Assembly (NCBI GenBank): GCA_040900345.1 | Contig: JBBDZE010000035.1 | Span: 20,125 to 57,509 of the forward strand | DNA from: Candidatus Spechtbacterales bacterium | Lineage (GTDB): Bacteria; Patescibacteriota; Minisyncoccia; Spechtbacterales; 2-12-FULL-38-22 | Length of the DNA: 37,385 bases | Direction: 5' to 3' | In this document: positions 1-37,385 of the stretch, piece after piece | Position numbering within the stretch: the stretch's first letter is position 1 | Layout: each line of letters starts with the position of its first letter | The notes under the pieces: generated by a model | Told to the model about the DNA's origin: nothing | Databases searched by the model: none | What the model saw: only the letters and a program-made list of their open reading frames with translations | Program-made: the position numbers and the translations under genes

Positions 1-53
1 CCCCCCCCCCCTCTTCCTTTTTAAACTCCCTTTTCTTACAAAACCATCCACCC

Positions 54-89
54 TACACCCTGCACCTTTGTGGAAAGGTGCAGGGTGTA
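54..89. repeat. 16-bp inverted repeat with 4-nt loop upstream of the MFS promoter (terminator of an upstream gene or an operator)
   Basis: TACACCCTGCACCTTT-gtgg-AAAGGTGCAGGGTGTA. Confidence 0.6.
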
Positions 90-123
90 CGCATCGAGCT
101 TCAGCCTCTATACTAGATAGGTC

Positions 124-1302
124 ATGGATAAACGCATTCTTCTTCTCTACGGCACCGTTTTCATCAACATCATGAGTTTCGGGATGGTGTTCCCCCTCAT
201 CCCGCTCTTTGTTGAAAAGTTCGGTGCCACCGCCTTTGATATCGGCCTGTTGGCCGCTCTTTTTTCGATTGCGCAATTCATCGCCGCCCCCATCATGGGC
301 CGCGTCTCGGACCGCTTTGGCCGAAAACCGCTTATTATCTTTTCCATTATTACCGCGATGGCCTCGTTTGTGCTGACGGCCATTGCCCCAAACCTTATCG
401 TCGTGCACGTCGCCCGCTTCCTGTATGGCGTGGCCTCTGCCGGAAACTACCCCATTGCCATTGCCTACATTGCCGACATCACCAGCCCGGAAAAACGCGC
501 CGAATACATCGGTAAAGTTTCTGCCATGTTCGCCGTAGGATTTATGTTTGGCCCGGTTATGGGCGGCGTACTGGGCGGCTTTGGCCTATCCGTTGCGTTC
601 TTGGCGGCGGCGTTCGTCTCGCTGCTCAATCTTATCTTTGTCCTCACCTTGTTGCCCGAATCCATTAGTATCAAGACCGAAAAATTGGTTATCCGCCAAG
701 GCCTATTTAACATCAAAGAGATTTACCACGGCTTTCGGGGTGACTTTGGCGTCCTGTTCTTTATCCTCTTTACCTGGGCTTTTTACGTGGCCAACTTCCA
801 GGTTGCCATTCCGCTGTTTCTGGAAGAGATGTTCCGCTTAGGGCCGTTTGGCGCGGGTGTGTTTTTCTCGGTGGTGGGCGCGACGGCCGCCATCACGCAA
901 TGGTTCCTCCTGCCCAAAGTGCTCAAGCGCTTTGGCGAGATGCGCACCATTCTCTACGGCATCGTACTTATGATCCTCGGCCAGGCGTTTGCGCCCCTGC
1001 TGCCGTTTCTCGTATTCTTCTATTTCTTTTTCATTATCTCCATCATTGGCAGCGGACTCAATCGCCCTACCGTCAATGCTATGCTCTCGCGGGCGACCCA
1101 CGCGGGCCAGGGCGCGACGCTCGGCCTTGCCTTTTCGTTTGAAAGCTTGGGCCGCATTGCCGGCCCCCTTTTGGCCGGAGCCGTTATGGGAACATTTGGC
1201 CTTGCCTCTCCTTTCTGGCTCACCACCGCCATGCTTGTGCTTACTCTGTTCTTCTTTTGGCGAGTTGAAATGCGGCGCGGGAAACTTGCCCCCCTGCTAT
1301 AA
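124..1302 (+). CDS. MFS transporter, DHA1/TetA-like
   Basis: About 12 hydrophobic segments; motif A GRVSDRFGRKP; motif C-like GFMFGPVMGG; TATACT 9 nt before ATG. Confidence 0.9.
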   Translation: MDKRILLLYGTVFINIMSFGMVFPLIPLFVEKFGATAFDIGLLAALFSIAQFIAAPIMGRVSDRFGRKPLIIFSIITAMASFVLTAIAPNLIVVHVARFLYGVASAGNYPIAIAYIADITSPEKRAEYIGKVSAMFAVGFMFGPVMGGVLGGFGLSVAFLAAAFVSLLNLIFVLTLLPESISIKTEKLVIRQGLFNIKEIYHGFRGDFGVLFFILFTWAFYVANFQVAIPLFLEEMFRLGPFGAGVFFSVVGATAAITQWFLLPKVLKRFGEMRTILYGIVLMILGQAFAPLLPFLVFFYFFFIISIIGSGLNRPTVNAMLSRATHAGQGATLGLAFSFESLGRIAGPLLAGAVMGTFGLASPFWLTTAMLVLTLFFFWRVEMRRGKLAPLL

Positions 1303-1318
1303 CAAGCTTTTCTCCCTC

Positions 1319-1359
1319 GCATCCAAAAGCCCTCGGCAACGCCGAGGGCTTTTGGATGC
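1319..1359. terminator. Bidirectional intrinsic terminator between convergent MFS and pepA
   Basis: 19-bp arms GCATCCAAAAGCCCTCGGC/GCCGAGGGCTTTTGGATGC, 3-nt loop. Confidence 0.8.
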
Positions 1360-1386
1360 CTGCTTCTATGTCTACCTACGTTCTAT

Positions 1387-2877
1387 CTATGCCTCCTTGT
1401 GCTCTGCCATGTATCGGGCCAGCTCCACGAAGAAACGTACACCCGTGCCTTTAGCGCCCTTGGCAAGACGGTCCTGCTCGTTGGCAGTCATGGTGGGAGC
1501 CATATCAATATGCACCCACGGGAAGGAGACAAATTCGCGTAGGAACATAGCACCGGCTGTGGCACCGGCTTTGCCGCTTTTGCCACTGTTGGCTACATCG
1601 CCAAACGTTCCTTTGACATCCTCGGCATATTCTTCCCACATGGGCAGGGGCCACAGATAGTCCCCGCTGCGCTCGCCCAAATCGCGAAACAACTGCTCGC
1701 GCTTTTCGTCTTCCGTAAATAGTGCGTTGACCCGGTCGCCCAATGCCACCAGCGACGCGCCCGTGAGGGTTGCAATGTCTACCACCAGCCGCGGCTTGAA
1801 CCTGCTAGCATAACCCAGCGCGTCGGCCAAAATAATACGACCTTCAGCATCCGTATTTAATACTTCAATGGTTTTGCCTGTAATGGAACGCAGTATGTCC
1901 CCCGGACGATAACTGGAGCCCGAAGGCATGTTCTCTACGGCGGGCACGAGGCCAATCACGTGCAGGGGAATCCCCAAGCGGGCGATAGCGACCATTGCGT
2001 GAATGACCGCCGCCCCACCCGACATGTCCATATGCATTTCATAAATGGCCGGGGTCGGCTTGAGGTTGAGGCCGCCGGTGTCAAAGGTAACCCCCTTGCC
2101 CACCAGCACCAGCGGACGCCCTTTGTATGAACGGTGCTTGTACTCCATCATGATGAACTTGGGCCGGTCGTCGCTTCCCTGGCACACACCAATAACGCCG
2201 CCCATGCCAAGCTTGCGAATGGCGGGCTCATCCAGCACCGTTACCTTCACCTTGGCGGCGCGCCCGACTTTCTGAGCATGCTTGGCCAAGAGCGAGGGCG
2301 TCATATCGCCGCCCGGGGTGTTGGAAAGTAAACGAGTTTGATTGGTCTCTTCACCTACGATTACGCCACGCGCAATAGCTGCCTCGTATTGTTTCTTTTG
2401 CGACGGCGCGAACTTCGCCGCCAAATTAACTTGCGCAATGGTGGGCCAGCCCTCCTTGGGAACCTGTTTGTATTCATTGAATGCCAAGTTGGCCATGAGC
2501 AGTTCCATGGCAATCATCTCTAGAAGGGCCTCGTCTTCCTTTTCCGCACGGATGTCGTCAATGTCCACGGTGGCCTCGGTTACGCGACCCGCCTTCATTT
2601 CTCCCACCATGGCGCGCACCAAAATACGCGCGGCCCGCTGGTTCCAGGCCTCTTTGTTGCCTTTACCCAAAAGCAGCGCCGTGCTACCCGATGGCAAGAA
2701 CAGCGTATGGGATGCGCCTCGCCCTAACGGCGGCTTGTTTGTAAGGAAAAGTTGAATAAGGCCCAAGTCTTCAGGGCCCAGCTGTTTGCCCACATGCGCG
2801 GACACGCCGCCATTTTCAAATAGCGGCAAAATGTAATTCGTACGCTTCTTGTCGAGTGTTACCAGTTGAATTTTCAT
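1387..2877 (-). CDS. pepA: Leucyl aminopeptidase (M17); start moved to MKIQLV
   Basis: KGVTFDTGG, LNLKP, DMSGGA, NTDAEGR, DIATLTGA metal and catalytic motifs. Confidence 0.95.
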   Translation of the reverse strand: MKIQLVTLDKKRTNYILPLFENGGVSAHVGKQLGPEDLGLIQLFLTNKPPLGRGASHTLFLPSGSTALLLGKGNKEAWNQRAARILVRAMVGEMKAGRVTEATVDIDDIRAEKEDEALLEMIAMELLMANLAFNEYKQVPKEGWPTIAQVNLAAKFAPSQKKQYEAAIARGVIVGEETNQTRLLSNTPGGDMTPSLLAKHAQKVGRAAKVKVTVLDEPAIRKLGMGGVIGVCQGSDDRPKFIMMEYKHRSYKGRPLVLVGKGVTFDTGGLNLKPTPAIYEMHMDMSGGAAVIHAMVAIARLGIPLHVIGLVPAVENMPSGSSYRPGDILRSITGKTIEVLNTDAEGRIILADALGYASRFKPRLVVDIATLTGASLVALGDRVNALFTEDEKREQLFRDLGERSGDYLWPLPMWEEYAEDVKGTFGDVANSGKSGKAGATAGAMFLREFVSFPWVHIDMAPTMTANEQDRLAKGAKGTGVRFFVELARYMAEHKEA

Positions 2878-2946
2878 AGAAATATTCGCGTTAGGTGCAC
2901 GAGCAGTGTAGCAAAACACGCAGCGCGATTCAATATATAAACGAAT

Positions 2947-2972
2947 CGAGGGAGCCCCGTAGGGCTCCCTCG
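2947..2972 (-). terminator. Hairpin downstream of the 38-aa ORF
   Basis: CGAGGGAGCCC-cgta-GGGCTCCCTCG. Confidence 0.6.
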
Positions 2973-2998
2973 TGCAAACGGCGCCAATGGGGTTACCA

Positions 2999-3115
2999 TC
3001 AACGCCTCGTGGTCATCCAGCGAGCCAGAACGAACATACCAATAATGAACGCTCCCCAGACGAGCAGGCCGGCAGTTTCGGCAGCGTCGAGCCCTAAAAC
3101 GAGTAAACCGAGCAT
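2999..3115 (-). CDS. 38-aa small membrane protein (not in ORF track)
   Basis: MLGLLVLGLDAAETAGLLVWGAFIIGMFVLARWMTTRR*; SD-like TAGGAGAGAG upstream; hairpin downstream. Confidence 0.6.
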   Translation of the reverse strand: MLGLLVLGLDAAETAGLLVWGAFIIGMFVLARWMTTRR

Positions 3116-3197
3116 GAGTTCTCTCTCCTAAGTCTGCGCCACTCGGTCTGCCTTCCTATACCACAAACCGCACGAAATGCAAGAATGAATGCCCCCA

Positions 3198-3241
3198 CTT
3201 TTATCCTCTATCTCCGCAGCTGCGGAGATAGAGGATAAAAG
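3198..3241. repeat. Perfect 44-bp palindrome in a divergent intergenic region
   Basis: CTTTTATCCTCTATCTCCGCAG|CTGCGGAGATAGAGGATAAAAG. Confidence 0.9.
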
Positions 3242-3309
3242 GATGTAGTTACATTACTTATGCTTTCTTGCATTTCGCCCGCTCCATGCTACACTTGCAC
3301 CCAACAGAT

Positions 3310-4350
3310 ATGTCAATTGTACGCGCGCTTAAAACCCATCTGTCGTCGCTCGTTGTCGGCATTGTTGTCATCGTCCTTATCGCTATTGCGGGCGCTTTTG
3401 CCATACCCGCACTCTTGCAAGGACAAGAAGAGCTCCCCGGCCAACACGGCTTTTTCGTTGAGAACGAGCAATCCATTCAAGAGGAAGATAAGCTGACCAC
3501 CCTGTACTTTGTAGGCGATATGATGCTCACCCGCTCGGTGGGCATTAAAGCGCGCCAAAACGGCGAACCGTGCCGTTGGCCCTTTTTGCAAGTGGCCGAC
3601 TACCTCAAACAAGCCGACATCACGTTCGGCAACTTGGAAACAACCATTTCCGACCGCGGCGTCAACGTGGGCAGCATGTACTCGTTCCGTTCAAACCCGT
3701 GCGTAATGGAGGGCCTCACCCTGGCCGGCTTTGACGCCCTCTCCGTCGCTAATAACCACATAGGCGACTGGTCGCGCGTGGCCATGGAGGACACGTTCAC
3801 CCACTTGCAACAAAATAACATCGCCGTGGTGGGCGGAGGCTTTAGCGAAGAAGAGGCCTACTCAGCCCGCATTCTGGAAGCCAATGGCATGACATTTGCT
3901 TTCCTCGGCTATACCGACCTGGGCGCCCAATATACGCAAGCCAGGGGCGACGTCTCCGGCATTGCCTGGCTCGATAAAGAACGCATGGTAGAGAACATTC
4001 AGGCCGCCAAGCAGGGAGCCGATGTTGTCATTGTCTCCGTGCATATGGGCGTTGAGTACGAGACGACCTCTCGCCCCAACCAGCGCGAAATTGCCCGGGC
4101 CGCCATAGACGCCGGTGCCAAGCTGTTCATTGGGCACCATCCGCACGTCGTACAAGAGACCGAAGAATACCGTGACGGCTTTATCGCCTACAGCTTGGGC
4201 AACTTCGTCTTTGACCAATACTTCTCTGAGGAGACCATGCAAGGCATGCTGTTGGAAGTTGACATGCGGGGTGATGAAATTGTTGACGTCCGCGAGCGCA
4301 TGGTGCAGATCACCCGCGAATACCAGACGCTCCCACCCAGCGACGAATGA
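3310..4350 (+). CDS. CapA/PGA_cap family metallophosphoesterase with N-terminal anchor; start moved to MSIVRA
   Basis: VGDMML, GNLET, ANNHIGD, HMGVEY, GHHPHV, YSLGNFVFDQ. Confidence 0.9.
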   Translation: MSIVRALKTHLSSLVVGIVVIVLIAIAGAFAIPALLQGQEELPGQHGFFVENEQSIQEEDKLTTLYFVGDMMLTRSVGIKARQNGEPCRWPFLQVADYLKQADITFGNLETTISDRGVNVGSMYSFRSNPCVMEGLTLAGFDALSVANNHIGDWSRVAMEDTFTHLQQNNIAVVGGGFSEEEAYSARILEANGMTFAFLGYTDLGAQYTQARGDVSGIAWLDKERMVENIQAAKQGADVVIVSVHMGVEYETTSRPNQREIARAAIDAGAKLFIGHHPHVVQETEEYRDGFIAYSLGNFVFDQYFSEETMQGMLLEVDMRGDEIVDVRERMVQITREYQTLPPSDE

Positions 4351-4370
4351 TCCACGTATATACGTGCTTC

Positions 4371-4406
4371 CCAACCAAAAACCGCCCAGGGGCGGTTTTT
4401 GGTTGG
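4371..4406. terminator. Bidirectional terminator ending the CapA gene and the copper operon
   Basis: CCAACCAAAAACCGCCC..GGGCGGTTTTTGGTTGG. Confidence 0.8.
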
Positions 4407-4419
4407 ACAAGGTGATGTT

Positions 4420-4626
4420 TTAGGCTACATCGCCTTTTTGTTTTGAAGGATGGCCGGGCGCACTTTCCTCCGGCGCAATCGCATGCTCCGTTATCTCAAT
4501 ATTGCAGCTCTTATGCTTACGGCACCATGCTTCGCACTTCTCGGCCAACTCTTGTTCGGCGTACTGCAAGCCGCACTCTTGGCACTGGTAGCGCTGTCCT
4601 GTTTTTGTAGAGATGGTCTTCACCAT
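4420..4626 (-). CDS. Small Cys-rich metal-binding protein
   Basis: YQCQECG..KCEAWC..HKSC; starts 2 nt after the upstream stop. Confidence 0.75.
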   Translation of the reverse strand: MVKTISTKTGQRYQCQECGLQYAEQELAEKCEAWCRKHKSCNIEITEHAIAPEESAPGHPSKQKGDVA

Positions 4627-4628
4627 AG

Positions 4629-5258
4629 TTACTCGTAGCGTATCTCTATTTTGTCGCCGTCGTTCACCTGGTAGTTTTCAAACTCACCATTCTCTTCCCC
4701 GTTCACCAGCATTTTGATGGTTCCGTCATCGCTGTTGCACGCATCCAGAATGCAGGTACTGGTAAAGGTTGCGTCCCACACCTCAAAGAATCTGCCAACG
4801 GTGACGTCGCGTTTCGCCACCGGCCCGCGCGCTACTTCCCAGTGCAGCGTGCCCGAAGCATCGTGCGTGTGAATAGGGGCCATGCCCATGCGACTATCGT
4901 ACAGCGGGTCGTCTTTATAGGCTGATCCGATGCCAACATTCGCAGGTATCGTAACCTCCTCTCCCCGCACAACGATCTTCAGTTCCGGATGCCAGTGGAT
5001 GCCGCTCTGCGACGCGATATCCTCTTGAGGGATATCAGCGCTCGGCGACGAGGGGAGTGCATTCACAGCCCAAGCCCCTACTACGATGATGCCCGCTACG
5101 ACCGCTGCAGTGGTCACCGCTTTTTTGATCGCCTTCCCTCGAGCAGCTTGCTCTCGCTCTTCGCGCTTCTGCTGGCGCTTCAGCTCCCTGCGCTCGTTTT
5201 TGGTAGGCTGCTCCTTCTCGTGTAATTCCTGCTTGAACTGATCTTCCATAGTGCTCAT
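4629..5258 (-). CDS. Membrane-anchored hypothetical protein with HWH and HTHD..LH putative metal sites
   Basis: Charged N-terminus, one TM, IHWHPEL, IHTHDASGTLHWE, C-terminal YQVNDGDKIEIRYE. Confidence 0.8.
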   Translation of the reverse strand: MSTMEDQFKQELHEKEQPTKNERRELKRQQKREEREQAARGKAIKKAVTTAAVVAGIIVVGAWAVNALPSSPSADIPQEDIASQSGIHWHPELKIVVRGEEVTIPANVGIGSAYKDDPLYDSRMGMAPIHTHDASGTLHWEVARGPVAKRDVTVGRFFEVWDATFTSTCILDACNSDDGTIKMLVNGEENGEFENYQVNDGDKIEIRYE

Positions 5259-5267
5259 AGACAGTGA

Positions 5268-5840
5268 TTACCACTGCCGCATTATTTCTATCTCGTCGTT
5301 CTGCGCCTCAACGATGTTCTGCGCGAGCTCCTTCATTTCAGGTCGTTCGGTTGATGCCTCCAACATCTGCGCCATCATAATCGCCATATCATGGTGGACA
5401 ATCATTTGGGAGGCGAACTCGCGGTCGAAATCCTCTGCGCTCTGTAATGCCTCAAGATCTCCTTCCATACCCTGCATAGTGCCCGTCATGCCGTGCCCGG
5501 CGTGTCCCCCAACATTGTCCGGGACTTCGCCTCCGAACCACTCCCGATACCACTGCCGCATTTGTACAATCTCTTCCGTTTGCGCTTGTACAATGACTGC
5601 CGCAAGCGTTCGCACCTCTGGATTAGAAGAACGCTCAAGCGCAATATCCGCCATAGCAATCGCCCCTTCGTGGTGAGGAATCATCTGCTCAATGAAATAC
5701 CGGTCGATGTTCCCTTCCATCATGCTTGTGTTACTCTCCACGGAACTATCGGCTCTGCTCAATCCTAGCGCATACCCAACCGTAAGCCCGATCAATAGGG
5801 CGAGGACGGCAACGATAATGATTGTATTTTTTGCTTCCAT
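5268..5840 (-). CDS. DUF305 (CopM-like) ferritin-like copper-binding protein; start moved to MEAKNT
   Basis: Two repeats MIPHHEGAIAMA / MIVHHDMAIMMA and QTEEI / QNDEI..M..W. Confidence 0.9.
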   Translation of the reverse strand: MEAKNTIIIVAVLALLIGLTVGYALGLSRADSSVESNTSMMEGNIDRYFIEQMIPHHEGAIAMADIALERSSNPEVRTLAAVIVQAQTEEIVQMRQWYREWFGGEVPDNVGGHAGHGMTGTMQGMEGDLEALQSAEDFDREFASQMIVHHDMAIMMAQMLEASTERPEMKELAQNIVEAQNDEIEIMRQW

Positions 5841-5896
5841 AATTGTGTCGCTAAATCCACATCTAGATAAGGAATAAGCATGCAAGACCAACGGCA

Positions 5897-6111
5897 CTAT
5901 GGAGCGCGAGGATATATGGCACCCCCTAATACAACCCTGAGGGCTAAACGATAGTGCCCTCGCAACCGAACCTCATACAGCAACCGCGACAGTTGAGGTG
6001 GTCCTAGAAGATACTGTGCCGCTTTAATAATCAAAAACACAATGAAGAACGCGGCGAGTGCTAGAAGTGCCGGCGTGCGGCCGCAAGAATAACAAAGATT
6101 GTTAATCTCAT
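5897..6111 (-). pseudogene. Frameshifted small membrane ORF ending YPRAP* (DUF2946/RAPP-like candidate)
   Basis: ATG at 6111 overlaps the upstream stop (ATGA) and gives MRLTIFVILAAA..; a second frame gives ..LLALAAFFIVFLII..GAIYPRAP*; the 215-nt span is one base short of 72 codons. Confidence 0.5.
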
Positions 6112-6551
6112 TGTTTTTTATTATTGATAACAATTCGCTGAAGAATAAAGACAAGCGCCGCAATGCCCACTCCGAGCCAGACCAGCCAGGTGAGGGCAAT
6201 GAACCAGCCGAACGCTCCTCCGTCCCATCCCATATGACCCCATCCTTGCACATCGCCGGACATACCGAAGCGATTCATCATCATGCTGCTCGGCGTGGGG
6301 TTTTGCTGCATGAGGTCAACAAGACGGTCGGCCTCTGCCTCGCTTAATTCGCCCTCCCACATCCTCTCCATCAGCACTTCCATTTCTTCATGGACGTCTT
6401 CATCCATGAGGCGCTCTTCCATGTAGCGCATCATCATATCGTGAGAGCCGGCTTCGCTCAAGGTCACCGGGCCATGGGCCGCGGCAAACGTGCCGGACAT
6501 CACGAAAAGAACCGCGAGCACACTGGTAACTATAATTGTTTTCATACACAT
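6108..6551 (-). CDS. Met/His-rich exported or membrane protein in the copper operon
   Basis: Signal peptide, HDMMM, HEEMEVLM, C-terminal TM; 3 nt from copB stop. Confidence 0.75.
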   Translation of the reverse strand: MCMKTIIVTSVLAVLFVMSGTFAAAHGPVTLSEAGSHDMMMRYMEERLMDEDVHEEMEVLMERMWEGELSEAEADRLVDLMQQNPTPSSMMMNRFGMSGDVQGWGHMGWDGGAFGWFIALTWLVWLGVGIAALVFILQRIVINNKKQ

Positions 6552-6554
6552 ATA

Positions 6555-8585
6555 TTAATTATGAAATCGGTAATTTTTTAAAAGGGAAGCGTTGACGGCC
6601 ACGATAATTGTTGAAGCCGACATAAGGATGGCTCCCACCGCCGGACTTAGGACAATACCGACGCCTGCCAATACGCCCGCCGCAAGCGGCAGGGCTACAA
6701 TGTTATATCCTGTCGCCCACCATAAGTTCTGCACCATTTTCCGATATGTCTGCTTGGCCAAACCAACCACTAAAACGACGTCCATTGGGTTATTACGCAC
6801 AAGCACAATGTCAGCCGCCTCAATGGCAACATCAGTACCGGCACCAATGGCAATGCCAACGTCGGCCGTGGCGAGTGCGGGCGCATCATTGACGCCATCG
6901 CCCACCATGGCTACCTTCAAGCCACGTGAACGCACCTGGCGAATTCTTTCGGCCTTGCGGTCGGGGGGCACGGCGGCGAAGTACTCATCAATGCCGAGTT
7001 CATGCGCCACGCGCCGTGCAACGGCTTCGTTGTCCCCCGTGAGCATTATTGTACGAATGCCCATCTCCTTGAGGCGAGTAACGGCCGCGCGCGACTCTTC
7101 GCGCACCTCGTCGTCAAGAGCGATGGCAAGGACGAGTCGGCCATCCACCGCCACATAGACCGTCGTCTTCCCCTCTTCGCTGACACGCTCAATTACCGCC
7201 TTGTCGGCAAAAAGACCGGCCTCACTAAAATAAGCAGGGCTCGCCACAACAACACTGCGGCCCTCAACCATGCCCGTTGCACCCTTGCCGGGAATATTTT
7301 GAAAATTACTCACCGGGGCCACTCTGCCAGCGCGCTCCATAATGGCGCCGGCAATCGGGTGCTCGCTGTGCGCCTCCACCGAGGCGGCTAACCGCAAGGC
7401 CTCGTCCTTGTCAAACGCATCACCCAAGGCCATAACATCGCTTACAACAAACGAACCTTTCGTGAGCGTGCCGGTCTTGTCAAACACCACGGCATCCAAC
7501 TCCCGCGCCTGCTCAAACGCGTTACGGTCACGGATTAGCAGCCCATTGCGCGCCGAAAGCGACGTGGAGAACGCCACCACCAGCGGAACGGCCAACCCCA
7601 ACGCGTGCGGACAGGCGATTACCACGACGGCTATCATACGCTGGAGAGCAAAGTCTGTTTCAGCACCCAAGAAAACAAGCCACGCCGTAAGGGTTAGCGC
7701 CCCACCGCCCAACGCAATGACCGTGAGCCACATGGCCGCACGGTTGGCCAAATTCTGCGTGCGTGATTTGCCGGCCTGCGCCTGCTCCACCAAGCTAATA
7801 ACGCTGGCCAAGAACGTGTCCTTGCCCAGTTTACGAATATCCACAATAACGGAACCGTCGGCGTTTATGGAGCCACCAATTACTTCACTGCCCTGGCGCT
7901 TTTCAACCGGCTTGCTCTCACCGGTCAGCATGGCTTCGTTTACGCTCGTCACACCCTCCACCACTACGCCATCCACCGGTATCTTCTCGCCGGGCTTCAC
8001 AAGAACGCGCTCGCCCACGCGCAATTCGGCCACGTCAACATCGCGCGTCTCGCCGTTCGCAAATAGTTTATGAGCCGTCTGCGGCATAAGTTTACTCAAC
8101 TCTTCCAGCGCGCGCGAGGCACCCAATACCGAACGCATCTCCAGCCAATGGCCAAGTAACATAATGTCCACCAATGTGACGAGTTCCCAAAAGAGCGTCT
8201 CGCCGGGGGTGATGCCCGCCATAACCGCTGTCGAATACCAAAAGGCCGCGCTAATGGCCGTGGCCACGAGCGTCATCATGCCCGGCTGCTTGGCCAAAAC
8301 CTCTTCCCAAAGCCCCTTCAAGAACGGCCAGCCGCCCCAGGCATATACCAAGGCGGCAAGCGCAAATACGAACGTGCCGCTGCCCGGGAAGGTAATGCTC
8401 GGTAGGCCGAACACACCTTGCAGGAACGGAGAGAGCGCCAGCACCGGAATACTGGAGACCAGTGAGATCCAAAAGCGCCGACGAAAATCTACCACCATGT
8501 GCGCGTGGTGGTTTTCGTGGCCGCCATGGTGCTCAAGCGCCTCATGCTCTGCTACTGAATGGTGTGCGTGTTCTGCGTGGCTCAT
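6555..8585 (-). CDS. copB: Copper-translocating P1B-type ATPase (CopB, P1B-3)
   Basis: His-rich N-terminus, TGES, CPH, DKTGT, SEHP, GDGVND, YN and MSAST TM motifs. Confidence 0.95.
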
Positions 8586-8851
8586 GTCCGCTTGGAAAGC
8601 TTATAGACTTTCACCATCTCCTGTACTGCCTTGGCGCGTTGGCCGCTCTGCATCTGCTCGACCACACACGTGTTGAGGTGGTTTTCGAGCAGAGTATTTT
8701 CAACTGAAGAAAGCGCCTCCTTCACGGCGCTGGTCTGCCCAAGAATATCTACACAGTAGGTGTCTTCCTCGGCCAGGCGCTGCAGCCCGCGCACTTGCCC
8801 CTCAATAATTTTGAGGCGGCGCAGAACCTTTGATCGAGTTGCGTTATCCAT
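8582..8851 (-). CDS. csoR: CsoR/RcnR-family metal-sensing repressor; start moved to MDNATR
   Basis: [23 protein letters not shown] (C-H-C ligands); 4-bp overlap with copB. Confidence 0.9.
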
Positions 8852-8857
8852 ACCATC

Positions 8858-8887
8858 ATTATACCCCCTGGGGGTATCATGATGCAA
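8858..8887 (-). promoter_or_regulatory. csoR promoter (TTGCAT-N18-TATAAT) overlapped by a CsoR-type operator at 8861-8877
   Basis: ATACCCCC-T-GGGGGTAT inverted repeat; TATAAT ends 6 nt before ATG. Confidence 0.85.
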
Positions 8888-8924
8888 CCAAAGAGCCGCC
8901 TTGCAAGGCGGCTCTTTGGTTGCA
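8883..8924. terminator. Perfect 42-bp palindrome, likely terminator downstream of the DUF1761 gene
   Basis: TGCAACCAAAGAGCCGCCTTG|CAAGGCGGCTCTTTGGTTGCA. Confidence 0.75.
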
Positions 8925-8974
8925 AGTTTAGGCGGTGTACCTACCCAAGGTTCCTTTGGAAATTTAGGCGGCCA

Positions 8975-9026
8975 GCCCCGTTAGAGGCCGCGAGGGCCCG
9001 CAGCGTGCCTCTGCCTCTAACGGGGC
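8975..9026. repeat. REP/MITE-like inverted repeat overlapping the DUF1761 stop codon
   Basis: GCCCCGTTAGAGGC (8975-8988) / GCCTCTAACGGGGC (9013-9026). Confidence 0.6.
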
Positions 9027-9427
9027 CAGCCGGCAATAATAGCGCCCATCACCAAGAGGGCAAGTAGCTGGTAACCATTAAAGATAAGAAATACCTGCTT
9101 TTTCTGGCCCTCGTAAAAAACGTTCATCAAGCTCACGGCCAGCACGAACCCAAGCCACAGCCAGAAGCCGAGCGTTATGCCTTCGGCAATAGTCGCCGCG
9201 CCGGTCATGCCGGTAATGACCGCCACGCCGAAGGCCATGACAATGGAGGCGACGGCACCCCCGACCATAGCCATTTTCATACCGGCCTTCAACTGTTCTT
9301 CACTGCGCCCCACATACTTCATCCACACTTTGCCAAACAAGAGCGGCGAGTACCACAGCGAGCCAATGGCGTAACTCGCTGCGGCAGCTACGAGCACCGC
9401 AAGAAGCGTAACGTCTGCAAACTCCAT
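9017..9427 (-). CDS. DUF1761 family membrane protein
   Basis: AVLVAA..GSLWYSPLLFGKVW, GFWLWLGF, NGYQ; 4 TM. Confidence 0.85.
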   Translation of the reverse strand: MEFADVTLLAVLVAAAASYAIGSLWYSPLLFGKVWMKYVGRSEEQLKAGMKMAMVGGAVASIVMAFGVAVITGMTGAATIAEGITLGFWLWLGFVLAVSLMNVFYEGQKKQVFLIFNGYQLLALLVMGAIIAGWPR

Positions 9428-9470
9428 ACGCGTATTCTGTTAATAATAACGAATATCGCTATGCTTATGA

Positions 9471-9776
9471 TCACAAACACGACAACAGCTCTTCCGTTGG
9501 TGTCCAGCCACACTCACCGTCTGCCTGCACCTCGCATGGTGCGGCCTCATAGCAGGCATACGTTGGCATCCATTCACACGTCGTTACTACCTCTTCGCTG
9601 GCACACACCTGCCCGCTGCAACCAGTAACGACGCACGTGGGACCGATAGTGCCAGGCTCTTCCGGTGCTGTTGCTTCATAAACAAAACCGAGAGCAAGGA
9701 TGCCCGTTGCCACAAGTACGGCGATAGCGCCGCTCACAGCCATGATGTTCCTTGAGTTGCCTCGCATAGCGTGCAA
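9471..9776 (-). CDS. Small Cys-rich membrane-anchored protein (eight-cysteine-cluster-like); start uncertain
   Basis: TM then CVVTGCSGQVC..TTCEW...ACY...CE......CGW. Confidence 0.7.
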   Translation of the reverse strand: MHAMRGNSRNIMAVSGAIAVLVATGILALGFVYEATAPEEPGTIGPTCVVTGCSGQVCASEEVVTTCEWMPTYACYEAAPCEVQADGECGWTPTEELLSCL

Positions 9777-9787
9777 GAAGTTGCCCC

Positions 9788-10366
9788 CTACTCAAACACC
9801 ACCGGGACACGCAGTTCGTCGGCATGTTCGGGCAGACCGGACGGGTTATCTTTCTCCAGGACCAACGTACCCGTTCGCGTTGTGGGAGCAGTAAAGGTTA
9901 GGGTAGCTTCAAACGGCACGAAATCTTCGGTCATCCAATTGCTCTGGGCGGTCGCGATGGCCATGGCAATTTCATTGCCGTTGCCATCAAGCAATCGCAC
10001 GGGAAAGTCTGCCTCAAAATACCACATGCCGCGCGCCTCGCCTGAAATGGCGAGCGGGCTTGTAATCTCGGCGTTGGGCCGGGGAGCATCAATACGAATT
10101 ATAGTGCGCTTTTCCAGCTCATTGCCAATATCTTCCGTGAAGGTCCGGCCGTCGCTCGTGCGACACTGGCGCGGGTAGGACTCCATGATAACGCTTCCCT
10201 CTTCCTGTATACATTCTTCAAAACTCGTGGCAGTACTTGCTACGTCATCGCTTCCCGGAGCAAGAGCGCCCTCGCCTCGAACCAGCCAGACAAGTACTGC
10301 AATAAGAGCTACCGCCACAAGGATTCCCAACGTCCCCGTTAGATACATTTGCCGTTGCCTGTCCAT
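9788..10366 (-). CDS. Membrane-anchored Gmad2 immunoglobulin-like domain protein
   Basis: SFEEC..MESYPRQC; SPLAISGEARG.WYFEADFPV; LEKDNPSG. Confidence 0.85.
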   Translation of the reverse strand: MDRQRQMYLTGTLGILVAVALIAVLVWLVRGEGALAPGSDDVASTATSFEECIQEEGSVIMESYPRQCRTSDGRTFTEDIGNELEKRTIIRIDAPRPNAEITSPLAISGEARGMWYFEADFPVRLLDGNGNEIAMAIATAQSNWMTEDFVPFEATLTFTAPTTRTGTLVLEKDNPSGLPEHADELRVPVVFE

Positions 10367-10631
10367 AGTCGTCTAAAAAAAATATTAGGAATAATGTGGC
10401 GCTATTATGCCAAACTGCAACAAAAACGCAAGGCCTTTACGCCAAAACATCCTTCTTCGCCTCTGCTCCTTTTTCCTGGGGAACATCGGACCACTTAGCG
10501 CGTTCCGTTTTATACGACCATACAGAAAAGCGACCCACTTCTTCAATGCGTCCGCCATGCTGTGAAAGCCACTTGCGAGACAGGTCATCGCTGGCATACA
10601 GCAGTATCTTAAGCGCCTTATGCTCCCGCGA

Positions 10632-11438
10632 CTAGGCGATGTACCAACGCGCCCTGCGCGCGCTTACAAATCCTTCCTTTTCCATGCCGGCGATAACATG
10701 CTTTACCCGCCGGATATCTTCCTTGAACTCGAGAGCCAGCTCTTCCGGCCGCGCACCATCGTTGAGAAGTCGGCGTATGATGCGTCCACGCAGCTGGCGA
10801 TCGGATCCTTCAAACGTACTTTGTCGCGCATAGTGGGCGCTTCTTCGATTGGGATTGACCACGCTGCGCGGCAGCGTTGAACCATAATCCATGAGCGCAT
10901 AGTACCACTGACGCGGATTATCAGCGTCTACCGTGCGCGCCACATGAGCAAAAATCTCCCGGTCGTGCACCGGCTCTTTGGCCCCACTAAAAAAATAATG
11001 CAAATACACGCGCCGAATATTCGTTTCAATGAATACCGTGGGTACATTGAAAGCGAATGCTACAATGGAAGCTGCGGTCGCCGGCCCAACACCCGGAAGC
11101 CGCGTCAACGCTTCCGATGTTTTGGGAAGGCGTCCGTGGTACTCGTGCACGACCATCTGGGCTGCGCCGTGCAACGCGAGGGCGCGGCGATTATACCCCA
11201 TGCCCTGCCAGGCGCGCAGTACATCAGTGCGGGATGCTCCAGCCAGCGCGGCAAACGAGGGAAATGTTCGTATAAAAACAGGAAATACTTTTTGCACCCG
11301 TGCCACCTGGGTTTGCTGCAGCATCACCTCTGAAACAAGGATACGATAGGGTGTAATGGTTGTGCGCCACGCAAGTTCGCGACCATGCTCGCGATAATGG
11401 TCCCAGATAATCTTTTTAAATACACTATCTTTACGCAT
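10632..11438 (-). CDS. mutY: A/G-specific adenine glycosylase, short form without Fe-S cluster
   Basis: WR, VSEVMLQQT, WQGMGYNRRA, HhH LPGVGPATA, ETNIRR, ALMDYG; no C-X6-C-X2-C-X5-C. Confidence 0.85.
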   Translation of the reverse strand: MRKDSVFKKIIWDHYREHGRELAWRTTITPYRILVSEVMLQQTQVARVQKVFPVFIRTFPSFAALAGASRTDVLRAWQGMGYNRRALALHGAAQMVVHEYHGRLPKTSEALTRLPGVGPATAASIVAFAFNVPTVFIETNIRRVYLHYFFSGAKEPVHDREIFAHVARTVDADNPRQWYYALMDYGSTLPRSVVNPNRRSAHYARQSTFEGSDRQLRGRIIRRLLNDGARPEELALEFKEDIRRVKHVIAGMEKEGFVSARRARWYIA

Positions 11439-11532
11439 TGGGCGTTATTGTAGCACAGCATTATCACATGCCACGCCGAAATATCTGTAAGATGTTGGCA
11501 AATCACCCGTCTTGGCATATAACGAGGGGCAC

Positions 11533-12063
11533 ATGACGCATTCGCACGAACAACAATTTTTGCATGCGTACCGTGAAAACGCAGATGCCATTTTTCGCCA
11601 CTGTTTCTTTCGAGTGTCCGATAAAGAGATGGCGAGCGACCTTATGCAAGAAACCTTCCTGCGTACCTGGAAGTATCTCACCAACGGCAATACGGTGGAA
11701 AATATCCGGGCATTACTGTACCGTATTGCGAATAATCTCATCGTAGACTACTACCGCAGACGAAAGGTCGTGTCGCTCGATGGATTATTAGAGCAGGCTA
11801 TTGAACCGGCCCGGGTCGACGGGCGCACGCTGATGAATACCCAGGTCGACCGTGCATTGGCCGTCAAGGCACTCGACAAACTGCCCGAACATTACCGCCA
11901 AGTTATCGTCATGCGCTATATCGACGAGTTGTCGGTACAAGAGATGGCCTCTATATTAGCAGAAACAGAAAACGCCGTCTCCGTGCGCTTGCACCGGGCA
12001 CTTAAAAAATGTGAAGTAATACTCACCAGTCATGATACGCACAACGACCCAAAAACTTCATAA
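11533..12063 (+). CDS. ECF RNA polymerase sigma-70 factor
   Basis: Region 2 DLMQETFLRTW..LYRIANN..DYYR; region 4 LPEHYRQVIVMRY..LSVQEMA..VSVRLHRA. Confidence 0.92.
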   Translation: MTHSHEQQFLHAYRENADAIFRHCFFRVSDKEMASDLMQETFLRTWKYLTNGNTVENIRALLYRIANNLIVDYYRRRKVVSLDGLLEQAIEPARVDGRTLMNTQVDRALAVKALDKLPEHYRQVIVMRYIDELSVQEMASILAETENAVSVRLHRALKKCEVILTSHDTHNDPKTS

Positions 12064-13210
12064 GAACCTCGCGAGGGAACTGAAGGAACAGTCCCTCCTC
12101 ATTGGCCTAAGCCAAGAGGAAAAGGATGCTTTTGCACGCAAGCTTGAGCTGTTCATGGTGGCAAACCCTGTAAGAAGCGGTGAAGACCTCCGTCTTACTC
12201 AACAAAGGACGCTGGGTGTTTTTTACCAACTCATTCGTGTGCCAAAACCTATGCCACTTGTCATTATACTTGCCGTGGTCGCAACCGTTACCGCCGGAGG
12301 AGGCGCCGCCTATGCGGCCCAGGATACACTCCCCGGAGAGCGTCTCTATGACGTTAAGCTTCACGTCAATGAGCGCTTTGAGGGCCTCCTAGCCATTTCC
12401 GACGAAGATGAAGCGGAGCTCGCCCTTGAGCTTGCCGAGCGTCGTATCCGCGAGAGCGAACGTCTTGCGGAGCGCAAAGAGCTGAGCGCCGAGCTTGCCC
12501 AAGGAATAGAAGCTCGCCTTGCCAGTCACGTTCAGCGCCTAGAAGCGCTGTCCGTCAAACTGGAAGAGCGGGGGCTGACGACCGCTTCAACAAACGTCCG
12601 CATTCGCCTGGCGGCGATGCTCGAGCTGCACAACAAGGTCTTGGCCGAAATGGAAGAAGGCAATGGCCTGCAAGCGCGAGAAGTCGCTCGCATTCGTTCT
12701 GCCATTCAACTCAATAGCACTTTCGTGGCACAAGCCCGCGAACACATGGAGGAGCGCTTCGAGGAACAAGAAGACGCACCCCGCAAAATCGCCGCCGAGC
12801 GTGCTCAGGCATCTGCTACCGCAAAGCTTGAACGTACCAAGGCGTACTTCGCCGACCATGAACACCGTCTGCACGAACGCGTTAAACTGGTCGCCGCTGA
12901 GCTCATCGCGTCCGCCGAGGGGTCTGTCTCTCAAGGAAACCTTCATATGGAGAACGCCGCCTACGGTGATGCATATACCTCCTTCAACGCAGCAATTCAC
13001 GACCTCCAAACCGCCGCGTCCCTTATGGCAACATCCCTGCGCCTCACTACAGACCTGCGGCTCAATAATGCCGCGCAACAACAGCTCCAAGGAGGCGACT
13101 CGCAGGATAACGAAACCACCGATACGCGCAACATGGACGAACAAGGCGTGAATCTCAATGTCGAAAATGGCGCAGTGCTCAAACTTCCCGTACCCGCCCT
13201 CTCACGCTAG
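12032..13210 (+). CDS. Putative anti-sigma membrane protein with DUF5667 domain
   Basis: Overlaps the sigma gene; one TM; AAQDTLPGERLYDVKLHVNE..LAERRIRE; helical C-terminus. Confidence 0.75.
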   Translation: MIRTTTQKLHKNLARELKEQSLLIGLSQEEKDAFARKLELFMVANPVRSGEDLRLTQQRTLGVFYQLIRVPKPMPLVIILAVVATVTAGGGAAYAAQDTLPGERLYDVKLHVNERFEGLLAISDEDEAELALELAERRIRESERLAERKELSAELAQGIEARLASHVQRLEALSVKLEERGLTTASTNVRIRLAAMLELHNKVLAEMEEGNGLQAREVARIRSAIQLNSTFVAQAREHMEERFEEQEDAPRKIAAERAQASATAKLERTKAYFADHEHRLHERVKLVAAELIASAEGSVSQGNLHMENAAYGDAYTSFNAAIHDLQTAASLMATSLRLTTDLRLNNAAQQQLQGGDSQDNETTDTRNMDEQGVNLNVENGAVLKLPVPALSR

Positions 13211-13224
13211 GGCCTTGTATCCCT

Positions 13225-13260
13225 CAACTAAAAACCCCGGGGAACCGGGGTTTTTAGTTG
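13225..13260. terminator. Bidirectional terminator
   Basis: CAACTAAAAACCCCGG-ggaa-CCGGGGTTTTTAGTTG. Confidence 0.85.
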
Positions 13261-13277
13261 TTTGAAAAAAACGTTTC

Positions 13278-13484
13278 CTACGAAGACTGTGGCATCAAAC
13301 CCCGCAAGAAGATAACCAGGGCCCAAAGACCCGCGGCACCGATTGCGTAGTAGACGAGATTAGTTGCCATGCTTTCCTGACCCAACGTGTCGGCAACGAG
13401 ATTAAATTTGAACAGGGCTACCAGACCCCAGTTCAAAGCACCAATAGCTACTAACAATGTTGCGAGTTCGTCAATCCATTTCAT
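13278..13484 (-). CDS. DUF378 family small membrane protein
   Basis: LVAIGALNWGLV.LF.FNLV...VY..IG.AG. Confidence 0.9.
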   Translation of the reverse strand: MKWIDELATLLVAIGALNWGLVALFKFNLVADTLGQESMATNLVYYAIGAAGLWALVIFLRGLMPQSS

Positions 13485-13615
13485 ATAAGGTAATTCGTTT
13501 AATTGAAACGTAAGGAAGCACCCTGACCCTTAGAGGAACTTCCTTACGTATAGTATATTCCATGTGCCCAAAAACCTTTTCCACAATACCTGCAGGTACC
13601 CGTCAAGCTGGGCTC

Positions 13616-14494
13616 TTACCCCTCGAGGCACCTGTTGAACTCCCGCACCTGGATGTTGTAGGCGGTCACCAAATCAACCGTTTCGGCGTAGAGTTCATTG
13701 TACTGGTTCACCAATGCATCGTAGCGCTCTGCTTTTTCTTCATATGCAGGGCCACGCTTTGGCCACGTAGACCGAACGTCTTCACGCGCCGCGTCAATTT
13801 CGAGAATAAGCTCGTTGAGTCGGGTCTGATTCTGCTCAATACGCAGCTTTGTGGTCTGGCTCGGTGGGGGACAAGCCGAGGAGGGCAAGCCAAAATGCTG
13901 CACGGCCACCCATGTAGTGCGTCCTTCATATTCGCCGCGTACTACCGCAACACCGATTTCCCGGTAAGAGTCCTTTAAAATGTTAGCGCGGTGGCCGGGG
14001 CTGTCCATCCACGCCTGTACGAGCGTCTGGTCGTCTTCAAAATTACCCAGGGCCAAGTTTTCACCAATCGCCACAAATGCGTAGCCGCTCTCTTGGACCA
14101 AATCGGCCACGCCTTCGCCGGTCGGGGCCTCGTGCGCAAAGTACTGTCGCTCAAGCATGTCCAACGCCTTCACCTGGGCCGAGGCGTTCAGCGCCGCGTT
14201 CGTGCGCAATGACGCCAATCCCGCCTGGGCGCGATGGGCATTCGTCCACTCCGCCACCCCGGCCACGGTCAGCTGTGCGTCGTTGCCATCAAGCGGCCCA
14301 AAGAGCGGGTCGGGGGTTGAGATACGACGAGAGAACTCGTCGATAAAAAAGTCGAGTGACACTTCTTCAGCACCCATAATGCGCTCGTACGCACTGCGCA
14401 CCAGGTTCTTTCCGGGCTCAGTAAATACGGCTCCCCCGGCAACCAGGAGTACTATCGCTACCGCTATGCCAATTCTTCTCACCGTATGTCTCAT
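13616..14494 (-). CDS. CAP (SCP) domain protein with C-terminal coiled coil
   Basis: TNAHR..GL..L, YFAH, GENLA, WMDSPGHRANIL, EIGV, VQHFG. Confidence 0.9.
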   Translation of the reverse strand: MRHTVRRIGIAVAIVLLVAGGAVFTEPGKNLVRSAYERIMGAEEVSLDFFIDEFSRRISTPDPLFGPLDGNDAQLTVAGVAEWTNAHRAQAGLASLRTNAALNASAQVKALDMLERQYFAHEAPTGEGVADLVQESGYAFVAIGENLALGNFEDDQTLVQAWMDSPGHRANILKDSYREIGVAVVRGEYEGRTTWVAVQHFGLPSSACPPPSQTTKLRIEQNQTRLNELILEIDAAREDVRSTWPKRGPAYEEKAERYDALVNQYNELYAETVDLVTAYNIQVREFNRCLEG

Positions 14495-14542
14495 GGAGTT
14501 TATTATTACTATGATGACATCTCTCCCCGCGCATTCTTTCGC

Positions 14543-15016
14543 TTATGCGGGAGGGGTAGGGAACAAACCGCCGGCGCTTTGCAGGTACGCGTGCGCTTCC
14601 TCCAGCATGCGTCTGCCCTCTTTGAAGGTAAGGCGCCGAAGTGCTTGTTCGTAGGGAAGCCACGCAAAATCCTGCACCTCCTCTTCCTGCGGATGTACCG
14701 TGCCGTCGCTCACCAGGCCGATAAAATACGTAACCGTCTTGGCAATGGTATCCCCCTCTTGCTGAAAATGATACCGCTCTTGAAAGCGCGGTTCTTTCAA
14801 AAGGTGCGTCTTGACAATGCCAGTCTCTTCCTCTAGCTCGCGCCGCGCTGCCGCAAGGGCATCCTCGCCGTTCTCGGCATGCCCTTTGGGAAAAGCCCAG
14901 TGGCCGTGATGTTTATTCTTCCCTGAACGGTACGCATGCTGCACGAGCAAAAATAACAAAGCATCGCCTTCTTGTAATACGGGAATCACCCCAAACGATT
15001 GTTCCTGAATAGCCAT
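14543..15016 (-). CDS. NUDIX hydrolase (Ap4A hydrolase-like); start moved to MAIQEQ
   Basis: HWAFPKGHAENGEDALAAARRELEEETG Nudix box. Confidence 0.9.
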   Translation of the reverse strand: MAIQEQSFGVIPVLQEGDALLFLLVQHAYRSGKNKHHGHWAFPKGHAENGEDALAAARRELEEETGIVKTHLLKEPRFQERYHFQQEGDTIAKTVTYFIGLVSDGTVHPQEEEVQDFAWLPYEQALRRLTFKEGRRMLEEAHAYLQSAGGLFPTPPA

Positions 15017-15127
15017 TGGTCTAGGTGAACTTAGAGTAGTAGGCAACCTAGAGAAGGCGCGGATGCCATGCGTTTGGTCCCTAAGTTTACCTAATGCCTC
15101 TAACCCTTCTTCATGCTTTTCATTGTA

Positions 15128-15889
15128 TCACTCAAATCCCTCGGCGCGCTTGCGCGCGGTACTAATCTCGTCCCGCAAAAGGTCCACCCCCGTGGCCGTT
15201 TCGTTCATTAACATCCCGGGAGCGTCCATGTGACCAAGGCCAAGCGCGTGGCCGACCTCATGGGCCAAAACACGAAAGTCAGGTACCGTGGTAAACTCGG
15301 CGACCGCTATAACGCGCACCCCGAGAAACGCGAGGCCGTTTGGCCCATTGAGCGACCGCAGCATCACTACATTCACCGCATCGGGATGGTAAGCGTCGCG
15401 CCCGCGCAAAAACGCGACGGGGTCACGCAAGAAATCTTCAGTGGCCGCCCCTTTCGCATCCACCTCGTTCACCTCGCCCAACGCAAGCGTGATATCCGCT
15501 TGGCTCCAAATGTTTGAGGCCTCTTCAACCAAGCGCGGCATGTTGTCAACGTTGCGCTGCGTACCTATACTTTCGCCCCGTACCAACACGAGCGAAAGCG
15601 GTATGGAGAGCTGTTCTTCCTCAACTTTGCTAGGCAGCGGGTCCTGCGAGACAAAGCTCGGCGTCTGGCGAAATGGAATATATTGCAAAAGGCTCAAACT
15701 GTAGAGAAGCCCCACCGCCACCGCGACGGCCAACGAGACCTGCATAAGACGAACAACCACGCTTACAAGCGGGTTGCGACGCTGGCGATGCTCCTCCCAC
15801 GCCTCTTCCTGGGCAGGTGTTAGCCCATGCGAGCCATCCCCGTCGCCTTCGGCGAGCGCCAATTCAATGTCGTATTCGTCGTTCTCCAT
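15128..15889 (-). CDS. Membrane-anchored matrixin-like zincin metalloprotease; start moved to MENDEY
   Basis: HEVGHALGLGH followed by a Met-turn (LM); one TM. Confidence 0.8.
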   Translation of the reverse strand: MENDEYDIELALAEGDGDGSHGLTPAQEEAWEEHRQRRNPLVSVVVRLMQVSLAVAVAVGLLYSLSLLQYIPFRQTPSFVSQDPLPSKVEEEQLSIPLSLVLVRGESIGTQRNVDNMPRLVEEASNIWSQADITLALGEVNEVDAKGAATEDFLRDPVAFLRGRDAYHPDAVNVVMLRSLNGPNGLAFLGVRVIAVAEFTTVPDFRVLAHEVGHALGLGHMDAPGMLMNETATGVDLLRDEISTARKRAEGFE

Positions 15890-15971
15890 ACATCGGTATG
15901 CTACCACCAAATTCTTTCTCTGCAACCAACCTTCCCGATTTACGTAAATCGGTACGTAAATCGCCTTTATC

Positions 15972-16007
15972 GAAAACGGCCTCCGCATTTATGCGGAGGC
16001 CGTTTTC
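15972..16007 (-). terminator. Intrinsic terminator after the interrupted surface-protein gene
   Basis: GAAAACGGCCTCCGCAT-tt-ATGCGGAGGCCGTTTTC. Confidence 0.8.
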
Positions 16008-16020
16008 CATTTGAAGGCCC

Positions 16021-18696
16021 CTACTCTATCCGCTCGCCTTCAGGATAGCTGTTAAACTCCGTAGAGTTGACCGGCACAATGTAGAGCGTCCCCATGCCCA
16101 AGCTTGCCAAGGCATTCCAGGAGGTCACCCAGCGCTTCACGCCGTGGTCAATAAGGTACACCTCCGGCGAATTGCCATGGCGAACCAGCAAGCTATCGGG
16201 GTACATCTCAAGGAGCGAGGGCCATACTAATACGACATCTTCCCATCGATTGCCATACGAGTTGAATGTCTCCGGATTCGGAATATGGTGCTTCCGTCCG
16301 TGACGGTTCAGGTAATAGACCTCCCCGCTAAAACTGCTTACCAAATCGGCCGTATGGTAAGCATCAACTTCACGTGCTGGCAGCACCATCACATCGCTAA
16401 ACGAGAATCCGCGATCGCGGAACGCGCTCGCCGTTGGAATCCATAGTTTTCGCTCCCCGATAAGGTAGTAGACGGAAGGAGAATTCTCTGCACGAATGAG
16501 GCTCGTTTGCTGGAAACTTTGGACTACCGCAAATGATACCTCCTCAATGTCGCCCCAACGGAACCCCGACTCATTGAATACTTGGGGGCTTGGAATCCAG
16601 CGCGCCAGTCCATCCTTTACGGCATATACGGTTCCTTGCTCGGCCTGGATAAGGCGTAGGTCGGCGGGCAAGGTGCCAGAGTCGACAATGTTCAGGATCG
16701 GGTCGCGCAACGAGGAGGACGTGGCCGCGCCCACCGAAATTTCAAGGCGGTAGTCGCCGGCCGGAATATGCTCGGGAATTGTGAGCGAGAATGAAGTGCC
16801 GGTCGTAGCACCCTGGCGCAGCACGACCGGCGGATAGCTACGAATGGAAAGTAGCCGGATGGAAAGCGTTCCGCTGGTTGCGCCACCCAACACCCGCCAA
16901 CGGAAAGTGTAGTTCTTGCCCTTTTCAAGGGTTGCGCCTGGCTCCGGGGCCAGAATGTCCACCATGGGCAGAGTGCCAACATAGCGCTCGTCGGCATAGA
17001 AGTTGTTGGCCGTGTTGACCTCTCGATTGGAGGTATCAATAACCCGCGCCTCACCGGCATATAACCCGGCTTGCGGAACTTTAATCTCGTCAAAACTACT
17101 CCCGCCGAAGGTTACCGTACGGCATTCGCCAGATGCAAATGCGAGGCTCGTCGGCGCCAGCACCACTGCCCGAGCTAACGAGTAGAGGTGGTTCTGATTG
17201 CCGACCGTTCGAAAGTCCGACGTGAAAACTGCTCAATTCATTACTGACAAAAAACAGATTCTTGATAAACTAAATGAGCTGCGGTATACTAAAGATGAAC
17301 TACTAAGTCAACTAAAAGATGTCAAACTTAGCGAAAAGTCAAGAAGAAAAGCAGTTGCTTTCCGAGAGTCAGTTAGACGAGGAGGATCAAAAGAACCTTC
17401 AAGATTATTTGGAGGAAGCAGAGCAGTTGGAAAAGTAACTGAAAGCCAGCCAATTAAGGGTGGGTTACTAACACCTGGACAAAAGGTTGGTTTTTTTGCT
17501 GAAAAAAAAGCGGTAGGGGAAGCGCAAAGTGCCACAAGAGGTGTGGCAAGGGCAACAGACGATGTTGCACAAGGCGTTGCGTCAAAGGTGGGCGAAGCGA
17601 CAACTAACGGTCTCGATACATCTCTAATTCGGAAGAGTAAGGAGCAGGTTCAGAGTATTCTACAGACCGTTGGGAAAAGACTCCCAATAAGAAGCCGAGT
17701 AGGAGGAGAAACAGCCCAAGAATTGCAGCGGAGCGAGATTCTTTCTTCATTGCCCCCATTAAACAGAAAAACGAAAACGGAGTCAATAGCCAGAGAGTAC
17801 GCAGAGTACAAAAAGGCGACCGAGGGTATTCGCGGTGTTTGGATAAATATAAGAGAGACGGTGCAGGACAGTTTCATTCGCGCGAGAAAATTACAGGAGA
17901 AGGTAGTCCGGGGTGCGGACATACCAGACGATATAAACATAGACCAAGCCCGTACATTGTTTGACGGCAGGGTTGACGCAAGACTTCGGGCGGCAAAAGA
18001 ATCGGTAACAAAAATAGACCAGTCCATTCTTTCTACTGCAAGGAAGCTGGGCGTTGCTGATAACGAGTTGAGTAGGGAGGTTGATAGCTTTTTGCACGCA
18101 AGACACGCCCTAGAGCGAAACGCGAGGCTTGGCGACGGAGCCGCTGGCCTCAAAAATCAAGAAGCGAAACAGATTTTGAAGGCAATTGAAAGCTCGCCCC
18201 ACCAAGCGGAGGTAAAAATAATAGCCGAGGGTATCTCTGAACTAAACCGCAAAACCCTAAAGACTCTTTTAGACGCAGAGGTCATTGATAAAGAGTTGTT
18301 TGACCTGCTCAACAAGACGTATAAAAATCACGTTCCTCTTCAGCGCGTTTTAGATGAGTCAGAAGACATAGCGCAATCTCTAACGGGGAGGGGGCTTGAT
18401 GTGCGTTCAACCGGGTTGCGAAAGGCGGTAGGTTCCGACAGGCCTATTGCCGACATTCTTACGAATGTTACTGCCAATCTTGACCAAGCAATTATTAGGG
18501 CGGAGAAGAACTTGGTTGACTTAACGACGCTTCGGTTTGCCCGTGCGAATAAGCACTTGGGTATTTTTGAGGAAGTAAAGCCGAAGGTTATAGGAAAAAC
18601 GGGGGATGGTCCTTCCTGCGCCGATGCGCCGGGCACGCTCGCAAGAAACGCGGCACCAAGAACCAACGCGCCAATCAGTACAAGATATCGAGTCAT
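16021..18696 (-). pseudogene. Secreted surface protein (signal peptide, CARDB/Ig-like domains, four ~52-aa C-terminal repeats) interrupted by a 1371-bp insert
   Basis: Signal peptide MTRYLVLIGALVLGAAFLASVPGASA starting at 18696; deleting 17230-18600 joins ..EGPSPV|FTSDFRTVGNQNHL.. in frame with 16021..17166 (434 aa); repeats VY.....K..IP....F...G..W. Confidence 0.8.
17230..18600 (+). mobile_element. Inserted foreign fragment: internal part of a phage-like large helical protein gene, bounded by AAAAC direct repeats
   Basis: Stop-free + frame across the whole insert; lower GC (21/60 in line 17281 vs 39/60 in line 17101); AAAAC at 17225-17229 and 18596-18600; FLHARHALERN and YKNHVPLQR resemble phage large polyvalent/internal virion proteins. 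Confidence 0.7.
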
Positions 18697-18765
18697 AACG
18701 AATGTCCGCAGACAGTTACTTCACTTTGTCCCACTATACGCTTTCTTTCTGATTCGCCAAGTTCA

Positions 18766-19245
18766 TTACTTCCTTTTTACCAGCACCGTCGTTGCCGAAG
18801 ACAAAAGGCCGCCCGCTAGGCCCAAGGCCATGTCCAGCATCGTGTCGGGCAAGCCTTCCTGGAAGGAAAGGCTACGCCGGCCCAAATCTTCAAATGCCTC
18901 TCCAAAAATACCTGGCAGCGGAAAACCAAACTCGCGCGACAGCGCGTAGAGGTTATCAGCAGAAAATTCAAAAAACTCCCACAGCGTGGCGGCCAGCGCT
19001 GTCATGGCAACGGCAAACAACACCACGAACCACCAGGGCAACGCGGGAAGCTTACGCTTGCGCTGCAAAGTGCGAATGAACAGAACGGCCGCAATACCAA
19101 TGCTGATGCCTCCGGCCGTATGCATGGGAATATCAAAACTCGGGTAGGCACGATAAATGCCCACAACGTAGGCCATCACCAAGTGGACGGCCAGTACGCC
19201 CGTGGGCACTACCAAAATATTCGCAAGTTCGCGCCGTGCCAGCAT
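18766..19245 (-). CDS. Integral membrane protein (DUF2238/VanZ-like)
   Basis: DIPMHTAGG, LWEFFEF, DTMLDMALG; 4 TM. Confidence 0.75.
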   Translation of the reverse strand: MLARRELANILVVPTGVLAVHLVMAYVVGIYRAYPSFDIPMHTAGGISIGIAAVLFIRTLQRKRKLPALPWWFVVLFAVAMTALAATLWEFFEFSADNLYALSREFGFPLPGIFGEAFEDLGRRSLSFQEGLPDTMLDMALGLAGGLLSSATTVLVKRK

Positions 19246-19274
19246 TATTCAGAGATACCGCAGAAGCGGAACCA

Positions 19275-19517
19275 CTACTTCGCCTTTGAGCTCAACTTGT
19301 AGCCGCGCCATCCCATGTAGCCAGCCACAACGACTGCAACAATGCTCACCCAAGGCGGAACAGACCACTCGCCGATGCGAACGTCCGTGTCATACAGAAT
19401 GCGCAAGGCGTGCATGGTCGCGACCAACAGAAAAAGTCCGGCCGCAGCTACCAAATAGTCATGTTCGCCGCGCAGTCCGGAAGAGCGAAAGCTTCGATGC
19501 TTTTGCTTACGTGCCAT
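19275..19517 (-). CDS. Small two-TM hypothetical protein
   Basis: LFLLVATMHALR..W.VP.WVS; TGnTATACT upstream. Confidence 0.75.
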   Translation of the reverse strand: MARKQKHRSFRSSGLRGEHDYLVAAAGLFLLVATMHALRILYDTDVRIGEWSVPPWVSIVAVVVAGYMGWRGYKLSSKAK

Positions 19518-19585
19518 TTCAATAGATTAAGTATAACACCTTATAGTATACCACTTGGCAAGAGTGAATGTTTTCCCCATCGTAT

Positions 19586-19640
19586 GCAGTTCTATACAAG
19601 AAAACTCCCACTATGTGAGAGTTTTCTTGTATAGAACTGC
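19586..19640 (-). terminator. Long hairpin terminator after the H1-like gene
   Basis: 22-bp arms GCAGTTCTATACAAGAAAACTC / GAGTTTTCTTGTATAGAACTGC. Confidence 0.75.
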
Positions 19641-19646
19641 TTGGCG

Positions 19647-19808
19647 CTATCGCTTGCGCGCGGCTGTTCGCTTCTTCGCGGGCTTTTTGGCGGCCGTCTT
19701 GCGTACCGTTCGCTTCACGGCTTTCTTCGCCGGCCGCTTTGCGGCCGTCTTTTTTGCAGCCGGCCTCTTGGCCGTTCGTTTCTTCACTGCAGGTTTTTTG
19801 GTTGCCAT
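19647..19808 (-). CDS. 53-aa histone H1-like Lys/Arg/Ala/Pro-rich protein (not in ORF track)
   Basis: MATKKPAVKKRTAKRPAAKKTAAKRPAKKAVKRTVRKTAAKKPAKKRTAARKR*. Confidence 0.85.
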   Translation of the reverse strand: MATKKPAVKKRTAKRPAAKKTAAKRPAKKAVKRTVRKTAAKKPAKKRTAARKR

Positions 19809-19819
19809 GTGTGATTGTT

Positions 19820-19998
19820 CCCGCCCGCAACGCTAAAGCGTAGCTTTGGCGGGCGCGGCGCTTCGCTCACACCAGAGTTTAGGTTTTAGTCCGCCTCCGC
19901 CGGTTGGCGGATGGCGGGTAGGTTTTAGGGAGGACTGCATTCGCCCTCTGCAACCTATTGCCTACTACTTAGAACCTAACATTAGCGAGCGCAGCGAG
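19820..19998. repeat. Mosaic of REP-like palindromes and inverted heptamer repeats
   Basis: CCGCCCGC..GCTAAAGC.TAGCTTTGGCGGGCG; nested CCGCC[TCCGCCggttGGCGGA]TGGCGG; TTTAGG and ACCTA 7-mers; GCGAGCGCAGCGAG. Confidence 0.55.
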
Positions 19999-20244
19999 TT
20001 AAGGACGACCTTTCTCCGAGGTGGTGACATGACAACGCTTTCACGCTGTATATGCGGAAGACAATGTCCCCCACGTTGGTACTTCTATTATACGACACAA
20101 TGCATCATAAAAAAGATGTGTATATCTTTCATCCGCATTGTTGCCGTGCCTCATTGCGCGCAACTGACGTTCGCGCTACCCTAGCAGTATATCCTTAACT
20201 TCTGCCTGCGGCTTTTATAAAAAGCAACGGGCGGCCACAACGAC

Positions 20245-20445
20245 ATGAAGCATCTATCTTGTAAAAATGTTTCGGGAAAAGACTGCGACTACGTCGCTCA
20301 AGGTGAGGCTGGCCAGGAGACCAAGCAGCAGCTCATTGAGCACGGACGCCAAACGCACCCTGAACTACTCGAGGGCGTCTCCGAGGAAGAGATGGCTCAG
20401 ATGGGCCAAAAAATGGACGAGGTTATGGAAGACACCGAGGCCTAG
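20245..20445 (+). CDS. DUF1059 family small metal-binding protein
   Basis: MKHLSC..SGKDCDYVA.G......EH...H. Confidence 0.85.
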   Translation: MKHLSCKNVSGKDCDYVAQGEAGQETKQQLIEHGRQTHPELLEGVSEEEMAQMGQKMDEVMEDTEA

Positions 20446-20453
20446 CCCCCCCT

Positions 20454-20492
20454 CAACCAAAAGCCGGATCGCTGTGGTCCGGCTTTTGGTTG
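20454..20492. terminator. Bidirectional terminator
   Basis: CAACCAAAAGCCGGA..TCCGGCTTTTGGTTG. Confidence 0.8.
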
Positions 20493-20493
20493 T

Positions 20494-21258
20494 CTACCCC
20501 GTCCCTCCCAGTACGTCGGCTGCCGCCTCGCGATAGGCACAGTAGTCACAACGGTTGCTGGCGGGGGGCGTCTCCTCGGCCATCAAACATTCATGGGCGC
20601 GGGTGAGCGCGCCTTCCACCCATGAGTCGTCGCCCTCGTGAGCAATAAGGGTAATATCAAACTCAATTCTGCCGTCGAACGCTGCCGCATCCGTACGACC
20701 GTTGCAGTACACAAAGTATCCCGTGTTGGAAACCGGCAATTCATTTTTGCGCAGCAGCCACTGGTACATTTCCATTTGCCGTTTGTACCCGTCCTGCCAG
20801 GCCTTATCCAGCGCAGTAATTACCTCGTTCTTGCTGGTGGCCTTGTAATCCACCACGATATACTTCCCATCCGAGTCCTGCCACAAATCATCAATGGCAC
20901 CGGAAAATATGAAGTTCGTGGGCTCGTGCAGATATTCTACGCCTTGGAAGTTTTCCCGCCACACGTTCAGCTTGTCGTGGGGTACGGGACGCGCGTCCAC
21001 GCCGTATTGGGCAATGAGAGGATGGGGAGTGCCATTTGTCCGGTGAATATCAAACTCTTTTTTCAACAACGTGTCCACCGCAGAGTTGAGGTTAAAGGGA
21101 AACCCCGGCGGCCGCCCCACCCCCAAGCGACGGTCCATATAAAAACAGCGGGGGCACTCCATAAAAAGCTCCACCTTGGAACGGCTCAGCTTGAACGGCT
21201 TACTGCCGGCCGGGTCAAATATATTGCGGGTGCGTTTGGGATTGTAGTAGTCGCTCAT
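20494..21258 (-). CDS. PD-(D/E)XK nuclease family protein (RecB/Cas4-like)
   Basis: LSRSK..CPRCFY, GAIDD, VVDYK, QMEMY, CDYC. Confidence 0.9.
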   Translation of the reverse strand: MSDYYNPKRTRNIFDPAGSKPFKLSRSKVELFMECPRCFYMDRRLGVGRPPGFPFNLNSAVDTLLKKEFDIHRTNGTPHPLIAQYGVDARPVPHDKLNVWRENFQGVEYLHEPTNFIFSGAIDDLWQDSDGKYIVVDYKATSKNEVITALDKAWQDGYKRQMEMYQWLLRKNELPVSNTGYFVYCNGRTDAAAFDGRIEFDITLIAHEGDDSWVEGALTRAHECLMAEETPPASNRCDYCAYREAAADVLGGTG

Positions 21259-21294
21259 TCGAGAGGTATTTTAAAACACGGTGCGCGCCTCCTC

Positions 21295-22452
21295 TTATCC
21301 GGCCCACAGCCCATGCACGAACAGCGTGGTGTAGAGCGCCAACAACAATATAGAAGTCAACAGCCAGCCAAACCGCAGGTGCGGAGCTTTCACATATGCA
21401 ATAGCAATGAACATGGGGAAAAGCACCAAAATGTACCGGCCAATGCTCATCATAGTGCCGGTGCTCAACGCCACGGCCAATGTTGCAATCATGTAGAGGC
21501 CGTAGGAGAGCCGCACCTTCCACATCACGAATGCTACCATGGCCAGCGCGAAGGCAACAAACATCAGGTCGAGTGCGAAGTTCGTGGTGGCCGCGTGGGT
21601 CGAAAAGTCAAAGTGGTCCTCGTTGATATTAAACGATCGCCCCCACGAGCTTTCCACCTTCAAGAAAAGGAACGGGTCGCCAAACGCAATATAGTGGTAG
21701 GCAAAAAATCCCAGCGTCCCCAGCGGGGGCAGTGCCAGGGGGAGGAACTTCGGTTTCAAAAAAGCGCTCACGCGATAGCCGTGCTCGCGCCAGTACTCCC
21801 ATACCAGGGGAATGGTCAAAAGCACACCCGTCACGCGCGTCAGCGCGGCCAGCAGACCCAATACTCCCGCCACCCCATACGCGCGTTTACGAACCGCGTA
21901 TACGGCCGAAATAGACAACAACAAAAAGAACGATTCGGTGTAGACGGCGTTCAAAAATATCGCGGTGGGAAAAACAAGCATCGCCACCACCGCAAATATC
22001 GGGTCGGCCTTGGGGTGAAAGTCGCGCACGAGCCGCGCCAACATTACGGCGGCGCCAACGAGGGCTACGCTACTGATAAGCCACCCGGCCAGCACGTAGC
22101 TTTCGGCCAGGGCAATGCCTACTACCTTCATTAAGAAGGGATACAGCGGAAAGAATACGATATTGGCCAGCTCACCCGGCCCTAAATACTGATAGCCATG
22201 CTGGACGATATCCAAATACCAGCCCGAATCCCACCGCGCGTGCATACCAATGAAGTCCCAGCTCGGTTCGGGCCATATGCTATGGTGGCGCATCCACAAG
22301 TAGGCAGTGTCAGGTTCCAAATGGAAGCGGTTGAATACCGTGTAGGCGAATGCGTTGATTGCCGCCCACCACACCACCACCATGCCCAGCACCGTACGGT
22401 CGAGCGAAACGCCTTTGGCAGTCAAAAGTTTCTTCATGAAAAGTCGTTCCAA
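21295..22452 (-). CDS. PIG-V-like mannosyltransferase (GT-C)
   Basis: RWDSGWY.DI...GY, FFPLYP, YTESFF, LTRVTG, RY; multi-TM. Confidence 0.85.
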   Translation of the reverse strand: MERLFMKKLLTAKGVSLDRTVLGMVVVWWAAINAFAYTVFNRFHLEPDTAYLWMRHHSIWPEPSWDFIGMHARWDSGWYLDIVQHGYQYLGPGELANIVFFPLYPFLMKVVGIALAESYVLAGWLISSVALVGAAVMLARLVRDFHPKADPIFAVVAMLVFPTAIFLNAVYTESFFLLLSISAVYAVRKRAYGVAGVLGLLAALTRVTGVLLTIPLVWEYWREHGYRVSAFLKPKFLPLALPPLGTLGFFAYHYIAFGDPFLFLKVESSWGRSFNINEDHFDFSTHAATTNFALDLMFVAFALAMVAFVMWKVRLSYGLYMIATLAVALSTGTMMSIGRYILVLFPMFIAIAYVKAPHLRFGWLLTSILLLALYTTLFVHGLWAG

Positions 22453-22521
22453 GCAACTCAGTAATATATTGTATTATACACTGCTAAAAACGAGCGCTTG
22501 GGGTGGGGTCCTTTTCTATCC

Positions 22522-23709
22522 TCACTCCGTAAACACCCGGGGATTAATGCGGATAATTTTGTCGTCCCCTGCGTTCACGCGGCCCCGCCCGTCACGGTTG
22601 CTGGTGGAGATATAGAGCACCTGCCCTGAGGCCCTCGAAGGGTCGGGGCCGAGAGTCACCGCTCGCAGGCGGCCAAACTCATTCACGAAGTGCGCTTTCA
22701 ATTCCGCCACGCGGCGCCCTTCCGTAGTTTCTGACGAAGGAGGGTCGAGCACGGCCTCGTATAACGCCGAACCGCGCAGGCCGGCAAAAAAGATGCTTCC
22801 TTCAAAATACGCCATTCCCCCCGGCGCCCAGGTATAATCGGCGCCCGAGTGAATGACCGGTGCTACCATCGCGTGCCCGGTCTCATCGCCTTCAATCTCC
22901 GGCCAGCCATAGTTGCTGCCGTCCATAATGCGGTTGAGCTCATCAAACCCCGACTGCACGCCCGAACGGCCGTGTTCGGTTGCCCACAGTTGGCCCGTAT
23001 CGTCCCAGGCCAAGCCCTGCGGGTTACGATGCCCCCACGAATAAATCTCGTTCCCAAAGGGGTTGGCGTCGGGAATAGAGCCATCATCATTGAGGCGCAG
23101 TATTTTCCCGGCAAGCACATCTGGCTCCTGGGCCCACTGTTCATTCCCCGCGTCTCCCGTGGTGATATACAAAAGCCCATCCGAGCCAAACGCAATACGC
23201 CCGCCATCATGGAACGAAGCACCGGGGATGCCCGCGATAATTTCCGTGCGGTCAGCCAGAGTGTCGTTTTCAAACCGGTAGCGCTCCACCCGGTTGGTCA
23301 GCCCGCCACTCTCCTGCGTGGTCATATATAAATAGAGGTAGCGGTTCTGCTCAAAATTGGGATGAAGCGCCAGCCCCAACAGCCCGCCTTCGCCCACGTG
23401 GCGCACGCCGTCAATTTCAAATACTGTGCGGTCTTGGCCAATGCGCACGAGCCGCCCGGGCCGCTCGGTCACCAGCATGTCTCCGTTTGGCAAAAAGGCA
23501 ATTTCCCAGGGGATGGTCAGGCCTTCGGCAACTACGGCCACGTCCTCACCGCCGCGCACGCCCTCCTCAACATCCTGCGGCACGTCCTGAGCGTTAAACA
23601 AAATGGTGGTAATAATCTGGTCGCGAAATACCAACATACCACCCGCCACAGCAAGCACCAAAAGACCGGCAATGAGTACCCTATTCTTCTTCGTAAAATA
23701 TCGCCCCAT
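22522..23709 (-). CDS. PQQ-dependent glucose/sorbosone dehydrogenase family
   Basis: PWEIAFLPNG, ERPGRL, GEGGLLG, HDGGRI, GHRNPQG, NYGWP, GRLR, SNRDGRG. Confidence 0.92.
   Translation of the reverse strand: MGRYFTKKNRVLIAGLLVLAVAGGMLVFRDQIITTILFNAQDVPQDVEEGVRGGEDVAVVAEGLTIPWEIAFLPNGDMLVTERPGRLVRIGQDRTVFEIDGVRHVGEGGLLGLALHPNFEQNRYLYLYMTTQESGGLTNRVERYRFENDTLADRTEIIAGIPGASFHDGGRIAFGSDGLLYITTGDAGNEQWAQEPDVLAGKILRLNDDGSIPDANPFGNEIYSWGHRNPQGLAWDDTGQLWATEHGRSGVQSGFDELNRIMDGSNYGWPEIEGDETGHAMVAPVIHSGADYTWAPGGMAYFEGSIFFAGLRGSALYEAVLDPPSSETTEGRRVAELKAHFVNEFGRLRAVTLGPDPSRASGQVLYISTSNRDGRGRVNAGDDKIIRINPRVFTE
22621..22644 (-). repeat. REP-like hairpin in frame inside GSDH (encodes DPSRASGQ)
   Basis: Minus strand GACCCTTCGAGGGCCTCAGGGCAG; interrupts the usual GPDGxLY motif. 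Confidence 0.6.
22714..22746 (-). repeat. Second REP-like hairpin in frame inside GSDH (encodes DPPSSETTEGR)
   Basis: Minus strand GACCCTCCTTCGTCAGAAACTACGGAAGGGCGC; imperfect stem. Confidence 0.5.
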
Positions 23710-23830
23710 ATATACTGATAGTATAGCACCCCGCCCGCTCTCCTTGACGAGCGCTCCGGTTCATCGTATACCTAAACCAATCCTTTTCAATGTAAAGGTG
23801 CTCTGCGGCACGCGAAAGTAGGAGCCGCCC

Positions 23831-24220
23831 GTGAGAAGCCACGATGAAGTATACTGGTTCATGGGAGCGCTCGTTACGGCTCCTCCCTGCACAATCGACA
23901 TCCGCACCTGCTGGCAGCGAGACGAACCCTCGGAAACGTACGAACTACCCCTCGAAGATGAGCGCTGGACACGAGCCCTGGTAACCATTGCCGGTCCGCC
24001 GGGCACTGGCATTCAAGATGAGCGGGGCATTATCTACTTCAAGGCGACGCTGGTCCGTCTTTCAGGGAATGGCTTTGTCGGCGTTCCACTCGTTTTCGAG
24101 CGGGCGCAGGTGGAAATCCTGCTCAGCAACCAAAGCCAAAAGGGGGTCGTCTCTCCCATTGGCGACCCAATCGAGATACGGCTGGAACGCCCGCCGGAAG
24201 GCCGTCCAAGCTATCGGTAG
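23831..24220 (+). CDS. Orphan hypothetical protein
   Basis: SD AGGAG before GTG; TTGACG-N17-TATACC at 23744-23772. Confidence 0.6.
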   Translation: MRSHDEVYWFMGALVTAPPCTIDIRTCWQRDEPSETYELPLEDERWTRALVTIAGPPGTGIQDERGIIYFKATLVRLSGNGFVGVPLVFERAQVEILLSNQSQKGVVSPIGDPIEIRLERPPEGRPSYR

Positions 24221-24262
24221 GAGCGAAGCGCCTCGGCTTGTTCGGAGCAGAAAGGAATACCT

Positions 24263-24559
24263 ATGTCAGCGCAGGCCTTTCACATTGACAAGGCGCCAAC
24301 ACTCGGAGAGATCGTCCCCTCGCTCTTCGGCCCCACCCACCAGCGGCACGCCAATCTGGTCACCTTCCAACTCGCAGGAGGTCCCGTCGTCACAGAGCGC
24401 GTGACCTCACTTACCAGAGTCGGGTGGGATGAGTGGGAGGTCGTCATGGACACCCCCGCCATTCGGTTCGCTGCGCAAATTACTTTCAGCCGTGGCATTC
24501 TTGGCTCGGGCACCATGACCATCGAAGACAAACACGTAGTCGTACCAGCCACCGGCTAA
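24263..24559 (+). CDS. Orphan hypothetical protein, beta-rich
   Basis: SD GAAAGGA before ATG; followed by a palindromic terminator. Confidence 0.65.
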   Translation: MSAQAFHIDKAPTLGEIVPSLFGPTHQRHANLVTFQLAGGPVVTERVTSLTRVGWDEWEVVMDTPAIRFAAQITFSRGILGSGTMTIEDKHVVVPATG

Positions 24560-24605
24560 CAACCCAGCTCTTCTAGCTCTCGGCCGCATGGTCGCACGAG
24601 CACTC

Positions 24606-24635
24606 ACAGCCCCCGGCGCATGCGCCGGGGGCTGT
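24606..24635 (+). terminator. Perfect 30-bp palindrome terminator
   Basis: ACAGCCCCCGGCGCA|TGCGCCGGGGGCTGT then TGTATTT. Confidence 0.75.
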
Positions 24636-24665
24636 TGTATTTCTTAGTAATATATAAAACTTGAA

Positions 24666-24696
24666 AGGCCCCGCCAGCGTATTGCCGGCGGGGCCT
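24666..24696 (-). terminator. Terminator of the 416-aa gene
   Basis: AGGCCCCGCC..GGCGGGGCCT. Confidence 0.7.
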
Positions 24697-24717
24697 ATTT
24701 GCAGTGAGGCAAGCCTT

Positions 24718-25968
24718 TCACTCGTCGCTTTCAAATTCCAGTACCTCACGGAGCGCGGTAATGCGCTTTGTAGTTGCCGCAATGCTGGTCCCCAACGCTT
24801 CTCCACGCTGCGCGAGCTCCTTCTGCTCGCCCTCAAGTCCAGCAAGCTCTTTAAGCGCTTGCCGAAGACGCTCTTCCAGCATCCGCTTGAAATACACGCG
24901 ATCGTTGGGCGTTCCTTCAAACCGCGCCCCTGACGCTTCCCCTTCCACCCTTGGTGTCTGCGGGGTTGGGTTCTCCCTCGACACCACAGGTCTCGTTGGC
25001 AGAGGCATAGCAGCCGCCGAAGAATCAGAATGTGAAGGAGAAGCATGCGAAGGCTCGTCAGCCCCCTCACTCCCGCTGGCTGCCGCAGGTCCTGTCGACT
25101 GCCCCTCCCCCTTTTTGTTGGGATAGGGGTAAATGTCGGGCGACAGCACCCCCTCGTAGCGCTTCCCGGGAAATTCCCGTTCAACTCCGAGGGCCTCCAA
25201 CACTGCCTGCATCTGAGAAATGGTGAGGCCGTATATCTCGGCTGCCCGCTCGGACCCGATGCAGGCGGCCACCGCCTTGATGCTCTCATTGGTAGCACCG
25301 TCGGCAAAAAGGACCCTCAGCCGCTCTGCTGAAGGAGCTCGAAATGCGGCGCCCCGTCTCCTCGAGCGTTCGATCGGAGGCTGCTTGGGCGGCGGGGCAG
25401 GCCCCGCCGGCACCGAAACATCATTCGGCCTCGACGTTTCCTGCCCTGCGGGCCTTTCTGAACCAGCGTGGACTTTTGGCGGCAGCGCCGAATGCCCGCT
25501 ACTGCCCACAGATCCCACCGGATGATTTCCGTTGGAAGGAGCTTCCTGAACGGGTGGTGGAATCGGCACGAAGGTCTGCCGAAATACCGAATGGGGCAGT
25601 TCTAGTGAGCGCGGCTCACCCTCGCCCACCCGATCTAGGAAGACCTTTCCCCTGCCCTGATCGGCGATACGAAAACGTCCCCGATGCCCCCCGGTAAAAC
25701 CGCTGACATAGGCATCGGTCCACATCTCATCATCGTGGATGGTGGCACCCTTGCTCAGCGCCTTGAGGACATTGCGGTAGGCCTCAAGCTTCGTTCCATG
25801 CGAAGCCTGAGCCGCCGTCACCGTCAGCGCCTCGAACTTTACGAATTCTTCTGTTCCTCCTTCGAAGAATCCGCGAGGCTGCAGAATCTTCAGCACGCCG
25901 GCCGGGCTGTAGCCGGCACGTCCTCGCAGATCGCCGACCTTTTCATCGGTCCGCGTTTGACTCGTCAC
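24718..25968 (-). CDS. Orphan modular protein: N-terminal domain, Pro-rich linkers, HTH-like segment, C-terminal coiled coil
   Basis: SD GGAGG before GTG; own terminator; RAAEIYGLTISQM resembles an HTH; heptad C-terminus. Confidence 0.65.
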   Translation of the reverse strand: MTSQTRTDEKVGDLRGRAGYSPAGVLKILQPRGFFEGGTEEFVKFEALTVTAAQASHGTKLEAYRNVLKALSKGATIHDDEMWTDAYVSGFTGGHRGRFRIADQGRGKVFLDRVGEGEPRSLELPHSVFRQTFVPIPPPVQEAPSNGNHPVGSVGSSGHSALPPKVHAGSERPAGQETSRPNDVSVPAGPAPPPKQPPIERSRRRGAAFRAPSAERLRVLFADGATNESIKAVAACIGSERAAEIYGLTISQMQAVLEALGVEREFPGKRYEGVLSPDIYPYPNKKGEGQSTGPAAASGSEGADEPSHASPSHSDSSAAAMPLPTRPVVSRENPTPQTPRVEGEASGARFEGTPNDRVYFKRMLEERLRQALKELAGLEGEQKELAQRGEALGTSIAATTKRITALREVLEFESDE

Positions 25969-26055
25969 TGCCGTTGTCCCTCCGCTACGCTCTCCCGTAT
26001 TAGGGGATTTATAGCACTAAAAAAATCACGCGTCTATACATATGTATGCCCTTGC

Positions 26056-26619
26056 CTACGCAACCGCCCGCGTGCGCAGTTGGGCACGAAGGGTTTGGTA
26101 GTCGGGGAGAATAGCCGCAACGCTCGCCCAAAACTTTGGCGAGTGGTTCAGCACTTTGAGGTGGCACAATTCGTGCACAATAACATAATCGGCAAGTTCG
26201 GCCGGCAGCAAGAGGAGCCGGTAATTGAAGTTGAGGTTCTGCTTTTTGGAACAGCTCCCCCAGCAGGTCTTCTGATTTTTAATACTCACTTTGTTATATG
26301 CAAAGTCGCCTTCCGCATTGAAGTGCGCCAAACGACTTTGCACAAACGCGCGCGCCGCCTCTTTCAAACGCAGATACTCTGCTCGGCTGCCTTTGGAAAG
26401 CGCCGTGCCTTTGAACTGTTCAAAATAGGCAAGCTTGGCAAGCAGCCAGTCGGCCTGCTGTAGCACAAACGCCTCGGCCGCCCGCTCACTCACTCGCCAG
26501 GGCAGTGTAACCACGCAGCGGCCACCCGGATACACCGACAGCTTCACTCGCCGCGCCCGCCGATGCCTACGCACCTGGTACGCGACCGCCTTGTCTTTAA
26601 GCCGGATGGATTTTTGCAT
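26056..26619 (-). CDS. YgjP/DUF45 (M48-like) metal-dependent hydrolase
   Basis: QKTCWGSCS, LNFNY.L, DYVIVHELCHL..NHS..FW; TGCTACAAT 6 nt before ATG. Confidence 0.9.
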   Translation of the reverse strand: MQKSIRLKDKAVAYQVRRHRRARRVKLSVYPGGRCVVTLPWRVSERAAEAFVLQQADWLLAKLAYFEQFKGTALSKGSRAEYLRLKEAARAFVQSRLAHFNAEGDFAYNKVSIKNQKTCWGSCSKKQNLNFNYRLLLLPAELADYVIVHELCHLKVLNHSPKFWASVAAILPDYQTLRAQLRTRAVA

Positions 26620-26650
26620 GCAGTTATTGTAGCATCGCCTCCGTCTTAAA

Positions 26651-26686
26651 AACGAAAAGCCGTCCTCTCGGGAACGGCTTTTCGTT
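26651..26686 (-). terminator. Terminator of orphan 26743..27093
   Basis: AACGAAAAGCCGT..ACGGCTTTTCGTT. Confidence 0.75.
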
Positions 26687-26742
26687 CTCGTGGGACGGCT
26701 TCAGGGGCTCTGATACTCGCCCTGCTAACCAAGAACTCTTGC

Positions 26743-27093
26743 CTAGTTCTCTCGCATCTCCCTGATGCTGACCTTGAGCCGCTCGAGGAGTCGCGCGATC
26801 AGTCGGAACATCAGATCATCGGCTTCGGCCGGGTTCTGTGCAAATGTGATGATGGCCTCTGCAATCCCATATCCCAGGCCGACTACGTCCGCGTCAGGAG
26901 GCAGTCCCTCCGACTGATTCCGTTTTCGCCACGTCAGACAGTACACGAGGTCGCTTATGACCTTGCCATCTACACCAGAGATGACTTGGAAGCCCCCAGC
27001 GTGCTCGTCGCCCTGCACCGCTTGTGTAACCTTGTCACACAGCGCCCGCAGGAAAAGCCCCTGCGCTTCCAAGCGTCTCAACGAGTATATCAT
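26743..27093 (-). CDS. Orphan helical hypothetical protein
   Basis: SD GGAG; promoter TTGACT-N17-TATTTT (27168-27140); terminator downstream. Confidence 0.65.
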   Translation of the reverse strand: MIYSLRRLEAQGLFLRALCDKVTQAVQGDEHAGGFQVISGVDGKVISDLVYCLTWRKRNQSEGLPPDADVVGLGYGIAEAIITFAQNPAEADDLMFRLIARLLERLKVSIREMREN

Positions 27094-27183
27094 TCTTGCT
27101 CCAACTCATGCGACACGATGTCAGAACTTCTATGCTTGCAAAATACTCCATTTAAAGAGCCTAGTCAACTACCCAGCCCACAA

Positions 27184-27219
27184 TAAACGGCTAGGTAGCG
27201 GCAAAAATGACAAGGCCCC
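27184..27219. repeat. Copy A of a 36-bp imperfect direct repeat
   Basis: TAAACGGCTAGGTAGCGGCAAAAATGACAAGGCCCC; 32/36 identical to 28262-28297. Confidence 0.85.
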
Positions 27220-27237
27220 TGACGTGCAGGGGCCTTG
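27211..27237 (-). terminator. Terminator of orphan 27296..27499, overlapping repeat A
   Basis: CAAGGCCCCTG-acgtg-CAGGGGCCTTG followed by a T-rich tract on the minus strand. Confidence 0.75.
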
Positions 27238-27295
27238 GCCGCGAACTCCTCTTTGCTCACGGCCTAAATGTTCAATTGTTCGCTCGACTTATCAA

Positions 27296-27499
27296 CTACT
27301 CCTCCGAGATCTCCTCGCCCTCCTCATCATCGCTCGATTCCGCTCGGGCGAAGCGCGGTACAAGACGACGCGTTCGCTTCCCGCTGTTGATGCGCTTCAG
27401 CATCACCTCGGCAATGTACAGCGCGCTGATCAGAAACAGAAGCGAAGCCGCCCCCATCGTCAGATATGCCGCCGCGACTTCAATATGACTCGGGTCCAT
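27296..27499 (-). CDS. 67-aa single-TM orphan with acidic tail; start moved to MDPSHI
   Basis: SD GGGGAGAGG; TM then basic then acidic segment. Confidence 0.6.
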   Translation of the reverse strand: MDPSHIEVAAAYLTMGAASLLFLISALYIAEVMLKRINSGKRTRRLVPRFARAESSDDEEGEEISEE

Positions 27500-27618
27500 G
27501 ACCTCTCCCCTCATGTACGGATTTGCTAGCCGCGTTCTGGCCACTCGGATTGGCTCGACTCGCCCCCAGCATACGCAAAACGGGGCATGAAAACAAGCCC
27601 CCGGGCCTCTAAGGGCGC

Positions 27619-27645
27619 ATGGATTTTTGCATTGCCTTCATTGTA
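27619..27645 (-). pseudogene. Remnant copy of the ygjP-like 5' end (-10 box plus MQKS)
   Basis: ATGGATTTTTGCAT at 27619-27632 equals 26606-26619; both have TACAAT 6-7 nt upstream of the ATG; reads MQKSMRP*. Confidence 0.65.
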
Positions 27646-27668
27646 TACCGAACAGCCCAAATCAAAGA

Positions 27669-27709
27669 GCCGGCGAGTAGTTTGTTCCGAAGAACATTTC
27701 CTCGCCGGC
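27669..27709 (-). terminator. Hairpin downstream of orphan 27726..28124
   Basis: GCCGGCGAG..TGTTC/GAACA..CTCGCCGGC. Confidence 0.6.
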
Positions 27710-27725
27710 CTTGTCCCCGAAGGGA

Positions 27726-28124
27726 CTACATCTGGTTTACGACCTCCCGTAGGAGCTCGCGCTGCCCCTCCTGGTCGCCGTTGGCGATCAAGCGGGCCAG
27801 TGCTTCTTGAACGGAGCCCTTGGTCCCTCCAGAGAGGAAGTCCGCGAGGCCGCTGATGTCCAGAATCTTATAGGCCTCGGTCGACGGACTTGGGTGGGCG
27901 GCCTGCTTGGTGCCGACGAGGCTGACGCACCTCGTCAGCAGCTCCTGCTTGTTCGGCTCAAACCTGTCTGGATCGAGCTTGAAGCTCGACGAGTCGAGCT
28001 TCAGCAGCGTGGACAGCCTGCGGCCCTCCACAAGGTGCTCCACCCGCCCCCAGATCTGCCGATCCTGCCAGATCAGGAACGCACACATTACCCCGAGGAC
28101 CACGACGCCAATCTCAGCAAACAC
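27726..28124 (-). CDS. N-terminally anchored orphan protein; start moved to GTG (MFAEIG)
   Basis: SD GAAGGA; promoter TTGACA-N17-TATTAT (28231-28203). Confidence 0.6.
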   Translation of the reverse strand: MFAEIGVVVLGVMCAFLIWQDRQIWGRVEHLVEGRRLSTLLKLDSSSFKLDPDRFEPNKQELLTRCVSLVGTKQAAHPSPSTEAYKILDISGLADFLSGGTKGSVQEALARLIANGDQEGQRELLREVVNQM

Positions 28125-28260
28125 GATAGTATCCTTCCCGCAAAGAAGTCCTTGACAGAGAACCCTGTGCCCCCCGCCAATCTCCCTCACGTTACTGTTA
28201 TAATAATAGCATAAAGTGATAAGTTTGTCAATAGCAAAAACGGCCGCTTCCCACCCAAAC

Positions 28261-28578
28261 CTAAACGGCTAGATAGCGACAGAAATGACAAGCCCCCGCC
28301 CGCTCCAACTCATCCATATACCGCACGACTGTGCGGTCCGTTACGCCCAACTCATCCCGAATGTCGGCATTTGAAAGCTCGGGGTTCTGCGCGAAAAGCT
28401 CCATTATTTTTTGCTTGTTCGCATTCTTGCGAATGGTCTGATCCATAGCCGCCCGACACATCCCCGAAAGTTCTTGGGCAGTTGAAGTCCCGCGCTTTTG
28501 TGCCCCCCGCCGCGCCAGCCACAAAACCGCGGCCGCTGCGGTAATTATGGTGATGAGAATGTATGGGAAGGGGTTCAT
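28261..28578 (-). CDS. TM-anchored winged-helix protein, apparently 3'-truncated
   Basis: KIMELF..LSNADIRDELGVTDRTVVRYMDELE; the last ~10 codons are read from repeat B and the wing strands are absent. Confidence 0.7.
   Translation of the reverse strand: MNPFPYILITIITAAAAVLWLARRGAQKRGTSTAQELSGMCRAAMDQTIRKNANKQKIMELFAQNPELSNADIRDELGVTDRTVVRYMDELERAGACHFCRYLAV
28262..28297. repeat. Copy B of the 36-bp imperfect direct repeat
   Basis: TAAACGGCTAGATAGCGACAGAAATGACAAGCCCCC. Confidence 0.85.
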
Positions 28579-28716
28579 ATAAATTACGGTTCGCCCTAAA
28601 ATTTTTGTGGGCTATTTATTTACTTGCGTTGCTCCTTCGCACCCATGCGCACACAAACCCTACCCGCTGACGCGGACGGGGCTCTCCCCCAATTTTATTT
28701 CCCTGGTCTTCCGAAA

Positions 28717-28875
28717 TCAGGTTCTTCCAGCTCTTTTACCTCCGCACCTACTGCAGGTGCGGAGGTTCTGATTTTTTCGATCATTTGGTTCACTGCATGT
28801 TAAGCACAGTCCTTGTGCCCACATTTCATCTGCATGATCCTGACCTTCTACGTCTAAATCTCTATTATCTTGCAT
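28717..28875 (-). CDS. 52-aa CxxC-CxxC zinc-finger protein (not in ORF track)
   Basis: MQDNRDLDVEGQDHADEMWAQGLCLTCSEPNDRKNQNLRTCSRCGGKRAGRT*; starts 35 nt after the DUF2779-like stop. Confidence 0.55.
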   Translation of the reverse strand: MQDNRDLDVEGQDHADEMWAQGLCLTCSEPNDRKNQNLRTCSRCGGKRAGRT

Positions 28876-28910
28876 AATTTAGACTATACGATTTTTACCT
28901 AACAATGACA

Positions 28911-30407
28911 TTAGGAATATAAATGCTTCCAGATTTTAAACATTGCATATGTATCAAGTTTACAATATTCCTTAAGGTCTTGCGAAATTTGTGCACGCTC
29001 TACATCGGAAGTTGTGGATGATATCATTTGCCACCAAGCATCAGATGCTTGCCCGCCTTCTTGGATACTAAGGTCTGAGTGTTGAGCCCCATCTACTAAC
29101 GCGGGGAATACTTTCTTTATGGATGTCTTCCCGCGAAAATCAGGATGCACATAGTATTGTTTTTTGAAAATATCTTGTAGATCATACATATCTGCATTGA
29201 TGCGCTCCAAAGCCACCCGATGTGCCGGATGCCGAGTGGCCATTTCTTTATTAACTCCTTGTTCAAAGCTCTTATTCCAAGAAATAACGCTTCCTCCTGG
29301 TTGTATGTGTTGTGTAAGTAACTCAATAACCATTTCAGAAGGATCCGATGCCTCCTCGTGCAAATATTCAACATGCTCAGGCTTGCTGGATGGATCATTC
29401 AAGATATGCAGTGAAAACTGAAATGGAATTCGTTGGTAGGGACTATATCCAGTAAACATTGGTATAGCGGGCGCAAATGTTTCGTAGTCAAGAAAATAGA
29501 GGGGAAACGTGAGTGAACCTAACTCATCCCGTATCTTCTCAATTTCAATGATTGATTTTTGAGTCAAGTGAACCTGCACTTGGTTTGCTTGTATTACGCT
29601 GAGTGTAATGTCATCTGGAATATCCTCAATGGCATATATCCCTCGTTCGACCATTGCTATCAATTTTTTCTTACTATTACCAATACGAGCCAAATCATGT
29701 ATCGAATAATCCGGAACTTCAGAGTGTGAATATTTAAATGTTGAACAATGGGTACTTCTTCCAGTAAGGTGACAATCGCAGCCTGTCCCTGGCTCGTCTT
29801 CTCGTGTGAGAAATTCAAGTGCAGCCTCCATCTTTGGTTCAATCCCAACAAGGCGATCTGTTATCTTCTCTGTCACGTCTTCTTTCTTAAACATCTCCTC
29901 AATTACCAGATCGCCTACACGGATATATTCCTTATTTAGATACACAAGGAAGCATCTGCCTAGAGGGACCTTGGCACGCATAAGTACTGACCTTTGAAAC
30001 GCAAGGTCGTCTATGTGGTCTCTATCACCACCGTTTTCTCTTATAGAATTGGCTCCTTTCACTTCACAGATGTTCCAGCAGTCTTTTTCAGCATCGTACT
30101 CAAGCGCATCTACTTTTGCTATAAATCCGTCAGTTACAAAAGTTGCTTGGAAAATTGTTGACACTTTTGAGAGCATCAGGCGCTCAGTTTCGTGCACAGC
30201 CTCATCCCCAGTTTCAACCACCTGAACACCCCCGGGGAATAGATTACGGGCGCACGACTCTACTTCATTCCCTTGCTCAACTAATTGAAGCTCAAAGGGT
30301 GATAGTGAAAACTGATCTAAAAGCTCTCGTTTATGCAATTTAAGCCATGTATTTTTGGGACACATCAGAAATTCCAAAAATTTCGTTTTTGAAACTAATG
30401 CCTGCAT
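28911..30407 (-). CDS. DUF2779-like protein: RecB/Cas4-like PD-(D/E)XK domain plus RNase H-fold DEDD-like domain
   Basis: SKTKF..CPK..WL, KVDAL, EVKGA, DLAFQ, C.C...C; FLDYET, PYQRIPFQFSLH, WNKSFE, SIKKV, YCKLDT. Confidence 0.85.
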   Translation of the reverse strand: MQALVSKTKFLEFLMCPKNTWLKLHKRELLDQFSLSPFELQLVEQGNEVESCARNLFPGGVQVVETGDEAVHETERLMLSKVSTIFQATFVTDGFIAKVDALEYDAEKDCWNICEVKGANSIRENGGDRDHIDDLAFQRSVLMRAKVPLGRCFLVYLNKEYIRVGDLVIEEMFKKEDVTEKITDRLVGIEPKMEAALEFLTREDEPGTGCDCHLTGRSTHCSTFKYSHSEVPDYSIHDLARIGNSKKKLIAMVERGIYAIEDIPDDITLSVIQANQVQVHLTQKSIIEIEKIRDELGSLTFPLYFLDYETFAPAIPMFTGYSPYQRIPFQFSLHILNDPSSKPEHVEYLHEEASDPSEMVIELLTQHIQPGGSVISWNKSFEQGVNKEMATRHPAHRVALERINADMYDLQDIFKKQYYVHPDFRGKTSIKKVFPALVDGAQHSDLSIQEGGQASDAWWQMISSTTSDVERAQISQDLKEYCKLDTYAMFKIWKHLYS

Positions 30408-30408
30408 T

Positions 30409-33400
30409 TTATTGATCAGTAAGAGGTTTTATTTTTAATTCATCCAACTTCTCCCACAAACTATCGAGTGCCTTATCTTTATGGCGGTAAAAAGAGCCGC
30501 CGCTTATACGCCAAAATTCCCAACCTGCACGACGCAATTGCCTTTCTCTTGTTTGGTCTGCCTCCCAGTTTTCTAGGGTGTGATATTGGTCACCATCACA
30601 TTCAACCGCCAAGCGAGCATTTTCCCCCTGAACAACAAGATCGATGCGATATCCGATGACAGGGTACTCAGGAATCACTTGATAACCTCGATTTATAATG
30701 AGATTGCCGACTTCGTAGGAAAATTGTGACGCTCTCCCGTTATCAAATTCCTTTTTGAGTGCTTTCCGACCTGCTTCCAACTCCTCGGTTTGCGGATCGT
30801 AATACCAATTTAATAGCTTGTATCTCCAATCATTTTGATTCTTAAATTCCTCAAGCGGAATTGAGTGGTAAAGAAATACCTGATCCCGACCTCGCGTAGC
30901 GGCGACGTTAAATCTCTGAGCGGTTCCTTTATCGGCCACAGCTCGTACGGTATCGTCAGGGTTATTTGGATCCAAAGCTTTTACCATCGATAGGAACATC
31001 ACGTCTCTTTCATCCCCCTGAAATGCGTATGCGTCACCACAAGTTATATTGCGTTCCTCAATAACTTTCTCGCCAATTTTAGGATGTTTGAGTAGCAACT
31101 CCTTTATATACTTTGCTTGATCCTCTGCAAGAAGTGAAATTACACCAAAAGTGCAAAGATGGCCATTCGGCCTTTGCTGATAGTTAGGGTCTTCAATTAA
31201 CTCGGCAATTTTCTCAACAATCTCCCTTGCTTCCGGCTCGTTCACTTTGTTATTTGTGTTTTGATAACCACCCTCAACTAGCTTAGGGACCAAGGCGGGT
31301 TTCAGTAATCCCTTAGGATTCGGGTGCCGCAGAGGTTCCAGCCTTCCTTCATAGATATGATGATTGCTGAAAGCAATAATCTCCGGAACAGATCTAAAGT
31401 GCTCCTTGAGCTGAATCATGTTTGAAATTCTGATTTGTGCCAACTCAAACAGACTCGATGTGATAGAGAAATTGCCCTTGTGTGGTATATCGTATAGGAG
31501 CCTTGAAATGAGTTCGAACACTCTTCCTTGATCTTGGAAAATACCTGCTGGGCTAATCTGATCTGGATCACCGACGACTAACAGTTTCTTACCTAGATAA
31601 GCAATAGTTAAGGCACGAATATCGCATTGACTTGCTTCGTCAAATATAACCACATCAAACATTCCTGCTTTTGGATCAGAAAACATTTGCGCCGCACGAT
31701 GTAGCGGCATAATCCAAACCGGAACGGCGTTTTTTGCCTCAACGAGAGAGTCTTGTGCATCGCGAAGCCACTTCGAAGCATATTTACCTGTACCTTTGCC
31801 GTACTTCTTCATTGCATGCGACCATGCCATCAAAGCAGCGCGTTGCTTTTCTGTAACCCTATCAATCTGCCGCTGCCACGCAAGAATTGTGACTAGTTCT
31901 GAGTTGAGCTGAAGTTCTTTCTTTGTAAGACGCTCGTGCTGGCCTTGGAGTTCGTCAACGCTTATGTGGTTGTAAATTTCATCTAACCAAGATTCCAAGC
32001 GGGCAATTTCCCAAACCAGTTCGAGATTGTCGGGACAATTAAATTTTTTCTTTTGATCTGCAAGTCCAACAATGTCTTGATATAGATTGGGAGCATGCTT
32101 TTTAATTTTTTCGGCAATTTCATTTAGCCGTATTGCGCGTTCTCTATTCTCAAACAGTATAGCTAACTCCTCAATCGCTTTTTTCCAAGCAGTACCGTTC
32201 CGTTTTTCTATCGCCTGAATAAGTTTAGTTTTAATGTCGAGTAATCTTGTAGAATCTCCAATGAGATGAATCCACTCGGAAAACGTTATATCGAGCTTAG
32301 ATAATCCGAATTTTGCTACGCTTGAAATAATTAGTTCTTTTGCCGAATCAATATCTTCGAGCTTTGCGAATGACAAATCCGAAAGCTGTTTGATCTTTTG
32401 AAAAGATTCTTGGATAGGCAAAAAGTCGTCATGGTAATTAGATAATCTCTTGATACCAGTAACTAAAACCTCAAGCTGTACAACGTCCAAATTTATGTCA
32501 GGCAAATCCGGCTTTCCTTTGAGCCCACTAAAACTTTGACTCAGAATAGTTTTAATTTCTCTTTCAGCCTGTTCTGCTGAAATTTGCTCATATAAAATTT
32601 GCACTCTGTCAGAAGAATCGGGTGATCGTCCATCAACGTTATATGCCTCTAAAACTTTTTTGGCATTTGTGGAAAGAAGCAATTTTCCAAAAGTACCCAG
32701 CTTGGTTTTCCCAGCAACTTTTCTTTTCAACTCCGCCACAGCATCCACTAAGTCGTTAATGGATAAAGATAATGAGCCGAAAATCTCATGCCCAATTAAT
32801 TTTTGTCTTGTTTGTGCTACAGATTCTGTTTTTTCAGCAATCTTGTTTAAAATAACCGTCCATTTGTCGCGCTCATTCTTGCTCTTTATGCAGGCATCGA
32901 AAATCTCGTATTCGTAGTTATTGTTGACCGAAACCAGGACTTTTCGCGCATTGTTTAACATTTCCCACAGTTTTTCTAGTTCGTCTTGATCTGCTTTTAT
33001 AGCAAATGAACCGAATGCTTTTCCCGATATTTTTGATTTCGAATTTAATTCTCGAAATTCAAAAAAAGCACCGAGGACAACATCCTCGTTTGGTAAGATT
33101 GTTAAATCGGGCAAACTAAATTTATGGAGATTTCTATCTTCCTTGCTGAGCTCTAGGAGTAGGCGATAGGCAGTTTTTAAATCATCGGTCGTAAAATCGA
33201 GATCGGTGTCAAAATGAATATTATCAGTAAACCATGATAGATTTTCGTTTGCTGAATGTTCACTAACCAACCCGGCCGCTTCTATTGGGCTTACCTCATC
33301 GCCGTTTATGTGCAACTTCTCAGTTGAATCGGTAAGAATATACTGGCGAATTTTATTCGCGATGACAGCCTTTTCTTCACGTGTTCGTGCAAGTTCTCTT

Positions 33401-35226
33401 CTAACTGCTTCAACTTTGCTTTCGCTGAATTTTGTACGACGTTCGCTTAAATTTGAGCTTATTTCTGCTATGGATTGCTGCAAAATTTCGTCGCGACGTA
33501 CCGTTTGCTGAAGTTGTGAGACTGTAAGGCTGCGGATATCTTCTGGCAATTTATCGCGTAAAACCTCTAACGCTTTGCTTGTTTGGGAGGTGACCAAAAC
33601 AGTTTTACCCTGCGACAGAAAGCGTGCAACTAGGTTTGCGATTGTATGACTTTTCCCAGTGCCCGGAGGCCCCTTAACTACAACGCCGTAATTTGTTTCT
33701 AAGCGTTCAGCAATTCTTTTCTGCTCATCATTCCAAGGTAGCGGGAAAAATAATTCGGCTTCTTTTAGCGCAATATCTTGATTTTGATCGCTGCCTTCAA
33801 CAACGCGAACGCCGTCTTGTTCGTCATTCTCTCCAATAAGGTCATTGATAAACTCTGTTGATTTTGCGTCGTTCTGCTCAATATCTCTACGAATTTTTTC
33901 TGCATACTTTGACCACAGGCTATTTGTTCTTTTCCGTACAAAAATCACTGGTGAATTCCAAATGCTCGGATTATCTGTGACAGTTGGTGCTGTACTTATT
34001 TCGTCACTAAAGTTGTTCTCGCTATCAGGCGAGAGATAGTTCAAAAAAATATTTACTTGAGACTTGAGGGTTTCTAAATGCCAAAAGTCGAACGGATTGG
34101 TGTTAATTACTCCCATCCAAGCATCAAGGTCAATTTCTGCCGGATTATCCATTTCCGAGACAGGGCTGATTTCGACAAAGCTCCTAAACATTGGATCGGG
34201 GTTGATCTCGATTGCTCTTTTCGATGCATCAAATTCTAGCGTTAAAGGCGTTAAGAAAATAGGAGCGTAAATGGTTCCAGTCTCTTGATTTTCCCAAGTC
34301 AAAACACCATGACCGAGCAACAATTCATATTCATCCCCCTCACTTTTTAGAAGAAGACGCAAGGCATAAAGCTGGTCATATAAAAGATTCGCCTTGTAAA
34401 CTTTTTTTACTCGATCAGCCCATTCTTTCCATTCGTTTTCTATATAACCGTTGAGCAATTGTGCAAGTTCAAGGTAATCCGTCCAATAGTCGGGAATGTA
34501 TCTCACCTCGATTATTTCGGGTAGTTTGTTTGGTTTTGGTACTACCCAATTTTGCAAAGATTCAGGCATCTGATTTCCTTGTTCAAAATCCTTTCGGAAT
34601 TCCTTGAAATCTTTTACTCGATTTTTACTAGTATCAAATCGCACCTTTCTATCGACTTTCTCTAGCGGTCTTGGTTCTTCCAATGGCGTAACTTCAGAAA
34701 CCCACTCCACAAGCTCCTCTGGCAAAGCTGGAGCGGCTTCAATATTTTTCTTCTCCACTTCTAGCCACGCTGTCTGTGCACCTGAGTCGTGAGACTCTTT
34801 GTCAGTATCGAAAGGACGAATGTAAAGGTTGTCCAGGTCGCGTGGATAATCCGCAAGCCACCATGGAGAAGGCGGCGCAATTGCAGTTTTGAAATCACGG
34901 ACCACTACATCGTCCAGTGACAAAACTTTTTCTAGATAGCCAAAAAGGCGCACTATTTTATTTTGTGCTTCGGCAGAAACTTCTATGTTAAAGTCGCTCT
35001 CTAGTACTGGAGTGTTCACATCTTCATTCTCTATTTCGCTTGCTTGATTTTGTGTAACTTTAGCCATTTTGTTTCTGGTTTTGTCCGAAGACCTGGTGTT
35101 TATTTTCTCTTTCGCTTTCTTACACTCCCAACAAATTCTACCTTGTTTAACCTTACGCGCCCGACACACCGAACAGACGGATTTTGATGCCCAATACCCA
35201 TCTGCATCAAACTTTTTACGTCTCAT
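30409..35226 (-). CDS. Large SF1 (DNA2/NAM7-like) helicase with coiled-coil insert and C-terminal DUF559/Vsr-like nuclease
   Basis: GPPGTGKS, DEASQ, VGDPDQ, EHFRS, FQGDERD, RFNVAATRGR; YRIDLVV..AVECDGDQYH..RERQL...GW.F.RI; N-terminal CxxC..CxxC. Confidence 0.9.
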   Translation of the reverse strand: MRRKKFDADGYWASKSVCSVCRARKVKQGRICWECKKAKEKINTRSSDKTRNKMAKVTQNQASEIENEDVNTPVLESDFNIEVSAEAQNKIVRLFGYLEKVLSLDDVVVRDFKTAIAPPSPWWLADYPRDLDNLYIRPFDTDKESHDSGAQTAWLEVEKKNIEAAPALPEELVEWVSEVTPLEEPRPLEKVDRKVRFDTSKNRVKDFKEFRKDFEQGNQMPESLQNWVVPKPNKLPEIIEVRYIPDYWTDYLELAQLLNGYIENEWKEWADRVKKVYKANLLYDQLYALRLLLKSEGDEYELLLGHGVLTWENQETGTIYAPIFLTPLTLEFDASKRAIEINPDPMFRSFVEISPVSEMDNPAEIDLDAWMGVINTNPFDFWHLETLKSQVNIFLNYLSPDSENNFSDEISTAPTVTDNPSIWNSPVIFVRKRTNSLWSKYAEKIRRDIEQNDAKSTEFINDLIGENDEQDGVRVVEGSDQNQDIALKEAELFFPLPWNDEQKRIAERLETNYGVVVKGPPGTGKSHTIANLVARFLSQGKTVLVTSQTSKALEVLRDKLPEDIRSLTVSQLQQTVRRDEILQQSIAEISSNLSERRTKFSESKVEAVRRELARTREEKAVIANKIRQYILTDSTEKLHINGDEVSPIEAAGLVSEHSANENLSWFTDNIHFDTDLDFTTDDLKTAYRLLLELSKEDRNLHKFSLPDLTILPNEDVVLGAFFEFRELNSKSKISGKAFGSFAIKADQDELEKLWEMLNNARKVLVSVNNNYEYEIFDACIKSKNERDKWTVILNKIAEKTESVAQTRQKLIGHEIFGSLSLSINDLVDAVAELKRKVAGKTKLGTFGKLLLSTNAKKVLEAYNVDGRSPDSSDRVQILYEQISAEQAEREIKTILSQSFSGLKGKPDLPDINLDVVQLEVLVTGIKRLSNYHDDFLPIQESFQKIKQLSDLSFAKLEDIDSAKELIISSVAKFGLSKLDITFSEWIHLIGDSTRLLDIKTKLIQAIEKRNGTAWKKAIEELAILFENRERAIRLNEIAEKIKKHAPNLYQDIVGLADQKKKFNCPDNLELVWEIARLESWLDEIYNHISVDELQGQHERLTKKELQLNSELVTILAWQRQIDRVTEKQRAALMAWSHAMKKYGKGTGKYASKWLRDAQDSLVEAKNAVPVWIMPLHRAAQMFSDPKAGMFDVVIFDEASQCDIRALTIAYLGKKLLVVGDPDQISPAGIFQDQGRVFELISRLLYDIPHKGNFSITSSLFELAQIRISNMIQLKEHFRSVPEIIAFSNHHIYEGRLEPLRHPNPKGLLKPALVPKLVEGGYQNTNNKVNEPEAREIVEKIAELIEDPNYQQRPNGHLCTFGVISLLAEDQAKYIKELLLKHPKIGEKVIEERNITCGDAYAFQGDERDVMFLSMVKALDPNNPDDTVRAVADKGTAQRFNVAATRGRDQVFLYHSIPLEEFKNQNDWRYKLLNWYYDPQTEELEAGRKALKKEFDNGRASQFSYEVGNLIINRGYQVIPEYPVIGYRIDLVVQGENARLAVECDGDQYHTLENWEADQTRERQLRRAGWEFWRISGGSFYRHKDKALDSLWEKLDELKIKPLTDQ

Positions 35227-35465
35227 TTCTATAGTTACCTTTTTGCTATTTCAGTTCCGAACAGACCTACCTCCCGTCTATTTATACTGTCCCAACTGAA
35301 TACGACACCCCCCAATAAGCCTAGCTCGACGTTGAGGAAAATAAGGACCTACGATTTTTACCATTACAAGATATTCCATAGCTCCGTATACCTCTTCCTT
35401 TCTAATTTACGCTTCCCCTTCAATGCACGCGCCGGCTAGCGCTTACCCAACTACGGGATAAGATA

Positions 35466-36605
35466 TTACCTAGTGACTACCTCGGCCCTCTGCAATAGCC
35501 AATCGATGTCAAATCTCGAGCTATCCTCCTTGACTGTTTCATCAAGATCTCGAATGGAATCATAAGAAAGGTACTTAACGACCCTGTCTAGTTCAAGGTA
35601 TGAATTCGAGAAAGTCGGCCGTTGTAACTCATTAAAAACTTTCTTCCGACGCTCTCTCGGAGCAACTATAAATAACGGGTAATTAGAGTTGGGGGTAAGG
35701 GCTCGCAAATCAGAAAGCCTAAGAATACCTGAGTATACCGAGGTTGAATTTTCCACCTCAAAAGCAGCCTTCACAGATTGCCCGAGCTTCCAAACTGCAT
35801 CTATATTCTTTATATAGATAGGGACATCCAAGGTTTCATGGAAATCCTCCAAAACCATAGGCCTAAAAACCTCCCCATTATACTCCTTTCCCTTGTCATT
35901 TTCTGGAACCCAAACATCGAAATGCGAGCGTAGGCCTAACCGAATAAGTCGCCATTGCATCTCGCTGTGCTCTGTAGGTTGCTTCTTAATTTCTTCGTCA
36001 ACCGCCTCAAATATCCTCCCTTTATCAATTTCAATTTTTTCAACCCGTTCGCCACTCTGTAATTTCTGAAGAAGAGAAATCAAATCCCCGTAGTCACTCA
36101 AAATCCTATCGGCCTTTGTCTGATCTACGGCCATAAATCCTTGCGGATGATACTTCCTTTGATAACCCAGGTATTCATTGAGCTTTTCAATGTCAACACT
36201 AAAGTCAACCTCATTAATCATGAAGTAGATTAATTCCCACGTCTTTCCATTAGAATCTTTCTGCCAAAAATATTCAGCAAGAGCGGCATTTCGTATTTTC
36301 ATGCCAATCTCTGCCGCAAGAATTATTTTGCCTCTTCGATAAACCATTACGTAATCTCCCGCTTCCATTGCCTCCCAGTTCCTAATATTACTAACACCAG
36401 GAACTGCTCCCCAGACGGCATAAGGACGCCCATGAGCATACTCTTCTAGAATATTTTTCTCTTCTAATCCTAGAAATCTAGAAAAATCGGATACTGGTCG
36501 TTTGTTTAGAATAGTATCGTAATAATGACGGTCAGTATCGTGACCGCCGCCCGCCATTACAAAAAATATTTTCCGTTTTTTATTCATAGACTCCTCACTA
36601 ACCAT
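35466..36605 (-). CDS. PUA/EVE-like reader domain fused to a PD-(D/E)XK restriction-like nuclease
   Basis: WGAVPG..N..NWEAMEAGDYVMVY; HSEMQW.L..LG, IDAVW, AAFEVENSTSVYSGILRLSDL, LFIVAP, ELQRPTF. Confidence 0.75.
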   Translation of the reverse strand: MVSEESMNKKRKIFFVMAGGGHDTDRHYYDTILNKRPVSDFSRFLGLEEKNILEEYAHGRPYAVWGAVPGVSNIRNWEAMEAGDYVMVYRRGKIILAAEIGMKIRNAALAEYFWQKDSNGKTWELIYFMINEVDFSVDIEKLNEYLGYQRKYHPQGFMAVDQTKADRILSDYGDLISLLQKLQSGERVEKIEIDKGRIFEAVDEEIKKQPTEHSEMQWRLIRLGLRSHFDVWVPENDKGKEYNGEVFRPMVLEDFHETLDVPIYIKNIDAVWKLGQSVKAAFEVENSTSVYSGILRLSDLRALTPNSNYPLFIVAPRERRKKVFNELQRPTFSNSYLELDRVVKYLSYDSIRDLDETVKEDSSRFDIDWLLQRAEVVTR

Positions 36606-36614
36606 GATTCTCTT

Positions 36615-36677
36615 CCCTAGAACCTAGCCCCTAGCAACTAGAACCTAGTGCCTATCACCTAAAACCTAACACCTAAT
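36615..36677. repeat. Nine degenerate tandem heptamers (consensus nCCTARn) at the island edge
   Basis: CCCTAGA ACCTAGC CCCTAGC AACTAGA ACCTAGT GCCTATC ACCTAAA ACCTAAC ACCTAAT. Confidence 0.8.
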
Positions 36678-36678
36678 T

Positions 36679-37215
36679 TTAAAACACATACCTCTCCGTA
36701 TTTCTCAAATCAATCCCGTAATACTTTTTGTGCAAGACCGACTGATCCACAAAAATTGCATCGTTCCAGTCCAAACCTAGTAAGTCCGCGCCTTTGCGCA
36801 CCGCCTCCTCACTGGGTGCTTCAATTTCCAGCACCATGGGAATTTTGGGCCAAAAATCCAAGTCAAAGGTAATGTCGTCCAGCTTGTAGGTGATGCGCTT
36901 CTTCTCCTGGTAGCGGCGCAAGGGGATATCCAGTGCCAAAATAAACTCGGCGGCCGCCTCGGCCGATGATACCTCAAACTCAATTTCTGTGGTGCCGTCC
37001 ACCGTGTCCACCTCGTTCTCTTTATAGGTAAGGCGCACGGTGGCGCCGTCGTCGCGCACGCGGATGCGGCGGTTGCGGGCAATCCAGGTGTCGGTGTTGT
37101 GGTAAAAAAGCTTCTCTTTGAAAAACTTATCCGAAACTTTCTTAGCACCCGCGCGGACAAGTTTTTCTTCCACTTCTTTCTGGTCCAGGTTTATAAACCG
37201 AGCTTCTATTTCCAT
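36679..37215 (-). CDS. CYTH domain protein (class IV adenylate cyclase/triphosphatase-like)
   Basis: MEIEARF, RIRVR, LTYK, EIEF, QEKKR, LEIEA. Confidence 0.88.
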   Translation of the reverse strand: MEIEARFINLDQKEVEEKLVRAGAKKVSDKFFKEKLFYHNTDTWIARNRRIRVRDDGATVRLTYKENEVDTVDGTTEIEFEVSSAEAAAEFILALDIPLRRYQEKKRITYKLDDITFDLDFWPKIPMVLEIEAPSEEAVRKGADLLGLDWNDAIFVDQSVLHKKYYGIDLRNTERYVF

Positions 37216-37385
37216 ACTATTCTTTTCGTTTGAAAATTTTTGCGAAAAACTGAGCGACTGCCTTTTGTAGATCGCCTCGATCTCGCGAAGATGCTGCCAC
37301 TGCGAACGAAGCTCATAGCTACCTACAGCTTACTCCAACAAAAAACACCTCGCAATGAGGTGGGTCGTCAGCAGATGGGGGGGGG

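Follow-up and report, generated by a model that had tools for sequence, protein, structure and literature searches.

A phage-gene fragment bordered by a 5-bp direct repeat interrupts a signal-peptide-bearing gene in a Candidatus Spechtbacterales genome

The region analysed (the window, 37,385 nucleotides of contig JBBDZE010000035.1) contains a minus-strand gene for a secreted, probably cell-surface protein, into which an insert has been placed in antisense orientation (Table 1). Two copies of AAAAC border the insert with a start-to-start spacing of 1371. In-silico removal of the insert kept a single AAAAC and brought the ORF starting at position 18696 in frame with the ORF 16021–17166, giving a protein of 434 aa. 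The original prediction of a clean interruption of a gene carrying a signal peptide and repeats, with the two parts rejoining in frame, was borne out, the phage homology being bounded by both junctions. By inspection of the translation, the signal peptide displays a basic N-terminus, a hydrophobic core of 16 residues and an A-S-A/Q motif. The CARDB label proposed for the host protein was not confirmed: no CARDB match was seen at E ≤ 0.1, and the Pfam matches were a borderline Ig-like domain, Kre9_KNH (24.3 bits for a cut-off of 24.6), and a weaker NPCBM_assoc.

The C-terminal repeats, of a type common in small-genome relatives, were matched in the genomes of 33 of 60 relatives with identities of at most 43%. 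A search with the N-terminal 200 residues returned the protein itself and no other relative. An intact allele or orthologue of the gene was found in none of the collections searched, any match in the 60 relatives being confined to the C-terminal repeats, so that a loss of host bases at the junction in multiples of three is possible. The right-flank 30-mer was absent from metagenome contigs, and the neighbouring gene gave no usable synteny in seven family genomes. Six promoter-like sites were counted in the region, compared to 1.5 expected from shuffles. The one listed in Table 1 would, if active, drive antisense transcription of the insert.

Table 1. Features of the interrupted locus (positions in the window).
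Feature	Position	Strand	Description
Host gene remainder	16021..17229	-	Orphan N-terminal region, weak Ig-like match, C-terminal repeats of about 50 aa
Chimeric ORF, 583 aa	17198..18949	+	11 host-antisense codons, then phage fragment, then 116 host-antisense codons
Left AAAAC	17225..17229		Host sequence; the minus strand encodes V-F of the rejoined host protein; outside the phage homology
Insert	17230..18600	+	1371 bp, 457 codons, no start or stop; internal fragment of an LPD38-associated polyvalent gene; antisense to the host gene
Right AAAAC	18596..18600		Inside the phage-frame codons G-K-T; probably donor-derived
Host gene 5' end	18601..18696	-	Start codon and Sec-type signal peptide; segment unique in the genome
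Promoter-like site	18733..18760	-	TTGGCG and TATAGT separated by 16 nt; precedes the host start codon; consensus match at 9 of 12 positions

The GC content of the insert is 46.1%, compared to 52.2% in the rest of the window and 54.0% in the genome; among 6126 genome windows of equal length, the insert falls within the lowest 2.2%. Its plus strand contains 33% A versus 23% in the flanks. One plus-strand frame is devoid of stops over 456 codons, whereas the remaining five frames contain 6 to 34 of them. The open frame and the unameliorated GC content argue for an evolutionarily recent insertion. A scan of GC content for additional foreign pieces returned 33 low-GC segments and was too unspecific.

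The insert has 68 homologues at E ≤ 0.001 with sizes of 961–2258 aa, and 65 of them possess the Pfam domain LPD38 (PF18857). The best homologue (E = 4.9e-124, 67% identity) is a 1625-aa protein aligned at residues 535–854. The insert aligned to the interior of four giant PHROG families (14770, 10691, 616 and 9854), and in one phage the corresponding sequence was part of an 11.7-kb gene. Matches were present in 332 of 50,697 phage records and in 5 of 72,556 plasmid records, the family being phage-borne. The LPD38 domain itself gave no match at E ≤ 0.1 in the 456-aa translation of the insert; it is located approximately 450 residues beyond the part aligned with the fragment in homologue P0001, and approximately 280 residues beyond it in P0003. 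No second piece of this family was found elsewhere in the 659-kb genome, in which the insert is present as a single copy, and two of 400 genomes of the same class showed distant matches (26–27% identity). Judged by these comparisons, the insert is a fragment derived from a complete multi-domain polyvalent gene and not a member gene of the LPD38 family, since the homology breaks off at each joint, the insert is surrounded by ordinary host genes and no other part of the gene was found in the genome. The predicted portrait of an A-rich segment of lower GC content, stop-free on the plus strand, lacking its own start and stop and encoding the middle of a large phage polyvalent protein associated with LPD38, was accurate.

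Polyvalent proteins are described in PMC5512222 as phage and conjugative-element proteins injected along with DNA, and a related protein of 2811 aa was detected in phi24B virions according to a preprint (bioRxiv 10.64898/2026.04.10.717836). The donor phage of the insert was not recovered. A comparison with viral contigs yielded one match, at 40% identity, and species genomes gave no confirmed relative.

The 583-aa ORF covering the insert is a chimera, as had been predicted. Residues 12–468 are phage-like, and the 116-aa tail showed no similarity when searched alone. Its sole start is a TTG placed directly after a stop codon, and no ATG occurs in the 456 codons of the plus-strand insert frame. 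About 6% of comparable antisense windows in this genome likewise have a stop-free tail as long as 116 codons. The ORF is probably not a gene.

The two joints differ in what they display. At the left joint, homologue P0065, which is 63% identical over 52 residues, aligns from the first complete codon of the insert onwards, and no homology between donor and host is visible. At the right joint, the alignments with P0002, P0003 and P0005 reach the G-K-T codons that contain the AAAAC. At most 13 residues after the anchor motif, G-K-T was present in 13 of 62 homologues, G-[KRE]-T in 21 and G-[KR] in 40. The right AAAAC may belong to the donor, since it coincides with K-T codons conserved in the homologues; it probably does, and would then constitute the microhomology used for the joint. 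The original prediction had left the choice between a staggered cut and microhomology. The frequent G-K/R-T of the homologues at this position favours the second over a target-site duplication, and the staggered cut becomes the less favoured of the two. As no donor was found and the best relative is 67% identical, the AAAAC of the donor is deduced from the protein consensus alone, and an exact G-K-T is carried by only 13 of the 62 homologues. BLAST alignments extending the phage homology by up to 63 residues past the right joint were rejected as extension noise, the tail alone giving a best E of 0.45 at unrelated positions. An exact repeat of 11 nt at positions 17104 and 18580 was dismissed, with approximately 0.5 expected by chance by our estimate.

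Terminal inverted repeats were not found at the ends of the insert, the 20 inverted pairs of the region 16900–19000 all being located elsewhere. A Pfam scan of 22 of the window's 56 ORFs with 120 aa or more recognised no recombinase, transposase or integrase, and no transposase match within the insert was obtained in Pfam, NCBIfam or PHROGs. The absence of a recombinase and of terminal inverted repeats, as stated in the prediction, is upheld by these searches. Among the attributes of an insertion sequence or transposon, the inverted repeats were not found, nor was a transposase in the insert or the scanned ORFs; a 5-bp direct repeat is present, but its right copy falls on the conserved K-T codons and may belong to the donor. 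The locus does not resemble a prophage or integrative element either: there is no integrase in the scanned ORFs and no tRNA in the window, and the insert is a single gene fragment. Acquisition of a CRISPR spacer similarly stores a piece of phage DNA in the host chromosome, but spacers measure tens of bases and lie between repeats, whereas 1371 bp are located here inside a gene. No CRISPR-like array was found in the window, the only match to Cas1 in the genome was below the cut-off (20.3 bits versus 22.3, over 53 positions), and a nearby PD-(D/E)XK nuclease reached 30.3 bits, the cut-off for Cas4 being 65. Searches of the genome, which is 94.8% complete, gave no match to Ku or ATP-dependent ligase, and control genomes gave matches.

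We propose that the locus results from the recent recombinase-free capture of a piece of a phage gene, joined at a microhomology independently of Ku, and that the host gene was knocked out; we give this model a probability of about 0.6. A linear stretch of 1.37 kb from inside a phage gene encoding a giant, virion-packaged, LPD38-associated polyvalent protein would have entered a break in the secreted-protein gene, 12 codons past the putative A-S-A/Q cleavage motif. At the right joint, the donor's own AAAAC, within the codons G-K-T, would have paired with the AAAAC of the host, whereas the left joint would have been made without visible homology. The joining would be Ku-independent since no Ku/LigD system was detectable in the host, and may have proceeded by microhomology-mediated end joining or by double illegitimate recombination of DNA already inside the cell. 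DNA uptake is an uncertain entry route, as a stop codon lies within the genome's ComEC match. Of the traits of an insertion guided by microhomology, the lack of a dedicated recombinase and of mobile ends in the searches made and the independence from Ku/LigD agree with the locus. Five bases would be shared between donor and recipient at the right joint, judging from the homologues, and none is seen to be shared at the left. The signal peptide would now be translated into 84 antisense codons followed by a stop, and the mature part of the host protein would be cut off from its export signal. The insert itself is probably without function. Loss of the host protein may have brought a selective benefit, for example if it served as a phage receptor: the fragment comes from a gene for a phage virion protein and has hit the gene of a secreted, probably cell-surface protein, a combination that would fit phage selection for receptor loss.

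In the few laboratory bacteria where it was measured, the illegitimate uptake of non-homologous DNA guided by microhomology proceeded at very low rates. [quoted passage not shown] As in the present case, non-homologous DNA of kilobase scale is joined via microhomologies of a few bases, with no recombinase and no mobile-element ends. The present case differs in that it arose naturally, in an uncultured bacterium of small genome, with an internal fragment of a phage gene as the donor. Moreover, only one of the joints displays microhomology, host sequence was apparently not replaced, and the ComEC match is interrupted by a stop. Ku-independent alternative (microhomology-mediated) end joining was described in E. 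coli (Chayot et al. 2010, as cited in PMC12426944). It repairs breaks via short identities without Ku/LigD, and would suit a genome with no match to Ku or ATP-dependent ligase, but it typically deletes sequence around the break, whereas here a 1.37-kb filler is present with no apparent loss. SPDIR resembles the present case in that ectopic DNA anneals at microhomologies and ends up in the chromosome; it produces microindels, whereas the insert measures 1371 bp. The capture of filler DNA at eukaryotic chromosome breaks, such as the insertion of NUMTs (PMC2567098), similarly patches a break with unrelated DNA present in the cell, the joints having short homology or none. In contrast, the host is here a bacterium in which classical NHEJ genes were not found, and the filler comes from a phage. 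The insertion most likely just breaks the gene. A literature search on the natural capture of phage fragments in this manner returned nothing relevant, and we do not claim that such cases are absent from print. To our knowledge, clean natural examples that allow the two joints, the family of the donor and the disrupted target all to be read have seldom been documented. The present locus is one of them, from an uncultured bacterium whose genome measures 0.66 Mb.

A possible second allele of the right joint was seen in run X3, from another sample. A contig of 269 bp with a depth of 2 corresponded exactly to positions 18595–18753 and continued with 110 nt belonging neither to the insert nor to the empty site. 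It departs from the host sequence exactly at the insert boundary, and the other DNA also ends in an A-run plus C. Thirty letters of the unmatched part were visible, with a GC content of 40% by our own count. They were absent from the window, from its own genome and from viral, metagenome and genome contigs, their resemblance to the insert was not significant (p = 0.40 and 0.50 in comparison with shuffles), and they showed no likeness to the C-termini of the homologues. A codon similarity to the end of the insert, noticed by eye, was rejected (p = 0.40). A close strain is present in this sample, since a piece of the host-gene body (16170–16320, 1 difference) was found there. The X3 contig is not predicted by a single clean event.

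With other DNA at the same right breakpoint, the history of the site may exceed one simple event, and the insert might be the remnant of an insertion that was longer or compound; alternatively, the site might have been hit more than once. In the remnant version, a larger foreign segment would have occupied the same site; the X3 allele would keep its right end, and the window lineage would have deleted the rest between an internal AAAAAC and the terminal copy. In the version with repeated hits, the boundary of runs A4-C-G5 would be fragile and different foreign DNAs would have been captured independently. The exactness of the switch, the GC content of the visible letters and their absence from the collections searched, the presence of a close strain and the target context kept at the right joint, AAAAC then GGGGG, all agree with such a history. 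On the other side, it depends on one contig of depth 2 from one run, in which neither the left joint nor the insert is seen; only 30 of the 110 unmatched letters are visible, and these do not significantly resemble the insert or the C-termini of its homologues. We regard both versions as unlikely. If the depth-2 allele is real, the site would be a natural hot spot for the capture of foreign DNA.

The 5-bp flanking direct repeat is equally expected from a staggered enzymatic cut, which counts against the capture by microhomology. Duplications of 5 bp are typical of several DDE transposases, including that of phage Mu, and both Mu and the Tn3 family insert with target duplications of this size. 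A 5-base staggered cut could have been made by an enzyme, for example a transposase or integrase, that acted in trans on stray DNA, in which case both copies of AAAAC would be a target-site duplication and the inserted DNA would measure 1366 bp. The repeats are perfect, no host base was apparently lost, and a gene is disrupted, as with Mu or Tn3-family elements. Unlike these elements, the insert has neither inverted ends nor a transposase, in itself or in the scanned ORFs of the window, and both its ends lie inside one much larger coding sequence, the right one in the middle of a conserved module. The duplicate would also have to recreate by chance the K-T of the homologues, 21 of 62 of which carry G-[KRE]-T. 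An origin by staggered cut appears improbable.

A more ambitious reading would see in the AAAAC/GGGGG boundary a recurrent capture site, holding a Cas-free record of phage DNA that would be transcribed antisense from the promoter of the host gene and whose formation would eliminate a surface protein as well. In two samples, represented by the window allele and the X3 contig, no fewer than two different foreign DNAs adjoin one and the same host base, and fragments could pile up at the right joint since the target context survives there. We consider this reading very doubtful. It seems more doubtful still that the insert was kept because it is useful, either as an antisense RNA against the mRNA of the phage virion protein or with the 583-aa ORF acting as a truncated decoy. 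The insert is antisense to the promoter-like site and its plus-strand frame is intact; with no Cas1 above the cut-off and no array in the window, other defences would be valuable to the host. However, an intact frame is expected after any recent insertion, the ORF has no start other than the TTG, its open tail is unremarkable, and this is a single instance with no like fragment elsewhere in the genome. We obtained no evidence of an immune role of the insert, as antisense RNA or as a CRISPR-independent memory.

The structure itself was recovered in a second assembly. A Logan contig of run X1 (3872 bp, independent k = 31 assembly) covers positions 15973–19844 with zero differences and spans both junctions. 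Its depth is 11.4, compared to 12.2 and 12.0 in the flanking contigs, each Logan contig having one flat depth value behind which minor alleles can be hidden. This contig makes an assembly chimera, whose exclusion had been called for, unlikely, since both joints are crossed at the depth of the flanks. X1 is possibly the sample behind the window's own assembly, and the contig would then test the assembler and not the DNA. An assembly or library artefact uniting phage and host reads might be suspected, as the window belongs to a bin of 35 metagenome contigs and the GC content of the insert differs, but such an artefact would have to leave and re-enter one host gene at the same base and in frame, through a graph mis-join that requires shared k-mers where five bases only are shared, and it is hardly credible. 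Pieces of the insert (17316–17614, 0 differences) were also present in run X2, at a low depth equal to that of the host flanks.

Two copies of AAAAC were located on the plus strand at 17225-17229 and 18596-18600, spaced by 1371 bases. The minus-strand ORF starting at position 18696 encodes a protein whose first 26 residues resemble, by inspection of the translation, a Sec signal peptide (basic N-terminus, hydrophobic core of 16 residues and an A-S-A motif preceding Q). In its present state this ORF enters the insert and terminates after 118 residues, and the ORF at 16021-17166 lies in the same genomic frame. In silico deletion of positions 17230-18600 left a single AAAAC and one uninterrupted 434-aa frame, in agreement with the insert length of 1371 bp (457 codons) originally predicted. 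The insertion disrupts the host gene: 84 antisense codons and a stop now come after the signal peptide, and the remaining ORF of 381 aa has lost its export signal.

The insert had a GC content of 46.1%, compared to 52.2% in the rest of the window and 54.0% in the genome, which placed it in the lowest 2.2% among 6126 windows of equal length. Its plus strand was purine-rich (A 33%, G 27%), and the flanks were C-rich on the same strand because the flanking genes are on the minus strand. One plus-strand frame showed no stop in 456 codons, compared to 6-34 stops in the other five frames. This frame (17231-18598) also contained no ATG, where about nine would be expected, by our estimate, at a typical methionine content.

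The 456-aa translation matched, among the PHROG profiles, only the interiors of four very long ones (1636-3925 positions, E 4e-20 to 4.5e-8), and searches against Pfam and NCBIfam gave no meaningful match. A homologue search limited to longer proteins returned 68 matches of 961-2258 aa, the best one (E 4.9e-124, 67% identity) corresponding to residues 535-854 of a 1625-aa protein. The large polyvalent protein domain LPD38 (PF18857) was present in 65 of these 68 proteins, for instance at residues 1298-1490 of homologue P0001 and 911-1104 of P0003. This is well downstream of the part aligned to the insert; the fragment therefore corresponds to the middle of such a gene, without the domain that gives the family its name. 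The first 52 residues of the fragment were 63% identical to residues 463-514 of a third homologue, P0065, in which a Zeta_toxin domain precedes this region. The family is overwhelmingly phage-borne in annotated collections, with matches in 332 of 50,697 phage records versus 5 of 72,556 plasmid records, all five plasmids being predicted non-mobilizable. In Ruegeria phage 45A6, the match sits within an 11.7-kb gene. Polyvalent proteins are described by Iyer and colleagues (PMC5512222) as proteins of phages and conjugative elements delivered together with the DNA. A 2811-aa protein with LPD5, LPD1 and LPD38 is found in phi24B virions, where a role as ejection protein was proposed, according to a 2026 preprint (10.64898/2026.04.10.717836). 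Short contigs of 313 and 616 bp from sequencing runs X1 and X2 matched 32-60 insert bases within 17692-17763 with 2-7 differences and continued on either side of the match with unlike sequence; they probably represent related phage genes from the same habitat.

Homology to the phage family sets in with the insert's first full codon, the preceding residues being unlike P0065, and stops at G-K-T, whose codons include the right-hand AAAAC. BLAST alignments extending up to 63 residues beyond the right joint were rejected as homology, as the 116-residue tail alone gave a best E of 0.45, at unrelated positions. A stop-free antisense tail of this length was seen in about 6% of comparable windows in this genome. 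The tail having no homology of its own and not being rare, the 583-aa ORF is chimeric and combines the fragment with host antisense sequence, as had been anticipated.

Parts of the stretch were present in three runs of one study. In X1, which may be the source sample, a single 3872-bp Logan contig spanned 15973-19844 with zero differences; its depth was 11.4, compared to 12.2 and 12.0 for the neighbouring contigs, minor alleles and local depth being beyond judgement with contigs rather than reads. An assembly at k=31 cannot create joints from five shared bases, and a chimera would need to exit a single host gene and return to it at the identical base without loss of frame. The X1 contig being unbroken, identical free phage sequence was presumably not abundant enough in this run to cause a branch in the assembly graph at either end of the insert. 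In X2, two 151-bp pieces of the insert (17316-17614) were found with 0 differences at a depth of 2, and the host flanks at depths of 2.3-5.4.

The core of the original prediction holds: a piece of a phage gene was captured without a recombinase and disrupts a secreted-protein gene. No inverted repeats were found at the insert ends, and a scan of 22 of the 56 ORFs that reach 120 aa gave no integrase or transposase. Microhomology joining, one of the routes then proposed, is favoured. In the phage frame the right AAAAC reads K-T preceded by G, and within the stretch of 13 residues after an anchor motif, 13 of 62 homologues had G-K-T, 21 had G-[KRE]-T and 40 had G-[KR]. This suggests that the right AAAAC is derived from the donor. 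It is possible that both copies belong to the host and represent a target-site duplication from a staggered cut, but such a duplication would need to recreate G-K-T-type residues by chance, which is why we favour a microhomology joint with a donor AAAAC. The host codons following the right joint (G-D-G) resemble the common F-D-G of the family; judged from the protein consensus, this likeness could reflect a longer, imperfect match between donor and host. No homology was visible at the left joint. Ku and ATP-dependent ligase were not found in the genome, in searches that gave matches in control genomes. The only ComEC match of the genome (Competence, PF03772; G000:C27:17014-17727, L016) contained one stop, a TAA, a possible sign of a split or defective channel for DNA uptake.

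The event can be classed as illegitimate recombination, which is a known kind of process. It provides a natural example that is well resolved and comes from an unusual host. The nearest described processes reportedly include Ku-independent end joining in E. coli and, in a study of Acinetobacter, double illegitimate recombination during transformation. SPDIR is also close but reportedly concerns much shorter patches than this insert. The E. coli end joining is cited in PMC12426944.

An odd allele was observed in run X3, where a 269-bp contig with a depth of 2 matched 18595-18753 exactly and then switched to different DNA at precisely the host breakpoint that also marks the insert's right end. 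The right flank is unique in the genome, so this contig comes from that locus in a closely related strain; it is improbable that a chimeric library molecule broke at exactly this base. The 110 nt beyond the match corresponded neither to the insert nor to the predicted empty site. Thirty of these letters (40% GC by our own count) were absent from the window, from the rest of its genome and from collections of viral, metagenome and genome contigs, and showed no significant similarity to the insert. In the host frame, the unmatched letters place a stop right after V-F at the joint. A gene-body piece, 16170-16320, was also present in X3 with one difference. The allele possibly reflects a longer original insertion, which the lineage of the window later trimmed by deletion between AAAAAC repeats, or a second, independent capture at the A4-C-G5 run boundary, which would then be a fragile site; some other rearrangement is also possible.

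The N-terminal part of the host protein was an orphan, with no relative among the candidates scored. The protein gave a borderline Ig-like match, and the CARDB label given originally was unsupported. The C-terminal repeats showed up to 43% identity with 33 of 60 related genomes and up to 46% with a paralogue in the same genome. The product can at most be described as a secreted repeat protein, probably located at the cell surface. Its loss may have been selected by the phage. The putative promoter listed in the table would drive antisense transcription of the insert. No evidence was seen for an immune-memory role of the fragment.

Features of the window and of two genomes of the same class
Feature	Position	Strand	Remarks
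Chimeric ORF, 583 aa	17198-18949	+	Fragment plus host antisense
Promoter-like site	18733-18760	-	Consensus match only; upstream of the host start codon
PD-(D/E)XK nuclease	20494-21258	-	PDDEXK_1, E 6e-16; 1.9 kb from the insert
Content of low-GC stretch	28500-37385		1605-aa SF1 helicase (AAA_11/AAA_12) fused to MTES_1575/DUF559-type endonuclease; DUF2779 protein; CYTH protein
Short tandem repeat	36616-36675		About 3-4 copies with a period of 14 or 21; separates the two final ORFs of the putative low-GC island
Distant match to fragment, 1826-/1918-aa open frames	G001:C3:19287-19757 (L015); G124:C20:141861-142355 (L014)		Two genomes of the same class

The window is a section of a contig of 57.5 kb; the genome measures 659 kb in 35 contigs, with a rated completeness of 94.8%. 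This genome size, that of genomes of the same class (0.5-1.2 Mb) and the nearest Atlas clusters, whose candidate-phylum taxa are taken as a lead only, fit a bacterium of the candidate-phyla-radiation type. The insert was single-copy, and tblastn with all 68 full-length homologues revealed no further piece of the phage gene in the genome. In a set of 400 further genomes from the class, matches were limited to two genomes, with 26-27% identity; the long frames of these two might be complete genes for polyvalent proteins that belong to integrated elements. Ordinary genes were found within about 10 kb of the insert, encoding a metallopeptidase, a NUDIX protein, a CAP-domain protein, an ECF-type sigma factor, a DNA glycosylase, a P-type ATPase, a glucose/sorbosone dehydrogenase, a mannosyltransferase-like protein and the PD-(D/E)XK nuclease. 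The window contained no tRNA. The likeness of the nuclease to Cas4 was below threshold (30.3 bits for a cut-off of 65), and the genome gave no Cas1 match that exceeded its cut-off. The stretch running from 28500 to the contig end had the lowest GC content of the genome (37-44% versus 54%) and has the appearance of an island gained by horizontal transfer, possibly with a role in defence.

Follow-up and report, generated by a model that had tools for sequence, protein, structure and literature searches.

A helicase-nuclease gene with an exchangeable downstream nuclease in a foreign island of a Spechtbacterales bacterium: a probable modular variation on a known type of defence

The stretch of DNA analysed here (37,385 nucleotides, hereafter the window) ends where its contig, C35, ends. 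Most of 1-28 kb has a GC content of 0.52-0.62, apart from a single dip to 0.48-0.50 at 17-19 kb; from ~28.5 kb to the end of the window the value lies at 0.37-0.44. The low-GC island defined by this profile (28580..37385) carries two minus-strand genes in a block of 42% GC, compared to 55% for the genome as a whole, in keeping with the AT-rich block unlike the backbone that an initial annotation of the sequence had described. The island is foreign to this tiny-genome bacterium and extends past the end of the contig. The window contains no tRNA, positions 27000-37385 have no Rfam family match at E≤0.1, and the recombinase of another helicase locus (L001), used as query against the 35 contigs of the assembly to which the window belongs, returned no serine recombinase.

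The first gene (30409..35226, minus strand) encodes a helicase-nuclease of 1605 residues, P0001, and the second (28911..30407, minus strand) a DUF2779 protein of 498 residues, P0002. Read along the minus strand, the two genes meet at ...caa TAA a ATG cag..., such that the helicase stop codon (30411-30409) and the DUF2779 start codon (30407-30405) are separated by a single base (30408), the 1-nt distance that the initial annotation had noted. The database gene call for the second gene (P0125) begins at Met15 and yields 484 residues; we favour the upstream ATG because homologues align from residues 1-5.

P0001 begins with a Cys4 zinc ribbon (CxxC...CxxC in the translation, residues 18-36; 35119..35175, minus strand) that is kept in most family members and missing from three short forms, with a sub-threshold match to DZR_2 in 14 of 23 members. 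The family-specific N-terminal region includes a DUF4011-like core (residues ~301-340; 34207..34326, minus strand), whose match to Pfam DUF4011 (PF13195) covers 40 residues only, stays below the cut-off (15.1 versus 22.2 bits), and recurs in 8 of the 23 members. The AF2 model of residues 80-480 was poor (mean pLDDT 61.5, pTM 0.52), and this region gave nothing above Z 3.6 in a wide VIA search of folds and no match at E≤1 in a profile search of PDB sequences. The Upf1-like SF1 helicase core (residues 498-1480; 30787..33735, minus strand) matches Pfam AAA_11 (499-638) and AAA_12 (1257-1452), and is split between motifs Ia and II by an insert of ~500 residues (~640-1150) in which a Pfam scan found no domain. 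Its SF1 motifs are invariant across 19 family members: Walker A GPPGTGKS (519-526), DEASQ (1196-1200), GDPxQ (1219-1223), QGDERD (1403-1408), and R1445/R1447. The nearest solved relatives of the core in the PDB are Sen1, Upf1, Dna2, and IGHMBP2. Lastly, a Vsr/DUF559-type PD-(D/E)XK nuclease occupies the C-terminus (residues 1502-1594; 30445..30723, minus strand), matching the full MTES_1575 profile at 1.8e-27 and DUF559 at 6.5e-4; D1529, E1542, D1544, and H1549 are invariant in 19 members, and the protein stops 11 residues past this domain.

Homologues of P0001 fall into at least 120 clusters, with 61-81% identity among the matches listed. The protein thus belongs to a large and as yet unnamed family of candidate-phyla (CPR) bacteria, and profile comparisons show its kinship to Prometheus ProA, Hhe, and PDC-S37. 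The best named match is NCBIfam ProA (NF058533; E 1.4e-68), at 231.6 bits versus an equivalog cut-off of 1500. A single uninterrupted alignment to the ProA profile (residues 450-1598) takes in the large helicase insert and the Vsr-type nuclease, and in both proteins helicase and nuclease form a single polypeptide. However, the first 450 residues of P0001 are unaligned, DUF4011 is only sub-threshold here, and the C-terminal DUF3320 of ProA is missing from P0001, which had no match to PF11784 at E≤0.01 in a scan that detected this domain in two relatives (L085 and L087). The P0001 family, in turn, has two additions, a zinc ribbon at the N-terminus and, usually, a second nuclease encoded by its own downstream gene. 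In its passages on ProA, PMC13700489 names DUF3320 as the C-terminal domain of ProA homologues, states that all ProA domains are essential, and, citing van den Berg et al. 2024, presents ProA as an experimentally validated single-protein anti-phage system of Pseudomonas aeruginosa.

Among PADLOC profiles the best match was PDC-S37 (6e-58, 194.7 bits), which aligns at positions 249-1342 of 1550 with residues 451-1598 of P0001; this score is low for a protein of 1605 residues, and the N-terminus and the C-terminal 200 positions of the profile are unmatched. PDC-S37 is itself only a candidate system. A literature search found no paper on PDC-S37. Hhe (NF042953; PADLOC PDLC02194), a DUF4011-helicase-Vsr single-gene system reportedly described by Gao and co-workers in 2020, matched at 1e-38, with 132.5 bits versus an equivalog cut-off of 2000. 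Hhe and P0001 share the order of an Upf1-like SF1 helicase followed by a Vsr/DUF559-type nuclease at the C-terminus, and they align over the rear half (residues 1154-1601), but the match is confined to the rear third of P0001, in which DUF4011 is not clear. The kinship to Hhe-type single-gene defence proteins suggested by the initial annotation thus holds. In PADLOC-DB v2 as a whole, the helicase matched only PDC-S37, Hhe, and Mokosh; a GajB match reached only 0.008, and we found no sequence membership in Gabija or other helicase-plus-nuclease systems. In AddAB/RecBCD, in Dna2, and in the defence systems Hachiman (HamAB), Gabija (GajAB), and Nhi, an SF1 motor and a PD-(D/E)XK nuclease degrade unwound DNA, and Dna2, one of the solved relatives of the P0001 core, joins a Cas4-like Fe-S nuclease to an Upf1-like helicase. 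The present locus differs from all of these in that the second nuclease is a separate, exchangeable gene, placed behind a helicase that already has a Vsr-type nuclease.

P0002 matches Pfam DUF2779 (PF11074) across the full profile (1-126) at residues 304-429, with 144.1 bits versus a gathering threshold of 23.3 (3.5e-42). It is not a member of the UU173 subfamily (NF045869; 47.1 bits versus a cut-off of 225). It is a bona fide DUF2779 protein, and by its conserved residues and predicted folds it combines a Cas4-like four-cysteine nuclease with a PolB-type DEDDy exonuclease. In the N-terminal half (residues 1-230; 29718..30407, minus strand), C16, D100, E115, K117, Q138, C210, C212, and C221 are invariant among 24 DUF2779 sequences; a D...ExK catalytic motif (D100, E115, K117) and four cluster-type cysteines (C16, C210, C212, C221), which are candidate Fe-S ligands, are present on a Cas4- or RecB-like fold. 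Foldseek matched this half to Cas4 (8d3l_I; E 3.2e-4, prob 1.0, TMt 0.50) and also to lambda exonuclease, MGME1, and Exo5, while its PADLOC Cas4 match, the only one obtained for P0002, is weak (0.002). The C-terminal half (residues 300-498 plus the stop codon; 28911..29510, minus strand) is a predicted 3'-5' exonuclease of RNase H-like fold with an invariant DxE, D, Yx3D signature (D307, E309, D409, Y481, D485; 24 sequences). Its AF2 model has a mean pLDDT of 91.9, and VIA aligned it with the exonuclease-like domain of Pol alpha (Z 15.9, rmsd 2.5 A, 171 residues) and with archaeal PolB exonuclease domains (Z 14-15). Among the features that the initial annotation had read from the letters of the two genes, the intact SF1 motifs, the presence of a long insert (helical in that annotation's reading), and the three nuclease folds (DUF559/Vsr-like, RecB/Cas4-like, and DEDD-like) are supported, the folds by MTES_1575, Foldseek, and VIA. 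A full-text literature search found no function or defence role for DUF2779.

Of 59 helicase loci collected, 48 were assessable and 41 distinct; their context comes mostly from metagenome contigs, because a single-protein scan of genome contigs returned only 2 loci. The gene directly downstream of the helicase encodes DUF2779 at 14 of the 41 distinct loci, DUF2130 at 9, and other PD-(D/E)XK proteins or split Cas4+exonuclease and dual-nuclease forms at 6. A nuclease is the second or third downstream gene at 3 loci, and 9 have no predicted nuclease among the first two. A predicted nuclease is therefore the first downstream gene at 29 of 41 distinct loci and lies among the first three at 32. Compared to a background of ~58 DUF2779 matches in 401 genomes, 14 of 41 represents, by a rough estimate, a very large enrichment. 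Spacing is tight: partner genes begin no more than ~20 nt from where the helicase gene stops, or overlap it. The assignment of DUF2130 to the PD-(D/E)XK families rests on a table in PMC3424549; by BLASTP it shows no similarity to RmuC (E 0.53).

These counts bear on whether the helicase and DUF2779 form a dedicated, obligate two-gene system, that is, a specific complex whose members co-evolve and are mutually needed for defence. The one-base spacer and the same gene order at 14 distinct loci argue for such a pair, as does a distant 1588-residue SF1 helicase in another genome (G322) that is also trailed by WYL and DUF2779 genes. Nevertheless, the position behind the helicase holds at least eight gene types, and on a helicase tree of 33 tips there are at least 15 switches from one type of partner to another. 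DUF2130 and DUF2779 occur behind near-identical sister helicases (L044 and L045, respectively, with branches of 0.018 and 0.025), where homology stops ~35 nt ahead of the helicase stop codon. DUF2779 proteins are 38-69% identical to P0002 (38-46% at 11 of 13 public loci with DUF2779 directly downstream, 56% and 69% at the other two) versus 59-86% for the corresponding helicases, and the two sets of identities do not track one another. The partner is neither conserved with the helicase nor co-diverging with it, and no helicase of this kind lies near those DUF2779 proteins of the phylum sample that are most similar to P0002 (45-52%). The pairing does recur elsewhere and, as the initial annotation had supposed, is not a catalogued system (PADLOC-DB v2 and the literature search contain no such pair), but the notion of a dedicated two-gene system is not supported by the comparison, and we regard an obligate pair as very unlikely. 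We instead read the helicase-nuclease with its swappable partner as a modular form of a defence theme that is already known, and not as a new system of two fixed genes.

The opposite reading is that the two genes have no functional link: the helicase would act alone, in the manner of the single-gene systems Hhe and Prometheus, and its downstream side would be a hotspot for unrelated island cargo. The partner seems dispensable, because the helicase has its own nuclease and 9 of 41 loci have none in the first two downstream genes. A kinase, an LlaMI restriction enzyme, and DUF3800+AbiV also occur in this slot, and the homology break at the helicase 3' end is as expected for a cargo junction. Against this reading, the spacing is operon-like and the slot shows a strong preference for PD-(D/E)XK and exonuclease genes, with predicted nucleases at 29 of 41 first positions. 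Cas4+exonuclease forms that are split or have fused independently occupy the same slot (L004/5, L028, L037), and three independent architectures there combine a Cas4-like nuclease with an RNase H-fold exonuclease: DUF2779, the split pair, and a Cas4-HhH-RNase_H_2 fusion. On this evidence, an absence of any link is unlikely.

Among 401 representative genomes of the phylum, only the window's own contains a close helicase homologue. The commonest recognisable neighbours of the helicase are defence genes, and its islands carry DarT-Macro, a Gabija-like pair, Shedu SduA, type I R-M, AbiEii, AbiV, and LlaMI. Serine recombinases accompany 16 of 58 public loci and tRNAs 15. A phage origin of the helicase was rejected, since none of the 57 candidate stretches from IMG/VR was confirmed by the helicase profile; DUF2779 itself is found on 13 viral contigs, but a relative of P0001 (E≤1e-4) on none of them.

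The same surroundings could reflect DNA repair, recombination, or island maintenance, with the two genes forming a portable end-resection machine (a helicase with 5' and 3' exonucleases) for genomes without RecBCD/AddAB, or processing the island's own DNA. The domain logic of such a module matches Dna2 or AddAB, XseA, RecJ, RecQ, and UvrC lie near some loci, and the frequent serine recombinases are compatible with this role. DUF2779 also occurs behind SNF2 and restriction-modification genes. In ~10 of 20 genomes sampled, or roughly half, it adjoins conserved housekeeping-type genes (FMN reductase, Mur ligase, amino-acid kinase, TspO), which fits a general DNA-processing role. Against this stand the patchy, island-borne distribution of the helicase, its foreign GC content, the predominance of defence genes beside it, and the anti-phage identity of its nearest named relatives; we consider a repair function quite improbable.

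We find it somewhat probable that the helicase is the core cargo of mobile CPR islands and, with an exchangeable downstream nuclease, drives the degradation of invading DNA. The kinship to the anti-phage-named ProA and Hhe and to the candidate PDC-S37, together with the mobile, defence-rich context, favours this defence reading. Weighing against it are the ProA and Hhe scores far under their cut-offs, the missing DUF3320, the housekeeping neighbours of DUF2779, the single genome in 401, the 9 loci without a nearby nuclease, and an N-terminal region without a reliable model or fold match. In the proposed mechanism, the 1605-residue protein would be the conserved part of islands that spread among CPR bacteria, acting as an ATP-driven Upf1-like SF1 translocase with its own Vsr-type endonuclease, and its zinc ribbon and DUF4011-like region would probably read the target. 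The helicase would recognise invading or replicating foreign DNA, nick it, and then unwind it. The accessory nuclease one base downstream, here with a Cas4-like head and a PolB-type 3'-5' exonuclease head, would digest the released strands from both polarities, a working mode akin to that of RecBCD/AddAB or Dna2 and of helicase-plus-nuclease defence systems. Computation establishes the domains, the intactness of the catalytic residues, the operon-like spacing, a pairing that recurs yet is swappable, and surroundings that are mobile and rich in defence genes; the substrates, the order of events, any contact between the two proteins, and anti-phage activity itself are inferences.

Hhe, Prometheus, and similar helicase-nucleases are classed as defence systems of a single gene, and little is known of their mechanism. 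The P0001 family presents the same core on mobile CPR islands, regularly with an interchangeable second nuclease behind it. If that nuclease contributes, Hhe/Prometheus-type systems would be modular, pairs with DUF2779 and with DUF2130 would constitute a natural swap experiment, and these two widespread domains of unknown function would gain a first testable role. More speculatively, the conserved 3' end of the helicase gene might anchor recombination events by which a nuclease cassette is rapidly exchanged, so that one sensor-motor is re-armed with DUF2779, DUF2130, RmuC, YhcG, or split Cas4+exonuclease; such a plug-in effector architecture for CPR helicase-based immunity, perhaps under pressure from phage inhibitors that act on certain nucleases, is a tentative possibility. 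We rejected the idea that the downstream nuclease stands in for the missing DUF3320, since one relative (L085) has DUF4011, MTES_1575, and DUF3320 and yet a PDDEXK_1 gene overlaps its 3' end. Other helicase-Vsr relatives in the phylum have an adjacent nuclease at 5 of 14 loci.

The window makes up the final 37.4 kb of contig C35, in a 659-kb genome of 35 contigs that is 94.8% complete; genomes of this size class are typical for CPR/Patescibacteria. Its GC profile separates a backbone of 52-62% GC, populated by ordinary genes (MFS transporter, M17 peptidase, P-type ATPase, sigma factor and NUDIX hydrolase), from a block of 37-44% GC that runs from ~28.5 kb through the contig end and in which every recognisable gene (n=4) lies on the minus strand. 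The block encodes a 1605-aa helicase-nuclease (30409-35226, minus strand) and a 498-aa DUF2779 protein (28911-30407, minus strand), whose junction, TAA-a-ATG, is exactly as the initial annotation had drawn it. Directly upstream of the helicase is a gene for a 379-aa protein (35466-36605, minus strand) with nothing above cut-off in Pfam (a weak sub-threshold IFS match only) and no NCBIfam match. PADLOC REase_II aligns to its residues 212-352 (1.4e-12), and a language-model comparison likens it to EVE-domain/NmeDI_C restriction-enzyme clusters (score 0.93-0.99); a modification-dependent restriction enzyme is one possible identity. The island's final gene, next to the contig end, encodes a CYTH protein resembling class IV adenylate cyclases (36679-37215, minus strand; Pfam CYTH 7.4e-08; 50.4 bits against TIGR00318, cut-off 57.95).

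At the other edge of the island, a gene of backbone-like GC encodes a 105-aa winged-helix HTH protein (28261-28578, minus strand) with a possible N-terminal membrane helix. The 330-bp gap between this gene and the DUF2779 stop contains, at the GC transition, a perfect 12-bp GC-rich hairpin followed by a T-run (28738-28766, plus strand); it reads as a plus-strand terminator, yet is preceded by no plus-strand gene.

Pfam places AAA_11 at residues 499-638 of the 1605-aa protein, AAA_12 at residues 1257-1452 and a full-length REase_MTES_1575 domain at residues 1502-1594 (1.8e-27), with a weaker match to DUF559. A profile built from 19 family members matched the Upf1-like helicases Sen1, Upf1, Dna2 and IGHMBP2 among solved structures, and in these members all helicase motifs are invariant, as are nuclease residues D1529, E1542, D1544 and H1549. 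Approximately 500 residues between motifs Ia and II are devoid of Pfam domains. The N-terminus bears a Cys4 zinc ribbon; similarity of the N-terminal region to DUF4011 is sub-threshold (15.1 bits against 22.2), a match of this kind occurring in 8 of 23 family members, and the AF2 model of the region was too poor for fold search.

The 498-aa protein is a clear member of PF11074 (DUF2779; 144.1 bits against 23.3), and its model, built from a 24-sequence alignment, is confident (pLDDT 91.9). In Foldseek its N-terminal half hits Cas4, lambda exonuclease, MGME1 and Exo5 at E 3e-4 to 1e-2 with probabilities close to 1, and retained residues there are D100, E115-x-K117 and the cysteines C16, C210, C212 and C221. 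The C-terminal half resembles the 3'-5' exonuclease domain of family-B polymerases (Z 14-16) and retains D307, E309, D409, Y481 and D485. Matches and conserved residues in both halves, together with those in the nuclease domain of the helicase, therefore support all three of the nuclease folds that had been predicted from sequence.

The helicase has partial similarity to named defence proteins. It scored 231.6 bits against the NCBIfam model for 'anti-phage protein ProA' (cut-off 1500), aligning over residues 450-1598, and 132.5 bits against Hhe (cut-off 2000); it also matched the PADLOC candidate PDC-S37 at 6e-58. ProA is the protein of Prometheus, which PMC13700489 credits to van den Berg et al. 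2024 and describes as a validated single-protein system with four domains, all essential, among which it names DUF4011 at the N-terminus and DUF3320 at the C-terminus. Because the helicase in the window lacks DUF3320 and differs at its N-terminus, its sequence places it as a relative of ProA, Hhe and PDC-S37 that is not a member of ProA or Hhe and probably not of PDC-S37. Its pairing with DUF2779, which the initial annotation had not recognised as a named system, indeed has no entry in PADLOC-DB v2, nor was a description found in the literature searched.

The family of the 1605-aa protein is large and tightly conserved: a homologue search gave 1630 proteins at E<=0.001, and the 120 matches listed are all 61-81% identical over their full length. 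Few of the listed matches are named (Woesebacteria, Levybacteria and 'bacterium' MAGs), and a close homologue occurred in only one of 401 representative genomes of the phylum, the window's own, a distribution compatible with DNA that is carried on islands and poorly binned. IMG/VR viral contigs yielded no member of the helicase family; DUF2779 was present on 13 of them, none of which carried the helicase.

To define what follows the helicase, we collected 59 loci (2 from genomes, 56 from metagenomes, and the window), left out 11 that lacked the helicase 3' end or had too little downstream DNA, and merged 7 near-identical pairs among the 48 assessable loci, yielding 41 distinct loci. Partners were classified by BLASTP clustering and Pfam scans of cluster representatives. 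The gene directly downstream encoded DUF2779 in 14 of the 41 loci, DUF2130 (a PD-(D/E)XK family according to the listing in PMC3424549) in 9, and other PD-(D/E)XK or dual-nuclease forms in 6: a split Cas4-like plus PolB-exonuclease-like pair, two PDDEXK_1 genes, a Cas4-HhH-RNase_H_2 fusion, RmuC, YhcG and LlaMI. A nuclease (SNase, DUF2130 or DUF2779) appeared only as the second or third gene in three loci, and in the other nine the first two downstream genes encoded no predicted nuclease (kinase, ABC ATPase, unknowns or convergent genes). One locus holds both common partners in series, helicase, DUF2779 and then DUF2130 (L001, 7507-10388).

That the downstream gene is an unlinked neighbour is a less likely reading: the helicase-DUF2779 association is real and, by a rough estimate, far above chance, and partner genes either overlap the helicase end or begin no more than about 20 nt from it. 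An obligate helicase-DUF2779 pair, the opposite extreme, draws on the 14 loci in which the two genes adjoin and is also unlikely. The two-gene pairing originally proposed stands as a recurrent arrangement but not as a fixed unit: a helicase tree of 33 tips requires no fewer than 15 switches of partner type (DUF2779, DUF2130 or other). Sister helicases have unlike partners, DUF2130 in L044 versus DUF2779 in L045, and DUF2779 in L017 and L021 versus DUF2130 in L018 and L022, respectively. DNA of L044 and L045 is about 97% identical until roughly 35 nt 5' of the helicase stop codon and unrelated beyond. Two metagenome loci, L032 (12786) and L053 (2954), are at least 97% identical across the final 840 nt of the helicase gene; next comes an ABC ATPase with a pyruvate:ferredoxin oxidoreductase in the former and RmuC in the latter. 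Identities to the window's copies are likewise uncoupled (L001, helicase 78% and DUF2779 41%; L002, helicase 66% and DUF2779 69%). DUF2779 identity does not track helicase identity. What lies behind the helicase is a nuclease-accepting slot and not half of a co-evolving pair. The 3' end of the helicase gene may be the anchor of an effector-exchange cassette.

Among other SF1-helicase relatives in the phylum, 5 of 14 have an adjacent nuclease: DUF2130 (L080), DUF2779 (L065, and divergently transcribed in L084), PDDEXK_1 (L085) and a 497-aa RNase_H_2 protein (L090). L085 has both DUF3320 and a nuclease partner, so the partner is not a simple replacement of DUF3320. DUF2779 itself was found in 53 of the 401 genomes. 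About 10 of its 20 best matches in this sample have housekeeping-type neighbours, and one family of genomes repeatedly shows DUF2779 arranged with FMN reductase and Mur ligase. Four loci from one family of the phylum (L070-L073, in genomes G217, G037, G202 and G150) conserve the neighbourhood with Mur ligase, two of them with FMN reductase as well, which suggests that a housekeeping lineage of DUF2779 is inherited vertically, apart from the copies on islands. The remaining matches follow or face helicases (SF1 of 1588 aa, together with WYL; SNF2), an MmeI-type enzyme accompanied by Abi_alpha, restriction genes of type III and of type I with Shedu, or an AAA_15 ATPase, integrase or LAGLIDADG protein.

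Serine recombinases at 16 and tRNA genes at 15 of the 58 public loci indicate that the helicase is carried by integrative islands; the contig stops within the island, so the window lacks the recombinase end. A role in repair or island maintenance, which would suit such a setting, is a less likely alternative to defence. The recognisable neighbours of the helicase at public loci are often defence genes: an Eco57I-like methylase, then DarT and a Macro-domain protein, just upstream (L058, 10-5173); a Gabija-like OLD-type AAA_15/TOPRIM ATPase and UvrD-like helicase two genes downstream (L040, 8062-10687); and elsewhere Shedu SduA, type I R-M with MazF, AbiEii, AbiV with DUF3800, LlaMI, Fic and HEPN. 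We lean towards the view that the helicase and its accessory nuclease constitute a defence-type DNA-degrading module. The helicase would load on foreign DNA, nick that DNA through its Vsr-like domain and translocate, and the two exonuclease heads of the accessory protein would then clear the displaced strands, with polarities assumed for the DUF2779 heads by analogy to Cas4 and PolB.

Separately, the host backbone encodes a stand-alone 254-aa PDDEXK_1 (Cas4/RecB-like) protein (20494-21258, minus strand; 6.4e-16). An in-frame stop interrupts one helicase homologue (L028, 2449-2470) at codon 6 (MVIYR*KFDAK...); use of another start codon, a sequencing error or stop-codon recoding could explain it.
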